Shown piece after piece: positions 1-64,000 of a stretch of DNA of 64,000 nt (positions are counted from its first letter, which is position 1; every line of letters starts with the position of its first letter). The notes beneath the pieces were generated by a model. That model had not been told where the DNA came from. It did not search any database and saw only the letters and a program-made list of their open reading frames with translations. Location of the stretch: IMG/VR virus record IMGVR_UViG_3300014826_000003. The stretch is one strand, 5' to 3'. The stretch is from an uncultured virus (IMG/VR IMGVR_UViG_3300014826_000003) (Duplodnaviria; Heunggongvirae; Uroviricota; Caudoviricetes). Made by a program: the position numbers and the translations under genes.

Positions 1-2
1 AT

Positions 3-236
3 GACTATCCTTTGGTAGACGGTCGAGAGATGACCTCAGAGGAGAAGAAAAAGTACCGTGCTGAACAGCGTAAGGCTGCTAAGGGTGGAGAAGCTCCTAA
101 GAAGGGGAAGAAGGCTAAGAAGGCCGAGGCTCCCGCTGAGGCTCCTGCTTCCAAGAAAGAGAAGAAGGACAAGAAGAAGCCCAAGGTAGACAAGGACGCC
201 AAAAAGAAGAAGAAGTCCAAGAAGGACGAGGACTAA
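3..236 (+). CDS. Lys/Ala-rich basic (histone-like) protein, 5'-truncated by the window edge
   Basis: Frame is open from the window start (DYPLVDGREMTSEEKKKYRAEQRK...KKKKKSKKDED); followed by a terminator. Confidence 0.6.
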   Translation, partial: DYPLVDGREMTSEEKKKYRAEQRKAAKGGEAPKKGKKAKKAEAPAEAPASKKEKKDKKKPKVDKDAKKKKKSKKDED

Positions 237-260
237 CCCCGTTCTCTCTGAGGATTCTGG

Positions 261-294
261 AGGGGTGGGATGGTAAAACGTCTCACCCCTTTTT
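261..294 (+). terminator. Rho-independent terminator
   Basis: aggggtgggatg-gtaaaa-cgtctcacccct stem (with G-T pairs) followed by a T-run. Confidence 0.75.
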
Positions 295-319
295 CATATC
301 TCAAAAACAATAAATCAAT

Positions 320-1183
320 ATGGAAGATAAGGCAGTATTTAAACCAAAGCTTCGTATCACTCTACTTACCGAGGATGGAGTTCCTACATCAGATAGGCTA
401 GTAGATGCTTATACGGAACTTAATACAGGTCCCAAACTACAACATCACGGGCCTGTACGTATTGAGGTAACTCTTGCAAACACCAACGACGTAAATCTAT
501 TCAAAACCTACATGGATAGATTGTCTGGTACTTTGCCTCTCAAGGAGCCCTCAGCTGGTAGAGGACGGCCAGCAGGGAGTGCTACTAAGGAACTGGAGAG
601 TCCAAGAGAAGAGATCCTGGCAGAAGTAGAGAACATGGTTTCTTCTGGTAAAAACCAGAAAGAGATCATTAAGTACCTACGGAAGTTAGGATTCGTATTT
701 ATCTTAACCGAGGACTTCAAGGTATACTTCCCTGAGTTTGAGTTCAACAAAAAGGATATTGGAGAACCTACCGATAATGGGCAGTATCTCAAATCTCTAT
801 CTTGGATGGTACGGCAGATCAAACGTGCTAAAGATCCAAAAGCTGATAAGTTTGATCCTCAGATCATTTTCGGATTCTCAATCCTGGAAGGTCCTTCTAA
901 GAAGATCGTTCCCTACCTGTATAAGGAAAGGAAGAAACCTCTTAAAGCTGAGCCTGTAAAGAAATCACTCTCCTTCTCAAAGGTTGGATTCACCAAGTAC
1001 CCAGCCTTCATGTTAGAGGATGAGAGATTGAAATTCTCTACTGAGATTAGGCAATTACTTGATAACCCCGAGAAGAAACCTTCTAAGTTCTTCCTCAGAT
1101 GGTGCAGTGATGTTACACTACCTCCAGAGGTATTCGAGAATTTCAGCAAACGTTTACCGAATGTAAAGTTTAAGAACGTATAA
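320..1183 (+). CDS. hypothetical phage protein (287 aa)
   Basis: Long ORF with AT-rich leader; no recognised motif. Confidence 0.7.
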   Translation: MEDKAVFKPKLRITLLTEDGVPTSDRLVDAYTELNTGPKLQHHGPVRIEVTLANTNDVNLFKTYMDRLSGTLPLKEPSAGRGRPAGSATKELESPREEILAEVENMVSSGKNQKEIIKYLRKLGFVFILTEDFKVYFPEFEFNKKDIGEPTDNGQYLKSLSWMVRQIKRAKDPKADKFDPQIIFGFSILEGPSKKIVPYLYKERKKPLKAEPVKKSLSFSKVGFTKYPAFMLEDERLKFSTEIRQLLDNPEKKPSKFFLRWCSDVTLPPEVFENFSKRLPNVKFKNV

Positions 1184-1184
1184 T

Positions 1185-1544
1185 ATGGACAAACCCACAA
1201 AACAAATACTATCTATGATAGCATCCATCCAGGTGGATGCTATCAATTCGTTGTTAGAGAACCCTAATACAGACTGGGACCTTGCTAAAATATATTTGCA
1301 GGTAACTAATGATGATATTCATACTGCCGCAGGCAATCTTTTGGATGTCTACAAGCAGATGCAAGAAATTCCTTCTATAGTTAGAACTCTTTCTGAATAC
1401 CAATTACTAGTATGCACCCATATTCTCTTTAGGATGGAGGAGACTTGGTTACTTGACAATTCTCAAGGTGTATATGGTGCTTGGGCAGAGATTCACAAAG
1501 CTATGGATAAGTTCCACCCAGAGTTAACATTAACAAGAGTATGA
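1185..1544 (+). CDS. hypothetical protein
   Basis: ORF tightly packed between its neighbours. Confidence 0.65.
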   Translation: MDKPTKQILSMIASIQVDAINSLLENPNTDWDLAKIYLQVTNDDIHTAAGNLLDVYKQMQEIPSIVRTLSEYQLLVCTHILFRMEETWLLDNSQGVYGAWAEIHKAMDKFHPELTLTRV

Positions 1545-1792
1545 TATCAGTACTTTCAGTAAGCAAGGCAATTGGAGTTGAACTCAAACCTTGTCAGTCA
1601 TCAAACATCGTAGCCTACGGTTATAAGGATGGGAATCTATGGATCCTGTTCAAAGGAGACAATCTCTATAAGTATCCTAATCGTACTGAAGCCGAGTTTA
1701 AAGAATTGGATTCTGCTGAGAGTAAGGGCAAATGGGTAAATCAGAACCTAGTAAAACCTAAAGCAGAATGTGTTGGATATGATGTAACTTAA
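1541..1792 (+). CDS. KTSC-domain protein
   Basis: SSNIVAYGY...LWILFK..LYKY....FKEL..AESKGKWVN matches the KTSC pattern. Confidence 0.75.
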   Translation: MISVLSVSKAIGVELKPCQSSNIVAYGYKDGNLWILFKGDNLYKYPNRTEAEFKELDSAESKGKWVNQNLVKPKAECVGYDVT

Positions 1793-1903
1793 CAAGTACT
1801 AAAGGATCTTTAGGTCGTTATGGATGTAATGCCATGAATCCTTGGATCCTACTACTGCCAGATAGCAAAACCTCCGAAAATTGAAAGATTTTCTTTAATT
1901 TTC

Positions 1904-1936
1904 TTGCATAATTGAAAATAAATACTTAATTTTGCA
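1904..1936 (+). promoter_or_regulatory. Bacteroidota-type promoter, copy 1 of 8
   Basis: TTGCA-N18-TAATTTTGCA; matches the -33 TTG / -7 TAnnTTTG consensus. Confidence 0.8.
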
Positions 1937-1981
1937 GTGTCAAATTTAATTTATTTATTTACTTATTTAAAAATAGTCATT

Positions 1982-2416
1982 ATGAAGGAAATTAAGAACA
2001 AGGAAGCTAAGGTTGCTTCAAAGGTAGAGAACACATCAGTTGCTGCTCAGGCAGAAGTTGCTAACATCGAGCCGAAGGCTAAGAAGGACAAAAAGGACAA
2101 GAAGGAGAAGAAGGCCAAGGTTCTGGAGACCAAGGAAGCTAAGAAGGCTAAGGTCACCAAGGAAGTTGCTGCTCAGCAGAAGGAAGCCATCCTGGAGGAG
2201 GTAATCTCCAAAAGGGAAGTCAAGTACATCTATCCCGAAGATGTCAAGGACACTCTCGCACGGAAGACCTGGAGACAGAAGACCCGCAACGAACTCCACC
2301 GACTGGAACTTGCAGTATCTCGGATCAAGGATACCAATTCCAAGGAGTACAAGAAGGCCAAGAAGGAATACGAGGCTTTCAAGGCTACGGTTCTCAAGCC
2401 AGAACAGGTTGCATAA
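1982..2416 (+). CDS. Lys-rich basic protein, putative DNA-binding (probable start ATG 1982)
   Basis: K/A/E-rich N-terminus; YIYPEDVKDTLARKTWRQKTRN motif; the track start at 1937 abuts the promoter. Confidence 0.7.
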   Translation: MKEIKNKEAKVASKVENTSVAAQAEVANIEPKAKKDKKDKKEKKAKVLETKEAKKAKVTKEVAAQQKEAILEEVISKREVKYIYPEDVKDTLARKTWRQKTRNELHRLELAVSRIKDTNSKEYKKAKKEYEAFKATVLKPEQVA

Positions 2417-2437
2417 TACTCAAACAAACTAATAACT

Positions 2438-2470
2438 GCCCAGTAAGCCTCAAACGAGGCTCTGGGCTTT
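2438..2470 (+). terminator. putative terminator hairpin
   Basis: gcccag..agcctc-aaac-gaggct-ctgggc followed by ttt. Confidence 0.55.
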
Positions 2471-2494
2471 CAATTTAATTCTAGTCGTCATCTT

Positions 2495-2803
2495 ATGGCA
2501 ATTTACCAACCTTTGCCCAAACGGGCACTACAAAAGCACCGAGAAGAATTACTCGAACTTCATAAAAGGTGCATCAAGACATACCTAGTACAAAAAGACT
2601 TAAAGTACAAGTACAGACTCAAGTTCTTCAAACTATACGACTACTACGTAAGTGAGAAGAACATACTCATGTATTGGAACATACCCATCAATCTATTTGT
2701 ACAGGCTATGGTCAAGAATACGCTGCATACTTTCTTTAGATATACTAACCCACAAGAATATGTTCGCAAGAATCGTAAGAAATCAGTACATCGGAAAGAG
2801 TAA
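2495..2803 (+). CDS. hypothetical protein
   Basis: ORF in a packed operon. Confidence 0.6.
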   Translation: MAIYQPLPKRALQKHREELLELHKRCIKTYLVQKDLKYKYRLKFFKLYDYYVSEKNILMYWNIPINLFVQAMVKNTLHTFFRYTNPQEYVRKNRKKSVHRKE

Positions 2804-3221
2804 GGTAGACTTTACCTTCTATGGAGGCCCAATATCTGGGACTACTCTGATAGGTGATATATGTCTACCATTCATGGACAATGATGGTAACCCTTTTACC
2901 ACTTATAATCCTCATCTACCGGATGTAATAATACCAGGTATGGTTACGGATATCTCTACTATGGAGATTGCCTGTGATCCTAACCTATCTTTGGATAAGG
3001 TAAGTATTATGTACATTACTGGGATCCCAAAGAATGCTAGGTCTCTGGATGATTACAGACTGAACAATGTGATATGGCAATCATATTACGAGGATAGTTA
3101 TAGAGGCTACCTATTCCAAATACTCAAGGCCTCCGAACCAGTATCTCTTAAAGAAAACAACGAAAGAACATTATCAATTCAATTTAAATATGGAACCCCA
3201 AGAATATATCAAGCGATTTAG
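2760..3221 (+). CDS. hypothetical protein (probable start ATG 2760)
   Basis: ORF overlapping both neighbours. Confidence 0.55.
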   Translation: MFARIVRNQYIGKSKVDFTFYGGPISGTTLIGDICLPFMDNDGNPFTTYNPHLPDVIIPGMVTDISTMEIACDPNLSLDKVSIMYITGIPKNARSLDDYRLNNVIWQSYYEDSYRGYLFQILKASEPVSLKENNERTLSIQFKYGTPRIYQAI

Positions 3222-3576
3222 AATGGATCAAGAGAACTATAGATTCTCTCGACCTGAGTTTCTTAAGCAACTTTATAAAGATTTACTAGAAGAAGTTCAA
3301 AACCACCCCAAGCGGAATCCCGAAACTGGGTTTATTAAGTATAAACATTTCAAGGAATGTGTTAAGGTAATATACGCTAAGTACTGGGCAATATCCAGGG
3401 CAATGCCTCATGGAAATCTAAGCCCCAACCTTTGGCATTGTTTCTTTGCCATGTACGTGGTTAAGTATAGGACCGAGAATTACCCAGAATGCCAGGAGCA
3501 TATAATCCAGGTTAGGATCAGGGATGGTAAGAAGGTACCTAAATCCCAATTAAACAAGACAAGTCAAAATGACTAA
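3190..3576 (+). CDS. hypothetical protein
   Basis: ORF in operon. Confidence 0.6.
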   Translation: MEPQEYIKRFRMDQENYRFSRPEFLKQLYKDLLEEVQNHPKRNPETGFIKYKHFKECVKVIYAKYWAISRAMPHGNLSPNLWHCFFAMYVVKYRTENYPECQEHIIQVRIRDGKKVPKSQLNKTSQND

Positions 3577-3886
3577 GCAAATTATAGAGCTCGGAGGTAA
3601 TATATTTGAGGCAACTTCGGATTATAAATTAAAGGTCGATTGCCCCATGTATAAGGCTTCCCATTATTGCATGACAAGGGATAGGGTAAGTGATTTACCC
3701 TTTACCCTTGTTAGGTTTAATAATGGGAAGAGGTGGTTAATGATCACTTGGGTAGCTCATTTAAATCTATACCTTATAAGGAAACTAAAGTTTATAAGAT
3801 ATGAAGAAACATTCGACCTCAAATATGAGTGGAAGTACAGGAAAGAACTCAAGCAGTTCTATGCCCGTCTTAAGAAGACTACCTAG
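3569..3886 (+). CDS. hypothetical protein
   Basis: ORF in operon. Confidence 0.55.
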   Translation: MTKQIIELGGNIFEATSDYKLKVDCPMYKASHYCMTRDRVSDLPFTLVRFNNGKRWLMITWVAHLNLYLIRKLKFIRYEETFDLKYEWKYRKELKQFYARLKKTT

Positions 3887-4760
3887 ACCGTACGGTGCTA
3901 CTTCTTTAGCAATACAGTATAAGAAGACTAAAGCTGAGAAGGAGTACCGAGCTTTTGTAGATTTTATGGTCCATCAATGGTTCATCGGGAATGGCATTAT
4001 TTGCGGTGTATCTTATGATATCCAAGAGATAGCTTCTTCTCTCCATATACCAGTAGAGGAGATTAGATGTAAGATGAGAGATCAGCTGATAGAATCTCGA
4101 ATCTGGGATAAAGACAAACAGGATCAAATGCTATATGGTCTAATGGGTAATATGGTTAGCTGGACTATGGAAGATCGTATGAAAGTTAACGCTCAGTTAG
4201 ATCTGCTGATCAAGAGTCAGGGAGGTAAATATACACCTTTTATCTCAGCTGAAGTCAATAAGGCTCTTAAGTTGAGTCTGGAGAGTAGTACTGCTTTACA
4301 AGCTGTAGTAGGTAGACTGATGGGAGGTGGTGGCACTACTAACATCTTCACGTTTAATCAACAGAACAATGATAACTCAGTGAACAACAATTACGTCACT
4401 ACATCGGAAGTTCTAGAGATTATTAACGAGAATGACAAGCAACTAGACAAGTCTGAACAAGCTAAGCTCTTAGAAAGTAAGTATGATCTATCCTCTTTGC
4501 CTGTAGTTGTTGCTACTGAGCAGGAGGGAATAGATACCTCTAAAGAAGGATTGGGTGGGAAGATAAACCAACAACTGCTCAATCAGGTTACGGATAATAT
4601 GAAGGCAGCTATGGAGGCTTCTGATGAAGATCATCATGCTATGCGTAGAGAGATAGAGATGAATATCGATCAGGATGCAGATGACCCAGAGCTGGACCAG
4701 TATGACGATTATGAGGAGGAAGAAGAACAGACCTTCTCTGCAAGGAATTACCTAAAATGA
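3861..4760 (+). CDS. HTH-containing protein, possible terminase small subunit (probable start ATG 3861)
   Basis: HTH-like YDIQEIASSLHIPVEEIRCKM, helical middle, GGGGTTNIFTFNQQNN segment, acidic tail; function is inference only. Confidence 0.4.
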   Translation: MPVLRRLPRPYGATSLAIQYKKTKAEKEYRAFVDFMVHQWFIGNGIICGVSYDIQEIASSLHIPVEEIRCKMRDQLIESRIWDKDKQDQMLYGLMGNMVSWTMEDRMKVNAQLDLLIKSQGGKYTPFISAEVNKALKLSLESSTALQAVVGRLMGGGGTTNIFTFNQQNNDNSVNNNYVTTSEVLEIINENDKQLDKSEQAKLLESKYDLSSLPVVVATEQEGIDTSKEGLGGKINQQLLNQVTDNMKAAMEASDEDHHAMRREIEMNIDQDADDPELDQYDDYEEEEEQTFSARNYLK

Positions 4761-4767
4761 TTATAAG

Positions 4768-5115
4768 ATGATTAAGAAGATAGAGATTACAAAGACTTAT
4801 ATTGAGGACCAGGAAGAGTTCTTAAAGAGTCTGCAGACGGCCGTTAAAAATGGGCTAATGGCCCCAGCTGGTATCATACTAGATGACGAACCAGAAGTCA
4901 AACGACGTGCACACATGATCGTAAACGCGATTCGTGATAAATTTACCGAGATTGATGCTATATTGGTACTTCCTGGGACTTTAATTCAAGTTCTATTCCC
5001 GAAGAAAGAACTACTGGTAACCATCATGTTCCTACAGAATAAGATAACCGGCGATAAGAACATCAGGTTAGAGCTCTGCAAGTTGACCTCAGAGGATATT
5101 CAATCAGGTACGTAG
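4768..5115 (+). CDS. hypothetical protein
   Basis: ORF in operon. Confidence 0.6.
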   Translation: MIKKIEITKTYIEDQEEFLKSLQTAVKNGLMAPAGIILDDEPEVKRRAHMIVNAIRDKFTEIDAILVLPGTLIQVLFPKKELLVTIMFLQNKITGDKNIRLELCKLTSEDIQSGT

Positions 5116-5120
5116 GTTTA

Positions 5121-5153
5121 TTGCATATATAAAATATAATTTGTAATTTTGCA
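5121..5153 (+). promoter_or_regulatory. Bacteroidota-type promoter, copy 2
   Basis: TTGCATATATAAAATATAATTTGTAATTTTGCA. Confidence 0.8.
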
Positions 5154-5176
5154 GTATTAAATTTAAAATTAAGTAT

Positions 5177-5713
5177 ATGGAACAACTAATCACATCTCTG
5201 GCAACATCACTTAAGGATGGCCAGATCACAAACAACATTGCAGATAACCTCTTCAAGAGGAATCCGCAACATCAAGGAGATTATGTATTTGTAGCTAAGA
5301 CACTGGCTAAGGTATTACAGGATTTCTTCTTTGACTTCGGCTTCAGAGATGTCTATCCGTACTGCGTTTTCTATATGCAAGATGATTACCGTAAGGAAGC
5401 TTCCTATGTAGTTGGCTTCAAAGGTCAAACTATAGAGTTCGGTAATATAGAGGCTGATGCTGAAGCTATCGATCTTTTCAGAGAGAAGTTAACTGAGGCA
5501 GAACATCACTTCTACGATTATTTTGCTCAACATGCTAATGAGTACATGCACTCAGATTGGCAGTATAAAGAAGAGAATATGCAAAGGTCAGCAGGACCAT
5601 ACGCTAATAGGTTCCCAAATGAGTTTGGTAGAAACTACGAATCGGCAGTAATATGCCAGATCCCTCTATGTTACTTCTCAAAATGGGAAGATACGGTCAA
5701 TGTACCAGAATAA
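5177..5713 (+). CDS. hypothetical early protein (single-gene unit)
   Basis: Has its own promoter upstream and a terminator downstream. Confidence 0.7.
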   Translation: MEQLITSLATSLKDGQITNNIADNLFKRNPQHQGDYVFVAKTLAKVLQDFFFDFGFRDVYPYCVFYMQDDYRKEASYVVGFKGQTIEFGNIEADAEAIDLFREKLTEAEHHFYDYFAQHANEYMHSDWQYKEENMQRSAGPYANRFPNEFGRNYESAVICQIPLCYFSKWEDTVNVPE

Positions 5714-5742
5714 GTTGTTGCATTATTATACGTTTGTTGATT

Positions 5743-5776
5743 GAGGCTGGTGGCTTAACTGCTGCTAGCCTCTTTT
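5743..5776 (+). terminator. Rho-independent terminator
   Basis: gaggctggtggc-ttaact-gctgctagcctc followed by tttt. Confidence 0.75.
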
Positions 5777-5815
5777 AGTGTCCACAGCTTCTGGTAACTT
5801 TGGTATGGAGGATCC

Positions 5816-5848
5816 TTGCATATATTTAAAAATTTATGTAATTTTGCA
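5816..5848 (+). promoter_or_regulatory. Bacteroidota-type promoter, copy 3
   Basis: TTGCATATATTTAAAAATTTATGTAATTTTGCA. Confidence 0.8.
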
Positions 5849-5872
5849 GTAACAAATTTAAATAATAAAGAT

Positions 5873-6229
5873 ATGCAACAAACCACAACAAACAAACAAC
5901 AAAAGCTCTACATCCTACAATCAGGATTCACGGGCAGAAACATTAAACTCATTCCTAAGTATTTACTTAAGGAACTAAGGAACTTGGAAAGAACATTTCC
6001 TTCAGAATCAAGAAAACTGGAATGGGACTTATATAGTAACTGCACCAGATGGATCCTTACTCTATGGGATAACGGTCACAGCACTAACAAGTTTATGGTA
6101 AATCACATACTTCCTATCATAGATCACGTATCTTGGAAGGAAGACACTTCTAGAGTACCGAAGATCATTCTTTATATTAACAAACCAAATTATAATAACA
6201 ACAATGGAAGAAGTAATCATCATCAATGA
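5873..6229 (+). CDS. hypothetical early protein (probable start ATG 5873)
   Basis: The track start (TTG 5816) lies inside the promoter; ATG 5873 follows an A-rich leader. Confidence 0.6.
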   Translation: MQQTTTNKQQKLYILQSGFTGRNIKLIPKYLLKELRNLERTFPSESRKLEWDLYSNCTRWILTLWDNGHSTNKFMVNHILPIIDHVSWKEDTSRVPKIILYINKPNYNNNNGRSNHHQ

Positions 6230-6548
6230 ACAGATCCAGGACATGCTTAACATGCTGGATGAAACAGGAGAATTTTCTCAGGCTAGATTAGAAAGCCTCA
6301 GTAAAGATCCAGAAGCTCTCTTCAAAGCTTGCTTACAATGGGAAGGAATCATTGGATACGAAGAGGAAATTAAAGAATGGGCTAAAGGCTTATTCAAAGC
6401 AAAGCCCATACTCCTCTACGATGAAGAAGATGAAGATCCTTTCAAGTTACTCAAGAAGAAGGAGGATGAGATCTCTTACTTGATAAGCCTCTTAGATGAG
6501 AGACAGTTGGATAAGTTTAACAATTATTTGAAGAGAAACAATGGATAA
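6204..6548 (+). CDS. hypothetical acidic protein
   Basis: ORF in operon. Confidence 0.6.
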   Translation: MEEVIIINEQIQDMLNMLDETGEFSQARLESLSKDPEALFKACLQWEGIIGYEEEIKEWAKGLFKAKPILLYDEEDEDPFKLLKKKEDEISYLISLLDERQLDKFNNYLKRNNG

Positions 6549-7017
6549 GGCACTTCACTCAAGAAAAGAACTTAGGTCTGTACTACAGCAGGCCAAGTTC
6601 TTTGCATTTGACCAAGAGGGTAAATGTTGGACTCACTGGTATGGGAATCCACTAGTAGACCAAGTATATAGATTAGAAGGTAGGCTCTGCGAAAGAATAG
6701 CAGACTCCTTCACTAAGTACTTCGAAGGACCAGGGTTCTTATACATCTTCAAGGATATACCTCAGTCAAGGAAATTCATTGAAGAGAATATGCAGAACCT
6801 AGATCTGGATGAAGAAGGTAATGGGTATGATAAGGTACCAACTCTATTGATGGCCATTGCTACTACTGGTCAGATACTCCAATACGATGCTCAACTCATC
6901 AGAACCTATCTTGAATTTGGTAAACCAGAAGACTTCGAATATATCAAGGACTTCAGGCATATTAAAGCAGTAACGGATTCAATGCTTCTAGCAATTAAAA
7001 CATTTAACGACAAGTAA
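6541..7017 (+). CDS. hypothetical protein
   Basis: ORF in operon. Confidence 0.6.
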   Translation: MDKALHSRKELRSVLQQAKFFAFDQEGKCWTHWYGNPLVDQVYRLEGRLCERIADSFTKYFEGPGFLYIFKDIPQSRKFIEENMQNLDLDEEGNGYDKVPTLLMAIATTGQILQYDAQLIRTYLEFGKPEDFEYIKDFRHIKAVTDSMLLAIKTFNDK

Positions 7018-7019
7018 CT

Positions 7020-7349
7020 ATGGGAAAATTAGATAAGAACTTTCTAGAAAAGTGCCTGGGTAACCTTTTGCAAATGGTTAACAGCAAAGAGATAACATTC
7101 AATCGGGAAGATTACCTAATAATGCAATCTACTCCTGACAGTAATATACAGAAGTACCCGACGAGACGCTGTATTACAGGAGTACTGATCCCTATGAACT
7201 CTACAACAGTACAGGTAAGAGCTATTACTGAACCCTTAGTCCAAGATAAACGGACTAAGGTTAAGGTACATTTCTACAATCTATCCCAGTTTGATGAACA
7301 GACAGTAATGCGTATCTTTGAACTGGCTACTAAATACATTTGGACATAA
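7020..7349 (+). CDS. hypothetical protein
   Basis: ORF in operon. Confidence 0.6.
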   Translation: MGKLDKNFLEKCLGNLLQMVNSKEITFNREDYLIMQSTPDSNIQKYPTRRCITGVLIPMNSTTVQVRAITEPLVQDKRTKVKVHFYNLSQFDEQTVMRIFELATKYIWT

Positions 7350-7368
7350 CCCATAATACAGGTATAAT

Positions 7369-7569
7369 ATGACTACAGACAAAGCGCAGGTGCAGACATT
7401 AGTAGAGCAATTTCACTACTGGTATTCTTACATCGTAGTAGACAACGATGTACTTGAAAAAGTCATTGAGAATCTGCTTAACACAACTCATTTCCAGGGC
7501 CAAGTTATTCTAGACTTAGCCAGAGATGAAATACTATCTCAACAGCTTGAAGAGGAGGTAGTAGAATGA
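7369..7569 (+). CDS. small acidic hypothetical protein
   Basis: ORF in operon. Confidence 0.55.
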   Translation: MTTDKAQVQTLVEQFHYWYSYIVVDNDVLEKVIENLLNTTHFQGQVILDLARDEILSQQLEEEVVE

Positions 7570-7614
7570 TCCATCAATGGCCTACGAAGGTTATAAATCC
7601 GGTAAGTAGGATCC

Positions 7615-7647
7615 TTGCATATATTAAAAAATTTGAGTAATTTTGCA
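7615..7647 (+). promoter_or_regulatory. Bacteroidota-type promoter, copy 4
   Basis: TTGCATATATTAAAAAATTTGAGTAATTTTGCA. Confidence 0.8.
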
Positions 7648-7690
7648 CTATAAATAATAAATAAGTTAAACCCTATAAAACATCAACAAC

Positions 7691-8032
7691 ATGGCAACAA
7701 ACAAATCAAACTTCAACTTCCTGCTAACGGAACTTACCCGTATTCAGGAACAGTATCCAAACCTTGAAATAATGGGTGCTCAACCTATTTTCACTCAGGA
7801 ACTGGAGGATGCAACTAATCCGGACTTCGACTTAGAAATCTTAGGATTACATCTCACTAACGTTCAACCCAACGGATTCGTTATCTGGACTATCATCTGC
7901 TGCGGATCCTATGCAAATGACTATGCTACTCACATTGCAGAAGGCGATCCGGATCTATCGGTATTCCTCCACGATCTGCAGGGTACTAAGGACGGAATGG
8001 AACTCTTCAACATAACAATAATTGCTGGCTAA
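7691..8032 (+). CDS. acidic hypothetical early protein
   Basis: First ORF after the promoter. Confidence 0.65.
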   Translation: MATNKSNFNFLLTELTRIQEQYPNLEIMGAQPIFTQELEDATNPDFDLEILGLHLTNVQPNGFVIWTIICCGSYANDYATHIAEGDPDLSVFLHDLQGTKDGMELFNITIIAG

Positions 8033-8334
8033 TGAAGAAACTCTTAACACTCACGGTAGTAGCACTCTTAATAGGGTGCTCTACCTCTCCAAAACAAAAG
8101 GATCCAGGAGAGGTTACTCTTAAGTTCGACCGCCAACAGTATCACAAGCAGTTATCAAACCTCATCCGATTATTTGATAACTACTACCATACTACGGAAG
8201 AACTCCTGGACACTGCAGATTTAGACCTATACTCTACCCAAATAGGTATCAAGTACTTACAGGATAGAGATGCTCTCAACGAACTCTTTAATGCACTAGA
8301 ATACAACAGTAATCACAAACATATAACAAAATGA
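8032..8334 (+). CDS. putative lipoprotein
   Basis: MKKLLTLTVVALLIG-C signal peptide with lipobox. Confidence 0.65.
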   Translation: MKKLLTLTVVALLIGCSTSPKQKDPGEVTLKFDRQQYHKQLSNLIRLFDNYYHTTEELLDTADLDLYSTQIGIKYLQDRDALNELFNALEYNSNHKHITK

Positions 8335-8729
8335 AAGTCAACGAATCTTACATCTTAAACTGCCTCAACCAACATGTACTTAATTGGTTGACAGCACATG
8401 GGCTTGGACACCTCAAGGATCAAGAAATAGATGTCTTCAACCCAGAATCATACCCAGATGAACTGGATGTACTAATCAAACATCTAGAGTACTCAGTAAG
8501 GGACATCACAGAATACCAATACCTAACAGAGAAGGAGCAACAGATCATCTCTAAGGGTAACTTCAAGAATATGTTCCTATCACCAGAGGAAGAACATAAA
8601 CAACAAATCTTACAAGGTGCTAGACAGGAAATGGCTGAAACACTTCAGAAACTCTTAAATGAAGGCTTCGATGAACCGGATCTCCAGAAACTCTTAGATA
8701 ACTTAGCAGCAGACATTCCAGTATTATGA
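8331..8729 (+). CDS. acidic hypothetical protein
   Basis: ATGA overlap with the previous gene. Confidence 0.6.
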   Translation: MKVNESYILNCLNQHVLNWLTAHGLGHLKDQEIDVFNPESYPDELDVLIKHLEYSVRDITEYQYLTEKEQQIISKGNFKNMFLSPEEEHKQQILQGARQEMAETLQKLLNEGFDEPDLQKLLDNLAADIPVL

Positions 8730-8866
8730 AGTACTACACTACAAATGGACCCAGACGGGAACTAAATGTAATATCAATAGATACCCGTAATTCTCTCGTA
8801 ACCGTACAAAACTCGGACGGTACTACCCAAGATCTCAAAGTTAAAGCTCTATACATAGAACAATGA
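8726..8866 (+). CDS. small hypothetical protein (46 aa, not in the ORF track)
   Basis: MKYYTTNGPRRELNVISIDTRNSLVTVQNSDGTTQDLKVKALYIEQ; ATGA overlaps at both ends. Confidence 0.6.
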   Translation: MKYYTTNGPRRELNVISIDTRNSLVTVQNSDGTTQDLKVKALYIEQ

Positions 8867-9057
8867 ACATACTTCCTATGCAAGCCAAAGGTAAACAAGG
8901 TAGGTACAAACTCCTACAACAAACCTCAAGTACTAAGCCCTTTGCAATATACAAACGGGTAAGTAACTTCTGGCAACAGATATCTCCTCACTACTTCAGA
9001 AAGGGCAATGCCCTACGCTACGCAAAACAACATAATATCACATTAGAGAACAATTAA
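8863..9057 (+). CDS. small basic hypothetical protein
   Basis: Translationally coupled ORF. Confidence 0.55.
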   Translation: MNILPMQAKGKQGRYKLLQQTSSTKPFAIYKRVSNFWQQISPHYFRKGNALRYAKQHNITLENN

Positions 9058-9061
9058 CATT

Positions 9062-9397
9062 ATGGCTATTACAATCAAAGACATTAAAGAACTGGTATCA
9101 AAGGAACAGATACCATTGAACGCAGAAGTAACTGCTACAATATTCGGAGGACAAGGCGATCTATACATAGGGACTATCACTGCAGATGGTCCTAATATAG
9201 GTCTATACTACTGCTCTAAGGAGAATAACAGACATCTCACTATAGAGGATCTCTTAAACATTCCAGATGATAGAACCGTTACCATACCTTCAATGGATGA
9301 TGACTTCGAGGACATCATGGAACCAGCTACCCATATAGAATACACACCGGACAGTAACACTTTAAACTTATACATAGACTATGAAGACAATCACTAG
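9062..9397 (+). CDS. acidic hypothetical protein
   Basis: ORF in operon. Confidence 0.6.
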   Translation: MAITIKDIKELVSKEQIPLNAEVTATIFGGQGDLYIGTITADGPNIGLYYCSKENNRHLTIEDLLNIPDDRTVTIPSMDDDFEDIMEPATHIEYTPDSNTLNLYIDYEDNH

Positions 9398-9713
9398 AAA
9401 AGAATACCAAGAGTATCTCAAGGAACAAAGGCAGGGAACTACTTCTACCCTCCTATCCAAAGAGATGAGAGAATTCATCAAGGCTAACGAATCAGATATC
9501 ACTAGAGCCTTCATAGGAACAAACATCTCGGTAATATCTTTCCCTACCCCGAACGAAAAGGTAAAGAAAAGAATACAACAAGCCGAAATCTATCTCCAAG
9601 AGATCAAGGACCTAGTAAGGGATATCGATATACATATCACCAACGATGCCGACCTTGAAGATCTATCTGAGGCTAGGAATTACATCAAAGCTTTCATCCA
9701 AAAACAACAGTAA
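9381..9713 (+). CDS. hypothetical protein
   Basis: ORF in operon. Confidence 0.6.
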   Translation: MKTITRKEYQEYLKEQRQGTTSTLLSKEMREFIKANESDITRAFIGTNISVISFPTPNEKVKKRIQQAEIYLQEIKDLVRDIDIHITNDADLEDLSEARNYIKAFIQKQQ

Positions 9714-9715
9714 TT

Positions 9716-9997
9716 ATGGACAAGTACACTAAGAAATACATGAGGCTCATTAAACAAGCCAAATCAGACCAAGAACTATCGGACATCATAGATAATATCT
9801 ATACAGACGGATTCGATGATGGAGAACAATCTGCAGGAACACCTGAAGATAAACCACAAGATAAACCTCTTACAGCATCAGAGGATCGCTATCGGAAAGT
9901 TCTCCTTAACTTAGTCGAGGATATGGAAACAGATGATGACTTATCACCGGCTGACATAACAGCCATCATCAAACAAGGAAGTAAAGGCTACGTATAA
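9716..9997 (+). CDS. acidic hypothetical protein
   Basis: ORF in operon. Confidence 0.6.
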   Translation: MDKYTKKYMRLIKQAKSDQELSDIIDNIYTDGFDDGEQSAGTPEDKPQDKPLTASEDRYRKVLLNLVEDMETDDDLSPADITAIIKQGSKGYV

Positions 9998-10015
9998 CCC
10001 AAAAACAAAAGTAAT

Positions 10016-10273
10016 ATGAAAATAAAGATCACAATCACAACAGTACTCATCCTAATAACCATAATAATAGGATGCTCAAGTAAATCTAAGGCCTCAGGCT
10101 CAGGTAATAACCAATCTACATGCGTATATGTAGACAAGGACCAACCCTACGTATGCCAGGTACACCTAATCAAAATAAGAGGTCATGAATACATCCTATC
10201 CTATACAACCTCTTCCTACGGAGGAACCTGTATAATACATGCCGCCTCCTGCTCCTGCCACCAAACAAAATAA
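10016..10273 (+). CDS. putative small lipoprotein
   Basis: MKIKITITTVLILITIIIG-C signal; Cys/His-rich end (CIIHAASCSC). Confidence 0.6.
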   Translation: MKIKITITTVLILITIIIGCSSKSKASGSGNNQSTCVYVDKDQPYVCQVHLIKIRGHEYILSYTTSSYGGTCIIHAASCSCHQTK

Positions 10274-10358
10274 AATCAAAACATTCTATCATAAGGTACA
10301 TACATATATACCAAACCAATATACAGGTACATATATAATATAAACATACATACATAAT

Positions 10359-10397
10359 AGGTATACCTAAGGTCCCTTTACTTTAGGTATACCTTTT
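10359..10397 (+). terminator. hairpin/terminator built from two AGGTATACCT palindromes
   Basis: aggtatacctaagg-tcccttta-ctttaggtatacct followed by ttt. Confidence 0.55.
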
Positions 10398-10762
10398 CCC
10401 TTACCTTTTAGGATTTACGAAAAAGCTTACAATCTAATCATACGTGAAAGATACTCCAATACTGAACATATGAGCTATCAGCTGGGGGTGCGATCGGATT
10501 AGGCTTACCTTCCCGGCCTGGGGATTTGGGCTTTAGGACTGAACAAAGCCCCTAATCCTAGATGTTCCCCAAGGTACCCCAAGGCCTACCAACGTACTTA
10601 GCTGGTTAGCTACATCGACATATGGCCAGCTATATGTAGCTCATCTATTAGCTAAGCATGGCCGATTGCCTAATCCAATAGTAGGTACCACGCTAGTCCA
10701 GTCATGGCCAGGCTATTACCTTTTGCAAGTATTATATTAGTATTAAGTAAAAGGTTAAGGTT

Positions 10763-11167
10763 ATGAAACATCGGAAAATTCCAGGCTTTCCTGTCTACCG
10801 GATTTATAAGGATGGCAGGATCATGAACAGAACTACTGGTAAGTTCTTGAAGAATGATAGACACTACAAGCTTATCAATCAGGAGGGTAAGAGGAAAACT
10901 ATCTCTAAGCGACAGATCCTATGGTCATTATGGCCAGAGCTTAAACCTGCTCCTAAACCTAAGCCCCACAAGGCCAAACAAAGGATCAGGAAACACCATT
11001 ATTCTAAAGAGTTCTTGGCAAAGATCCAAAAAGACTATCTCAGTGGCTGTAGCTTCGATATGATATGTAAGAAATATGATATACCCATCGGTAGTATAGG
11101 CTATGTTATAAAGAAGATTAAGCCTTATCAACCTAAGGTAAAGAAGGTAGTTATTTATTTCGATTAA
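10763..11167 (+). CDS. NUMOD4-like + HTH protein (homing-endonuclease-related, no HNH motif)
   Basis: IPGFPVYRIYKDGRIMN N-terminus; C-terminal HTH-like YLSGCSFDMICKKYDIPIGSIGYVI; no HNH catalytic motif visible. Confidence 0.55.
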   Translation: MKHRKIPGFPVYRIYKDGRIMNRTTGKFLKNDRHYKLINQEGKRKTISKRQILWSLWPELKPAPKPKPHKAKQRIRKHHYSKEFLAKIQKDYLSGCSFDMICKKYDIPIGSIGYVIKKIKPYQPKVKKVVIYFD

Positions 11168-11173
11168 GCTTTT

Positions 11174-11205
11174 AGGCCTAGTATTTATTTTAGTACTAGG
11201 CCTTT
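11174..11205 (+). terminator. putative terminator
   Basis: aggcctagta-N10-tactaggcct followed by tt. Confidence 0.6.
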
Positions 11206-11532
11206 ATTGTGTAGGCAATAATACAGGTACCCAAATATAGGGACAATGTGTGCCTGCAGGCGTAGGATTAGGCAACCTTACAGGCCATTCATGGAGAGGG
11301 GATTAGGCTTTAATACATTAGCCTAGCATGGCCCCTGTAGGTATAGGATCTTAGAATAAGCATTAGTAATTAACGTTGTAGTTACTAGTAAAGTTAAAAT
11401 AAAACTCTAGAAGATATACCTAATTTGTTGTAGTAGCTGGATTGATAGACATTAAGCACAGTTAGAATATATGGACGGCCGTATAGAGCTAACAGAAGTA
11501 TATTACTAGGCCTCAGAGGTACTCGGGGATTA

Positions 11533-11565
11533 TTGCATATATTAAAAATTATTTATACCTTTGCA
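11533..11565 (+). promoter_or_regulatory. Bacteroidota-type promoter, copy 5
   Basis: TTGCATATATTAAAAATTATTTATACCTTTGCA. Confidence 0.8.
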
Positions 11566-11610
11566 CTATAAAATAAAATGTATTGTTTCACTTAATAAAA
11601 ATTATAAATT

Positions 11611-11955
11611 ATGCTTACAATTAAAACCAACCCCAATCCTACTGCTCCTCAAATCCAGGAGGCCATCGTTAATACAATCTACACCAAGGTTCCTCACAAA
11701 CTATACATCGAAAACGAATCTACCCACAAGGCTGAACTGATCCAGGAATCTGATACATTCAGAAACTGGATTCAGGAACATATCTGCTCCAAGGACTCAT
11801 CAGAAACGGTACTCTATATCGAAGACGATTCAGATCTACTAATACCATTTGCCACTACCTACGAGGAATTCATTTCAGATCAGGATGCCGACGAACTCTA
11901 CACCTTTCTTCACTACACTCTAGAAAACCATAAGATAACCCTGGCTATCAACTAA
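11611..11955 (+). CDS. acidic hypothetical early protein (single-gene unit)
   Basis: Has its own promoter and terminator. Confidence 0.7.
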   Translation: MLTIKTNPNPTAPQIQEAIVNTIYTKVPHKLYIENESTHKAELIQESDTFRNWIQEHICSKDSSETVLYIEDDSDLLIPFATTYEEFISDQDADELYTFLHYTLENHKITLAIN

Positions 11956-11986
11956 GCTAACTACAGTTATCTATTCTAGAAACTAA

Positions 11987-12016
11987 CCCAGGTAACCTAC
12001 ACATTACCTGGGCTTT
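11987..12016 (+). terminator. putative terminator
   Basis: cccaggtaa-cctacaca-ttacctggg followed by cttt. Confidence 0.6.
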
Positions 12017-12076
12017 CTCTGTAGCTAACATAGTAGCTTACCTAGTTACATACCTACTCCCTAATAAGCCTAAGAG

Positions 12077-12253
12077 GGCCTTAGTTCTATATCACCATAA
12101 TACAGGTAATGGTACTAACACAACGACAAGCCTCAGGTCACTAAATATATCCGGCCCCTTTAGTGTCCCCCTTTGATACCTCTTTCATAACTTCTATTTG
12201 GGCCTACTATGGCCTTAGTTCCATCATACAGGTAATAGCCCAGAACACAACGA
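12077..12253 (+). repeat. imperfect direct repeat pair (~43-50 bp)
   Basis: GGCCTTAGTT..CCAT(A/C)ATACAGGTAAT..AACACAACGA at 12077-12126 and 12211-12253. Confidence 0.75.
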
Positions 12254-12464
12254 TGGCACGGGGATTTAGGAAGCGGTTTTGCATTTGCACTTTTATTTTT
12301 GCACCTTTTGGGGTGGTTTTTGCTTTTATATATTAAATAATGTACGCACAAATAAAATAATTTTTGAAATAACAAAATATTTTTCTATAAATTATTTTAA
12401 AATTTTTAATTTATTGATTTAAATCAATTAAAAGCATATTTTTAAATTTTTCTTTTATTTTTTC

Positions 12465-12497
12465 TTGCATATATCAAAAAATAGTCGTACCTTTGCA
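12465..12497 (+). promoter_or_regulatory. Bacteroidota-type promoter, copy 6
   Basis: TTGCATATATCAAAAAATAGTCGTACCTTTGCA. Confidence 0.8.
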
Positions 12498-12609
12498 GTA
12501 GAAATAATAAATAAAAGGTTTTAGAAAGTTACTTTTAAGCACCTAATTTTAGTAATTGAAAAAACCAAAGTATAACAAATTTAAAACGTAAAATAAGGGT
12601 GCAAAGTTT

Positions 12610-13005
12610 ATGACTACAAAGAATAATAAAAAAGAAAGTGCAAACAAAGTTAATAACGCTGCAAACGTTATTGCAAAGTTTACAGAAAACACAAAAGGTT
12701 TACTTTCTTCTAACTTGGGAACAAAGAAAAGTTCTATTTACAAAGAAGAACTTTTTGAGAATTTAGCAGAAAAAGAAAAGAAAAGTTTACGTAAAAAATT
12801 CCGTAATATGCTTTTTTCTGCTGCAAAAGGTATAGCAGAAGAAAGCAACAAAGAAAAGCAAACAAAGTTAATTAACGCTTTTAATGAACTTTATTTGCAA
12901 GTTTACAAAGTAAATGACTACTCACTGCAAAGTGTATGTAACGAAAATCTTTCAAAGGAGAAAAAAGATATACTTTCTAAAGTGTTAGAAATTTGCAAAA
13001 AGTAA
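12610..13005 (+). CDS. basic hypothetical protein in the AT-rich island; probable paralog of 1982..2416
   Basis: SIYKEELFENLAEKEKKSLRKKFRN motif; has its own promoter. Confidence 0.7.
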   Translation: MTTKNNKKESANKVNNAANVIAKFTENTKGLLSSNLGTKKSSIYKEELFENLAEKEKKSLRKKFRNMLFSAAKGIAEESNKEKQTKLINAFNELYLQVYKVNDYSLQSVCNENLSKEKKDILSKVLEICKK

Positions 13006-13014
13006 ATACTATCT

Positions 13015-13041
13015 TTGTAGGGTGCAAAAAGCACCCTACAA
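13015..13041. terminator. perfect 11-bp hairpin
   Basis: ttgtagggtgc-aaaaa-gcaccctacaa. Confidence 0.6.
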
Positions 13042-13057
13042 TTAAAAATAAAAACAA

Positions 13058-13159
13058 ATGAAAATACTTTTGATAAGTTTAGTTACTACATTATTTATCT
13101 TTTTTGTAGGGGCTATTTTTCAATTAGTAATTGATAAGATAAAAGCAAAGTTATTTTAG
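13058..13159 (+). CDS. 33-aa single-TM membrane peptide (not in the ORF track)
   Basis: MKILLISLVTTLFIFFVGAIFQLVIDKIKAKLF after an A-rich leader. Confidence 0.5.
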   Translation: MKILLISLVTTLFIFFVGAIFQLVIDKIKAKLF

Positions 13160-13177
13160 AATTATTCTAAATAGTAT

Positions 13178-13227
13178 AAATAAAAGTAAGGTGCAATTTG
13201 TAAAAAATTTGTCCCTTACTTTTATTT
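13178..13227. terminator. 14-bp inverted repeat/terminator
   Basis: aaataaaagtaagg ... ccttacttttattt. Confidence 0.55.
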
Positions 13228-13285
13228 TATTTAACTTTTAAAATGCAGTAACCGTGCCCCTCCACCACAGCCCCAACTTTTTGAG

Positions 13286-13395
13286 CCTCGTATTAAGGAG
13301 ATCCCAGATAGCATGAAGCCTGAAAGGATGAAAGCATGAAGCCAATAAAAAATTTACCAAACCTACCCAAACCCTCCTCGTATTAAGCGGATCCC
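13286..13395. repeat. direct repeats at the strand-convergence point
   Basis: CCTCGTATTAAG-NN-GATCCC at 13286 and 13376 (90 bp apart), enclosing AGCATGAAGCC twice (13310, 13333). Confidence 0.75.
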
Positions 13396-13436
13396 CACAC
13401 ACAAAGAAGCCCGACCTATATTCAGCCGGGCCATCC

Positions 13437-13697
13437 TTAGAATATCAACTTAACCAAACCTATAAATAGACCAACAAACAAACCTACACCTAAAGTAAGG
13501 ACTACATACAAACCTAAGATTATACCCCAATTCTCTAAGGTCCTAATCACTACCCTCTTCATATCAAGATGAGATGGTATATTGGCCTTAGCTAAAGCCT
13601 TTGCTGCTTGCTTCAACTTAATTGCAGAAAAGATAGTATATAGGGTAATCAATAGGCAATATATTCCCAACCACCAGAATAAAAGATTCCAATTCAT
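13437..13697 (-). CDS. small 2-TM membrane protein
   Basis: Two hydrophobic segments. Confidence 0.6.
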   Translation of the reverse strand: MNWNLLFWWLGIYCLLITLYTIFSAIKLKQAAKALAKANIPSHLDMKRVVIRTLENWGIILGLYVVLTLGVGLFVGLFIGLVKLIF

Positions 13698-13782
13698 GCA
13701 AGAAATTATTAGTTTAATATATGCAATTTACTAGAAAGAAGGGAGGCAATCACTGCTATTGGACTACCTCCCTTTACCATGT

Positions 13783-14025
13783 TTAGAAGATGTAGGTTAT
13801 ACCTCGGATTATCCAGAAGGATATGAAGGTATATAATCCACCTACGATAGATATTACCCAACCATCCTTGGTAAGGAATACCTCTTGGAGAACCTTTAGC
13901 CATAACTCCTTGATGGTATAGGTTTCTCCGGATTCATACTTGTCTCGGTACTCCTCTAGGTAACCGTAGACGATAAGGAAAGCCCAGAATACGATCAGGG
14001 CTACAATTGCTGAAATAATTACCAT
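13783..14025 (-). CDS. small 2-TM membrane protein
   Basis: Two hydrophobic segments. Confidence 0.55.
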   Translation of the reverse strand: MVIISAIVALIVFWAFLIVYGYLEEYRDKYESGETYTIKELWLKVLQEVFLTKDGWVISIVGGLYTFISFWIIRGITYIF

Positions 14026-14039
14026 AGCGCTTAATTGAT

Positions 14040-14369
14040 TTAAATTAGGATGAATGTTACTTTCTCGTGGTAGTTCTCGTAGGCAGTACCTTTACAGATC
14101 TCCTCATTGAAGGCCTTGATTACTTGGCTTGGGATGAACTGGTTAGGCTCTGCCTGCTGTAGATACTTGATTAGAGTCTGGTAGTAGTTGAGGAATGTCA
14201 ACTTGTCGTTGTCGGTTTGGGAGATATGTACCGGAGTCATGTAGATGGTTTCTCCTTCACCATGAACCGTAATAGCTCCTACCTTGTTCTGGGTTTGCTT
14301 TTGTGGTACTGCTACCACAGAGAGGTTAAAGATCTTTACCTCTTGAGATTTAGTTTCTTTCTTTGCCAT
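14040..14369 (-). CDS. hypothetical protein
   Basis: ORF in the - strand operon. Confidence 0.6.
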   Translation of the reverse strand: MAKKETKSQEVKIFNLSVVAVPQKQTQNKVGAITVHGEGETIYMTPVHISQTDNDKLTFLNYYQTLIKYLQQAEPNQFIPSQVIKAFNEEICKGTAYENYHEKVTFILI

Positions 14370-14370
14370 A

Positions 14371-14571
14371 TTACTTAATTACTTTAAATGATTTGAATAC
14401 TACTTCCTTGAAGCCTTTGGTAAAGGCTGCCTTCTTCAGATGGTCTTGGATCACCTCTTCAGTTGGGTTAGGTACATCCATTAGGTTGGATCTTCCTTGA
14501 ACCTCAGATAGGATTAGAGGCTTTCGTTTGATTACCTTCCTACCTTCCCAATATACTTTTACTAATGCCAT
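14371..14571 (-). CDS. small basic hypothetical protein
   Basis: ORF in the - strand operon. Confidence 0.55.
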   Translation of the reverse strand: MALVKVYWEGRKVIKRKPLILSEVQGRSNLMDVPNPTEEVIQDHLKKAAFTKGFKEVVFKSFKVIK

Positions 14572-14602
14572 AGCCTATTCCTCCTCATCGATATACAGAA
14601 TG

Positions 14603-14839
14603 TCAAAAAGAGTAATCCCTAGCATTCATGTGACAGTCATGGGTTGCTGCGTCAGCTATCTCCTGAGTTGTGGCCTCACGGAAGCCTTGCGTGTTGACAG
14701 ATAAACGGTCACGATTACCGTTCCAGTCAATACAGTGGATATAATCATTATCTACATGCATACAATAGGCGACGTGCTCACGACCAAACATTGTACGTGG
14801 CACCATCACCATTTTTCCTTTCAGTTCTTTGTTGTCCAT
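14603..14839 (-). CDS. hypothetical protein
   Basis: ORF in the - strand operon. Confidence 0.55.
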   Translation of the reverse strand: MDNKELKGKMVMVPRTMFGREHVAYCMHVDNDYIHCIDWNGNRDRLSVNTQGFREATTQEIADAATHDCHMNARDYSF

Positions 14840-14851
14840 AATTCAATTCCT

Positions 14852-15259
14852 TTAATGAGTTTTCTCACCAATTATTCTCATGGCTTCTCTAAGTACCTGC
14901 TTCTCTGAATCACTAAACTTCATCAGAGAACCTTTGTCAAAGTATAATTCAACCATTCTGTATCCAAACAATGGTGCCGTAGTTCCATTAGGATTATTTT
15001 CTCTATCACCATTATCATCAAAACAACCATACATCCAGTCCATAATACAGCAGGCCATGACAGGATCAAACAGCTCAAGTACTATACATGGATTTTCATA
15101 TACTCCATACGTACCAGACCTAGCTTCTGTCATTCTATCGTACAATCTGCGGCATTCTGCATAGTCAAAACTATCACCCATATTCATTTCCTTGAAAACT
15201 TTTCTCATATATGAGGTCTTCTGCTCGTCAGTCATTGACTGCCATTTCTCTTTGTCCAT
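14852..15259 (-). CDS. hypothetical protein
   Basis: ORF in the - strand operon. Confidence 0.6.
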   Translation of the reverse strand: MDKEKWQSMTDEQKTSYMRKVFKEMNMGDSFDYAECRRLYDRMTEARSGTYGVYENPCIVLELFDPVMACCIMDWMYGCFDDNGDRENNPNGTTAPLFGYRMVELYFDKGSLMKFSDSEKQVLREAMRIIGEKTH

Positions 15260-15323
15260 AGTTCCTTAAATTACATTATATTAAACTGATTATAAACATT
15301 AGCTTTACTATCCTCCATGTCAG

Positions 15324-15719
15324 TCATATCGCTGGTAATATAAAGTTGGATATAACCCAATAACCAAACGTGATGATGAAGTACAGTAACAATAGAACGT
15401 ATACACAGGTAAACCTTGCATACTTCCACCAAGCTTTGGTAGCTGCAATCTCGAAAGCTTGTATAGCTCCATAAGCTTTATCCGAGTACTCATAGTATAT
15501 TTCGACTTGTTCTACTAATTTACCGTAGTGATCTCCATTATCTATGGTACCATATACAACCTTCTCGACTTTCTTGTGGAGTTCGTATATAGATGGTTCT
15601 GGGCCTATAGCCTTAACTGCTCTAGGTAAATCGAAATCCTCGAAAGTCGACTGAGGATGAACTCTGGCTGTAAAACCAGAGTCATCCTTCCAATCTATGA
15701 TAATCAAAACGTTAAACAT
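15324..15719 (-). CDS. hypothetical protein with C-terminal TM helix
   Basis: Hydrophobic C-terminus. Confidence 0.6.
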   Translation of the reverse strand: MFNVLIIIDWKDDSGFTARVHPQSTFEDFDLPRAVKAIGPEPSIYELHKKVEKVVYGTIDNGDHYGKLVEQVEIYYEYSDKAYGAIQAFEIAATKAWWKYARFTCVYVLLLLYFIITFGYWVISNFILPAI

Positions 15720-15727
15720 CGTACTTG

Positions 15728-16261
15728 TTATTTTTTTTTACTGATGCCGAAAACCTGATCTAAACCTTCAGCTGATAATATATAATGGGTGTAATCCTCA
15801 GCTACCTTGGTATCTTTTCTAGAGATTAACATCAATGCTTCAGCATTAGTTATTAGCTTTGCATTAACTTGAAACTTAGAATAGAAGGTAGGAGGTATCT
15901 CTCCTTGATGCCATAAGTTATTTACCGTATACAACCTACCATCCTCGAACAGAACCTTATAAGTAGGTTGGAATCTGTCGATCGGGTGGATGCTGCAGTT
16001 AGATGTTCTACCAGTAGTATAAAAAGGTAAGAACCAATGGTATCTTGGGTTAGCAGTAGCAGTAGGTCCATAGAACTTACTTACGATTACTGGTAAACCA
16101 TAACTACGTCTCTGGGATTCTTCCGTATCCATGAAATGTTGGTATTCCCAGAAAGCACACTTGTAGCAGAGATTCTTCTCTGCCATTATCTTTGAGATAG
16201 GGTGAGCTAAGTCATATTCCTCTAACTCATACGGACTCTTGCACTGTTTGCACTTCTCCAT
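15728..16261 (-). CDS. CxxC...CxxC zinc-finger hypothetical protein
   Basis: CKQC and CYKC; NNLWHQGEIP motif. Confidence 0.6.
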   Translation of the reverse strand: MEKCKQCKSPYELEEYDLAHPISKIMAEKNLCYKCAFWEYQHFMDTEESQRRSYGLPVIVSKFYGPTATANPRYHWFLPFYTTGRTSNCSIHPIDRFQPTYKVLFEDGRLYTVNNLWHQGEIPPTFYSKFQVNAKLITNAEALMLISRKDTKVAEDYTHYILSAEGLDQVFGISKKK

Positions 16262-16583
16262 CTTTCGGTTCCTCCTTAGTTTCTTGGTTTATACTGCTAT
16301 TGATTAACACTCTAACAGCTGACTTCATAATTACATCTCTTAAGTACTTACGTTCCTCTGCTGGTAACTTAGACTGCTTGTTAGCGATCAGGTCTAGCTC
16401 GTCCATAATATTACGAGCATCCCATAGATGTTTATTACGTAGACGATCTACTGTAGTTCTTTTTAACTGATAACCACGAGGTATAACAAGAGTGGATTTC
16501 TTGATACCTTCATCTATCTGGTTGATAACTTTCTCGATAGCTTTGATCAAAGCTTCTCTTCTAATTCCGTTCTCTTCTGCCAT
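16227..16583 (-). CDS. hypothetical protein
   Basis: ORF in the - strand operon. Confidence 0.6.
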   Translation of the reverse strand: MAEENGIRREALIKAIEKVINQIDEGIKKSTLVIPRGYQLKRTTVDRLRNKHLWDARNIMDELDLIANKQSKLPAEERKYLRDVIMKSAVRVLINSSINQETKEEPKDGEVQTVQESV

Positions 16584-16584
16584 A

Positions 16585-17154
16585 TTATTCTTCTTTCTTA
16601 GGTAATAATTCAGTTCCTTTCTCTACGAAATATGGCGTAGGATCGAAATCCTTGAATGGTCCATATTTCTCTTTAAAAGTAAGAGGGTGGATAGGATGAC
16701 CTTCTTTAGAGAAACGTATCATCTTCCACTCAATTTTGTCTTTAAACTCATTGTCTAGAGCTATGTACATGTTAGCAGCTGTACCGAGCAAATACATTCT
16801 CTTAACTACAGAGTTTCCCCAAGCACACAGTATAGTAACTTTACCATGTTTCTTGATATAAGCCATCAGCTTATCGTGAATGATGTTGTAGTTCTTTTGA
16901 ACGTAATGATTACGGTACTTCTCATGAAGCAAATCTGGATCAGCCGTACGTTGAGGATATAGGTTGAGCATACAGAAACTATCAAAACCGTTAGCTTCTG
17001 CAAAACCAATAACCTTCCTCATCGTTGGATCCGGTTTTTCTGAGTTAGCTGTTGATGGGTTAACCCCAATTACGAAGAGTGTATTCTCTCCTGGCTTGAA
17101 CAGAGCATATCTTACTCTCTCATAGCCTATCTCTTGAATATCTATCCAATCCAT
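16585..17154 (-). CDS. DUF1643-family protein
   Basis: IGVNPSTA...DPTMRK...MLNLYPQRT.DP...CAWG...HPIHPL pattern. Confidence 0.8.
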   Translation of the reverse strand: MDWIDIQEIGYERVRYALFKPGENTLFVIGVNPSTANSEKPDPTMRKVIGFAEANGFDSFCMLNLYPQRTADPDLLHEKYRNHYVQKNYNIIHDKLMAYIKKHGKVTILCAWGNSVVKRMYLLGTAANMYIALDNEFKDKIEWKMIRFSKEGHPIHPLTFKEKYGPFKDFDPTPYFVEKGTELLPKKEE

Positions 17155-17209
17155 ATTTCTGGCATTTTAGATGGTTCTACATATTGTTCTTGACTCTCTT
17201 CCAACGGGT

Positions 17210-17548
17210 TTATTTCGTTGGTATTATTTGGTGTTCGTTGAAATTCCATTGTTCGTAAGGCGTTTGTGAAAATATTGAATCGTCAGGTTCTAAAGCATTT
17301 CCGAAAATGACCCAGCCCCAAAGTATACACCATAGGATATTTATAATCAAGTAAGGAATCCAGTTCTTCTTATATAAAACTCCCCACCTATCTTTAGCAT
17401 CCCACCAAGCCAGTGTAAATACTGGGCATAAGATACACCAGATAAAGAAGTTTAAAACTGAACAGGCTATCAGTACTGCTCCAGGCCAATTCGGCATGTG
17501 ATCAGAGAAACCTGCAAAATCACCTCGCTTGTTAAAAAATACCCTCAT
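17210..17548 (-). CDS. membrane protein
   Basis: Two hydrophobic segments. Confidence 0.55.
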   Translation of the reverse strand: MRVFFNKRGDFAGFSDHMPNWPGAVLIACSVLNFFIWCILCPVFTLAWWDAKDRWGVLYKKNWIPYLIINILWCILWGWVIFGNALEPDDSIFSQTPYEQWNFNEHQIIPTK

Positions 17549-17751
17549 GAGAATATACTTTTGATGAACTTATAAATCATAATCAGAACGAATATTGGTG
17601 TTATTAACCATACCGAGAGGAAGTGGCTTATCTTACCAAGCCCAGTACTCTGGGCAATGCCCGTCTTGTACTGTTGATAAGTGAAATACAGAGCTGGTAT
17701 AAGACATAAGCCGTAAAACTTAAGTATGAATATCGTTACTGGAGTCATCAT
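17545..17751 (-). CDS. small membrane protein
   Basis: Two hydrophobic segments; ATGA overlaps. Confidence 0.55.
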   Translation of the reverse strand: MMTPVTIFILKFYGLCLIPALYFTYQQYKTGIAQSTGLGKISHFLSVWLITPIFVLIMIYKFIKSIFS

Positions 17752-18122
17752 AGCTTACCTAATTTACGTTGTACATTGAGTAAGAAATCTACCTGACCAG
17801 GATCTTCCAAGATGTCAAGTACTCCGATCTGACTGATCTTCTTATCTAAGGTGTTTAACTCTAAGTGAGACCGTCTCTTGAAAAGATAGGCTTCCCACCA
17901 TTTCTTGGTGTCTCCTTCTCCGTACTTCCAAGCTTTAGCCGGATCTCTCTTACTTTTGTCAGCTCTTTTAAAGTAGCCCTTTTTAATGGGCTCTCTTTCC
18001 AATGTAACTCCATTGGAGAGCTTTACTTGGGATTTTTCTTTGTTGACCTGAACTACTGTTGTTAGTTCTAGTAATGTGCTACCATCCCAGAATAGCACTT
18101 GGTCTTCGGTTCTTAACTTCAT
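17748..18122 (-). CDS. hypothetical protein, first gene of the - strand operon
   Basis: Lies directly downstream of promoter copy 7. Confidence 0.65.
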   Translation of the reverse strand: MKLRTEDQVLFWDGSTLLELTTVVQVNKEKSQVKLSNGVTLEREPIKKGYFKRADKSKRDPAKAWKYGEGDTKKWWEAYLFKRRSHLELNTLDKKISQIGVLDILEDPGQVDFLLNVQRKLGKL

Positions 18123-18157
18123 AATTAAATATAAAATATGTAATATTAAAAATATAA

Positions 18158-18190
18158 TGCAAAGATACTAAATTTATTTTGATATTGCAA
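18158..18190 (-). promoter_or_regulatory. Bacteroidota-type promoter, copy 7
   Basis: Reverse complement TTGCAATATCAAAATAAATTTAGTATCTTTGCA. Confidence 0.8.
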
Positions 18191-18343
18191 TGAACTACTA
18201 GAACAACTTGCAAAACTACTGAGGCTAGCAGCTGTTTGAATGTAGACGTATGCAATTTCTAATAGTATGAGAAGACTACTTTTACCAAGGTACGGGGAGC
18301 AATACTCTCAAAACCTAATCAAAATTCTTAAAACATAAGCAAT

Positions 18344-18946
18344 ATGAACAAGTTATCAAACGACAGAATAGCTGAAATAGCTAGACAAAATGGTATTCAA
18401 CCAGCTGCTTTACTGGCAGTAAAACTTATTGAGTCCGGTCAACGGTCTGGTTTCTTGGATTCAGGTAATCCTCAGGTTCTATTTGAAGGCCATATCTTCT
18501 ACAAACTGCTGGTTCAGAATCGTAAAGATCTCAAAATCTCTGAGTTGATGGCTAAAAATAAGAACATCATCTACCCAAAGTGGACCAAAATCTACTACAA
18601 GGGTGGCGAAGGCGAGTGGCAAAGACTGATGAAAGCTCGTCAAATCGACAAAAACCTCGCCGATCAGTCAGCTTCTTGGGGTATGTTCCAGATTATGGGC
18701 TTCAACTTTAAGACTACTGGTTGTAAGTCCATAGAGGAATTCGTCGAAAAGATGTGTTCTGGACCGGAAGCACAGCTCCAACTTACCGTAAACTTCATCA
18801 AGAAGAACGGTATGGACAAGCTTTTGAACCAACATCAGTGGGCTAAGTTTGCAAAATGGTACAATGGTTCAGGTTATGCAGCTAATAAGTATGATGTTAA
18901 GCTTCAGGCTGCTTACACTAACTACTCTAGAATCTATCCGAAATGA
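18344..18946 (+). CDS. endolysin, N-acetylmuramidase (DUF3380-type)
   Basis: IESG, LFEGHIF, SASWGMFQIMGFN, FAKWYNG motifs. Confidence 0.85.
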   Translation: MNKLSNDRIAEIARQNGIQPAALLAVKLIESGQRSGFLDSGNPQVLFEGHIFYKLLVQNRKDLKISELMAKNKNIIYPKWTKIYYKGGEGEWQRLMKARQIDKNLADQSASWGMFQIMGFNFKTTGCKSIEEFVEKMCSGPEAQLQLTVNFIKKNGMDKLLNQHQWAKFAKWYNGSGYAANKYDVKLQAAYTNYSRIYPK

Positions 18947-19992
18947 AAAAATTGAGGGTTTTGGGAGTATCAGCAGGGCAAGGAGCTCTGCTGTTCCCGT
19001 TTTTACAGTTAGAAAACTTTAAAATTGTAGCTAATATTGAACCTAGAGGTGTATTTCACACTCCCAAAGAGGAACAATGGAAGCTTAATTTTGAAGGTAT
19101 ACCTTTTATTAGAGATAGAGGGTATCTTTTTGAGTTGGTAAAGTCTGAGAAACCAGTTGATGTCATAGTTTCATCACCAGACTGTGGGGCTTCTTCTATA
19201 ATGAGGCTTTCTAAAGTCAAACAACTTGGTAATCCTAAGGAAAACTCATCATTAAACTTGGTTATACAGAGTATACAAACTCTAAAACCTAAGGTTTTTA
19301 TGATAGAGAACCTCCCTAAGTTGGTGACTTTACTACCTCCAGAATTTTTCGAATCTGCAGTACCTGAATACAAACTGATTTATCACCAAAGATCAGTATC
19401 AGATTATGGTAATTCTCAGGTATCAAGGAAAAGGTTAGTAATTATTGGTATCAGGAAAGACGTAAAGAAACTTAAAAAAGCTTTCAATGATGTTTTTCAA
19501 GTAGATAAGTTAAAAGTTACTAGTCAACTTCTGGAGGTTGCCCAATTTGAAGGAAATGATATGAATTATATGCCGCCGTTAGATAAACGGTTAGCGATGT
19601 ATGATTATCGTAAACTCCCCGATAAGAAGTCACTTACTGTAAAGAAGGTACACAAACTGTGGAACAAAGATTTCAAAGATGAAAAGAAGTGGCCTATTAA
19701 AACGGCTAAAATGAATACCTTACCTGGGGTTTATAGGTTAGAAGGTAATAAATCGCCTCTTACCTTAAGACCTGCGGATAGGCAATTTAGACCCGATGGA
19801 TGGCCTCTCGGAATCCAGGATTTCAAGGCCATTATGGGATTTCCTAAAGGGTACCAGATTTACATGGATTCCTCAAATCCTAAAAAATACCTCTACTGGT
19901 TGAATAAAGCTCGCTATACTATTGCCAAAGGATCAGTTTACGAAGTTGGGAAATGGTTTTCTAAATGCCTAGAAACTGCCTATTTTAGATAA
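18943..19992 (+). CDS. DNA cytosine-5 methyltransferase, divergent
   Basis: Motif I-like VSAGQGA, IV SPDC, VI IENLP, VIII QVSRKR, IX AIMGFP. Confidence 0.75.
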   Translation: MKKLRVLGVSAGQGALLFPFLQLENFKIVANIEPRGVFHTPKEEQWKLNFEGIPFIRDRGYLFELVKSEKPVDVIVSSPDCGASSIMRLSKVKQLGNPKENSSLNLVIQSIQTLKPKVFMIENLPKLVTLLPPEFFESAVPEYKLIYHQRSVSDYGNSQVSRKRLVIIGIRKDVKKLKKAFNDVFQVDKLKVTSQLLEVAQFEGNDMNYMPPLDKRLAMYDYRKLPDKKSLTVKKVHKLWNKDFKDEKKWPIKTAKMNTLPGVYRLEGNKSPLTLRPADRQFRPDGWPLGIQDFKAIMGFPKGYQIYMDSSNPKKYLYWLNKARYTIAKGSVYEVGKWFSKCLETAYFR

Positions 19993-20154
19993 CTGGAGTA
20001 TGGCGCACGCATATATGCGGCCGTGTAAAGTAATAAGCGGGTGCGCCCGCCATAGTAAGTTATATACCACTAAAAGTATATAACTAATACTATATACGCT
20101 TTTAGAGGTGAGGATATAATCATCAAAAGAAATCAGCTCGGTAAACCTCGCTGA

Positions 20155-20179
20155 AGGTAATCCGAGACTCGGATTACCT
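20155..20179. promoter_or_regulatory. perfect 25-bp palindrome (operator-like)
   Basis: AGGTAATCCGAG-A-CTCGGATTACCT, 30 bp upstream of ORF 20210. Confidence 0.55.
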
Positions 20180-20209
20180 AAGATACATTTCACTTAAAAC
20201 GTATGAGAT

Positions 20210-20974
20210 ATGAAACCAAGAAAATTTATCCGTGATCACCCCAGTATCACGATGGCCCTTATCATTGGGTTACTAGTAATTACTATTTACCAATGCTTCA
20301 CGAACTTCACGCTCCGAAGGAAGCTCAGTCGATATCAACCAGAAACGACGACTATCGCTACAATCAAACCGGCCGGAAGCGATAAACCTACGGAGATAAA
20401 GGTAACTGATACCGAGTTCTCGAAGCTTGATCCTTACAAGGGTCAACAGCAACCAGCGACTATCCTGTTTTGGGGAACCGATCCTAACAGCCCTCGCGAC
20501 AAGGTCCGCCCGAGCATCTCTGCTGCAGACAGCCTGGGCCTGACCAACTGGCCGTTCGCCACCTCCTTTCAGAACGGCTTGGGGCTATCGCCAACATTCG
20601 GTCTCAAACAGGATTCGCTGGTTCAACTGTTGTTAGATAGGAAAACTTTAGAACTCAGTTTCTATGACCGAGGTATTAGTAAGTACTATTCAGCTACATA
20701 CCCTCTTGATCTTGAAAGATACAAGTATAACTGGGAACCTAACTCAGGTCTCACATATACCAAGAATCGGCTCTTTACAATAGGACCATATGTTCAGGCT
20801 CGGTATAGGATATTTGATAAGGTCCCAACGGTATCAGCTGGGATTTCCTTCAAGACCAGGAAATGGGATTATAACTTGGGAGTTTCCTTAAGTCGCGATC
20901 CTTTACTTGATCCTAAGTTTAGACCCGACGTGGAGATCTCCGTAACCTACGAATTTGAAAGATGGCTAAAGTAA
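20210..20974 (+). CDS. membrane-anchored protein, candidate spanin
   Basis: N-terminal TM helix; C-terminal alternating beta-strand pattern; near the endolysin. Confidence 0.45.
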   Translation: MKPRKFIRDHPSITMALIIGLLVITIYQCFTNFTLRRKLSRYQPETTTIATIKPAGSDKPTEIKVTDTEFSKLDPYKGQQQPATILFWGTDPNSPRDKVRPSISAADSLGLTNWPFATSFQNGLGLSPTFGLKQDSLVQLLLDRKTLELSFYDRGISKYYSATYPLDLERYKYNWEPNSGLTYTKNRLFTIGPYVQARYRIFDKVPTVSAGISFKTRKWDYNLGVSLSRDPLLDPKFRPDVEISVTYEFERWLK

Positions 20975-22458
20975 GTACAGAAAATACAGGTCTAACCTCT
21001 GAGCAGGTTAAAATCTTAGCTCAAGTAGTGGTAGATGTTTTCCTGTTCAGTACTTTCTGTTTCGTAGTTCACCCAGTTAGAGGTAAAGTCCACTTTAACC
21101 TCTACCCCTTCCAAAAGTCAGTGTTATATCAGTTTGTTCTGAAGCAGTTCAATATCATACTGAAATTCAGACAGGCCGGTATTACAGAGCTTATCTCAAT
21201 GTACTGCCTCTGGTTGGCGATGTATCATCCGAACAAGAAGATCAACATCATCTCAATCAAAGATACAACCGCTAAAAAGGTACTGAAGAAGATTAAGTAC
21301 ATGTACAAGAATCTTCCTCCGTTCCTTCAGGTTCCGATCGTAAATGGTCGTGCAGGTGAATATGGCTCAGCGTCCATGATAGAATTCAACAACGGTTCTT
21401 TCATAGAATCTATACCTACTTCTTCTGAAGCAGGCCGTTCTGAATCTCTATCTTTGCTGGTCATCGACGAGGCAGCAATTGTTAGATGGGCTTCCCAGAT
21501 TTGGGCAGCTGCTTTCCCAACACTTTCTACTGGTGGTTCAGCCATTGTCAATAGTACTCCGTATGGAATCGGAAACTTCTATCACTCATCATGGGTAGAC
21601 GCTATTGCTGGTGGTAACCCATTCAATCCGCTCCGTCTATACTGGCGTATGCACCCTGAACGGGACGATACGTGGTATGAGCAAATGTCCTCGGCTCTTG
21701 GCCCAAAGCGAACAGCACAAGAGATCGACGGAGACTTCCTTTCTTCTGGTAATTCAGTATTTGACCTCATCGATATCAAGGCGATAGAAGACTGCCTATC
21801 GGACTACCCAGTTATCAAACGAAGATACAATGGGCAGTACCTCCAATTCTTGGAGCCTGAACCAGAGAAGGAGTACTTTATTGGGGCTGATGTTGCGACA
21901 GGCCGGGCCTCAGACTATTCCTCTTTCACCGTGATGGACAAACCTGGAGAGGAACAAGCAGTTTATAAAGGTCGTATGTCAGTAGATAAGTATGCAAGGC
22001 TTCTTGGAGATACGGGCCAGTTGTATAACTGGGCTATGCTTGCTCCGGAATCGAACGATGTTGGTTTGGCAGTAGTAGCTTTCTTGCAGGCTGAGAGTTA
22101 TCCTAAACTCTACTACTACCAGAAGATGGTGAAGAAAAAGGGTAAGAACAAACCCGAAGTGGACAAAGCCCCTGGCTGGTTGACTACCAACAAGAATAGG
22201 CCAGTTATTATCGATGGCTTGGAAACTGATGTCAGAAACGACAACATTATCGTGAAGGATCCTTTCTTCGTATCAGAAGCTAGGACCTTTATATATGATG
22301 GCATGGGCAGACCTGTTGCTATGGGTAAACACAAGAGTAACGGTGAGGCTGATGATTCTCTATCTGGAGATACCTATGCAGATGATGACATCATGGGAAA
22401 AGCCATAACAAATCACATCAGGAAAGGTAAACAAAACATAATAATATCACCACGATGA
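20962..22458 (+). CDS. terL: terminase large subunit
   Basis: LYPFQ, KFRQAGIT (Walker A), LLVIDEAA (Walker B), NSTPYG, FIGADVATG and DDDIM nuclease motifs. Confidence 0.92.
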   Translation: MAKVSTENTGLTSEQVKILAQVVVDVFLFSTFCFVVHPVRGKVHFNLYPFQKSVLYQFVLKQFNIILKFRQAGITELISMYCLWLAMYHPNKKINIISIKDTTAKKVLKKIKYMYKNLPPFLQVPIVNGRAGEYGSASMIEFNNGSFIESIPTSSEAGRSESLSLLVIDEAAIVRWASQIWAAAFPTLSTGGSAIVNSTPYGIGNFYHSSWVDAIAGGNPFNPLRLYWRMHPERDDTWYEQMSSALGPKRTAQEIDGDFLSSGNSVFDLIDIKAIEDCLSDYPVIKRRYNGQYLQFLEPEPEKEYFIGADVATGRASDYSSFTVMDKPGEEQAVYKGRMSVDKYARLLGDTGQLYNWAMLAPESNDVGLAVVAFLQAESYPKLYYYQKMVKKKGKNKPEVDKAPGWLTTNKNRPVIIDGLETDVRNDNIIVKDPFFVSEARTFIYDGMGRPVAMGKHKSNGEADDSLSGDTYADDDIMGKAITNHIRKGKQNIIISPR

Positions 22459-23924
22459 AAATACTCGGATTTACTATCTCGGTAACCCGTGGGAAACCTC
22501 CCTCAACCCAAGAGGCGAGAGAGTCGAGGAAACCCAAGGTTACCGGGGTAGAACCGGGCAGAATCTCTGTCCCGGACACTATTGGAAATGGCCATATATA
22601 CACATTGAAGGATTTTACCGAGATGGTAGATCCTTCATTCCGTGTTGAGGTTATTAAGCTAATTCGGGATTTGTACAAAGTGAATCCTGATGTTAGCAAA
22701 GCTCTACAGGATGAGTTCCAATTGACTAACACTGGTCACTTGGTACAATTTCCTAACAACTCTGACGAGGAGGCCGATGCCATGAGGGATCATTTGGTTA
22801 AAGCTTCTAAGAAATGGTCTAACTATACGGCTGGTATAGATGGCCTGGTTAACAGGATGCTAGCACAGTTGTTTATAAGTGGCGCTATTTCTATTGAAGC
22901 TGTACCTAATATGAAACTAGACGGGCTGGAAACCATCCTATTTGTAAACCCTGACTCCATTATATTTAGGCGTGAAAGTAACGGTGTATACCATCCTTAC
23001 CAACGTAACACTAACTGGTTGAACAAACCTCAGGATTACATTAAGTTAAACCTGAATACCTACAAGTATGTTAGTATGTACAATGATACGGATGAACCTT
23101 ACGGAATCCCACCTTTCATGGCTGCACTTGATTCATTGAAGACCCAGTCTGATATGAAGGTGAACATGAAACATATCATGGAGAATGCTGGTATGCTTGG
23201 ATTCTTGGAAGCTCTTATGGAGAAACCCGAGATCAGAGCTAATGAGTCTAATGAGATGTACTCTCGTCGTTTGGATAGAGAGTTACGTAGAATGAAGACT
23301 CGACTCAGGGAAGGCATGAAAGATGGTTTGGTAGTTGGCTTCAAGGATGATCATGAGTTTAAGTTGAACTCTACTACTAGAGAGATGTCTAATGTAGATA
23401 AGCCTTGGGCTATAAACCAACAATCGGTGGCTAATGGCTTGGGTGTTACAAGCTCTCTTCTTGGTGTTCAACAGTCTGCTACTGAAGGTGGTGCAGGTAT
23501 TAACTTATCGAAACTACTCTCTCAGTTGAAGAACTTCCAAATGCTGGTAAGCTATGTGCTCGATTTCATTTACTCTTTGGAACTGCGCCTTGCAGGCTTT
23601 AATAATAAGGGTATAACCATTGTATGGTACCCGGCTACAGTTTCTGATGATGTAAAGATTCAGCAAGCTAAGCAGTATAAGCAGCAGAACTTACATGCTC
23701 TCTATGTAGATGGTATTATATCGGCTAGCCAGTATGCTCAAGAGATGGGCTATGACCAACCTGATCAGGATGAGCCAAGAGTTCCACTTGATCAACAGGA
23801 AGGTGTAAAACCTGGAATTGAGGATGATGAACGCCAAGCTGGTAAGTCTACTTCTGCTAGAAGAACTCGTGATAAGAATAATCCGAATCCTAAACGTAAA
23901 GATCAAAACCCACAACCCAGATGA
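22455..23924 (+). CDS. portal protein
   Basis: 489 aa directly after TerL; EPYGIPP motif; synteny. Confidence 0.75.
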   Translation: MKILGFTISVTRGKPPSTQEARESRKPKVTGVEPGRISVPDTIGNGHIYTLKDFTEMVDPSFRVEVIKLIRDLYKVNPDVSKALQDEFQLTNTGHLVQFPNNSDEEADAMRDHLVKASKKWSNYTAGIDGLVNRMLAQLFISGAISIEAVPNMKLDGLETILFVNPDSIIFRRESNGVYHPYQRNTNWLNKPQDYIKLNLNTYKYVSMYNDTDEPYGIPPFMAALDSLKTQSDMKVNMKHIMENAGMLGFLEALMEKPEIRANESNEMYSRRLDRELRRMKTRLREGMKDGLVVGFKDDHEFKLNSTTREMSNVDKPWAINQQSVANGLGVTSSLLGVQQSATEGGAGINLSKLLSQLKNFQMLVSYVLDFIYSLELRLAGFNNKGITIVWYPATVSDDVKIQQAKQYKQQNLHALYVDGIISASQYAQEMGYDQPDQDEPRVPLDQQEGVKPGIEDDERQAGKSTSARRTRDKNNPNPKRKDQNPQPR

Positions 23925-25441
23925 GTAAACCAATTACAAAAAAGAACAAGTCCCACCTAGATTCAATGATCATAGGTTGTGGACACTCCATCATGGTTGG
24001 TAATGTACCTGAGGTTATAAGCGATGCTGAAAACCTATCTAAGCTCAATCAGAATTTCTTTGCTTGGGCTGGTACTAACAACGACTCAGTTCAGGCATTG
24101 GGCTTTTGGGGTGGAGAAATCGATTACAACACTTACTATCCTGATCTTAAGCTTGAGGACCTTAAGCCTAAGGAGAACGAGTTCATTACACCTATGTTCC
24201 GATTACTTTCGGAAACTATAGTGTCTAAGAACTGGAACCCCACAGACTTTAGTCAAGGCGGTGTACTCAAAGCTTCTATGCAGCTATTGCTAGGTCAGAC
24301 AGTTAACTGTGATCATGAGACTAACATAGGTAATGCTATAGGCTCTGTATCTAAGGTTGTTTGGCAAGATGCTTATAAGGACGGTAAGTTCTCTATCCCT
24401 GGAGGTATCAATGGCGTTCTGAAGATTGATGGTAAAGCCAATCCTCGTATTGCTCGAGGTATTTTGATGGATCCTCCTTCTATCCACAGTAACTCAGTAA
24501 CAGTACAGTTCCGTTGGGAGAAGTCTCACCCAGAAATGGAGGACAGAGATTTCTACGAGAAGCTCGGTACCTATGACCAACATGGTAATATGATCAGACG
24601 TATTTGTACTGAGATTGTACGGTACATGGAGACTTCTCTTGTATCTCATGGAGCTGATGCCTATGCTCAGAAGATTGGAGCAGACGGTAAGATAGTTAAC
24701 CCAGAGTATGCTAATCGTACCTGGAACTCTTACTCTGAGTACATGAAGGATGACCGTAGGCAATATTACTTCATGGATACTAAATCCTATAATTTTACGG
24801 AAGACGATACTCGGGCAACCTTAATTGATAACCCGGATCCTAATAATTCAAATAAAAACGATATGAACGAACTTCAACAATTTCTCGAGAAGCTGTTCGG
24901 TAAGGACATGCTTACTCTCGGGGAGGGTAAGGAAGCTACTCAGGAGGAAGCTATTTCACTGATCCAGGCTTTGGTATCGGATAAGGCTTCTCTGACCGAG
25001 AAGGTTAACACCCTCACTACCGAGAAGGATTCTCTGACAGAGAAGGTTAATAACCTTACTACAGAGAATGCCAGTCTGAAGGCTAATGCCGAGATTGGTA
25101 AGACCTACGCAACTAAACTGCGTGAAACAGTGGTTGCTAACTACAAGAAGATGCAGGGTGATAAGCTCGACGAGAAGGATCCTATCCTTACTATGTTGAA
25201 TGCCGAATCTACTCCGGTAGCATCTCTTGAGGCTCTCAATGCTACCTATGAAACTCGTTTGGCTGAGATGTTCCCTATGACTTGCAGTAAGTGCGGTTCT
25301 ACTGAGATAAGCCGTGCTTCTTCTGCCGTAGAGGAGCCTAAGAAGCAGGACACTACCAAGAACTCTGAACCCCGTGATACTTCGGATGTATACGCCGACA
25401 TCATGGCTCAGAAGAACCGGTACAAGTCCGCAGAGGAATAA
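23921..25441 (+). CDS. prohead protease with C-terminal scaffold domain
   Basis: DHE..IG, SNSV, ETSLV..GAD resemble HK97/herpes-type maturation proteases; coiled-coil C-terminal part. Confidence 0.7.
   Translation: MSKPITKKNKSHLDSMIIGCGHSIMVGNVPEVISDAENLSKLNQNFFAWAGTNNDSVQALGFWGGEIDYNTYYPDLKLEDLKPKENEFITPMFRLLSETIVSKNWNPTDFSQGGVLKASMQLLLGQTVNCDHETNIGNAIGSVSKVVWQDAYKDGKFSIPGGINGVLKIDGKANPRIARGILMDPPSIHSNSVTVQFRWEKSHPEMEDRDFYEKLGTYDQHGNMIRRICTEIVRYMETSLVSHGADAYAQKIGADGKIVNPEYANRTWNSYSEYMKDDRRQYYFMDTKSYNFTEDDTRATLIDNPDPNNSNKNDMNELQQFLEKLFGKDMLTLGEGKEATQEEAISLIQALVSDKASLTEKVNTLTTEKDSLTEKVNNLTTENASLKANAEIGKTYATKLRETVVANYKKMQGDKLDEKDPILTMLNAESTPVASLEALNATYETRLAEMFPMTCSKCGSTEISRASSAVEEPKKQDTTKNSEPRDTSDVYADIMAQKNRYKSAEE
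24988..25068 (+). repeat. 42-bp in-frame tandem repeat in the scaffold coiled coil
   Basis: SLTEKVNTLTTEKD / SLTEKVNNLTTEN. Confidence 0.75.
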
Positions 25442-25464
25442 ATAACGGTAAAAAGGAAAAGAAT

Positions 25465-25947
25465 ATGAATTACAACAAGGATTTACCTTTGACTCTTGGT
25501 GGTGAGATCACACCTCGAGTTGTGATTTACAAATCTGAATCACACAAGCTCCATCAGGCTTTTGTTCCGAAGCTGGTTTCGGAAACTAGCAATGAGCGAG
25601 TTAAGATCCTTCAGAGCCAGCCGGTTGCTCTTACCAAAGATGGTGAGATCGAGCCTTACACTGGTGCACAGGGTCAGATTTATCTGGGCATCGCTGCTAC
25701 AGACAGTATTAACCCCGCTTATCCTGCTAAGCGTAACTTCCCCATAGAGGTAACAGTGATGGTAGAGGCTTATGCCATCTGCAATTACGTATCCAAGGAA
25801 GCTATGGATTGTGGTTACGTAAAGCCTACGGGTGATACCCTTAACAATCATTTCATTATCGTCGAGGAGTCTGAGACTGAGACAAAGTTCATTGCAATCA
25901 ACCCCGCTGACGAAGAGAACGAGGTCGTTCAGGTACTGATCCGATAA
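25465..25947 (+). CDS. head decoration/cement protein (putative)
   Basis: 160-aa beta-rich ORF between scaffold and major capsid. Confidence 0.55.
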   Translation: MNYNKDLPLTLGGEITPRVVIYKSESHKLHQAFVPKLVSETSNERVKILQSQPVALTKDGEIEPYTGAQGQIYLGIAATDSINPAYPAKRNFPIEVTVMVEAYAICNYVSKEAMDCGYVKPTGDTLNNHFIIVEESETETKFIAINPADEENEVVQVLIR

Positions 25948-25981
25948 CCTCAAGTAGTAACTAATAAATTCCATTATAATT

Positions 25982-27109
25982 ATGGCAGAACCAAAAATTG
26001 ACTTGAGCAAGTATAAGACTCCGTCTGACTTTGCGAAAGAACTTCCTGAGATGGTCCGTTATATGGATGCTGCCCGTGCTGGTAACAACAACCAGGTGGC
26101 TACCGAGATCAGTCTCAGCGAAATGATTCAGGGTAAGTTCGGCCTTTCACAGGACGACTTCTTTGAGAAGCTGGGTGTTAACCCTCGTATGACAACCATG
26201 CAGAACATCTTCACGATGCCTGATCAGAACATCCGTTGGATTGTACCTGAGATCATCCGTGCTGCAATCACTCTTGGCATTCGCAAGGCTCCTTTTTATC
26301 CGGAGATCATTGCTCATGACGAGTCTGTAAGCGGCCTGAAGATCACCATGCCACACATCAACATGTCTGATGCTGCTCCTGCGAAGATCAACGAGGCTGA
26401 GACCATTCCTCTGGGTGATCTCTCTTACGGTGAGAAGCAGGTATCGATCTTCAAGATCGGTAAGGGCTTCAAACTGACCGATGAGGTTCGTGACTATGTA
26501 TCACTCGATGTTCTTGGTATCTATCTACGTGACTTCGGTATTCAGCTGGGCTATGCTCTCGACGCCTTGGCTATGGACGTTCTGTTGAACGGTAACATGA
26601 TCGATGGTTCCGAGTCTGCTCCGGTTATCGGCGTATATGATACTGCTAAGGGTATCACTTACAAGGACCTGCTCCATTTGTGGGTACGTGCTAGCCGTCT
26701 GGGCCGTAACTTCCAGAACATCATCGGCGGAGAGGATCAGGCTATCGAGATGCTCGACCTCCCAGAGTTCAAGGACCGCCATCAGGGTACTACCCAGGCC
26801 ACTCTGAATGTGAAGTCTCCTGTTCCTAACCAGGCCAACTTCTTCATCCATCCGGGTACTCCTGCTAACCAGCTCCTGTTGCTGGATAAGGCTGCAGCCC
26901 TGATTAAGCTGACTGCTAAACAGTTGATGCTGGAGTCTGAGCGAATCGTTTCTAACCAGACTCAGGCTACCTATGCTACTCTGACCACCGGCTTCTGCAA
27001 GATGTATCACGACGCTGCTGTCCTGATCGACTCTTCGAAGCAGTTCACTCAGTTCGGATTCCCCGACTTCATGACGATTGATCCGTTCCTGCACGTGGAT
27101 CTCGAGTAA
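25982..27109 (+). CDS. major capsid protein
   Basis: 375 aa; IVPE, INEAETIP, KIGKGFKLTDE are typical of HK97-fold capsids; strong codon bias; downstream hairpin. Confidence 0.85.
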   Translation: MAEPKIDLSKYKTPSDFAKELPEMVRYMDAARAGNNNQVATEISLSEMIQGKFGLSQDDFFEKLGVNPRMTTMQNIFTMPDQNIRWIVPEIIRAAITLGIRKAPFYPEIIAHDESVSGLKITMPHINMSDAAPAKINEAETIPLGDLSYGEKQVSIFKIGKGFKLTDEVRDYVSLDVLGIYLRDFGIQLGYALDALAMDVLLNGNMIDGSESAPVIGVYDTAKGITYKDLLHLWVRASRLGRNFQNIIGGEDQAIEMLDLPEFKDRHQGTTQATLNVKSPVPNQANFFIHPGTPANQLLLLDKAAALIKLTAKQLMLESERIVSNQTQATYATLTTGFCKMYHDAAVLIDSSKQFTQFGFPDFMTIDPFLHVDLE

Positions 27110-27119
27110 GCAATTTCCT

Positions 27120-27145
27120 GGGAGTAGTCGGCAACGGCTGCTCCC
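27120..27145 (+). terminator. hairpin/terminator after the major capsid gene
   Basis: gggagtagtcg-gcaa-cggctgctccc. Confidence 0.65.
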
Positions 27146-27180
27146 TCTATTCATCTAAACTCTAAAATTTTAAGTAAACT

Positions 27181-27609
27181 ATGGGTAAGAACAAAACTAA
27201 AAGAACCGGACGCTACGTAACCGTAGGTGAAAGTGCTTATAGCTTCTATGATGCTTCAACAGGCATCAATATCGTTAGAGGCGAGAAGAAATTTCTGACT
27301 CCACGTCAGTTGAGTGTTATGAAGATTAAGAAGGCTCTGTCTTCTGGTCATCTGGTCTATGCTGCCGACGACAACAAGCCGGTAGAGAAGTACAATGAGG
27401 AAAAGGTTGAGCAGATGAAGGCTCGATTCGATTCTATGGTACAGCAGGGTATGGACGCAAAGAAGATCGCTTCGGCATTCAACCTTGAGCAGATCACGAA
27501 GATCGCCGATGAGTATTCCATCAATGTTGAAGCCGAGGATACGGTAGAGACTGTGGTTGAAGCTATCATCGCTGACATCGAAGGAAACGGCGGAGGTTCT
27601 GAAGAGTAA
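27181..27609 (+). CDS. hypothetical virion-associated protein
   Basis: ORF after the major capsid gene. Confidence 0.6.
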   Translation: MGKNKTKRTGRYVTVGESAYSFYDASTGINIVRGEKKFLTPRQLSVMKIKKALSSGHLVYAADDNKPVEKYNEEKVEQMKARFDSMVQQGMDAKKIASAFNLEQITKIADEYSINVEAEDTVETVVEAIIADIEGNGGGSEE

Positions 27610-27623
27610 ATAGAAGATACCTT

Positions 27624-28526
27624 ATGGACAATCTAGACTTTCAGTACAGTGTAGAGGGTCTAGACGTTTCATTTACAGTAGTTTCCAAAGTCCCAGCTAA
27701 AGCCATCTTTTCCTGGGACTTTGGTGATGATGGGGAGGATGGTTACAACGTAAAATCCCCAACTCACTCATATGAAAAATCTGGATTCTATACTGTAACT
27801 TTAGAGGTAACAACCTCAGATGGTTCCTTTGAGGCTACGGCTTCTAAGATGGTAATCGTATCTACGATAGCCAAGACCCATCTAACAGGAAGTATCTATT
27901 CCCTGATCAATGAGTACATTCCTCATGAGTTGTCGGATCCGATGACCGCTGATCAGAAATCTCTCTATATCAACAAGTGGCAATTATATATCTATCCATT
28001 ACTGGCTCGTCCTAGAGGACAAGAAATTCCCGTAGAACATTATAACGACGAGTTATACTACGAAGGACTAGAAAACCAGCTTATAATGGAATTGGCAGCT
28101 TGGGATTATCTCAATGTAAAGATAACAAATATCTTAACTGGTACTGGGCAATATCTAAGGGAGTTAACCCAATCAGGTGCAACCGAGGATGATGATGCCT
28201 ACACCAGAACTAGAGGTGACCGAGTTAAACATATCCAAACTGGGCCTACTGAGGTAGACTATTACGATTCACTATCGGAAGCAGCTTCTGCCTTGTTCAA
28301 AGCCTATACCCAAGCGGTTAAGCCAGGAGGTGTGATGGATGAACTCAGGAAGAATCTATGTATGTTGGCTGAACGAGTTGGTGTATACCTCCCATTCTGT
28401 CATCAACCCTATACTCCTGTAATACCACGAGTTGTAAATCGAAGAAATCCAGGACCATTAGGTGGACCCAATCCCACGGCTCCTCTTAATCGGGACAGAG
28501 TTGTAACTTTACATCCTAAGAAGTAA
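27624..28526 (+). CDS. PKD-domain protein, probable head-tail adaptor
   Basis: WDFGDD...PTHSYEKSGFYTVTLEV (PKD); VKHIQTGPTEVDYY adaptor-like hairpin. Confidence 0.7.
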   Translation: MDNLDFQYSVEGLDVSFTVVSKVPAKAIFSWDFGDDGEDGYNVKSPTHSYEKSGFYTVTLEVTTSDGSFEATASKMVIVSTIAKTHLTGSIYSLINEYIPHELSDPMTADQKSLYINKWQLYIYPLLARPRGQEIPVEHYNDELYYEGLENQLIMELAAWDYLNVKITNILTGTGQYLRELTQSGATEDDDAYTRTRGDRVKHIQTGPTEVDYYDSLSEAASALFKAYTQAVKPGGVMDELRKNLCMLAERVGVYLPFCHQPYTPVIPRVVNRRNPGPLGGPNPTAPLNRDRVVTLHPKK

Positions 28527-28528
28527 TT

Positions 28529-29038
28529 ATGACTAAAGTAGGTAAACATCTAGTGCGTAATGATTCTTGGGATAGGTACAAGAGACATATTACTCAATTC
28601 CTAAACCAAGATTCAGGTAGACAAACCATAATCTGGGCTAAGAGAGTTAAACCTCTCCTAACCCATGCCGAGGACAAGATACCTCATTATCACAGGTTAG
28701 AGATTGAGGCTCTTTGCTATTATAATGCTTTTCGTAACTGGCCAATCAATAACCCCTCAGTTTCTGGAGAAACCGATGAAGAGAACCTCTCCATCATGGT
28801 ATCTAGGAAGTACATAGAGGAGTATAGAGGAGGCTTGTTCTGGAAGCATAATGAGACTGCTACAGGTGTAGAAACTGATGGCTATTGGGACTTTGACTGG
28901 CAACGGGATAGGTTCGTAATAAATGGTATAACTTACCGACCTACAGGTGACACTCAAGTAGCTCAAGCAAAAGATGAAGCTCTTGTATTTCTTGTGATTC
29001 TGAAACGAGATAGAGACACCGAACTGAAATACATTTAA
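28529..29038 (+). CDS. head closure protein (putative)
   Basis: DRFVINGITYR motif; synteny. Confidence 0.5.
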   Translation: MTKVGKHLVRNDSWDRYKRHITQFLNQDSGRQTIIWAKRVKPLLTHAEDKIPHYHRLEIEALCYYNAFRNWPINNPSVSGETDEENLSIMVSRKYIEEYRGGLFWKHNETATGVETDGYWDFDWQRDRFVINGITYRPTGDTQVAQAKDEALVFLVILKRDRDTELKYI

Positions 29039-29043
29039 GAAGT

Positions 29044-29472
29044 ATGGCAAAATTCCTAAACTTACGCTGGACTAGGGTAAAGTCAGAGAAGAACACCCCT
29101 GAGGGTTACTACTATGACTCCAACTTGGTAAAGCTTAACAGTTCTGCTGACATTCAGGTTCAGTTGGATAGTGAGGATGATGTTGAGATCAGTTATCTCC
29201 TGAGTCTATCTGGAGATCGCTTTGTCTCCATCACCCAGGACTACTTTGCTAAACTTCACATCAGGCCGGTCCCCGTAAAAGGTATGGGTCAAATCGTGAA
29301 GTTTAGAATCAACAAGCTTCCGGATTACGCTGTAGTAATTGGCGACGATATCGAAGATGCCGGTGATGTTAACCCTGACGATGAATCGGATATCAAAAAC
29401 GGCTTTGCCGGGTCAGAAGGTGAATATTTCCGGGATAAGAATTCTGAGGTATTGGTAGGCAAAAACTCTTAA
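29044..29472 (+). CDS. hypothetical virion protein
   Basis: ORF before the fibre gene. Confidence 0.55.
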   Translation: MAKFLNLRWTRVKSEKNTPEGYYYDSNLVKLNSSADIQVQLDSEDDVEISYLLSLSGDRFVSITQDYFAKLHIRPVPVKGMGQIVKFRINKLPDYAVVIGDDIEDAGDVNPDDESDIKNGFAGSEGEYFRDKNSEVLVGKNS

Positions 29473-29485
29473 ACAATAATAAATT

Positions 29486-32400
29486 ATGTACGTATCAAAG
29501 TATTATACCTGCGAAGAAATCGATGAACGGTTATTGAAAGGTTACTACGATGACTTTGTAAATGCCGGATTCGTTGGTACACAGGAGGAGTTCTTCCGTT
29601 TCGTACTGTCTATCTCCAACAAGGTAGACAAGGAGGAAGGTAAGGGCTTATCTACCAATGATTTCACCGATGAGCTCAAGGAAAAGCTTGATAGCATAGA
29701 TGAGGGTGCCAAACTTATCACAAAGGTCTCTCAGTTAGAGAATGACCTCAACTACCAGACCGCTGAACAAGTACAGGCTGCAATCGATGCTCTTATCAAT
29801 GCTGCTCCGGAAGCTCTTGATACTCTAAAAGAGTTGGCTGAGGCTTTGGGTAATGATCCTAACTTTGCTACCAACATCGTTAATAAGTTGACCCAAGTAC
29901 AGGCTCAGCTTAACGATGAGATAGCTAGGGCTACTCAGGCAGAGGCTGACCTTGGTGCTCGAATCGATAATCTGGGAGGAGACCTGGAGACTAAGGTCCA
30001 GGCTCTAAACGATAAGATTGATGCTACAAAGGCTGCTCTTGAGGAAAAGATCCAAGCAGTCCAGGATAAGCTTGATGCTGACAAGGCTGACCTTGCCGAT
30101 TTCAAGGTAAAGGAGGCTGAGGATATAGCTCAAGCTAAGGAACAGGCTCATCAGGAAGTAGATGCCGAGAAAACTCGTGCTATGGCTGCTGAGGCTGATC
30201 TCCAGCAAGGCTTGGACACTTTGGAACAAAAGGAGGTTGCTGATATTTCCAACCTCCAGCAGCAGATTACTCAGGAGGCAGCTTTACGTGCTCAGAAGGA
30301 TCAGTCCTTGACTGACCAACTGGCGAATGAAACTGCTGCTCGTCAAACTGCAGATCAAACTCTGCAGCAGAATATCGACCAAGAGGTAACAAACCGAGAG
30401 GCTGCTATCGAGGCCCTTGAACAGGAACTTCAATCCGACCTGTCTGCCCGTCAGACTGAGCTTAATGCTAAGATCGATACTGAGATATCCGATAGAAAGG
30501 CTGGTGACTTACAGAACCAGACTGACTTGGCTGTTGAAAGATCTGAACGTCAATCAGAGGATGCAATCATCAACCATAAGATTGAGGATTTGCAGTCTGC
30601 TATGTCTGGTCAACAGGATACTCTTCTCCAGAAGATCAACCAGGAGATTCAGGATCGTACTGATGCTGATGCTCTACTGGATGAGAAGAAGGTAGATAAG
30701 AGGGAAGGTTATGATCTCTCAAAGAACAACTTTACCGACGAGCTTCTTAACAAACTGAATAACATTCAGGAGGGAGCTAATAAGGTAGAGAAGGTTTCAG
30801 AGTTACTCAATGACCTTGACTTCCAAACTGGTGAACAGGTAGAAGCTAAAATTCAAGAGCTTATAGGTAGTGCTCCTGATTTGCTTGATACCCTCGAGGA
30901 AATCGCTAGAGCTTTGGGTGAAGATCCGAACTTTGCGGCTACTATGACTCGTAAGCTTACAGCTTTGACTGAACAGCTTAATGCAGAAATAGAGACTCGT
31001 CAGGAAAAGGATACTGATCTCCAAACTCGCTTGGCTCAAGAGGTTCAGGACCGTAAGGATGCAGATGCTCTCATCCGTGAATCATTGGCAGAAGAGAAAG
31101 CTAACCGTCAGGAAAAGGATCAGGTTCTTAGGGATCTGATTGATACTAACAAGGCGGCTCAGGATGCAGTTAATGCTTCTGTGGCTGATGAGTTAGCTGA
31201 TCTCAAGCAGGATCAAAGCTCCGGCATGAACGAGCTCCGAGGTCTGATAGACACCAACATCGCTAACATACAGCGTAACTTCGAAATCCTCCAAGCTATT
31301 CAAGCTACCTTCGGGGATGTAGAAACGTTGGTTAACGAGAAGGTAGCTGCTGAGAAAACTCGAGCTGAGGCTAAGGAAGCTGAATTACTCCAGAGGATTC
31401 AGGAGCTAGTAACCGATTACACTACAAAGATAAATACTCTTAACAGTACGCTTTCGGCCGCACTAGAGGCAGAAAAGACGGCTCGACAGGATGCCGATGC
31501 TGAACTACGAGAGTTAATCAATGAGGGTAGCGGTAGCTTAGCTGAGGAAAAGGCTGCTCGTGAGTTAGGTGATACTCAGCTCCAGTCTCAGATTGATTCT
31601 GAGAAGGTAGCTAGGGAAACATCCGATACTCAGAACCTGCAGAAGATTACTCAGGAGATCCAAGATCGTAAGGATGCTGACAATGAGATCAAAACTTCGG
31701 TTAACACCGAAAGATCAGAACGTCAGGCTGCCGATGATGCTGAAGAGGCTGCTCGTATTGCTGCTGATGATGCCTTGAGAACTCAGATAGGTTCTCAATC
31801 AGAGGCTCTGCTCAATGAGAAAGCTGAACGTCAGGCTGCAGATACCACTCTACAGACTAACATCAATAACGAGAAGACTTCTCGTGAAACTGCTGATAAT
31901 AACCTCCAGGTTCAGATCGATGCTAATAAGACTAACCTGGAAAATGAGACTAATCAACGTACTCTTGGTGATCAGCAGTTGACACAGAAGATCAACAAGG
32001 AGATCGATGATCGAGTTGCAGAGATCGCAAGATTAGATGCTCTTATACAACAGAAGCAAGATATCCTTAGATTAGGTTATGGCTTGGCTTTTGACCAAGA
32101 GGGTTTACTCAATGTAACTATCGATGGTACCATATACAAGATCGTAGGTTCATTACCAGAGCGACCTGCTACTGGTATGGAAGGTAAGATCTATTGCGTA
32201 CCAGTGGCTTCTGCTGGAGCTCAGAATGTTTACACGGAGTACCTCTGGATAGAGGATTCTCAGTCTTGGGAAATCATCGGTACATTCAGTCCTGAGATAG
32301 ACCTTACACCGTATGCTACTATTGAGTGGGTAACTGCTGAACTGGCTGCTAAGTCTACAGCAATAGAGTCTCTTACACAGGCTCTGGCTGATGAAACAGT

Positions 32401-32929
32401 AGAGAGGAAGGCTAAGTACAACGAGCTCCAGGAAGCTCTTAATACTGAGAAGGCTAACCGACAGGAAGCTGATTCACTCCTCAACGGTCGTATAGATCAG
32501 ACTAATACAGCCCTACTCCTTGAGGTTCAGGATCGTAAGATTGCTGATCAGGGCTTGAAGAATGACATCACAAATGAGTCTGCTGCTAGGGTACTCGGGG
32601 ATCAGCAACTACAGCTTAACTTGGATCAGGAGGCTACAGCTCGACAGGAAGCCGATGGAGTACTTGATCAGAAGATTGAGGATGTTAAAACCGAAGTTGA
32701 GGAAACTCAGCAAGGTAAGATTGATGAACTTAATCAGAAGATCGAGGAACTGGAGGCTAAGATGGAAGAGCTCCCAACAGAACCTCTTACAACTGAAGAT
32801 ATCGAAACTATCTACAGGGAGGTTTATGATCCGGATTATGATCCTGATGCTCCAGACGATGAAGGTCCACTTTCCTATGACGATATCCTCGATATATTCG
32901 AAGAAGTTTATGGTTATAGACCAGAATAA
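29486..32929 (+). CDS. long coiled-coil fibre protein (1147 aa)
   Basis: Two copies of KVDK..G..LS.N.FTDEL...AP..LDTL.E.A.ALG.DPNFA; many E..AR..AD..L repeats. Confidence 0.75.
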   Translation: MYVSKYYTCEEIDERLLKGYYDDFVNAGFVGTQEEFFRFVLSISNKVDKEEGKGLSTNDFTDELKEKLDSIDEGAKLITKVSQLENDLNYQTAEQVQAAIDALINAAPEALDTLKELAEALGNDPNFATNIVNKLTQVQAQLNDEIARATQAEADLGARIDNLGGDLETKVQALNDKIDATKAALEEKIQAVQDKLDADKADLADFKVKEAEDIAQAKEQAHQEVDAEKTRAMAAEADLQQGLDTLEQKEVADISNLQQQITQEAALRAQKDQSLTDQLANETAARQTADQTLQQNIDQEVTNREAAIEALEQELQSDLSARQTELNAKIDTEISDRKAGDLQNQTDLAVERSERQSEDAIINHKIEDLQSAMSGQQDTLLQKINQEIQDRTDADALLDEKKVDKREGYDLSKNNFTDELLNKLNNIQEGANKVEKVSELLNDLDFQTGEQVEAKIQELIGSAPDLLDTLEEIARALGEDPNFAATMTRKLTALTEQLNAEIETRQEKDTDLQTRLAQEVQDRKDADALIRESLAEEKANRQEKDQVLRDLIDTNKAAQDAVNASVADELADLKQDQSSGMNELRGLIDTNIANIQRNFEILQAIQATFGDVETLVNEKVAAEKTRAEAKEAELLQRIQELVTDYTTKINTLNSTLSAALEAEKTARQDADAELRELINEGSGSLAEEKAARELGDTQLQSQIDSEKVARETSDTQNLQKITQEIQDRKDADNEIKTSVNTERSERQAADDAEEAARIAADDALRTQIGSQSEALLNEKAERQAADTTLQTNINNEKTSRETADNNLQVQIDANKTNLENETNQRTLGDQQLTQKINKEIDDRVAEIARLDALIQQKQDILRLGYGLAFDQEGLLNVTIDGTIYKIVGSLPERPATGMEGKIYCVPVASAGAQNVYTEYLWIEDSQSWEIIGTFSPEIDLTPYATIEWVTAELAAKSTAIESLTQALADETVERKAKYNELQEALNTEKANRQEADSLLNGRIDQTNTALLLEVQDRKIADQGLKNDITNESAARVLGDQQLQLNLDQEATARQEADGVLDQKIEDVKTEVEETQQGKIDELNQKIEELEAKMEELPTEPLTTEDIETIYREVYDPDYDPDAPDDEGPLSYDDILDIFEEVYGYRPE

Positions 32930-32968
32930 TTCACAACAATTAACAACAAATTAAAATCAAAGTAAACT

Positions 32969-33721
32969 ATGGCAAAGTATGTTGACAGTGCCGGTCTTAG
33001 ACAGGCGATGGAACTCCAGAAGTTGTACATTGATGCTCAGGTAGGAACCAAGCAGGATTCCTTCAGTGTCGGTACAGGTCTTTCACTGAACAACGGTGTT
33101 CTTGAGATCACCCTCGATCACACCATCTACAAGTTGCTCCAGACTCTGCCCGCTGAACCCGCTTCAGGTGATGAGAACAAGATCCACCTGATCCCCTCAG
33201 GTCAGCAGGATGCTCAGGGTAACAACATCTACGTTGAGTACATCTGGGTAGCCAGCGAGAACAAGTGGGAGAAGCTGGGTGAGCACAAGCTCGACGTAGA
33301 CCTGACTCCTTACCAGAGAATCGCTGACATCGTGGCTACGGTAAGTGCTTCCGGTGTTAACTTCTCGAAGGATGGTGGTACATCTAACTTCGCAAGCATG
33401 GTATTCGACCAGGCCAGCGACTTCGTTGGTACAGTAAACGGTACTCAGGTAAGCTTCGCTCTGAAGAACGTCCTCCAGGCTGCCGTAGCATCTGGCCTCT
33501 ACAAGATTGCCGTTGATGCTAAGGGCCGCGTAACTGGTACAGCCGCTGTTCAGCTCTCCGATCTGACCGATCTTGGTGTTGCTACTGCTGCTTCAGTTAC
33601 GGCTCTCGAAGGTCGTGTATCTGCCCTGGAGACTTGGAAGAACGATCCGCTGACCACAGCGGAGGTGGTTACCATGTTCAATGAGATCTATGGTACCTCC
33701 TACAGTGCTTCAGGCAACTAA
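32969..33721 (+). CDS. fibre-associated protein
   Basis: Shares the IYK...LP.....KI....N.Y.EY.W....WE..G....DLTPY domain with the 1147-aa fibre; YKIAVDAKGRVTG fibre motif. Confidence 0.7.
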   Translation: MAKYVDSAGLRQAMELQKLYIDAQVGTKQDSFSVGTGLSLNNGVLEITLDHTIYKLLQTLPAEPASGDENKIHLIPSGQQDAQGNNIYVEYIWVASENKWEKLGEHKLDVDLTPYQRIADIVATVSASGVNFSKDGGTSNFASMVFDQASDFVGTVNGTQVSFALKNVLQAAVASGLYKIAVDAKGRVTGTAAVQLSDLTDLGVATAASVTALEGRVSALETWKNDPLTTAEVVTMFNEIYGTSYSASGN

Positions 33722-33741
33722 GTCTGTAAGAAGGCTTTAAC

Positions 33742-33766
33742 AGGAGTGGGGTAATCCCACTCCTTT
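33742..33766 (+). terminator. terminator hairpin
   Basis: aggagtggg-gtaat-cccactcct followed by tt. Confidence 0.65.
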
Positions 33767-33797
33767 CTGTGTTTTTATTAACTTAATGTAAATCAAT

Positions 33798-35849
33798 ATG
33801 ACGAAGTATGTTTCCAAATCAGCTCTTCGCCAAGAGATGGACCTTACCCATCGATACATCGATGAGAAGGATGCCGTTCAGGCCAGAGCTATTGCTTCTG
33901 AAGCAGAACAACGGGCTTTAGAAACTGCTGCTCTCAACGAGAAAGCAAAGGACCTCACTAAGGAGGTAAACAGATTAGGATTAACTACTTCTGAGGCTTA
34001 CGTAGTAGCTGAGTATACCAAGGGTGCAAATGATTATGCACCAGTGGAAACTAAGGGTGACACATCAGTGCTTACCAAGTTGTATAACTTCTACTTGCTA
34101 GACACAACCGATAACCGTGGTCAGAAGACCAAGCCGGTTGGCAAGTTGAAGAAAAACAACCTGCTCCGTTTCACTGACGGTACCTTTGCTCCTACAGTAG
34201 GCATCACTCAGGAGATGTATAATCAGTGTATGGGCCATGACATCTACACCGAAGAAGGTGGCGTCTATACGAAGGTATATGATGCAGGAGCTTATGATGC
34301 CGAAGCTCAGTGGGAGGTTGATAAGGCCTTGATCAAGGCTGGTTCAGCTGCTCAGACTCTCTACATGTCTGATGATGGAGAGACTTACACTGCAGTAACT
34401 CATACCCTCCGTCCGTGGGAAACTACAGAAACCAAGTACACCATTGGCTTGGCTGCTGGTATGGACATCTACCCAGTGGATAACCAGGAGGGTGATGATG
34501 GTAAGTACTACAAAGGTCTCTTCTTTGAGGCTGGTACTTGGAACGGTATTGAACTCTCCGAGGAGAACAAGATCGCTCCTACTGCTATCGGACCTTGCCC
34601 AGTTACTACCATACAGGAGAACGGTCTTATCAAGACACGTAACTTCTTCTACCTGTATAAGGGTATGACCAACTGCCAGAGTAACGGTGGCTTACTGCCT
34701 AACCACGATTTCGTGGAGGACCGTACCTATCCTCGTGTCAATGACATGAATCAGGTAAACAATATGCGGTATGCTCGTAACAACAACTACGATGTTGCTA
34801 AGCCGTACCCATTTGCTGAGGGTGGATATCCTGCTACTAATGCTTTCATTATTGCACTAGAACTGCTTGCAGGTACACGTTACTTACACCAAGCTAACCT
34901 GTTTGGTTCAGGTATCTCCTCGAACGACGGTTGCAATGAGGGTAACTTCTTTACCTCCGGTGGTGTTCGTCTCCGTGCACAGGGTGATACAGACTGGAAC
35001 TATAAGACTTTCGGAACTAACTCGAGCCCGCTGCAGTACAATGCTTCTGGTTCAACTTCTGATATGTCTCAAGTTCTTTCTGACTACTATCCGAAAGAGC
35101 AGTGCATGGAATCTCAGATGGCAGCTTCTTATGCTGCTGAGCTGGGTATCAATCCTACGGTAGATGCCGCTAACCCGAACTACTTCGAGTTCTATGGCAG
35201 TAAGTACTACTACATGAATGTTCCTGGTATGAACGGTCTCCGTGACGGTGACATGAACGTACGAGTATACAAGTACATTCAGAAGGAAGTAAGTGCTTAC
35301 AAGGCTAATGCTGCTACTACATTCGAGGTAGAGGTTATCCTTCGTATGTCTCTGTTCGGAGGTGCTAACCTGAGTGGTGATATCTGGGCTTACAATGGAG
35401 GTGGTTTGGAGATGGTAGGTAGTTGTACGGTTAATCCTAGCACGTCACGTGTAGGCAACAAGATCGACATCTACGTAGAACCAGACCAGACCAAGTGGCA
35501 TTCAGAGACCGTTATCTCGAAGAATGGTTTGGACCAGGTATTCGGATTTGAGGCTTTGTATCGACACGTACTGGAGACCACGAACTTGGGAGACAGCTAT
35601 ACTCTTACTCGTGAAGGCTTTACTCCGTGGAAGACGGCTAAGGCTAGTTCCATGGCACAGGGAGAATGCTACCACCAGTGGGACAACAACTACTGGGGAT
35701 CTCTTAATCAGCGAGTGCGGATCGAGTCGCTCTTCCGCGGTTGGTCCCTTTACGCTAACTGTTCTCCTCGGACCCTGGATGCGAATTACGCTGCCTCAAA
35801 TACGTATCGGGCCTCCTCTGGTTCTGCCCAGGCTCTTATCGAGCCGTAG
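33798..35849 (+). CDS. DGR target protein (receptor-binding/fibre tip, probable C-type-lectin fold)
   Basis: The 3' end carries the VR; NLSGDIWAY resembles the GN(V)WEW motif of CLec/FGE-fold DGR targets. Confidence 0.85.
   Translation: MTKYVSKSALRQEMDLTHRYIDEKDAVQARAIASEAEQRALETAALNEKAKDLTKEVNRLGLTTSEAYVVAEYTKGANDYAPVETKGDTSVLTKLYNFYLLDTTDNRGQKTKPVGKLKKNNLLRFTDGTFAPTVGITQEMYNQCMGHDIYTEEGGVYTKVYDAGAYDAEAQWEVDKALIKAGSAAQTLYMSDDGETYTAVTHTLRPWETTETKYTIGLAAGMDIYPVDNQEGDDGKYYKGLFFEAGTWNGIELSEENKIAPTAIGPCPVTTIQENGLIKTRNFFYLYKGMTNCQSNGGLLPNHDFVEDRTYPRVNDMNQVNNMRYARNNNYDVAKPYPFAEGGYPATNAFIIALELLAGTRYLHQANLFGSGISSNDGCNEGNFFTSGGVRLRAQGDTDWNYKTFGTNSSPLQYNASGSTSDMSQVLSDYYPKEQCMESQMAASYAAELGINPTVDAANPNYFEFYGSKYYYMNVPGMNGLRDGDMNVRVYKYIQKEVSAYKANAATTFEVEVILRMSLFGGANLSGDIWAYNGGGLEMVGSCTVNPSTSRVGNKIDIYVEPDQTKWHSETVISKNGLDQVFGFEALYRHVLETTNLGDSYTLTREGFTPWKTAKASSMAQGECYHQWDNNYWGSLNQRVRIESLFRGWSLYANCSPRTLDANYAASNTYRASSGSAQALIEP
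35718..35830 (+). repeat. DGR variable repeat (VR)
   Basis: 113-bp ungapped match to the TR with 15 mismatches, 14 opposite TR adenines. Confidence 0.95.
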
Positions 35850-35872
35850 GCGAGATAAAGAGACAGACCTCT

Positions 35873-35944
35873 CTCGTGCAACGAGGGTGCAACCCCTGCC
35901 GATGCAGTTTACTGCGAATAATCGGCTTATGGGGTTCGCACCCT
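35873..35944. promoter_or_regulatory. hairpin cluster downstream of the VR (DGR homing cis-element candidate)
   Basis: ctcgt-GCA-acgag; gggt-GCA-accc; long stem agggtgcaacccc...ggggttcgcaccct enclosing gccgat/atcggc. Confidence 0.65.
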
Positions 35945-36083
35945 TTACTTACAGTGATTATTAACATAAGTTTAACATATCCATTATTACTGGAACGCAA
36001 ATCCAAAAGGCTCTTGACAAGTACAGCATAAGGACTGCTACCTCTGAAACTTGACATTTTGGTTGAAAGAAAGGGATTCGGGT

Positions 36084-36196
36084 CGGATCAAGTCGCTCTT
36101 CCGCAGTAGGTCCAATAACGCTAACTGTTCTCCTCGGAACCTGAATGCGAATAACGCTGCCTCTAATACGAATCGGAACAACTCTGGTTCTGCCCA
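36084..36196 (+). ncRNA. DGR template repeat (TR)
   Basis: AAC/AAT-rich copy of the VR, intergenic, directly upstream of the RT. Confidence 0.95.
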
Positions 36197-36306
36197 CAAC
36201 CTCGGTAAGTATTTTCATGTGATAGAAATTCATATATCTACGAATTTCGTCAGAGGACGAGATGCCTGAATCTCTTCACCCAGGAGTGGTGGAACTATAA
36301 AAGACC

Positions 36307-37935
36307 ATGGATACGAATCAGACTTCTCTGATGGAGGTATCTACCAGGGCAAGTGGAAGAAATCGCCATAGTTCTGGTCAAAGCCCGAGGTCATGCAAGA
36401 GTACAAGTGGCGAAGAGTTAATGGCTCTATTGGGACCTGCTCCCAAGAAACCGAATCCTAACCACTTATTTGAGACGATCGATTTAGCTCTAGTAGAACA
36501 AGCTGCTAAGAAAGCTTTCGAAGGTCATAATAGCAAATCTGATGTTAAGGCTTTTAAAGCTAACTTTCAAACCCGAATAGAAAGGATTTACAATGCCATC
36601 AAGGATGGTACATACATCAACCTTATTGGCTACCGTAAATTGGTTAAGTATAACCACAAAAGGAAACGTCGGTTAATCGACTCCCCTAACCTAGATACTC
36701 GGATAATGCAGCATCTATGGCTTATTCTAATCGTACCAATCTATGAAAGTAAGGACAACGGTAACGGGATGAACTGCAAACCTGATCATGGAATAACTTC
36801 CGATGTTAAAAGGTTTAGCACTCTACATAATCAGAAACATCTGTATTATGATCTCAGAGAATTCAATTACCTACTCCTTATGGACCAACGTAAATGTTAC
36901 GAACATATTACACCTAAGATCTATAGGAAACAGATTAAACACTTTACTCACGACAAAGCGTTTATAGATTTCGGAGAGAAGATAGGTTTTATAAACAACA
37001 AACTTCCAATAGGTACTCCTACCTCTCCTTACATCCATCATATCTGTTTATGGGTTTCGGATGTATTTATTCGTGATAATACGGATTGGTCAGAAAGGTA
37101 TGCTGATGATAACGCTATGGCTTTTAAAACAATCGAAGATCTCAATGCTTTCAAGTGGAGACTTAAAAACCTTTGGTGGTACTGCTTACATCTAAGAGCT
37201 AAACGGCAGATGACCAGGGTACTTGAGATAAACAAGTGTCCTTTTGACTTCTGCGGTTATGTAGCTCATAGGAATCCGGGAAAATTAGTAGCAGAACACA
37301 ACAAAGGCTTTGTCAAAATGAGGGAGAAGACATTGCTTAGGGCAAAGTTAAAATGTAGGCAGGCTAATACTTCGGCTGAAAAGGTTAACCGTTCTTGGTC
37401 ATCTTATTTTGGTCAGATGCAACATGCGGATGCGTTCCGTGAGATGGAATCAATAGAGAAATCTAATATGAAGCTTAGAGCTCTAACTGACGAGATAAGG
37501 ATTGACCGTGAAATAGATGCTCCTACTGTCGATATTAAAGATCTACTCGGAAAGAAATTTAACCTGTACAGATACAGGATCAAGGAATACAAAGGAAAGC
37601 CTAATTGGCTCCAATGTCTTATCGGAAGTTCTGAGCAGTTACCTCTTAAGGATGTACCTGAACGGAACAAGAAGAAAAAGAAAGATACTACACGGCCTAC
37701 TAAGAAGTTAAAGAAGCTCAAAGATTCTGAAGATGATGTAGAGTATGCCTACGAGTTTCATGGAGACTATCAAGGTTTGATTGCGTATCTCCAAAAACTT
37801 GAAGACCAACATTCTGATGATCCACAATGGTTCATGCCTATAGAGGAGGCTGAAGTGGTGAAAGATGGAGAGTGGGTATTCAAGGGTAGTACAAACAAAA
37901 TTAAGTACATAAACAAGAAGAAATATTATGGTTGA
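36307..37935 (+). CDS. DGR reverse transcriptase with C-terminal extension (start may be ATG 36421)
   Basis: KRRLI, DTRIMQH, DQRKCYEHI, LPIGTPTSP, RYADD, DFCGY, SYFG motifs; adjacent TR/VR. Confidence 0.92.
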   Translation: MDTNQTSLMEVSTRASGRNRHSSGQSPRSCKSTSGEELMALLGPAPKKPNPNHLFETIDLALVEQAAKKAFEGHNSKSDVKAFKANFQTRIERIYNAIKDGTYINLIGYRKLVKYNHKRKRRLIDSPNLDTRIMQHLWLILIVPIYESKDNGNGMNCKPDHGITSDVKRFSTLHNQKHLYYDLREFNYLLLMDQRKCYEHITPKIYRKQIKHFTHDKAFIDFGEKIGFINNKLPIGTPTSPYIHHICLWVSDVFIRDNTDWSERYADDNAMAFKTIEDLNAFKWRLKNLWWYCLHLRAKRQMTRVLEINKCPFDFCGYVAHRNPGKLVAEHNKGFVKMREKTLLRAKLKCRQANTSAEKVNRSWSSYFGQMQHADAFREMESIEKSNMKLRALTDEIRIDREIDAPTVDIKDLLGKKFNLYRYRIKEYKGKPNWLQCLIGSSEQLPLKDVPERNKKKKKDTTRPTKKLKKLKDSEDDVEYAYEFHGDYQGLIAYLQKLEDQHSDDPQWFMPIEEAEVVKDGEWVFKGSTNKIKYINKKKYYG

Positions 37936-38350
37936 ACTGATCAAAGTAGAAGTACCTGCTTCTATAGAACAGGACTTCAATCCCAACGATAGTGTTTGGG
38001 TAGATGGTAAGTTGAGGATTCTCCGTGGTACTCGTTATGACACTTTCTTCATTCAGCATGAGACCCGAGAGATCCCGGTTGACAAGCACGAAGATGAGCA
38101 GGCTGAACCCGAGGTTCGTCAGGCTATCTTCGCATTCCCTATCCAGGTAGAGAAACCTGCTACCTACGATATGGTGATTGATGCTGCTGAGCGTACGGTC
38201 TACAATCTCCGTAACGATCGTGAAGCTAACTCGTTCACTGCTTCAATGAGTCGTAAGTTCCGCTTGGATCCTCAGGACCCCGAGGTAACCGAACATGATG
38301 CTTTCATCGAGCTAGTTAAGTCAGAGATTAAACCTTGGATGAAGCAGTAA
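37928..38350 (+). CDS. hypothetical protein coupled to the RT (possible DGR/fibre accessory)
   Basis: Overlaps the RT stop; helical C-terminus TYDMVIDAAERTVY...EHDAFIELVK. Confidence 0.6.
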   Translation: MVELIKVEVPASIEQDFNPNDSVWVDGKLRILRGTRYDTFFIQHETREIPVDKHEDEQAEPEVRQAIFAFPIQVEKPATYDMVIDAAERTVYNLRNDREANSFTASMSRKFRLDPQDPEVTEHDAFIELVKSEIKPWMKQ

Positions 38351-38353
38351 ACT

Positions 38354-38902
38354 ATGCGCCTGAATCTCACCATACCTACAGCTTTAGGTGATCTTCAGGT
38401 CTATGCTGATCCTAATAAACTGACTAAGGCCACAAAGTTGATTCAAGATACTCCCAAGATCCTGAACCAATCCTATGAGGCTGCCGGTTATAGGTTTGCT
38501 GATCGAATAGCTAGGATGGCCAAGACATGCCTATCTCGAGGAATGCCTCCACGAGGTTCTGGTGTATCTTGGCCACCTCATTCTGTTAACACGGTAAAGA
38601 GGCTTGGAGAACATACCTTACTCAATTGGTCCGGTCAGTATAGGCGGGCTATTAGAGTAGGACGAAGAGGTAAGTATATTTATGCTGGTGTTCCATCCGG
38701 TCTTAAGAAGACCAGGCCAGACCATCGGCCAAGTAGACTTACTCTTACTCAGGTAGCTAAGATTCTGGAGTATGGTACAGAAGATGGTCGTATTCCAGAA
38801 AGACCTCTTTGGAATCCTCTCTGGGAAGTAGTTGGTGGGAAGGCTAAATTCAAGGAGGAGCTAGTGCAAGAAATTAGAAAACAAATAAGAAAATACAGTT
38901 AG
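38354..38902 (+). CDS. neck/virion morphogenesis protein (HK97 gp10 / Mu gpG-like)
   Basis: AKILEYGT...IPERPLW motif. Confidence 0.65.
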   Translation: MRLNLTIPTALGDLQVYADPNKLTKATKLIQDTPKILNQSYEAAGYRFADRIARMAKTCLSRGMPPRGSGVSWPPHSVNTVKRLGEHTLLNWSGQYRRAIRVGRRGKYIYAGVPSGLKKTRPDHRPSRLTLTQVAKILEYGTEDGRIPERPLWNPLWEVVGGKAKFKEELVQEIRKQIRKYS

Positions 38903-38904
38903 CT

Positions 38905-40623
38905 ATGGCTTTTATTCTAGACAAGAGCACAGGCAAGGGTACGGCAACAGTTAAAATTACTCCTGACGGTCCCAATTCTTCTGGTAGTGCTATAACTAGC
39001 CAATTACAAATCCAGGTTAGGGGAGTTACCAAGGCTGTAGTTCAACTGAAACAAAAAGCTGCCCAAGTTTACAAGGTATTCGTTCAAACCGACGTTAACT
39101 CAGTTGGTGCTGGTGGTGGAGATATCAAGGTAACTTATTGGGTTACACTCAATGGTCAAGTTACTGAAGATGTACCTCATCTAGACGGTACTACTAATGT
39201 GGTTAACTCAGGTACTGATGCAGACGGTAAACACTGGGTAGTAGACAAGGTCCCTGCCAATTCTGGTGGTGTAACTTACACAGCCACCTTCAATGATAAA
39301 GAGGCTACTGCTTCAGTAACTCAGAGTAGTTTGGAAGTTAACCTCTCAATCAATAACCCATACGTTTCTGGAGAAGGTGGTAGTTCAATATTCTCTTACT
39401 GGGCCGTTGAGAACGGTAATATCGTAGGAGATAACCTTGAGTTGGTATTTGAGGCTGAGTCTTCTGATGATGTAACCTATACTCTTGGTACTGCTACTAA
39501 GGATTCCTTTGGTAAGGTAAGCCAGAGTATTACTCTACCAGCTAATACCATCAATGAGGTTAAAGAGCTTAAGTTCCATGCTAGGCATATCCCAACAGGC
39601 TCTGTTTCAGATACTGTTACTGTAAGCTTGATGGGTAAAGATATGACCGTACTACCAGACTTCGACTTCTTTACCTTCGGTTATGAGTGGGAAGAATCTG
39701 CTGGTAGAGACCTTGACTCAGCTACTCTGGTAGAGGGCTCAGATATACAAATTGCTGGTAAAGATCTAGGTGAGTACTTTGTAGGCTTTGGTGGTAACGG
39801 TAATTCTCAGGAGGGCGTTGAAAACTACTTACACTGGGGAGGAGATAATACCTCATCTGGTTCAGAAGGTGCTTTCATTAACTGGAAGTCAATCTGTGAC
39901 CGTGACTTGATCAGCGAGGGTATCACTAAGCTGTATGCTTACATCTACGGTAACTGGTATGGTAGTAAGGGCTCTGGTAATATGACTTTGGTGTTCCAAA
40001 CCTATAAGGGCACAGGCATGGTTCAAGATGGCTATGTATTTAAACCAGATGAGAATACTGAACTGGTATCTCAGGAAAGGAAACTCATCTACTGCAAAGC
40101 CTTCTCATCAGCTAATGCTCCAGGCTCTAAGTTAGAGAACGTAAAGAACTACTACTCATTGCTTGCTACTATCGAGTACGATGTAGCTACTTCTAATGCA
40201 GTACTTAAACCCTCTTCATCTGCTAATGCTGGAGGTCGTAGTGTAACTGCTCACGTTACCTTCAACGGTTCTGTAATAGACTTCGGTAATGCTGGCTCTG
40301 GTACTAATACCGTGAACATAGCTGCTCAGCAGTCTGGTACTCCAACATTAGCCTTCAGTAATGCTGTAGAGGTAGTTGATGATAACACTGGAGTTCACAA
40401 TAACCCAATGTACTGTACAGAAGCTACTACACCTTCTGATTGGTTACATCCAACCTTTAACAAGGACTCCTCTGGTAATATTATCAGTGTAACTTTCCAG
40501 GCCGATACCAATACTACTGGAGCTAGCCGTAGTACTTCCATCAGTTTCAAGTTCAAGCCTTCAGTAAGAAGTAATGGTACCGGTCAGAATACTCTAATAG
40601 TAACCTTCACACAAGCTGCATAA
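38905..40623 (+). CDS. Ig-like/BACON-like domain virion protein
   Basis: Repeated beta modules ending V.Q (PANS.., ADTNTTGASRSTSISF...VTFTQAA); central WEESAGRDLD...WGGDN domain. Confidence 0.6.
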   Translation: MAFILDKSTGKGTATVKITPDGPNSSGSAITSQLQIQVRGVTKAVVQLKQKAAQVYKVFVQTDVNSVGAGGGDIKVTYWVTLNGQVTEDVPHLDGTTNVVNSGTDADGKHWVVDKVPANSGGVTYTATFNDKEATASVTQSSLEVNLSINNPYVSGEGGSSIFSYWAVENGNIVGDNLELVFEAESSDDVTYTLGTATKDSFGKVSQSITLPANTINEVKELKFHARHIPTGSVSDTVTVSLMGKDMTVLPDFDFFTFGYEWEESAGRDLDSATLVEGSDIQIAGKDLGEYFVGFGGNGNSQEGVENYLHWGGDNTSSGSEGAFINWKSICDRDLISEGITKLYAYIYGNWYGSKGSGNMTLVFQTYKGTGMVQDGYVFKPDENTELVSQERKLIYCKAFSSANAPGSKLENVKNYYSLLATIEYDVATSNAVLKPSSSANAGGRSVTAHVTFNGSVIDFGNAGSGTNTVNIAAQQSGTPTLAFSNAVEVVDDNTGVHNNPMYCTEATTPSDWLHPTFNKDSSGNIISVTFQADTNTTGASRSTSISFKFKPSVRSNGTGQNTLIVTFTQAA

Positions 40624-40625
40624 CT

Positions 40626-41342
40626 ATGGTAACAGTACAGGAAATAATTGAAAGAACCTTCTACATCTCTCTATGGTGGGAAGCTTATCGTAGAGGTTTG
40701 ACCATTAACCCAGAGGATTACCTTGTTAAACAAGGCGATCTGTTAGTACCTACCGTAGAAACTGAAAGGCAGTATGAGGAAGATAAAGCTGCTATAGGTG
40801 AGAAGTTTACTTATATCTTTGGTATAGGTAATAACCAAGAACGAGGTCCTAAGATATGCCCAAGGATTACGCTAGAGCTTAAAGCTTACTATCCAGGAGG
40901 TATTGGAGTAGAGAAGCGAGATCTTGAACTAGACGAAGAGCAAGGTATATACAGAGCAGTCGAATATGACTTTGAGACTAAGGATACATTGATAGATGTA
41001 CACTTAGTATCTAAGACTCAGGATGAGATGCGTATCTTACATGATATTATGTACCGAGCTCTACCGGCTAGAGGCTATCTGAAACCATACTTCAATGACC
41101 TAGAACAGTGGAAAGCTTCAGGCTTAGGTTCTACTGGTAACTTGTATATTGAGGTAGGTAACTACTATGATCACCCAGACCTTCAGCACGGTTTGCTTGA
41201 AAAGGTCTATACGTACTCTTGTGTAGATGGCCTATTGATGGAGTATCAGCCAGATCCGGAGTTCCAGGTTGTACCTATTAAAGATATCTCGGTACTCATA
41301 CAACCTGATGGAACCGATGGTATAAACTTGAACATACCTTAA
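40626..41342 (+). CDS. tail terminator protein (putative)
   Basis: Directly before the sheath gene; CPRITLE motif. Confidence 0.5.
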   Translation: MVTVQEIIERTFYISLWWEAYRRGLTINPEDYLVKQGDLLVPTVETERQYEEDKAAIGEKFTYIFGIGNNQERGPKICPRITLELKAYYPGGIGVEKRDLELDEEQGIYRAVEYDFETKDTLIDVHLVSKTQDEMRILHDIMYRALPARGYLKPYFNDLEQWKASGLGSTGNLYIEVGNYYDHPDLQHGLLEKVYTYSCVDGLLMEYQPDPEFQVVPIKDISVLIQPDGTDGINLNIP

Positions 41343-41407
41343 TGGCAACAATACTCTAGAGGCTTTTATGATATCCGAAAGTAATTAACAAATTAAAATA
41401 CGCGACT

Positions 41408-43057
41408 ATGCCAAGTACACCTACAGTAAAATTTAACTTCATCAACAACAATGTTGAGGAAAGTTCTCCGTTACAGGGTGTCTCTATTGTACTGGCCCGT
41501 ACTACCAAAGGTCTGAAGAATGACCCCTCGACACTGATCAATGGTATAGCTCAGTTTCAGAGGTTATTCGGAAGCGAGATAGTTCCTGACGGCTCAGTAT
41601 CTAATATTGAGAAGGCTCTGGCGGGCGGTTCGAAACTTCGAATCATTCGTGTGATGGGTAGCGATGCTACCCAAGGTACTGTTGGTACTCTGTTCACTTT
41701 TGAGGCTGCTAGTAAGACTGTCAAGGTGAACCTGAGAACCCGTGGTTATGGAGATCCGATTGGTAGTGCTTCAACTTATACAGTTAAGACTACTAAGTCC
41801 GGTAACACTCTGTACTACGAAGTAATTGATGCTAACGGTACAACTCTGGATAGTGGTCCAGTCTTTACTTACCTGAGTAAGGACGAGAACAATAACACTT
41901 CCATTGATTATCTGGCCCTCAGCCAGTTTATCAGTACCAATACCTACTTTGAGACTTACCTGGAGACCGAGAATACCGAGGTAGCTTCCATTGAGAACTT
42001 CCTCACTTGGCTTGCAGAACTCGATAACACCAACGAGGCTATTACTGTAACACCTACTGATTCACTCAGCGGTACTATCGGTAATGCTGGTGGTGTACCA
42101 ACTCAGGCTGACTGGATTGCATCCCTCGAGTATATTAAGGACTACGTAGATCCTTATAACTTGATCTGCTCTCACGTAGACCAGCATCTTGGTTTAACGG
42201 CTGCTATCCAGGTACACAAAGCTGCTAAGATTTTGGTAGACTCTCTCGATGAGTTCAGATACTTCATTGAGGTACCCAAGTTCGTCTCAGGCACTACCAC
42301 GGTAAATAACCTCACTCAGATGATAGCTCTGAAGAATCAGATTGCCAATACTATTGGTCATTCTAAGTGGGTATCTTACTTCGGTTGTGGTATCATCTAC
42401 AACAACCGCTTCGGTATACCTCAGCCTTCAGATGTACTGGGTTCTATCGTCGGTCTGGCTGATGCTTCTGCTACTCAGTATGGATACGATAAATCCTTTG
42501 CTGGTGTACGTAGAGGAATCCTCCAGGATGCTCAGGGACCTGCTACTCCTAACTATGGTTCTCCGGGTCGTGTACCAGAGCTCGAACAACTGGCTCAGGC
42601 TTGTATTAACGTTATCGTTATTAAGGATACTCCTAACTTCGGTAAACGTACACTGCTCTGGCACAACTTCACTGATCAGGTAAAGAATGACTCATTCCGA
42701 TTCCTCGGAGTAACTGGTCTTTGCTTGAACATCAAGAAGTCTCTCCGTCCTATTCTGGAGTCTTACATTGAGGAGCCTAACTACTGGGGTACTTGGCATA
42801 CAATGTACCTTGCTGTTAAGCCTCTCATCGATGCTTGGGTAGATGCTGAAGCTATGACTGACCCAGTATGGGAAGGTGACCAGGATGCTAACTCTTGGGC
42901 AGATCTTAAGGTTAATACCGAGGCTGCTGCTCGTCAGGGCCACTACAAGGCTAGATTCCATTTCAAGGATATCGTAGCTATGCAGGATATTACCTTGGAT
43001 GTGATTATCGATCAGGCAAGTAAGTCTGTGAACATTACAGTAGAAGACAACTCTTAA
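41408..43057 (+). CDS. contractile tail sheath protein
   Basis: FQRLFG, LRIIRV, SFAGVRRG, INVI, YIEEPN motifs; 549 aa before the tube gene. Confidence 0.85.
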   Translation: MPSTPTVKFNFINNNVEESSPLQGVSIVLARTTKGLKNDPSTLINGIAQFQRLFGSEIVPDGSVSNIEKALAGGSKLRIIRVMGSDATQGTVGTLFTFEAASKTVKVNLRTRGYGDPIGSASTYTVKTTKSGNTLYYEVIDANGTTLDSGPVFTYLSKDENNNTSIDYLALSQFISTNTYFETYLETENTEVASIENFLTWLAELDNTNEAITVTPTDSLSGTIGNAGGVPTQADWIASLEYIKDYVDPYNLICSHVDQHLGLTAAIQVHKAAKILVDSLDEFRYFIEVPKFVSGTTTVNNLTQMIALKNQIANTIGHSKWVSYFGCGIIYNNRFGIPQPSDVLGSIVGLADASATQYGYDKSFAGVRRGILQDAQGPATPNYGSPGRVPELEQLAQACINVIVIKDTPNFGKRTLLWHNFTDQVKNDSFRFLGVTGLCLNIKKSLRPILESYIEEPNYWGTWHTMYLAVKPLIDAWVDAEAMTDPVWEGDQDANSWADLKVNTEAAARQGHYKARFHFKDIVAMQDITLDVIIDQASKSVNITVEDNS

Positions 43058-43069
43058 ACGTTAAGAAAT

Positions 43070-43534
43070 ATGGGAGCAAAAATCAAGAATCCACGAAAGA
43101 AGTTCTTGTTCAGCATCGTCTTTGCTAAGCACCCGATTAACCCTTATCTCTGTCAGAAGGTAACACTTCCTGATATATCGATTGATCAGGTATCTCATGG
43201 TGATATCAACCGTGATGTAAAGACTGCTGGTCGAGTAACTATAGGTACTATGACCGTAGAGAAACTGAAGACTACCGGAGGTTCTGATACCTGGATTTGG
43301 GACTGGCTGTTTGCTTGCCAGGATCACTTACTGGGTGGAGGTCTGGTTCCTTCAGACTACTGGGAAACTTGCTCAGTTAATGAGTTAGCTGAGGATGGTA
43401 AGACAGTACTCAACACTCATATCTATTCTGAGGTCTGGCCTATGAAGCTGGATGGACTGGATCTCGACCGAATGGCTTCGGAGAATACTATTGAGAAGAT
43501 CGAATTCTCGGTAGGCACTGCGGACCAGTACTAA
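43070..43534 (+). CDS. tail tube protein (T4 gp19-like)
   Basis: KVTLPD, KTAGRVTIG, WIWDW, EVWP.K...LD motifs. Confidence 0.85.
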   Translation: MGAKIKNPRKKFLFSIVFAKHPINPYLCQKVTLPDISIDQVSHGDINRDVKTAGRVTIGTMTVEKLKTTGGSDTWIWDWLFACQDHLLGGGLVPSDYWETCSVNELAEDGKTVLNTHIYSEVWPMKLDGLDLDRMASENTIEKIEFSVGTADQY

Positions 43535-43562
43535 GCCGAAACACTAAACAGAGTTTAGGTGA

Positions 43563-43600
43563 AGAGGGCGGGATCCTTAGCTATAGGGGTTCTGCCCTCT
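43563..43600 (+). terminator. terminator hairpin
   Basis: agagggcgggatcctta-gcta-taggggttctgccctct (with G-T pairs). Confidence 0.65.
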
Positions 43601-43643
43601 GTTGTTGTTATAGATAATTTTAAACCCTACAAACAAAACGACT

Positions 43644-44429
43644 ATGCAAGAAATGTTAAACCCATTGACTCTTCAGTTTATAGCTCCTTCTGGGTATAGC
43701 TATACTATTCGTGAAGAGAACGGTGAAGATGAGGAAATCCTCTCTAACCAAGCCGACATGAATGGCGGTATGAATGTCGCCAAGTTCTTAACAGCTATTA
43801 TCATAGCTACAGACTTTACCGAATCCGGTAAGGTAACTCTCGAGGATGTACTTAACATCCCTACTCTGGATCGTAACTGTATACTGTTCAAATCAAGGAT
43901 CTTCTCTTTAGGTCCTTGTGTATCTTTCTACTACGATTGGACTCAAGGTAGAGGAGAGCCTACCATGTACGAGCAGGACCTCACGGAACTTATCTATACA
44001 GACTATGCAACAGAACCCTCTAAGGAGGAAATGATTGCTAAACCAGGTGCCTTGCCTTTCTATCCAGAACGAGATATAGCTCGTGCAATAAAATTCAAAG
44101 ATTACGAGTTTAACTTGACTAGCGGCAAGAAGATAAAGTTCGACTTTATGAACTCCAAGTCTGAGATGGAATTCCTCAATTCAGAGAAACAAACTCGTAA
44201 TACCCAACTGCTTTGCCGTAACCTTTGTTTAGAGGTTAATGGTAAGTGGGAGAAGGTACAAAGGTTCCACCTCTTCTCTGTCAAGGATATGGCTGAGATA
44301 CATCAGATTACTCAGCAGGTGGATCCTGTATGGAATGGTTTGGCTGAGGTAGAGAATCCCATTACTCACGAGAAGGCTAAGTACCCAATAGTGATGGCAC
44401 CTCGTTTTTTCTTCTTGACGGAAGCGTAA
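43644..44429 (+). CDS. tail assembly chaperone (gpG-like)
   Basis: Between tube and tape measure; EDEEIL, LDRNCILFKSR, ends FFF. Confidence 0.7.
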   Translation: MQEMLNPLTLQFIAPSGYSYTIREENGEDEEILSNQADMNGGMNVAKFLTAIIIATDFTESGKVTLEDVLNIPTLDRNCILFKSRIFSLGPCVSFYYDWTQGRGEPTMYEQDLTELIYTDYATEPSKEEMIAKPGALPFYPERDIARAIKFKDYEFNLTSGKKIKFDFMNSKSEMEFLNSEKQTRNTQLLCRNLCLEVNGKWEKVQRFHLFSVKDMAEIHQITQQVDPVWNGLAEVENPITHEKAKYPIVMAPRFFFLTEA

Positions 44430-44626
44430 GTGAATATGGTGAAGATGAGAAGGATCCAAAAGGTTACGATAAACGTATACCTATCCCTGATCAATTTACC
44501 TACATAACTCGAGCAGAAATAGCCCTTGGTGACTATTTCTGCTTTTTGCGTCTTCCGTTGAGAGTACGACAGAGGTTCCGGGTGTTAGCTGATTCCTATT
44601 ACGAATTTATTAAAAAGAAATCATAA
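44405..44626 (+). CDS. -1 frameshift extension of the tail chaperone (gpGT-like; not in the ORF track)
   Basis: Slippery T TTT TTC at 44405-44411; the -1 frame is open for 73 codons to TAA 44624-44626, which overlaps the tape-measure ATG. Confidence 0.75.
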   Translation, partial: FFLLDGSVSEYGEDEKDPKGYDKRIPIPDQFTYITRAEIALGDYFCFLRLPLRVRQRFRVLADSYYEFIKKKS

Positions 44627-46635
44627 TGTTTGGTACAAATGGAAATACCGTAGTAGACATCGGTATAGCGATGACTCTACAAGATAGATTCACTAGGCCA
44701 GCTAATGAGATACTAACCAGTTGGCGAGGCCTGATGGGTGATATGAATACCTACTCTCAAGGTATGAAGCTCGCCTACCAGAACAGCTTAAATCAAGGCA
44801 TTGGGTTGATGAAGTCTATGGCTTCTACCTTTGCATACTCTGCAGAAGTTCAGAAGAATACCTTCTTGACCAATAAGATGATCAATGATGGTGCCGATCA
44901 CCAAGCTGAGATGTTAAGGGAAGCTCAGACTATCAACTTGAGAAACCCTCTTACGGCCTTGGACATTACTTCTGGTCAGAAGTTTATGGCTATGGCTGGT
45001 ATGTCTGCCCAACATATTAAAGAGGCCGCTGAACCTGCTGCTCAGATGGCAGCTATCTTCGATATGCCTATGGGTGGTAAGGGAGGTACTGCTGACCTGT
45101 TAACCAACATCATGGCTACCTTCCAAATAGAAGCCAATAAAGCTACTGATGCGGCTGATCAATTAGCTGTAGCTACTACCTCTGCTAATATGTCTCTACC
45201 AGACTTAGCTCAATCCATCAAGTATGTTGGTGCTAATGCTAAGATGGCAGGCATGGATGTTGGAGATATCGCTGCTGCTATTGGTGTACTTGGTAACTAT
45301 GGTATTCAGGGTTCTATGGCAGGTACCAATTTGGGCCAGGCCTTGAACGCTTTGAATAAGGCTGTAACTGGAGCTTCTCAAAATGGTGTAAATGCTCTGA
45401 AGGCTTTGGGTCTTTCACCTGATGACTTGAAAACAGCAGAAGGTAATCTTATACCAGTCCATGACATGGTGGTTAAGATTGCTAATGCTATGGAAGGTAA
45501 GGGTGGAGTAGAGAGACAAAGTATCATGTTCGGTTTGTTCGGACAGAGAGGTCTTCGAGCTATGAACCCATTGATTGAGGATGTACGAAATGGCATCAAT
45601 AAGTATGATGAGATCCGTAAGAAGATCGAAGGTTCTTCGGGTTGGTTAAGTAAAACCACAGAGGAGTACATGGAATCTCCTCAAGGTAAGATTAGGCAAT
45701 TAACATCTGCTTGGGAAAACTTACGGGTAACTGCAGGAGCTGCTCTCAGTTCTACATTCGTACCCTTGATTAGAATGATCGTACCTGTTATCAATGCCTT
45801 CAATTCATTTGCTGGTACTGGTATGGGTAAGTTCGTTATCAATGCCTTCGCTGCTGTTACAGCCTTTACTACTATCCGTACTCTTATTAGTTATGGTAGT
45901 ACAATGATGACTGCCTTAGCTACTTCTACTTCAGCTGCTGCTACTGGCAGTTCTGTTTTGGGTAATGGTATGAGAGGAGCTGCTGCTTCTTCTGGAGTTA
46001 TGTTAAATAATCTCAGGATGAGTTATATGCTCATGGCTCAGATGGCTATCATGCAGCAGGGAGGTGGTCGTATAGTACCTTTTGCTGGTTCGAAGGTTTC
46101 TGTTGGTATGTATCAAGGAGCTCCTACCTTCTTCAGAAAAGGTAAGGCTGGTAAAGGTTGGACTCAAGTAAGACCAGAAGTAGCTGACCGATATCTCAAT
46201 CGTTACTTTGCTTATGCTGGTCCTGGAGGTGGACCTGCTCCTAAACCTAATCCTGCTCCATTACTTGGACCAATGACTAAGATGTTTGGTAATACTGCAG
46301 GTAGAGCTATTACAACTGGTGTTGGTGTATTAGGTAGAGGTCTAGGTTCTATAGCTGGTTTCTTAACCGGACCTTGGGGATTAGCTATTATGGCTGGTAT
46401 GTCTTTCTTGCCAATGATAGTTAACCTACTCTCAGGGAAGAAAGAACCTTCTCAGGAAGAACTAGAGGCTAAGCAGAAAGCTGAGGATGATAAAATCTGG
46501 AAAGCTTTACGTGAAGGTAAATCAGCTACCATCAATCTCAATGTAAATGGTAGACCTGTAGGTACCTTTGGTGATGGTGATACTGCTACCATTGAGGACC
46601 CGAATCAGACTGCAATAGATTATGGTATTTATTAA
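44626..46635 (+). CDS. tail tape measure protein (TP901-type core)
   Basis: Ala/Gly/Met-rich; MAMAG, DLLTNIM, GIQGSMAGT, LTSAWE motifs. Confidence 0.85.
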   Translation: MFGTNGNTVVDIGIAMTLQDRFTRPANEILTSWRGLMGDMNTYSQGMKLAYQNSLNQGIGLMKSMASTFAYSAEVQKNTFLTNKMINDGADHQAEMLREAQTINLRNPLTALDITSGQKFMAMAGMSAQHIKEAAEPAAQMAAIFDMPMGGKGGTADLLTNIMATFQIEANKATDAADQLAVATTSANMSLPDLAQSIKYVGANAKMAGMDVGDIAAAIGVLGNYGIQGSMAGTNLGQALNALNKAVTGASQNGVNALKALGLSPDDLKTAEGNLIPVHDMVVKIANAMEGKGGVERQSIMFGLFGQRGLRAMNPLIEDVRNGINKYDEIRKKIEGSSGWLSKTTEEYMESPQGKIRQLTSAWENLRVTAGAALSSTFVPLIRMIVPVINAFNSFAGTGMGKFVINAFAAVTAFTTIRTLISYGSTMMTALATSTSAAATGSSVLGNGMRGAAASSGVMLNNLRMSYMLMAQMAIMQQGGGRIVPFAGSKVSVGMYQGAPTFFRKGKAGKGWTQVRPEVADRYLNRYFAYAGPGGGPAPKPNPAPLLGPMTKMFGNTAGRAITTGVGVLGRGLGSIAGFLTGPWGLAIMAGMSFLPMIVNLLSGKKEPSQEELEAKQKAEDDKIWKALREGKSATINLNVNGRPVGTFGDGDTATIEDPNQTAIDYGIY

Positions 46636-46649
46636 ACTATTAGAGAACT

Positions 46650-47660
46650 ATGGCAAATGTAATCTTAGGAAATTCGCTGGTAAGTGGGGCTTTGAGTACC
46701 TACAATGATTTTACTAGTAGTGAGATATTTACCAGTGAACTGAATAAACTATGGCGAGCTAAAATATTACTAGATAGAGTGACTAGGCCTGCCAAAACAG
46801 GTGCTACAAACTCCGTACCTCTTGATGCAAAGCTTAGGAAGCAAAATATACTACTTACTCCAAGACGACAGGTTTTACCTCCGGCTTCTGAAAACAAAGG
46901 GGGCAGGGAATACAAGCCTATCGACCAAGGTTTCAATGTAGGAGCTAACGAAAGATTCAAGGATCAACTGTACCACGCAGAAGAGGTTAAATTTAAGTAT
47001 GAGAAAGATGATGGTACTGAAGCAGCTTGGGATTCCGATATAGTATTACAGAAGCACCAAGCAGCTAAAGAATCTAATCAGATCATACTATACAACTTCT
47101 TGGTATCACCAGTACAGTATATCGTACTTCAGACTGTACCTCGAGAAATTGAGTATCAAGGTGAGAGTACTTGGGCAGTTATCCACTCTATGGGTAGGAA
47201 CACGCCGATGTATCATTTTACTGGTGCTGAGACTACTATCCAGATGAACGTCTCTTGGTACTGTACAGATAAAGCTCATCCTGAAGAGGTAGTGGCTAAG
47301 TGTAGGTTACTTGAGGCTTGGACTAAAGCTAATGCCTACTTGGCTTCACCTCCAGTACTTAAGATACAGTGGGGAAGATCTGACCTTTTCAAGGATCAGT
47401 ATTTTATCCTAACGGCTGCTACGTATAAGCTTTCGAACTGGAGAGCTAGTGCTAAGGTTCGCAAACGTAATACCCATCAGTTTGAGATGCCTGCCGGTTA
47501 TGTAGATCCGGCTATGTATCCATCTACTGCTACTCAGGAACTGATCCTCAAGAGAGTAAGTGCTAACAACCTGTCTCACAATGACATCATACCCCAAGCT
47601 TGGGTAGACGGTGTACATGGTATAAATTCAGGAAGTGATAACCCTAATCAGTTAGTATAA
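46650..47660 (+). CDS. tail tube initiator/baseplate protein
   Basis: After the tape measure; GRNTPMYHFTGAE and PPVLKIQWG. Confidence 0.6.
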   Translation: MANVILGNSLVSGALSTYNDFTSSEIFTSELNKLWRAKILLDRVTRPAKTGATNSVPLDAKLRKQNILLTPRRQVLPPASENKGGREYKPIDQGFNVGANERFKDQLYHAEEVKFKYEKDDGTEAAWDSDIVLQKHQAAKESNQIILYNFLVSPVQYIVLQTVPREIEYQGESTWAVIHSMGRNTPMYHFTGAETTIQMNVSWYCTDKAHPEEVVAKCRLLEAWTKANAYLASPPVLKIQWGRSDLFKDQYFILTAATYKLSNWRASAKVRKRNTHQFEMPAGYVDPAMYPSTATQELILKRVSANNLSHNDIIPQAWVDGVHGINSGSDNPNQLV

Positions 47661-47932
47661 TGGCAAACATAGATACACCTTATAGAGCTCGTGATACCTA
47701 CGAGCTCTATTATGATGATGGAGAATATTCTTTGGAGAGGTCAGATAATGTATTTCCTGATACTTCTAGTATTTCTCACGTAGTACTCGAAGGAGAAACT
47801 TTACAGAATATATCCTATAAGTACTATGGTGACTCTGGTAAGTGGGGAGATATCGCTGACTTCAATGGTATCATAGACCCGTTAAGTTTAACCCCAGGTC
47901 AAGTACTTCAAATTCCAAATACCAATGGCTAA
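47660..47932 (+). CDS. LysM / tail-X baseplate protein
   Basis: HVVLEGETLQNISYKYYGD..WGDIADFN.I.DP..L.PGQVLQIP. Confidence 0.85.
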   Translation: MANIDTPYRARDTYELYYDDGEYSLERSDNVFPDTSSISHVVLEGETLQNISYKYYGDSGKWGDIADFNGIIDPLSLTPGQVLQIPNTNG

Positions 47933-48479
47933 GATAAAAGATAAGAAAGCTCCGGCTGAGAAGAAGGTAGAGGCTAAGCAGAACAATCCACCAAAACCAG
48001 ATCCTCATGTATTGATGTATGGTACTGCTACTCCTTACGTGGCTTTGTTTGATGAAGGTTCTATGCCGGTCATGAATCCTTTAACTAACATACCTCTTGG
48101 AGCTTATATCTCCCGATTTAACTACAAGTTTGATGAAGAGAATGAGAACCAAGCTACATTGATATTTGATACTGGTAATCCTGATACGGTAGATATAGAA
48201 GCTATCCAAGAAGGTAAAACTCTTTACCTTCAGTGGGGCTACATCTACCCGAATGGAGAATCAAAATCCAGTAAAGTACACGCTGTAGAGGTTAAAGAGT
48301 TAGGCTCCACTTTCAATGATCAAGGTACTACTCTTACCTTGAAATGTAAGGATGGTACTTCATCTCTCAGGGAGGATGTACCATATAAGTCTAACGGTAT
48401 GGATTGGTATAAAATGAAGAATTTCCTCGATGATGGCTTAGGTCAAGAACGAGGAGTAATCATAGAAATGTTTGAGTGA
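47925..48479 (+). CDS. baseplate hub (gpD/gp27-like), N-terminal part
   Basis: ISRFNYKFDE..NQATL, LYLQWGY, TLTLKCKD. Confidence 0.55.
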   Translation: MAKIKDKKAPAEKKVEAKQNNPPKPDPHVLMYGTATPYVALFDEGSMPVMNPLTNIPLGAYISRFNYKFDEENENQATLIFDTGNPDTVDIEAIQEGKTLYLQWGYIYPNGESKSSKVHAVEVKELGSTFNDQGTTLTLKCKDGTSSLREDVPYKSNGMDWYKMKNFLDDGLGQERGVIIEMFE

Positions 48480-50431
48480 TGGAACCGAAGCTAATAAGTA
48501 ACCAAGTGTATGAGGCTATACAAGTACCAACACTTGAAGAGGATATGCCTTCCAAGAGTACTATCCTGTATGCTAATAGGTATTCAGGAGTACAGGAAGT
48601 GGAGATGACCGATCCTGAGCTAGTGGATTTGATTAACAGCTCCATAGGTATGGCTGGTTCTAATGTACTAGTTCAGCTTAAGCAGAAGATGGAGAAGTTT
48701 CGTAATGGTCCTTGGTATATAGATTCCAGGGACGGTGTGGTGTATATACACAATAGGAAACTAAATCAGGAATCTGTAACCAATTACATATACCAGCAGG
48801 AGAATGGAGAACTCTTATCAGCCTCTTTCAATATGATAGAGGTGTTTAAGCCTTTTGCTGGTGTGAGTAGCTTTATAAACAGTTTAACTAAGGCTGTTGA
48901 TTCTGTTACTACTCAGTTAGCTGATTACCAAGTTCAACTTCAGAAACAGGTAGACGACTTAAGATTTCGTCATGTAGAGCCTCTTGATTCTATACCAGAC
49001 TATCGAGCAAGAGCTAATGAACAGTATGGGCCTCAGATGGAATGGGAATCTAAACGTCGTTCAGCTGCTTGGGAAGGTAGGAAGCAGAAGAGACAGTATG
49101 ATGCTAAAGACCCTGCTACCATAAAAGCTGAATCTCAGGCTAGAGCAGAACAGAGTTATGCTAGGGCTAATAAGCGAGGTATGGCACAGAAGTATCTTAC
49201 TGATATGAACCCATGTTATAACAACTATCGGTTAATGTGCGAACAGTATGGTACCAGTAGTAATCAAGCTAAGAGGGCTTGGCAAGAGGTAGAGAATTAT
49301 GCCAAGAACCAAACTGTAGAACTGGCTCCAAATGAAGGAGTTTGGGATTATTATAATGCTACTATAGCTGTAGGACAAAGCGTAACTTCTCCTTCTCAAC
49401 CAGCTACTGAACCATCTTCTTCATTGGTACAAAAGGCCATTGAAGCTTGGAAGAACTCTCATCCAGGTTTCCAGGTTGTTCAGACTTTAGGTACCTCATG
49501 GAAGAAAGGCAAGAAAGAATACTTCTTCTCAGATTACCATACTGATGACTACTCTACAGGGTACAAGTGGTCAGCATTTGTAACTTTTAAGTACTTTGGT
49601 GTAGGTACTAAAAAGGCAGTAGTTAGAGCAGATAGACTTTTGAGAGATACTCATCCTAGATACTCTACTCCTAACCTCGGAGCTACCTTACAAAATGCAG
49701 CAGGCAATGTTGGCCGAGGTAAGAAAGAGAAAAGGTTACAGGCTGAACTAAGGGTTGTAGGTAATCCTACTTTGGAATCCATGCAGCAGATAGGTATTTA
49801 TAATGTAGGTAAGAAATACTCCGGACCTTGGTATATAAAGTCTGTAGATCACTCATTTGAATTTGGTCAAGGCTACATCTGCGATATTGAATTAAGTAAG
49901 CAGGTACCAAAACCTGGTTCTAGTGGAGAAACCACTTCAGTGGATTCAAAGGAATACACTAAAGACAACGGTACTCCTACAGTTAAGAAGTCTACAGTCA
50001 CCAGTACTTCTGGTAAGAAAGGTGGTAAAGGTTCTACTGGTGGTCAACGATCTAAAGCTAATACTCCTAGTGTTACTACTAGAGATGGAGCTATAGTTAT
50101 CTCTCAATGGGATGCTGCTACAATGGAGGTTGTATCTTCTGAGATGGCTACTGCTAGAAGTGATGCTGAAGCTCAGAAGATTTTGGACCGTCATGCTCGT
50201 CAGTATGTAGCTAACGACAAGAGGAATAAAGCTAAGGGTACTAATACACCGTATGCAAAGTTTGGTAGTACTAAACGTAATAAGGATGGTACTTACAGTA
50301 CTAAGGTAACTGTTAACCAAGATGCTAAGGTAGATGCTAAAGATCCAACACCTATTACTATCACTGGTACAGCCTACAATGACATATGGGTTATGACTAA
50401 TCAGAAACGTGAACAAAGGAAAAAGAAGTAA
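48479..50431 (+). CDS. baseplate hub (gpD/gp27-like), C-terminal part with large insertions
   Basis: WYIDSRDGVVYI; VVGNPTL...YSGPWYIKSVDHSF..GYICDIEL; TGATG coupling to the previous ORF. Confidence 0.6.
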   Translation: MEPKLISNQVYEAIQVPTLEEDMPSKSTILYANRYSGVQEVEMTDPELVDLINSSIGMAGSNVLVQLKQKMEKFRNGPWYIDSRDGVVYIHNRKLNQESVTNYIYQQENGELLSASFNMIEVFKPFAGVSSFINSLTKAVDSVTTQLADYQVQLQKQVDDLRFRHVEPLDSIPDYRARANEQYGPQMEWESKRRSAAWEGRKQKRQYDAKDPATIKAESQARAEQSYARANKRGMAQKYLTDMNPCYNNYRLMCEQYGTSSNQAKRAWQEVENYAKNQTVELAPNEGVWDYYNATIAVGQSVTSPSQPATEPSSSLVQKAIEAWKNSHPGFQVVQTLGTSWKKGKKEYFFSDYHTDDYSTGYKWSAFVTFKYFGVGTKKAVVRADRLLRDTHPRYSTPNLGATLQNAAGNVGRGKKEKRLQAELRVVGNPTLESMQQIGIYNVGKKYSGPWYIKSVDHSFEFGQGYICDIELSKQVPKPGSSGETTSVDSKEYTKDNGTPTVKKSTVTSTSGKKGGKGSTGGQRSKANTPSVTTRDGAIVISQWDAATMEVVSSEMATARSDAEAQKILDRHARQYVANDKRNKAKGTNTPYAKFGSTKRNKDGTYSTKVTVNQDAKVDAKDPTPITITGTAYNDIWVMTNQKREQRKKK

Positions 50432-50433
50432 CT

Positions 50434-51162
50434 ATGGGCAAGAAGAATAGAGAAGCTGTAGCTGGAGCTATGGCTGAAAGGGGTACTGAGGTAATCGGTA
50501 GATATTACTCTGTTTATCGAGCTACAGTACTTCTTAATGAAGACCCTATGCACTTGAATCGTCTCAAGGTATACATACCTGATCTAGATGCTATCGACTG
50601 GGCTTTACCTAGAGGTATACCTGGTACAGAGAAAGCTGGAGCAAGGTTATTCACTTTGCCTCGATTCAATGACATAGTATATATAACCTTCGAGGATGGT
50701 AATCCTTCTTTACCTCTTTGGGAGTACCATGGTTGGGGAGAACAACAGATTCCTGGAGAATTCGATGATCCAGATGTTTGTGGTATAATAACTCAAAAAG
50801 GTACATGCGTTATTCTTAACGATAGAACTGGTGAGCTATTTCTTAAGTCTCCTACTCGTATGGCTATCCAAGCAGAAGGTGAAGAAGGTGTTATTATAAA
50901 TGCTGAGCATATCTACTTAAGCTCTCTAGATCAAGTGCAAGTAAACAAGGGTGATCAGGGAGTTATCTTTATCAACGAGTTAACCGAAAAGTTAAATAAG
51001 CTGGTAAAAGAAGTAGATGATCTCCGGATCAAGTATAATACTCATACTCATACAGGAGTAACTACTGGTCCTGGATCTTCTGGGCCAACTGCGACTTTGG
51101 CAACGAAACCAATATCGCAATTTAATAAAAAGGATTATGAGGACGAAACATTCTTACATTAA
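50434..51162 (+). CDS. baseplate central spike (gpV/gp5-like)
   Basis: DP..LNRLKV.IP, LPRFND.VYITFEDGNP..P OB-fold motifs; C-terminal HTH(TG) His-x-His motif. Confidence 0.85.
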   Translation: MGKKNREAVAGAMAERGTEVIGRYYSVYRATVLLNEDPMHLNRLKVYIPDLDAIDWALPRGIPGTEKAGARLFTLPRFNDIVYITFEDGNPSLPLWEYHGWGEQQIPGEFDDPDVCGIITQKGTCVILNDRTGELFLKSPTRMAIQAEGEEGVIINAEHIYLSSLDQVQVNKGDQGVIFINELTEKLNKLVKEVDDLRIKYNTHTHTGVTTGPGSSGPTATLATKPISQFNKKDYEDETFLH

Positions 51163-51588
51163 ATGGCAGATTACAACTCTAATACAGTCGAGATAGGCGT
51201 AGGGGCTCTGTTCCCTATCCAACTCTCCAAAAACGACGCAGGTCAACAAGGTTGGTATCCGGCTGACGGAGATCCTGCCTTGATTGAGAATAACTTGCGT
51301 TCATTGATTGAATATACTATCGGCCAGAGATTCCGTCAGGAAGACTTTGGTACTAGACTCTGGGAATGTATAGAAGAACCGAATGCTCAGGCTCTTACAT
51401 TTATGGCAAGAGAATTTTTGGTAGAAGCTATACGGAAATACGAATCAAGGATCCAACTTAGACGGGTAACTACTACCCAGTACAATCAGTACTTATACAT
51501 TGTAATGGAGTACTGGTTAGTAGGTTTAGGTCAGGGCGGTTCTATGATATTGAAATACAATCGTTCAACAAATACTTTAACAACCTAG
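51163..51588 (+). CDS. baseplate wedge gp25/GPW-like
   Basis: GQRFRQEDFGTRL..IEEPN...AIRKYESRI. Confidence 0.85.
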   Translation: MADYNSNTVEIGVGALFPIQLSKNDAGQQGWYPADGDPALIENNLRSLIEYTIGQRFRQEDFGTRLWECIEEPNAQALTFMAREFLVEAIRKYESRIQLRRVTTTQYNQYLYIVMEYWLVGLGQGGSMILKYNRSTNTLTT

Positions 51589-51590
51589 AT

Positions 51591-53315
51591 ATGGCACTAA
51601 CAAACCCATGGACAAACCCTCTTCGGAGGTCCTTCCAGGATATTAAGGCCGACATGTTAACGGCTCTACAGAATATCAAAGGACCAGATGGAAATCCCTT
51701 GATAACTGATATATCCGAAGGTAATATCTTTGTAATCATCATCTCTCTGTTTGCGGCTATAGCAGAAGTCTTACACTTCTACATAGACAACATGGCAAGA
51801 GAATGTTTTATCAGTACTGCTAGACGGTATAGCTCTGTACAGAAGCAAGGCCTATTGGTAGACTACAAACCTAGAGGAGCTAATGCTGCTACAGTAGATG
51901 TAGTACTTACCAGACAACTCAACGGAATAGAAGCTGGAGCTCAGATTAAGATCCCAAAAGGTACAGAATTTACTGATACGGCTGGTAATCATTGGGAATC
52001 AGAGAGAGACGTTATCTGGTCTGCTTACGAGTTGAGTTGTATAGTACCACTGATACAACATCAGAAGTATAACGGCTCTGTACTTAATGGTACCAAGATT
52101 ACTTCTGCTGATGCTATCCTATACCTGGACACCAGCTTGGGAGGTAAGTACATAGAACAGAAGTCAGTAACTCTATCCTTAGGAGGTACTGCTTGGACTC
52201 AGGTAGATACGTTTGCTTATTCAAAGCCTTCAGATAAACACTTCTTGGTAACTGTAGATGAGAATGACCAGCCGATGATAATCTTCGGTGATGGTAAATT
52301 CGGATCTAAGCCATCCGTAGGTTCTACTATCCAAGTAACCTTCTATATAACGGCTGGAGGTTCTGGTAATGTAACAAAAGATGCTATCACTACTGTACCC
52401 AATGTGGTATCAGCTTCAGTACCAGATGCTACTTGCAATAATCCTTATGGATCAGGAGATGGTTTGGATTATGAGGACATAGATCAGCTCCGTAATCATA
52501 TACCTCTTCATGCAAGGACTATGGCAGTAGCTATCACTAAGCAGGACTTCATAGACTGTGCTAAGTTGGTACCTGGAGTAAATGACTGTGCAGTAGATTA
52601 CATCTGTGGTAAACGTATCGATCTATACATTAGCCCAGTAGACCGAGAGTCTAACGGTGGCATTGCTTCTAGTACTCTTTGCAATAATGTAAAGAATTAT
52701 TTAGAACAACACGCTCCAATGGCTACGTGGTTACACGTATTTGCTGCAGGCATTGCCAAGATACACCTTACTATTGATGTAACTGGTAAACCTTCTTACC
52801 GTAGAGATGAGATACAGAATCAGATACTTAGGGCTCTGTATAATCAGTATGCCTTCTCTAAAGCTAAGATAGGAGGTAAGGTACGTATATCTGATATCTA
52901 TGCTCTGATCGATAATTTGGAATCGGTAGATTACTTGTACATCAAGAAGTTCTATGTAGGCCCCTGGCCTAAGATAATATATGGAGATAAGCAATTAGAT
53001 CTAAGCCTTGAAGGTATAGAGAAGGCTACTGGGAAGATGACTTACATACTAAGCTTCTCTAGTGCTAATCAATTCTCCATCTACTCGACAACGGGAGGCT
53101 TTAGCCTTGAGAATCAAGCTGTAGGTAATGTTACAGTTGATGACCAAAAGAATGGCTTCAATTTCTCTATTAAGCTTTCTGGTTCTTATGCGCAAGGAAA
53201 CAAGTATGCTTTCACCATATCAGAACCGAACCACGACTACGAGGAGCCTGGCTTTAACCAGGTGGTTTTCGATAGTGATAGCCTACTAACATTAACTATA
53301 AATGAGACAGTATAA
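51591..53315 (+). CDS. baseplate wedge J / gp6-like
   Basis: FISTARR, IIFGDGKFG..P, GDGLDYEDIDQLR, AITKQDF. Confidence 0.85.
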   Translation: MALTNPWTNPLRRSFQDIKADMLTALQNIKGPDGNPLITDISEGNIFVIIISLFAAIAEVLHFYIDNMARECFISTARRYSSVQKQGLLVDYKPRGANAATVDVVLTRQLNGIEAGAQIKIPKGTEFTDTAGNHWESERDVIWSAYELSCIVPLIQHQKYNGSVLNGTKITSADAILYLDTSLGGKYIEQKSVTLSLGGTAWTQVDTFAYSKPSDKHFLVTVDENDQPMIIFGDGKFGSKPSVGSTIQVTFYITAGGSGNVTKDAITTVPNVVSASVPDATCNNPYGSGDGLDYEDIDQLRNHIPLHARTMAVAITKQDFIDCAKLVPGVNDCAVDYICGKRIDLYISPVDRESNGGIASSTLCNNVKNYLEQHAPMATWLHVFAAGIAKIHLTIDVTGKPSYRRDEIQNQILRALYNQYAFSKAKIGGKVRISDIYALIDNLESVDYLYIKKFYVGPWPKIIYGDKQLDLSLEGIEKATGKMTYILSFSSANQFSIYSTTGGFSLENQAVGNVTVDDQKNGFNFSIKLSGSYAQGNKYAFTISEPNHDYEEPGFNQVVFDSDSLLTLTINETV

Positions 53316-55792
53316 TGGGTATAAGGAATCTTATAGACTTCTTACCTTACTATTTCAAAGCTAAAGATACTTATAAAGACAGCTCAGGTAAGGGTATCTT
53401 AGAGAAGTTTCTAGAGGTTTGTGGAGATTACTTTACAGATAATCTTCATACCGTTATAGGAGAAACTCTAGATATCCTTGACCTTGAAGCTACTACCGAA
53501 TATTACTTATCATATCTTTGGGAAATTCTTGGGCAACTACCCTTTGCTAACCAGCGAGAGGTAAAGCCTTTTGAATTAACTGAGGCTCAGCAAAGAGCTC
53601 TGATCAAATATGGTAATGCTTTCCTTAAGATCAGAGGTACCAAAGAGTTTTTCGAAGTAGTAGCTCGAGTGTACGGTTGGAATATAAGTATCTCGGTTGA
53701 TGATAATGGTTGGGAGAAGGACTTACTCAGAAACTCTGAAGTCAAGTACCCTTACCTTGATGCTGAGGTATTTGATGACAAAGACATAGCTTTCGATGAA
53801 TACCATCGGATGAAGCAATGTGTAAATGCTACCTTTACAATCACTGGTACATTCACTGATAACGTGGGAGCTCAGAAAGCTTTAAAGGCTTTCGTAGAGA
53901 AGTATGTACCTTTCAATGTACATCCGAAAGTAATAGTGAACGGTGTATCATTGGAGACTACTCTTAGTATCCTAGTAGAGAAGTGGACTGACAAAGGTTG
54001 GGTTAAAGCTAATTCTGAGGAAAGGTTAGAGAGTACCTTGAAGTTTAGGGTATCTATGGTTGATGCCGAAGGTAATAGGTACGACGATGTTAACTTCTAC
54101 AGCGCAGTATCATCTTCTACTAGTAGAGTACTACGTACCTCTCCTTATGAATTTACTGTAACTAATGTAAAGAACGCTTCTGGAGATACATACCAATTTA
54201 TTACCCTAGATAATAGGGTTACTTCTCTGAAGATTACTACCGAAGCTGTAACGGTAGACTCATTCAGTATTAAGTGTAGTCCTACAGAAGCTACTCTACC
54301 TTTGAATGGAGGTAAAGCTTCTACGGTAGTAACTGGTACTATCAATGGTAATCCTGCTCAGGTATACTGCTTGGAAACTGGAGAAACCAAAGCTTCCGGT
54401 TCTACATGGCAGTTTGAGGATGCTGGTACTTATAACTTCTGTTTAGTGGCTAATGGTACAGTAAGAACTTCATTCAGGGTTAAGGCTGCTTCTTACCATT
54501 ATAAGGTAGAAGTAGTGGAGGCTAATTCCGGTCAGTATGTAACGAATCTTACTAAGATAACGGGTTCTCTGAATAACACCCGTTTCATAGCTAGAGTTAC
54601 CTGTACCAAGCCTGATGTAGACAGTAGTACTTTGAAGTTTAAGATTGAAGGTACTTCTCTTGTATATCCGTCAGGAACTACTTTTAAGGTTCCGGCTTAT
54701 GGTACTTACATCCTGAAGCCTTATGTGGATATGGAAGGCAATGAGAATGCTACTCTTACTGTTACATCAAGTAACCTGAACTTCAATACATTCATCATTG
54801 CAAGAGAGGCTAATCCAAGTATCATCAGTAATGATAAGGCTACTACTTATGCAGACATCCAAACTCAGCCAAGAAATACGGCTTCAGCTCAGTTAATGAG
54901 TTCTGGTTTAGCTTGGCAAGTTCAGGTACCTGGTAGTGATGAAGTTATTAACGTACCTTATCAGGGTACAGTAAGTGGTGACTACGGTACAATTCAGAGT
55001 ACTTCAGTTAACACTATACGTATTACTTCTAAGATAGGTGGTACTTATAAAGCTTGGCCTTCGGTTTACCCTTCTGGTAGTGCTTCTTGGGAGGTACAAG
55101 ATACCAGAGTAACAGAGTATCAGCCAGATAAGTTGGTAATCATACCAGATAATGAAACCTCTGCTTGGTCTGGAGGTAATACTGAGAATGCTACTTATCA
55201 GTTATCGGAGACGGATGTAGAAGCTAAGTTTAAACTAGCTCTTCTTGACACTAGTGGTGGTACTATGTCTCCAGGTGTTAGAGCTGTTGAGTCTGGTACT
55301 TCTACTATGTATGCCATGGGCGTAGACATTACTAAGGTGGATAAAGGTACTTATACCTATACTCTAACTTATAAAGGTCAAACGTTTACAGCTACTCTAC
55401 AGGTTAAGGACTTCCAGTTAGAGGTCAAGTTAAGTTGTACACCTTCTTCTTCAGCTTTCCAAGGTGGTCAAGCTTCTACTAAGTTAGCGATATCTGCTAA
55501 CAAGTCTGTAGCTTTGTCTATCAAGGAATCTGACTCAGGAGATCTTTACAGTAATGGAGATACATTCATTGCTTATGAGGAAAAGGAGTACACCTTTATT
55601 GCTATGGTAGATGGTCAAGAGTTTGTAGATGCTAGCGGTAATAAAGTTACTGCTAAGTTTAAAGTTACTGACTTGACGGCTGTTACTGTAGAGCCAGAGG
55701 TAATAGAATGGGAGGCAGATGAGACTGATGAACGACAAATAACAATCACTACTCCTTCAGATTCCACTGAATGGGTAATAATACAATCTTAG
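53315..55792 (+). CDS. baseplate I-like protein with Ig-like C-terminal modules
   Basis: LPYYF..D, LKIRGTK, YVPFN, followed by T/S/G-rich beta repeats. Confidence 0.6.
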   Translation: MGIRNLIDFLPYYFKAKDTYKDSSGKGILEKFLEVCGDYFTDNLHTVIGETLDILDLEATTEYYLSYLWEILGQLPFANQREVKPFELTEAQQRALIKYGNAFLKIRGTKEFFEVVARVYGWNISISVDDNGWEKDLLRNSEVKYPYLDAEVFDDKDIAFDEYHRMKQCVNATFTITGTFTDNVGAQKALKAFVEKYVPFNVHPKVIVNGVSLETTLSILVEKWTDKGWVKANSEERLESTLKFRVSMVDAEGNRYDDVNFYSAVSSSTSRVLRTSPYEFTVTNVKNASGDTYQFITLDNRVTSLKITTEAVTVDSFSIKCSPTEATLPLNGGKASTVVTGTINGNPAQVYCLETGETKASGSTWQFEDAGTYNFCLVANGTVRTSFRVKAASYHYKVEVVEANSGQYVTNLTKITGSLNNTRFIARVTCTKPDVDSSTLKFKIEGTSLVYPSGTTFKVPAYGTYILKPYVDMEGNENATLTVTSSNLNFNTFIIAREANPSIISNDKATTYADIQTQPRNTASAQLMSSGLAWQVQVPGSDEVINVPYQGTVSGDYGTIQSTSVNTIRITSKIGGTYKAWPSVYPSGSASWEVQDTRVTEYQPDKLVIIPDNETSAWSGGNTENATYQLSETDVEAKFKLALLDTSGGTMSPGVRAVESGTSTMYAMGVDITKVDKGTYTYTLTYKGQTFTATLQVKDFQLEVKLSCTPSSSAFQGGQASTKLAISANKSVALSIKESDSGDLYSNGDTFIAYEEKEYTFIAMVDGQEFVDASGNKVTAKFKVTDLTAVTVEPEVIEWEADETDERQITITTPSDSTEWVIIQS

Positions 55793-55795
55793 GCT

Positions 55796-56272
55796 ATGGT
55801 AGAAATAACAACAACTCTATTAGAGGCTATAGGTTTATTGTTGGGAGGTAGCGGAATAGGCTACCTTCTAACTTTAAAGTATGCCCGTCAGCAAGCTAGA
55901 GGAGAAGCTCGGCAAGCTGAAAATGAAGCGACTAAAGCAGTTCAAGATGTATATCAAGAACTAGTTGATGATGTTAAGAAGGATAGGGAAGAACAGAAAC
56001 AGTACATTGCTGAATTGAAAGAAGACCGGAATCACCTTCGTCAGGACAGGGATGAACTTCGAGTAGAAAACCTGAAGTTACGGAAAGTAACTAATGAACT
56101 ACAAGATGAGATCCAGGATATTAAAAAGGTTCAGGCCAGACAAGGTAGAAAACTGGAGGCTATTACCCCTTTCTTATGTAGCCGTACAGAATGTACGGAT
56201 CGCATCAGAGCTACTATCAACGAACTTACCAAACGTAAGAAGAGTACTGAAGAAGAATATAAAGACGTATAA
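55796..56272 (+). CDS. single-TM coiled-coil protein (holin/lysis candidate)
   Basis: N-terminal TM LLEAIGLLLGGSGIGYLL, long coiled coil, C-x4-C-x2-R. Confidence 0.5.
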   Translation: MVEITTTLLEAIGLLLGGSGIGYLLTLKYARQQARGEARQAENEATKAVQDVYQELVDDVKKDREEQKQYIAELKEDRNHLRQDRDELRVENLKLRKVTNELQDEIQDIKKVQARQGRKLEAITPFLCSRTECTDRIRATINELTKRKKSTEEEYKDV

Positions 56273-56275
56273 ATC

Positions 56276-57745
56276 ATGAAAGAGAATTATTTTGATTATG
56301 GCTCTCACATAGAGTCTAAGAGAGTATCTGAAGCTATAGCTATGCCTGCAGGAGTAGGCCCAGTATGTGGTTTCGGATCTGCTGATATATCCGGTAGTCA
56401 ACTTACTGTATACCCTTACGGTAGAGGAGATGCCGGTTCGGCTAATGCAAATGAATCCCCTGCTGACCCGTTAAGGTTTATAATGAGATCCCGAGTAGAT
56501 GCCAGATACATACCTACTGCTCAAGATGCAGCTCCTGGATCTGCTACAATTACCTTTGGAGTAATTGCCAGGGATGGTATACTGTACCGTTCAGGAGAAC
56601 CATCAATGAAAGTTACGATTGAGAATTCAAAATCTACTTTCAATCAGGTGTTCCTATTTGCTTCGCATAAGCATATTACGGAGCCTGTGCAGAATCTAGT
56701 AGAATTTCGTGCATTCTATAATGAGAGCTCTGATAACGACTTCTTTGCATTATACCAAAAGACCAAGGATATTTACTATCCTGCAAGTTTAACTAGTCGT
56801 AGACCTTCGGTAGCAGATAAGAATGACCCAACACTTATAGAAGACTTTAACTATGAGGCTTTGCTGAAAAAGGTGAAAGCTTCTTGTAGTACTTACCGGT
56901 CAATGGAGAAGGAGTTAGTCTTAGTAGGTATTTATGGAGATGGTACTTCTGCTACCTCTGAGGCTTTGGAGAACTTTGCTATCGTACCCTACAACGGGAC
57001 TTTCCCAGGTGAGTTACCTTATAACTTGGCTATACACAGTTACTTCAAGCAGGCCCTGAGTAGGGTAGAGGCTTTCATGGATTATACTGTTGTAGAGGGT
57101 ACCATTAACCCAGAAACTGGTTTACCTTTTACTAGTTTACCGGAGTACATGTTATATCTGATCAATCAAAAGACTTCAGGTTTACAAACTCAGATTGATA
57201 AAGCTCTCATACCTGCTGGTAGTATCATCCTCTGGGAAGGCGAAGAGATGCCTGATGATACTTGGGAAGAGTATACTTCAGCTTCAGGTAGGGTAGTCAT
57301 AGGCTATCGTCAAGGTGGTATTACTAGGGATATCGATAACTCTGGTGGATCTACAGCTTTGACCATACTCCAGAATGTAGGTGATACATATGATCCGGTT
57401 CCAGCAGAAGGTACATGGGCTATACACTTGGATATGAATAGGCTACCAAGACATAGGCATTCTACTGGTTATGCCCGTACTGAGTTTAAGGATGAGCCAG
57501 ATGCTAATGGAGATAATGCTACACCCGTTGACTTCGATACTCGTGATAAGAGTCTTACTCAGAGGCATGATATATCTATACCTCTGGTATCAGGTGCAGC
57601 TTTAACCTCATATAACTTGGTAGGTGGTAATGTTACTGACGAGCAAAATAAGGCTACAACTTATATCGATAAGTTGATACCGGCTATTACTCTTAAGTAT
57701 ATACGTAAGAAGGCTAGTACTGCAACTAGCTCCGATGAAGGATAA
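56276..57745 (+). CDS. tail fibre/baseplate protein with collar-like domain
   Basis: IPAGSIILWEG...W...SGRVVIG...LPRHRH...PAITLKYIRK. Confidence 0.65.
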   Translation: MKENYFDYGSHIESKRVSEAIAMPAGVGPVCGFGSADISGSQLTVYPYGRGDAGSANANESPADPLRFIMRSRVDARYIPTAQDAAPGSATITFGVIARDGILYRSGEPSMKVTIENSKSTFNQVFLFASHKHITEPVQNLVEFRAFYNESSDNDFFALYQKTKDIYYPASLTSRRPSVADKNDPTLIEDFNYEALLKKVKASCSTYRSMEKELVLVGIYGDGTSATSEALENFAIVPYNGTFPGELPYNLAIHSYFKQALSRVEAFMDYTVVEGTINPETGLPFTSLPEYMLYLINQKTSGLQTQIDKALIPAGSIILWEGEEMPDDTWEEYTSASGRVVIGYRQGGITRDIDNSGGSTALTILQNVGDTYDPVPAEGTWAIHLDMNRLPRHRHSTGYARTEFKDEPDANGDNATPVDFDTRDKSLTQRHDISIPLVSGAALTSYNLVGGNVTDEQNKATTYIDKLIPAITLKYIRKKASTATSSDEG

Positions 57746-57794
57746 TCGGCTTTGGGTTTTTCATAGTTAGTATTTGTTTTAGGTTTTGTAAGGG

Positions 57795-57819
57795 AGAGGG
57801 AGTACGATGTACTCCCTCT
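57795..57819. terminator. bidirectional terminator between convergent genes
   Basis: agagggagtac-gat-gtactccctct, perfect 11-bp stem. Confidence 0.7.
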
Positions 57820-57827
57820 TATCATGT

Positions 57828-58478
57828 TTATTGAATATGTAATTCTTTTGAAGCTCTCTGGATATAATACCTGATATCTTCTCTGAGTTCTCCTATGTAC
57901 TTAACCGCATTCCTTGTTTTAGGTAGGTTAAAGAACTCGGCAATTAAGATGTTAGTAATCTTTCCGAACTGCATACGTTCTTCTATGTATGGTGGAGGAG
58001 TAGTTATAACTTCCCATACCAAGATAGCATCCATAGAAAGATTAGCTTTCATATAATCATTAACCATCTTAAGCATCTCTTCTTTCATCTTGGAATCATC
58101 CTCTGTATCGATAAACTCCTTATCATTATCGAATAAATCTTCCAGAGATCTTAAGCTCTGGTTAAACTCTGCTTTCTCATTGTAAGCATACTTAAGTAGG
58201 TGGAGCTTGTAAGTACTTAAAGCTCGAAGTATATTAGCTTTAAGATGTTCTTCACTTACTTCTCCATAATACTTGTTAAATACAAACAACATCTTATCCC
58301 AAAACCATGATGCTATTATATCTGAGGGTACGTTATACCTACGAGCATCTATGGTTTTGACTAAGTTCCTAAGTACAGGCTTGCAAACTTTATAAAGCCT
58401 TGCAAATACTGCTTCATCATAAACTTTCATAGGTTTAAGTCTATGAAGTTCAGATCCATCACCTTTAGTTCTTTCCAT
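57828..58478 (-). CDS. sigma70/ECF-like transcription factor (putative phage sigma)
   Basis: DEAVFARLYKVCKPVLRNL resembles sigma region 2; C-terminal HTH-like ITNILIAEFFNLP; has its own promoter. Confidence 0.55.
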   Translation of the reverse strand: MERTKGDGSELHRLKPMKVYDEAVFARLYKVCKPVLRNLVKTIDARRYNVPSDIIASWFWDKMLFVFNKYYGEVSEEHLKANILRALSTYKLHLLKYAYNEKAEFNQSLRSLEDLFDNDKEFIDTEDDSKMKEEMLKMVNDYMKANLSMDAILVWEVITTPPPYIEERMQFGKITNILIAEFFNLPKTRNAVKYIGELREDIRYYIQRASKELHIQ

Positions 58479-58502
58479 ATTGATATATTATTAAAAACTT
58501 TG

Positions 58503-58535
58503 TGCAAATATACATATTTTATTTTATATATGCAA
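58503..58535 (-). promoter_or_regulatory. Bacteroidota-type promoter, copy 8
   Basis: Reverse complement TTGCATATATAAAATAAAATATGTATATTTGCA. Confidence 0.8.
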
Positions 58536-58660
58536 ATAATTCCGAAAGAAATTGACCCAAGAGCTGAGGATCTAACTTCTAGATGGTAGAAGCTATAGTA
58601 TGAGACAGACCGAGACTATAGCGATCTATTATATAGAAAACAGTATAAAAAGTAACAAAT

Positions 58661-60094
58661 ATGAAAAAACCCAAGTTTAAGTTCACCTTCGATGTAGGAT
58701 TCCAACTGGAGATTCTTCGGTTTATAATCCAGGACAAAGAGGGTGGACTGGTATTAAAAAGAATTAAGGCTAATTACCTTACACTAATAGAGCATTCTAT
58801 AGTTGTCGAGGGCATATCAAGATTTTACAAGAAGTCTTCAAAGATACCCTCTAAGAATGTACTCAAGGAAGTTATTAAAGAATTGCTAGAAAGTAGAGAT
58901 TATGTAGACCTCGTAACTAAAGATGATATACCTAATATAAATAAGGTTATCGATAATCTGTACGGTATACCTCTGAAGGATAGAGATTATATTCAGAAAA
59001 AGGTTTATGAGTTTACTACTTTCGTTGAGATGAAGAATCTCAATGACTCCTTCGATTTAAATGACTTCCAACAGTATGAAGAGTACTACAAGAAGATAGA
59101 TAAGATCCTTCAGAGATCTAGGCCTAAGAAAGAGGATGAACCTCTATATCTGATACGAGGCTTGGTAGAAAGACAGTTTAAACGTCAAGCTGACCCTGCG
59201 ATTATACCTTGCCCATTCAGACAGGTAAATAAACTTACTAATGCAGGAGGCTTTCCATCTCATTCAGTTGGGGTATTACTCGATAAACCTAAAGCTCGTA
59301 AGACGTTTATGCTTGTGAACTTAGCTTTAGGATATCTGAAGATGAAGAAGTCAGTTCTATTCATAGATTTGGAGAATGGTAAGGATCAGATCATGGATCG
59401 TATCGTACAATCCTCTATCAGTAAGTCTAAGGCTGAAGTTTACTCTGGAGAATACGACTCATTGGAGGCTAAGCATATTAGGAAACTTCAAAGGTTTGGG
59501 GTTGAGTTGGTAGTTGAAAGGTTACCGGCTATGGTAGCAACTACTGATCATATCCAGGAGATAATACATAAGCTAGCTCAGCAAGGTATCAATATCAAGG
59601 TACTCATGATTGACTACGCAGCTAAGTTAGCTTCTACTAAAAACGATCGTGAAGATACTGAACGAATCTCTAATGTCTACATTGATATTCAGAACTTAGC
59701 CGAGACCGAGGATTTGGATATTGTATGGACAGCTAACCATATTACTCGTGAAGGTAAGAAACATAGGGCTACCCGTTATGATGAGAATGATATAGCAGGG
59801 TGTATTGGTATTATCCGTCACGTACAAGTAGTATATGGACTAAATGCTACACCCCAGGAAGAAGAGGAAGGTATTCAGAGACTCGAGTTAGTAGTTCAAC
59901 GAGATGGTAAACCTTCTGGTAGATGTCTACTACATGTAGATGTAGAAAAGCAGAAGGCTAGAGAATTTACAATAGAACAGCGAAAGAAATATGACGAACT
60001 CTATGGGGCTAAGCTAGAACAAGCCATAAATAAGTCAGCTAAGAACCCAGATGCTAATGCCGATAAAGCTAGTCATAGGTCAGGAGATATTTAA
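58661..60094 (+). CDS. DnaB-like (SF4) replicative helicase
   Basis: Variant Walker A KPKARKT, VLFIDLEN, LMIDYA, VWTANH, QRDG. Confidence 0.8.
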   Translation: MKKPKFKFTFDVGFQLEILRFIIQDKEGGLVLKRIKANYLTLIEHSIVVEGISRFYKKSSKIPSKNVLKEVIKELLESRDYVDLVTKDDIPNINKVIDNLYGIPLKDRDYIQKKVYEFTTFVEMKNLNDSFDLNDFQQYEEYYKKIDKILQRSRPKKEDEPLYLIRGLVERQFKRQADPAIIPCPFRQVNKLTNAGGFPSHSVGVLLDKPKARKTFMLVNLALGYLKMKKSVLFIDLENGKDQIMDRIVQSSISKSKAEVYSGEYDSLEAKHIRKLQRFGVELVVERLPAMVATTDHIQEIIHKLAQQGINIKVLMIDYAAKLASTKNDREDTERISNVYIDIQNLAETEDLDIVWTANHITREGKKHRATRYDENDIAGCIGIIRHVQVVYGLNATPQEEEEGIQRLELVVQRDGKPSGRCLLHVDVEKQKAREFTIEQRKKYDELYGAKLEQAINKSAKNPDANADKASHRSGDI

Positions 60095-60105
60095 TTTATA
60101 AGATT

Positions 60106-60438
60106 ATGTATAAAGGTCAGAAAGTTTACGTAGTATATGATGACTCTCGTAGAGAGAACTGCTACGAAGAAATTAAAAGTGCTGGGCCTCAGTATATTAA
60201 GATAGGCCCATTGAAGGAGCATATCTTTGATGCTAAAACTCTTAGGCAAGTACAGTCTGGTAATGCTAAGCTTTGGGAATCTAAAGAAGCTTATGAGGCT
60301 TATGTAGAATCAGTACATCTCCGCTCTGAATTATACCGAGAGATGGAACGGTACATTCAGAACCTCCCAGATGATCCAGTTAAGTTAAGAAAGTTGGTTA
60401 ATCGTTATAGGAAAAGAAATGGGCGTAAGGCATTATAA
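60106..60438 (+). CDS. hypothetical protein
   Basis: ORF in the replication operon. Confidence 0.6.
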   Translation: MYKGQKVYVVYDDSRRENCYEEIKSAGPQYIKIGPLKEHIFDAKTLRQVQSGNAKLWESKEAYEAYVESVHLRSELYREMERYIQNLPDDPVKLRKLVNRYRKRNGRKAL

Positions 60439-60673
60439 AAGGTTTTCTACCAGTAAGGAAGCTCGGCAAGTAATCTATAACCCTACTCATGACCATAAGT
60501 GTGAAGCTCATGAATGGGCTGTACAGATTAGTTTAAACCAGATAAGTAATAATTATACTGATATACTTGGTTACTTTACTTTGAACGATCTACTTAGATT
60601 AAGGCGAGTAGTTAACCGAGCTATTAAGATTGTTAAGAATCCGAAGAAACATAACACTAAGAGACATTGGTAA
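60419..60673 (+). CDS. hypothetical protein
   Basis: ORF in the replication operon. Confidence 0.5.
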   Translation: MGVRHYKRFSTSKEARQVIYNPTHDHKCEAHEWAVQISLNQISNNYTDILGYFTLNDLLRLRRVVNRAIKIVKNPKKHNTKRHW

Positions 60674-60676
60674 GCT

Positions 60677-61642
60677 ATGAAGATTACTAATAGATTTAAA
60701 TCTCAGCTTTACTCTTACTTTACTAAGCGAATGGGTTGCTGGAACTACAAACATGGTTGGATGAGAGTTCCAGTATGCCCATACTGTGGTAGAAGAGAGA
60801 AGATGGGGATTAACCTCTCAATGTACCGGACTAATTGCTTTAGGTGTGGAGAACATCCTAACCCAGCTCAACTAGTAATGGATGTAGAACATTTTGAGAC
60901 TTGGTCTGAATTACTTAAGTTTTTAGATAGTGGCGATTTTAACGAACTAGAATTTAAAGAAGAACATGTTGAACTTGCAGAACGGAAGCCCGTATATCTT
61001 CCACAAGGGTTCACTAATATACGTTTTGGTAAATCTCAGTTGGCTAGAACAATGCAAGGATACGTTACAAAACGTGGATTCAGTATTGAAGATTTTTCAA
61101 GACTTGGCATCGGGTACTGTAACGAGGGCGATCTATTTGGGTATCTCATTATACCGTTCTACTACAGATCAGAACTTCGTTATTACAATGCCCGTAACGT
61201 CGTGGGAAACGGTCCTAGATACCGGAACCCAGATAAGGATATCACGGGGCTGGGGAAAGAATTTCTTATATTCAATCATGACGCTCTGTCTATGTATCGA
61301 ACCGTGTACATCTGTGAAGGAGCTATCAACGCTCTTACCATCGGAGAGAGAGGAATTGCTACAATGGGTAAAGCAATTTCCGCTTATCAGGTTAACGAAC
61401 TAATCAAAGCACCCTGTGAGAGGTATATAATTCTTCTTGACCCCGATGCAAAAGACCGAGCTATTAACCTAGCTCTTAAACTGGTATACTACAAAAAGGT
61501 TAAAGTAGTTTTCTTGCCCGACGGAAAAGATTGCAACGACCTAACTAAATCTGGTACGTTACGGTATGTATGGCGTACTAGATACCAAAGTTATCAAGAT
61601 CTAATTGAGATTAAAAACCGAATAGCTTATGAAGAAGTATGA
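60677..61642 (+). CDS. DNA primase (Zn finger + TOPRIM)
   Basis: CPYC...CFRC, IIPF, ICEGAIN, LDPDA, KDCND. Confidence 0.88.
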   Translation: MKITNRFKSQLYSYFTKRMGCWNYKHGWMRVPVCPYCGRREKMGINLSMYRTNCFRCGEHPNPAQLVMDVEHFETWSELLKFLDSGDFNELEFKEEHVELAERKPVYLPQGFTNIRFGKSQLARTMQGYVTKRGFSIEDFSRLGIGYCNEGDLFGYLIIPFYYRSELRYYNARNVVGNGPRYRNPDKDITGLGKEFLIFNHDALSMYRTVYICEGAINALTIGERGIATMGKAISAYQVNELIKAPCERYIILLDPDAKDRAINLALKLVYYKKVKVVFLPDGKDCNDLTKSGTLRYVWRTRYQSYQDLIEIKNRIAYEEV

Positions 61643-62159
61643 AAATCTTTTACCAGAGTATCCCAGTTATTTCGTTACTAAAAGTGGTAAAGTATATAGC
61701 TGTAGGACCGGTATTTGGAAGTTAAGAAGACAAAGTAAATCAAATACCGATAGATGGCGAGTACGTATAAAGAACCGTCATGGTTTTTACAAATGGGAAC
61801 AGGTATCTAGGTTAGTTGCTACTGCTTATTTACCAAATCCACATAATTTACCAGTAGTTATGCACTTAGACGATAACCCCAACAATAATAGGGTAGGTAA
61901 TTTAAGATGGGCTACACAATCAGAGAACATACAGTCTGCTTATGATAAATGTAGGGCTAAAACCCCTTTGCCCTTAACAAGAAATGGTGAACTTCATCCA
62001 AGTTCTAAGATAACTAATAGGCTAAGGTATATTTTAGTAGACTTACACTTAACTTATCAAGTACCATTATCTAAGCTAAGTGTTATATTTAATATAAGTT
62101 CTAGACACCTTTCTGAATTAGTAAATCAGTATAAGAAAGGTACTAGATGGTCAATCTAG
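61629..62159 (+). CDS. HNH homing endonuclease (NUMOD4-like + HNH + HTH)
   Basis: RLVATAYLPNP..LPVVMHLDDNPNNNRVGNLRWATQSEN. Confidence 0.88.
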   Translation: MKKYENLLPEYPSYFVTKSGKVYSCRTGIWKLRRQSKSNTDRWRVRIKNRHGFYKWEQVSRLVATAYLPNPHNLPVVMHLDDNPNNNRVGNLRWATQSENIQSAYDKCRAKTPLPLTRNGELHPSSKITNRLRYILVDLHLTYQVPLSKLSVIFNISSRHLSELVNQYKKGTRWSI

Positions 62160-62218
62160 ACATCCAGGTAGCTCATTAGTTTAGGGATATCCTATATTAT
62201 TATATAAACTTTTATTAT

Positions 62219-63043
62219 ATGCGAGATCCAAGTATACACATCACTAAATCCTCCTTCAGGAAAATCCTAAAAGATATGGATATCAAATTTCCTGTGGAGG
62301 ATTTTTTCGTTAAAGCACGGCAACTTTCTGTAGATACTAGAAGTATAACTACAACCAGCCGTAAAACTACAAAGAAAGCAAATAATATTGCACTAGCAAG
62401 TAACGGGGATGCTAACTTAGCAGCTGACATCCTCTACTCTGTTCAGATTCAGCTTAAACATCGAGGAGTAAAGAAGATAGATGAGAATAATACTCGCTTC
62501 TGGCCTCTCTGTAAAAAGCTGGCTGATGTATGTAATACCTTCTGTAATGATTTCGGTTTAGAAACCAGAGCCGGGTATATTAAGTATATTAAGATAGGTT
62601 TTAGTAGGATGGATAATACCAGGAACTACCTTAACCGCTTAATATCAATGGCTCAGAACATAACTGAATCTTATCAGGCAGTTCAGGACATTAACCATGA
62701 TACGAATCCGATAGAGACGGCTTCTATACATGATCACTACTGTACAGAGATTATTAGTAGGACTGGTATCAAGGTAGATTATCATGAGAAACCAGAAATG
62801 TATATCTACTTTGTTAAGGTACGTCAGTTCTGTGAAGAAGAGGGTATAGATCCTGATGATTGGATTGATGCTCAGTTTGATGGATTAGAATGGTGTAATG
62901 GTATACCAGACCCAGATAAGCTTCTCAAAGGTAAGTGTAAAGAGTATTACGTTAAGTATATGTATAAGAATAATAAGAACTACGACCAGACTCCTAAGGT
63001 ACATGGTAGCTTATGGTCTCAAATAAACGAAGCAGATGAGTAG
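62219..63043 (+). CDS. hypothetical replication-region protein
   Basis: 274-aa ORF overlapping the helicase start. Confidence 0.65.
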   Translation: MRDPSIHITKSSFRKILKDMDIKFPVEDFFVKARQLSVDTRSITTTSRKTTKKANNIALASNGDANLAADILYSVQIQLKHRGVKKIDENNTRFWPLCKKLADVCNTFCNDFGLETRAGYIKYIKIGFSRMDNTRNYLNRLISMAQNITESYQAVQDINHDTNPIETASIHDHYCTEIISRTGIKVDYHEKPEMYIYFVKVRQFCEEEGIDPDDWIDAQFDGLEWCNGIPDPDKLLKGKCKEYYVKYMYKNNKNYDQTPKVHGSLWSQINEADE

Positions 63044-64000
63044 GATAGTTATTAAGAACAGCAACGAATGCGAGCTTGATATACCTCAAAAGTATGCAGT
63101 TAAGCTTTATGATGAACTTAGTATCAGGCATCCTAATGCGTTTTACTTACGTAGGACGATGAAGAACTGGGATGGTAAAGTTCATTTCATAGGTAAGTAT
63201 GGTAATTTCAAGATAGGTCTTCTACCTCGAGTTTATAAGATGTTACAATCTTATGGTCTTAAAGTTAAGGTAGAGGACCGTCGTCGTGAAATAAAGATGC
63301 CTAAGAAGGTTGTAACTAAGGTAGGTAACTACAAACTCCGACCAGAACAGGTAGATGCACTTAAGGCTATCATAGGTTACAAGGTTGGTGGAGTACCTTA
63401 CCAAGTTGGTGTTATAGATGCTACCGTTAACTTCGGTAAGAGTTTGTTGATGTCGGCTCTGTATTATACTTATGGTAAGAAACTTAAGACTCTACTGATT
63501 ACCCAAGATGCTGACTGGTTTAACCAAGCTAAGGATGAATTTAAGGAGTATGTACCTGATGAGAAGGTAACATTTATTCAAGGCAGTAAAGTATACGACT
63601 GGGGTAATTTTAGTATCGGTATGATACAATCTATCTCAAGGAATATAAAAGCCTATCAGAAAGAGCTTACAATGATTGATATGGTCCTGGTTGATGAGGC
63701 TGACTTAGCAGGCAGTAAGATGTACCAATCAGTTCTTACTCATCTGTATAATACTCGAGTAAGGTTAGGTCTATCTGGTACTATCTATATGTCTGGTCTT
63801 AAGAAGGACCTACTTAAGAATATGAACCTTGAATCATTCTTTGGTTTGAGGATGTATGAATTTAGGTTAGCTGACTCCATTAAAGCGGGATATTCAACCA
63901 AGACTATTGTAAAGCTTATTGATACCGATCCTTGGTACAAAGGTTATGTGAACACTACAGGCAATGATTACAAGGAGGTATATGACCGAGTTATTACCAA
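63036..64000 (+). CDS. SF2 helicase, UvsW-like (3'-truncated by the window; not in the ORF track)
   Basis: Translated by hand: MSRIVIKN...WDGK...LRPEQ...ATVNFGKS...LVDEAD...LGLSGT. Confidence 0.85.
   Translation, partial: MSRIVIKNSNECELDIPQKYAVKLYDELSIRHPNAFYLRRTMKNWDGKVHFIGKYGNFKIGLLPRVYKMLQSYGLKVKVEDRRREIKMPKKVVTKVGNYKLRPEQVDALKAIIGYKVGGVPYQVGVIDATVNFGKSLLMSALYYTYGKKLKTLLITQDADWFNQAKDEFKEYVPDEKVTFIQGSKVYDWGNFSIGMIQSISRNIKAYQKELTMIDMVLVDEADLAGSKMYQSVLTHLYNTRVRLGLSGTIYMSGLKKDLLKNMNLESFFGLRMYEFRLADSIKAGYSTKTIVKLIDTDPWYKGYVNTTGNDYKEVYDRVIT

What the first reader, a model, noticed from the sequence alone, without database searches (positions are those of the whole stretch)
29486..33870. Modular 'plug-and-socket' fibre ending in the DGR-diversified tip
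Seen: the 1147-aa fibre ends in two copies of one helix motif (EPLTTEDIETIYREVY, GPLSYDDILDIFEEVY), and the 250-aa protein ends in one (DPLTTAEVVTMFNEIY). The 250-aa protein and the DGR target begin with the same motif (MAKYVDSAGLRQAMELQKLYID / MTKYVSKSALRQEMDLTHRYID). The first two proteins also share an ~85-aa domain ending DLTPY. Inference: C-terminal motifs dock onto N-terminal motifs, giving stalk (2 sockets), then extender (plug + socket, possibly self-polymerising), then variable tip (plug only). The result would be a branched or extendable, multivalent display of DGR variants.
Basis: inference. Interest (0 to 1): 0.7.

Follow-up and report, generated by a model that had tools for sequence, protein, structure and literature searches.

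The report
Plug-and-socket joints in phage fibre
Three neighbouring genes of a gut phage seem to build one fibre from separate pieces that clip together through short matching end-motifs, with a hypervariable binding protein as the tip, and the same clip recurs in many unrelated phages.

Summary
The 1147-aa fibre ends in two copies of a short helix motif and the 250-aa protein in one. The 250-aa protein and the DGR target share an N-terminal helix motif, and fibre and 250-aa protein share a C-terminal module (BLASTP E 6e-23).

Comparative evidence supports it. Among 137 evaluable fibre genes of this phage family, all 13 that end in the C-motif are followed by a gene starting with the N-motif; 0 of 124 others are. 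The motif variants co-vary, which is clearest in two fibres 79% identical, L085 and L177. Some stalks are only 124-183 aa, an anchor plus the C-motif. Distant relatives of the DGR target carry other N-termini. Natural fusions lack both motifs at the junction.

The same grammar recurs in unrelated phage contigs (26 of 28 loci) and in a crAss-like phage. No solved structure matched, and none of the five motif strings searched was in print.

The fibre genes lie between head and neck genes, so this may not be a baseplate tail fibre. Branching, meaning two tips per fibre, is plausible. Self-polymerisation is untested. I rate it a new variant of a known kind, multi-protein fibres joined by docking peptides.

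The parts
29486..32929 (+). Stalk fibre, 1147 aa. It has a conserved virion-anchor N-terminus (MYVSKYYTCEEIDERLLKGYYDD), a long coiled coil with two 'phage fibre repeat' segments, an internal ~82-aa beta domain, and two C-terminal helix motifs.
   Evidence: ORF. PHROG tail-fibre families match residues 88-140 and 441-524. The N-terminal anchor is conserved in 149 distinct relatives.
32069..32314 (+). ~82-aa beta domain of the fibre (residues 862-943, ends DLTPY).
   Evidence: BLASTP against the 250-aa protein. The domain is widespread in fibre proteins: 5665 library proteins at E<=0.001 with the extender profile A2.
32780..32827 (+). C-motif 1 of the fibre (EPLTTEDIETIYREVY, residues 1099-1114), proposed socket 1.
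32828..32863 (+). Acidic, proline-rich linker (DPDYDPDAPDDE) between the two C-motifs.
   Evidence: The L177 type has an equivalent linker, STFDPDDPDNLVV.
32864..32911 (+). C-motif 2 of the fibre (GPLSYDDILDIFEEVY, residues 1127-1142), proposed socket 2.
   Evidence: A second motif is present in 866-aa relatives and absent from 842-aa relatives.
32969..33721 (+). Extender, 250 aa. In order: N-motif helix, ~83-aa beta domain (residues 33-115), a GLYK...GRVTG module, a short coiled coil, and the C-motif helix.
32969..33034 (+). N-motif of the extender (MAKYVDSAGLRQAMELQKLYID), proposed plug.
   Evidence: L16, K18, Y20 and D22 are invariant in 13 homologs. Predicted helix 7-24.
33644..33691 (+). 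C-motif of the extender (DPLTTAEVVTMFNEIY, residues 226-241), proposed socket.
   Evidence: Predicted helix 230-241.
33798..35849 (+). Tip, the DGR target, 683 aa. N-motif helix, then a coiled coil (predicted helix 7-59), then a globular body, with the variable region at the C-terminus.
33798..33863 (+). N-motif of the tip (MTKYVSKSALRQEMDLTHRYID), proposed plug.
   Evidence: In 18 homologs L16, Y20, D22 and D25 are invariant, and the next invariant residue is V70.
35718..35830 (+). Variable repeat (VR) of the DGR, residues 641-678 of the tip.
36084..36196 (+). Template repeat (TR) of the DGR.
   Evidence: 15 mismatches to VR, 14 at TR adenines.
36307..37935 (+). DGR reverse transcriptase, 542 aa.
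   Evidence: PF00078 E 5.9e-10. phrog_1423 E 1.6e-29.
29044..29472 (+). Conserved 142-aa protein just upstream of the fibre. It is a candidate virion attachment site for the stalk, by position only.
   Evidence: It precedes the fibre gene in the related loci. No family match.

Best explanation
The three genes encode the pieces of one serially assembled fibre. It is presumably trimeric, on an uncultured gut myophage of about 85 kb.

The stalk attaches to the virion by its conserved N-terminus. At its far end the coiled coil stops at a proline and is followed by a 12-15-residue amphipathic helix, the C-motif. The next protein begins with a roughly 20-residue helix, the N-motif, that leads into its own coiled coil or beta domain. 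I propose that the three C-motif helices of one trimer and the three N-motif helices of the next pack together into a small helical joint.

The stalk carries two C-motifs separated by an acidic proline-rich tether. The extender carries one N-motif and one C-motif. The DGR-diversified protein carries only an N-motif and is therefore the distal end. The likely result is a fibre that displays the hypervariable tip once through the extender and perhaps a second time directly on the stalk's second motif.

Shown here: the motifs, their conservation, their strict pairing across gene boundaries, their co-variation, and DGR activity. Inferred: direct contact between the motifs, trimer stoichiometry, the branching pattern, and the position on the virion.
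For: 1. Co-occurrence. In loci fetched around relatives of the upstream 169-aa gene and of the extender and tip, 149 distinct fibre sequences share the anchor N-terminus. Of these, 137 were complete and had a next gene. Twelve end in the C-motif by regex. A thirteenth, L093 (...ITEQEIHDIVFPL followed by MASFLDKAGLTKFWELIK), I added by eye. All 13 are followed within 11-86 nt by a gene starting with an N-motif. Of the 124 without a C-motif, 0 are: 104 have a Peptidase_S74-type end (PF13884 E 1.1e-6 on one), 17 have another end, 1 is followed directly by the neck gene, and 2 are split assemblies. The 13 represent about 8 lineages.

2. Class co-variation.
- C '[FY]xE[VI]Y' goes with N 'LQKGYID'.
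- C 'MAE[KN]VFG' goes with N '[IV]KGYVDxNVxKK'.
- C 'LTEEEVxTLVNxxLES' goes with N 'KFLSAxGL..V[KR][LI]IKK'.
- C 'LTESEIEDIFKELI' goes with N 'ILDSEGLKSTLKLI'.

3. Natural experiment. The L085 and L177 fibres are 79% identical over 840 aa and their extenders 52%. L085 has one class-II motif on the fibre, a class-II C-motif on the extender and a class-II N-motif on a non-DGR tip. L177 has an extra 26-aa tether plus a class-I motif on the fibre, a class-I C-motif on the extender and a class-I N-motif on its DGR tip. The L085 record is 81,596 bp and rated complete. It has no DGR-target homolog, and its N-motifs occur only in extender and tip.

4. Minimal stalks of 124-183 aa (L184, L185, L190, L093) consist of the anchor, a short coil and the C-motif, each followed by a 516-666-aa tip with an N-motif.

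5. The N-terminus is a swappable adaptor. Relatives of the DGR-target body at 42-49% identity match only from residues 8-84 onward (mostly 45-84) and have unrelated N-termini. The N-motif itself sits on unrelated bodies: LRR_5 plus CBM (E 3e-52) and a weak pectate-lyase-like match.

6. Fusions. P0200 (1064 aa) is a stalk fused to an extender-like module. P0203 (706 aa) is an extender body fused to a leucine-rich body. Both lack the C- and N-motifs at the junction. The window's own fibre contains a fused extender-like module.

7. Generality.
- A scan for DNA encoding FLDKxGLxxLWxKIK gave 30 loci.
- In 28 of them the motif lies at residues 2-15 of an ORF. In 26 of those 28 the ORF just upstream ends in ...ITNAEIDAIVA-like motifs.
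- All 17 of 195 ORFs with the strict C-regex are followed by an N-motif gene.
- Three-protein chains occur (L269, L274, L287).
- A crAss-like phage shows two such joints.

8. Both motifs are predicted helices.
Against: There is no physical or structural evidence. The complex predictor was unavailable, and the AlphaFold monomer output gives no contacts.

I defined the motif classes after looking at the data, and the lineages are few and related, so the co-variation carries no formal statistic.

The loci were selected through the N-motif, so that count is ascertained on one side. Two of the 28 (L281, L286) lack a visible upstream C-motif gene.

In L084 a 277-aa gene without motifs lies between the extender and the tip.

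In the window all three C-motifs and both N-motifs are of one broad class. Nothing there says which plug goes into which socket. Motif 1, not motif 2, is the closer match to the extender's C-motif (7 of 15 against 5 of 15 identical by my count on the alignments), unlike in L177.

Co-inheritance of a 'fibre 3' end plus tip gene' cassette could produce the same neighbourhood pattern without direct contact between these particular residues.
Confidence: 0.68

Rival explanations
1. The N-motif proteins dock somewhere else: on the ~82-aa beta domain, on the stalk's anchor region, or on a neck protein. The C-motif is only a terminal cap that closes the trimeric coiled coil, as the foldon does for T4 fibritin. 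The two motifs travel together because recombination moves the fibre's 3' end and the tip gene as one cassette.
For: The C-motif always sits directly after a coiled coil and a proline. The beta domain is present in both stalk and extender. It is a very common fibre module whose role is unknown; fold searches gave nothing above Z 3.6. Cassette-like exchange is evident, since fibres share the N-terminus but have several kinds of ends.
Against: Minimal stalks of 124-183 aa have no beta domain, yet are followed by tips with an N-motif. Fibres that end in other ways never precede an N-motif gene (0 of 124). The motif classes change together between L085 and L177, although the rest of the fibre is 79% identical. 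A mere cap would not need to co-vary with the next protein's first 20 residues.
Confidence: 0.15
2. The downstream proteins bind the fibre's C-terminus as assembly chaperones or caps, like tail-fibre assembly (Tfa) proteins or T4 gp38. They need not be permanent structural extensions. The contact would be between N- and C-motifs, but transient for at least the extender.
For: Sixteen of the 28 loci have a small 132-143-aa protein with the N-motif right after a fibre gene, which is the usual place and size for such chaperones. From my own recall, not from any call, Tfa-type proteins bind fibre tips through a conserved N-terminal part.
Against: A DGR keeps diversifying the 683-aa protein, which makes sense only if it is displayed. 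The extender itself ends in a C-motif and is followed by another N-motif gene. Fusion proteins place the extender and tip bodies in one chain with the stalk.
Confidence: 0.08
3. The shared motifs reflect only common descent. The extender would be a duplicated end of the fibre gene and the N-terminus would have been copied between neighbouring genes. The motifs would have no interaction role.
For: Fibre 850-1118 and extender 21-245 are clear paralogs (E 6e-23). The two N-termini share 71% DNA identity over 48 nt (family D18).
Against: The motifs are the most conserved residues of otherwise fast-evolving termini. They are kept on unrelated bodies and in unrelated phages. They always occur in the order 'C-motif, then N-motif' across a gene boundary.
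Confidence: 0.05

Closest known systems
Branched dual receptor-binding-protein systems of Klebsiella podophages (KP32, K11, KP34 type): RBP1 with an anchor and branching domain, RBP2 with a short conserved N-terminal docking peptide
   Same: A second, separately encoded binding protein is attached through a short conserved N-terminal peptide to a site on the first protein. The tips are exchangeable. I saw the search listings and abstract starts of PMC6872550 and PMC13352976.
   Different: There the socket is a T4gp10-like branching domain inside RBP1. Here the proposed socket is a 12-15-residue helix at the very C-terminus, after a coiled coil. No gp10-like domain was detected. The proteins here show no sequence relation to those, and the module is encoded between head and neck genes of a myophage.
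T4 long tail fibre built in series from gp34, gp35, gp36 and gp37, and the gp38 or Tfa-type proteins that sit on fibre tips (recalled, not taken from any call)
   Same: One fibre is built head to tail from the products of consecutive genes. The N-terminus of each distal piece binds the C-terminal end of the proximal piece. The last piece carries the binding specificity.
   Different: No sequence similarity was seen. The joints here are short, recognisable helix motifs that recur in very different phages and come in co-varying classes. The tip is diversified by a DGR.
Bordetella phage BPP-1 Mtd on its tail fibres
   Same: A DGR-diversified trimeric protein sits as a separate subunit at the fibre end. 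According to passages of PMC2408619, each fibre appears to carry two Mtd trimers, 12 per phage, and this multivalency raises binding strength about a million-fold. Two sockets on the stalk here would give the same kind of display.
   Different: According to section 2.5 of PMC10743442, Mtd is thought to attach by an N-terminal beta-prism. Here the attachment element is a helix motif followed by a coiled coil. The body of the target found no match to Mtd or any solved fold. BPP-1 is a podophage whose fibres are on the tail.
Fibres with a C-terminal Peptidase_S74 intramolecular chaperone
   Same: In the most abundant sister clade, the homologous fibre with the same anchor N-terminus ends in this domain (PF13884). 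It is the alternative solution for the distal end.
   Different: The window's fibre has no S74 domain and instead ends in the two C-motifs. The genes that follow S74-type fibres begin MGEIATWSAVK..., not with the N-motif.

Membership tests
Diversity-generating retroelement (DGR) cassette | Reverse transcriptase gene next to the repeats | tested here: met
   PF00078 E 5.9e-10 and phrog_1423 E 1.6e-29 for 36307-37935.
Diversity-generating retroelement (DGR) cassette | TR/VR pair that differs almost only at TR adenines, with VR at the 3' end of the target gene | tested here: met
   113-nt repeat with 15 mismatches, 14 at TR adenines. VR covers residues 641-678 of 683. Four near-identical genomes differ at those sites.
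Diversity-generating retroelement (DGR) cassette | Variable region displayed on a C-type-lectin-like fold | tested here: inconclusive
   No Pfam, PHROG or NCBIfam match. In the AlphaFold2 model the C-terminal part is below pLDDT 50, and Foldseek found nothing at E<=0.001.
Branched RBP systems of the KP32 type | Primary RBP with a T4gp10-like branching domain that receives the second RBP | tested here: inconclusive
   No such domain by Pfam. Fold searches of the extender model gave only Z<=3.6. The stalk itself was not modelled.
Branched RBP systems of the KP32 type | Secondary RBP with a short conserved N-terminal docking peptide | tested here: met
   This is an analogue, not a homolog. The N-motif is conserved in the extender and tip families and sits on unrelated bodies.
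phi29-type head fibre (Pfam PF11133) | Match to the Phage_head_fibr profile | tested here: not met
   The window's three proteins have no match even at E<=1. Some distant relatives match only in a helix-turn-helix repeat segment.
Fibres with a C-terminal S74 intramolecular chaperone | Peptidase_S74 domain at the C-terminus | tested here: not met
   Absent from the window's fibre. Present in the sister clade.
Proposed 'C-motif / N-motif joint' grammar (defined here) | A protein ending in [ILVP][TS]xx[ED][IV]... directly followed by a gene starting with a ...[YF][VL]DxxGLxxx[MW]...-type helix | tested here: met
   Window joints fibre to extender and extender to tip. 13 of 13 against 0 of 124 in the family. 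26 of 28 and 17 of 17 in unrelated contigs.
Proposed 'C-motif / N-motif joint' grammar (defined here) | Physical contact between the two motifs | not testable with these tools
No solved structure contains either motif.

The most novel reading that the evidence does not exclude
The C-terminal '...[IL]TxxE[IV]xx...' helix and the N-terminal '...[FY][LV]DxxGLxxx[WM]xKIK / LQKGYID' helix form a portable, undescribed joint. Thousands of uncultured phages would use it to bolt separately encoded fibre segments and tips together. These include myophages, small Firmicutes-type phages and crAss-like phages. Sequence classes of the joint would act as an address code that decides which tip sits on which socket. 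In this phage the code would place a DGR-diversified adhesin twice on each fibre, on fibres encoded in the head-neck module. That would make them accessory whisker-like fibres rather than the baseplate fibres, so the hypervariable protein would serve first-contact adhesion rather than the irreversible binding step.
Probability: 0.35. Interest if true: 0.8.

Novelty: new variant of a known kind. Interest (0 to 1): 0.62.

Why it matters
Most fibre and tip genes of gut phages are unannotated. Nobody can say from sequence which proteins sit on which. A short, recognisable pair of end-motifs that marks 'this protein plugs into that one' would let the order and branching of fibre pieces be read straight from genomes. 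It would show which proteins are the exposed tips, meaning the true host-range or adhesion determinants, including DGR targets. It would also offer natural junction points for swapping tips in phage engineering. For DGR biology it would explain how a variable protein with no recognisable anchor domain is mounted. It also suggests multivalent display, which in Bordetella phage BPP-1 is what turns weak variant binding into infection (PMC2408619, passages seen).

Tried and rejected
- The AlphaFold2 monomer of the extender (pLDDT 69) gave no meaningful fold match. The Foldseek PDB best was E 0.098. The best VIA-align wide score was Z 3.6. Weak rows (Z about 3) on the beta domain included a short chain of the phicrAss001 capsid entry and N-terminal parts of Acinetobacter phage tailspikes. 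These are too weak to use.
- The AlphaFold2 monomer of the tip (pLDDT 64) gave no fold match, so the C-type lectin fold is not confirmed.
- PDB sequence searches with the extender, with two N+C proteins from other phages and with an N-motif profile gave nothing, or only chance hits to nucleoporin helices. The fibre's N-terminal 140 aa hit only the generic 'APEALDTLKELA...NFA' repeat, in a 'tail collar fiber' and a staphylococcal 'fiber upper' chain.
- The idea that the shared beta domain is the phi29 head-fibre base was rejected. PF11133 matches in relatives fall on another segment.
- Near-identity DNA search of the phage collection found nothing. The major head protein found only two unnamed records, so I do not name a family. 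A link to 'Flandersviridae' is only a recalled lead. Passages of PMC8008677 were read and gave nothing on these genes.
- An alignment of N-termini was too variable for the search for related loci. A DNA pattern for TLQKGYID found only known loci plus two spurious ones.
- Matching proteins to one another by equal 'longest contig' length gave only a few pairs. Contigs of 82,934, 82,955 and 14,191 bp carry a two-motif fibre and a DGR target. One of 61,610 bp carries a truncated motif 2 and a DGR target. One of 79,838 bp carries a one-motif fibre and a class-II extender. I treat these as weak support.
- Earlier notes of this scan held nothing on this genome or sequence.
- Literature searches for the motif strings and for the concept found no description.

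Full report
**What is in the window.** The window is a tailed-phage genome with a contractile tail. In order it holds the following genes:
- large terminase (20962)
- portal (22455)
- protease (23921)
- major head protein (25982)
- a PKD-domain protein (27624)
- two small conserved proteins (28529 and 29044)
- the 1147-aa fibre (29486-32929)
- a 250-aa protein (32969-33721)
- a 683-aa protein (33798-35849)
- a reverse transcriptase (36307-37935)
- a 140-aa ORF
- a Neck1/tail-completion protein (38354)
- a BACON-domain protein
- tail sheath (41408)
- tape measure (44626)
- baseplate wedge (51591)

The fibre module is therefore encoded between the head and neck genes, not with the baseplate. Hundreds of related contigs of about 78-88 kb exist in IMG/VR: 392 and 357 stretches encode relatives of the 169-aa protein.

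**Checking the observation.**
- Fibre residues 850-1118 align with residues 21-245 of the 250-aa protein at E 6e-23. The alignment includes the ~82-aa domain ending DLTPY and the C-terminal motif.
- The first 24 residues of the 250-aa protein and of the 683-aa protein are 50% identical (E 1e-4).
- Across all six frames of the window, the motif regexes hit only these proteins.
- The 683-aa protein is a genuine, active DGR target. It has one VR/TR pair with 15 mismatches, 14 at template adenines. Four near-identical phage genomes differ from one another at exactly those sites.
- AlphaFold2 monomer models put helices on the N-motif (7-24) and C-motif (230-241) of the 250-aa protein (mean pLDDT 69). 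They put a long helix, 7-59, at the start of the tip.

**Conservation.**
- The 250-aa 'extender' has 73 near-length homologs. In an alignment of 13, the invariant N-terminal residues are L16, K18, Y20 and D22. The middle coiled coil varies from nothing to about 170 residues. Every member ends in the C-motif.
- The DGR target has more than 1200 homologs. The best 120 all start with the N-motif (...aLxxxMxLQKGYID...). In 18 aligned sequences L16, Y20, D22 and D25 are invariant, and nothing else is until V70.

**The N-terminus is an adaptor.** More distant relatives of the tip body (42-49% identity) in IMG/VR match only from residues 8-84 onward, mostly 45-84. In the 12 loci I inspected they carry quite different N-termini. 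Conversely, the N-motif is found on unrelated bodies. One is a BspA-type LRR plus CBM protein (L090, E 3e-52). Another is a weakly pectate-lyase-like protein (L085).

**Pairing across the gene boundary.** I collected loci around the conserved upstream gene and around the extender and tip. I then listed, for every distinct fibre sequence with the family's anchor N-terminus (MY.SKYYT..EID.RLL), its C-terminus and the start of the next gene.
- Of 149 distinct sequences, 9 were incomplete and 3 had no next gene in the locus. That leaves 137.
- Twelve end in the C-motif by regex. A thirteenth (L093) carries a variant that the regex missed.
- All 13 are followed by a gene that starts with an N-motif.
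- None of the other 124 is. Of these, 104 end in a Peptidase_S74 chaperone-type sequence (confirmed on one, PF13884 E 1.1e-6), and their next gene begins MGEIATWSAVK. Seventeen end ...FNFVIG. One (L092) is followed directly by the neck gene. Two are split assemblies.
- The 13 are not independent; they represent about eight lineages.

**Co-variation and a natural experiment.** The motif variants fall into classes that pair consistently:

| C-motif | N-motif of the next protein |
|---|---|
| [FY]xE[VI]Y | LQKGYID |
| MAE[KN]VFG | [IV]KGYVDxNVxKK |
| LTEEEVxTLVNxxLES | KFLSAxGL...IKK |
| LTESEIEDIFKELI | ILDSEGLKSTLKLI |
| ITEQEIHDIVFPL | FLDKAGLTKFWELIK |

The clearest case is L085 against L177. 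Their fibres are 79% identical over 840 residues and their extenders 52%.
- In L085 the fibre has one motif (MAENVFG type), the extender ends in the same type, and both extender and tip start with the KGYVDGNVSKK type.
- In L177 the fibre has the same first motif plus a 26-residue extension: an acidic proline-rich tether and a second motif of the ...FQEVY type. Its extender ends ...IFNEVYS, and its tip, a DGR target, starts ...LQKGYID.
- The L085 record is a complete 81.6-kb genome with no DGR-target homolog and no other N-motif protein.
- Among 120 relatives of these fibres, the 866-aa two-motif form and the 842-aa one-motif form are the two main types. There are also a few forms truncated in motif 2 and two that end in an extender-like coil.

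**Minimal stalks and fusions.**
- Four lineages have 'fibres' of only 124-183 residues. These are the anchor, a short coil and the C-motif, followed by a 516-666-residue protein that starts with the matching N-motif. Such a protein has little to do except link the tip to the virion.
- The library of representatives contains P0200 (1064 aa), a stalk continuous with an extender-like module. It also contains P0203 (706 aa), an extender body continuous with a leucine-rich tip. Both motifs are missing at each junction.
- The window's own fibre likewise contains a fused extender-like module.
- These fusions argue that stalk, extender and tip are collinear parts of one structure.

**Generality.**
- The window's motifs look like a divergent form of a commoner pair: [YF][VL]DxxGLxxx[MW] against FLDKxGLxxLW, and LTTAEVVTM against ITNAEIDAI.
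- A scan of IMG/VR for DNA encoding FLDKxGLxxLWxKIK returned 30 loci from contigs of 8-98 kb.
- In 28 of them the motif lies at residues 2-15 of an ORF. In 26 of those, the ORF that stops 20-52 nt upstream ends in ...SITNAEIDAIVA...AIPISVIDALN...KITNAEIEDICK or similar. Sixteen of the 28 belong to one family of small proteins.
- Of the 195 non-overlapping ORFs in these loci, 17 carry a strict C-motif in their last 14 residues. All 17 precede a gene starting with an N-motif variant, including three-protein chains in L269, L274 and L287.
- A crAss-like phage (cr131_1) shows two such joints.
- These loci were chosen through the N-motif, so the count is one-sided.

**What could not be shown.**
- The complex predictor was unavailable, so there is no structural test of contact.
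- Neither protein model found a solved fold.
- No PDB chain carries either motif.
- The five motif strings I searched occur in none of the papers held. A concept search surfaced only the Klebsiella branched-RBP work.

**Mechanism proposed.** After the coiled coil a proline breaks the helix. A short amphipathic helix follows, with hydrophobic residues at positions i, i+3, i+4, i+7 and i+8 of the C-motif. Three of these helices, with the three N-terminal helices of the next trimer, would form the joint. This is inference. The stalk's second motif hangs on an acidic tether. It appears together with a class-matched tip in L177. The most economical reading is a branch: motif 1 holds the extender, which holds a tip, and motif 2 holds a tip directly. 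In the window all motifs belong to one broad class, so the assignment is open and extender-on-extender chains cannot be excluded.

**Comparison with known systems.**
- The principle is known from the T4 long tail fibre (recalled, not from a call).
- It is also known from the Klebsiella KP32-type dual RBPs, where a conserved N-terminal peptide of RBP2 docks on a branching domain of RBP1 (PMC6872550 and PMC13352976; listings and abstract starts only).
- BPP-1 mounts two Mtd trimers on each fibre, and this multivalency is essential (PMC2408619, passages).
- Mtd is thought to attach by a beta-prism. The role of N-terminal helices on other DGR targets was left open in PMC10743442 (section 2.5 read).
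- What differs here is the nature of the joint, which is two short terminal helices; its class code; its spread across very different phages; and its use in a head-proximal module to carry a DGR tip.

**Verdict.** The docking interpretation is well supported by comparative genomics but not physically tested. Branching is plausible and self-polymerisation is open. It is a new variant of a known kind.

Noticed in passing
window 37928-38350 (+): A 140-aa ORF right after the RT has no family match. Homologs follow the DGR-type tip in L176, L177 and L178, but are absent from L085 and L090, which lack a DGR tip. It may be a DGR accessory protein or a tip-specific assembly factor.
   Followed up: partly
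L176 3242-3750; L178 11123-11631: In these relatives the DGR-target gene is followed after about 500 nt by the 137-aa gene, with no RT ORF between them. L177 has a 530-aa RT there. These may be RT-less, frozen versions of the cassette.
   Followed up: no
L094 and about 100 similar loci (e.g. L094 10927-18974): The most abundant sister clade has a ~2050-aa fibre ending in a Peptidase_S74 chaperone domain. It is followed by a ~600-aa BACON-domain protein that always begins MGEIATWSAVKTKVGLGK. This may be a different, also conserved, pairing.
   Followed up: partly
L005, L013, L014, L029 (genes upstream of the DGR-target relatives): Another recurring boundary. The upstream ~640-795-aa protein ends ...TLISNETLIKN[EK], and the DGR-target relative begins M..I.DIA....WGTLA.AID.NF. 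It is possibly a further joint type.
   Followed up: no
L084 9979-10812; L097 19014-19313; L165 19255-19932: Small proteins of variable length end in ...AALKT..TTT.A. They sit next to tip genes in different phage types and have no known function.
   Followed up: no
proteins P0391, P0405, P0396, P0400 (relatives of the L177 fibre): Some fibres end in the extender's terminal coil plus a class-I motif, which looks like fibre/extender recombinants. Others (853 aa) break off inside the tether, so motif 2 is lost. These could be frameshifts or real variants.
   Followed up: no
L256 11475-12418 (crAss-like phage cr131_1, gp77 and gp76): Under table 11 the annotated genes contain in-frame stop codons. 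This suggests stop-codon reassignment in this phage.
   Followed up: no
window 27624-28526 and 38905-40623 (+): A PKD-domain protein lies next to the head genes, and a BACON-domain protein lies between the neck and sheath genes. Both are candidate surface-exposed carbohydrate-binding decorations.
   Followed up: no
window 53315-57745 (+): ORFs of 825, 158 and 489 aa directly follow the baseplate wedge gene and have no family match. They are probably the baseplate-attached fibres. If so, the DGR-tipped fibre is a second, separate adhesion system.
   Followed up: no
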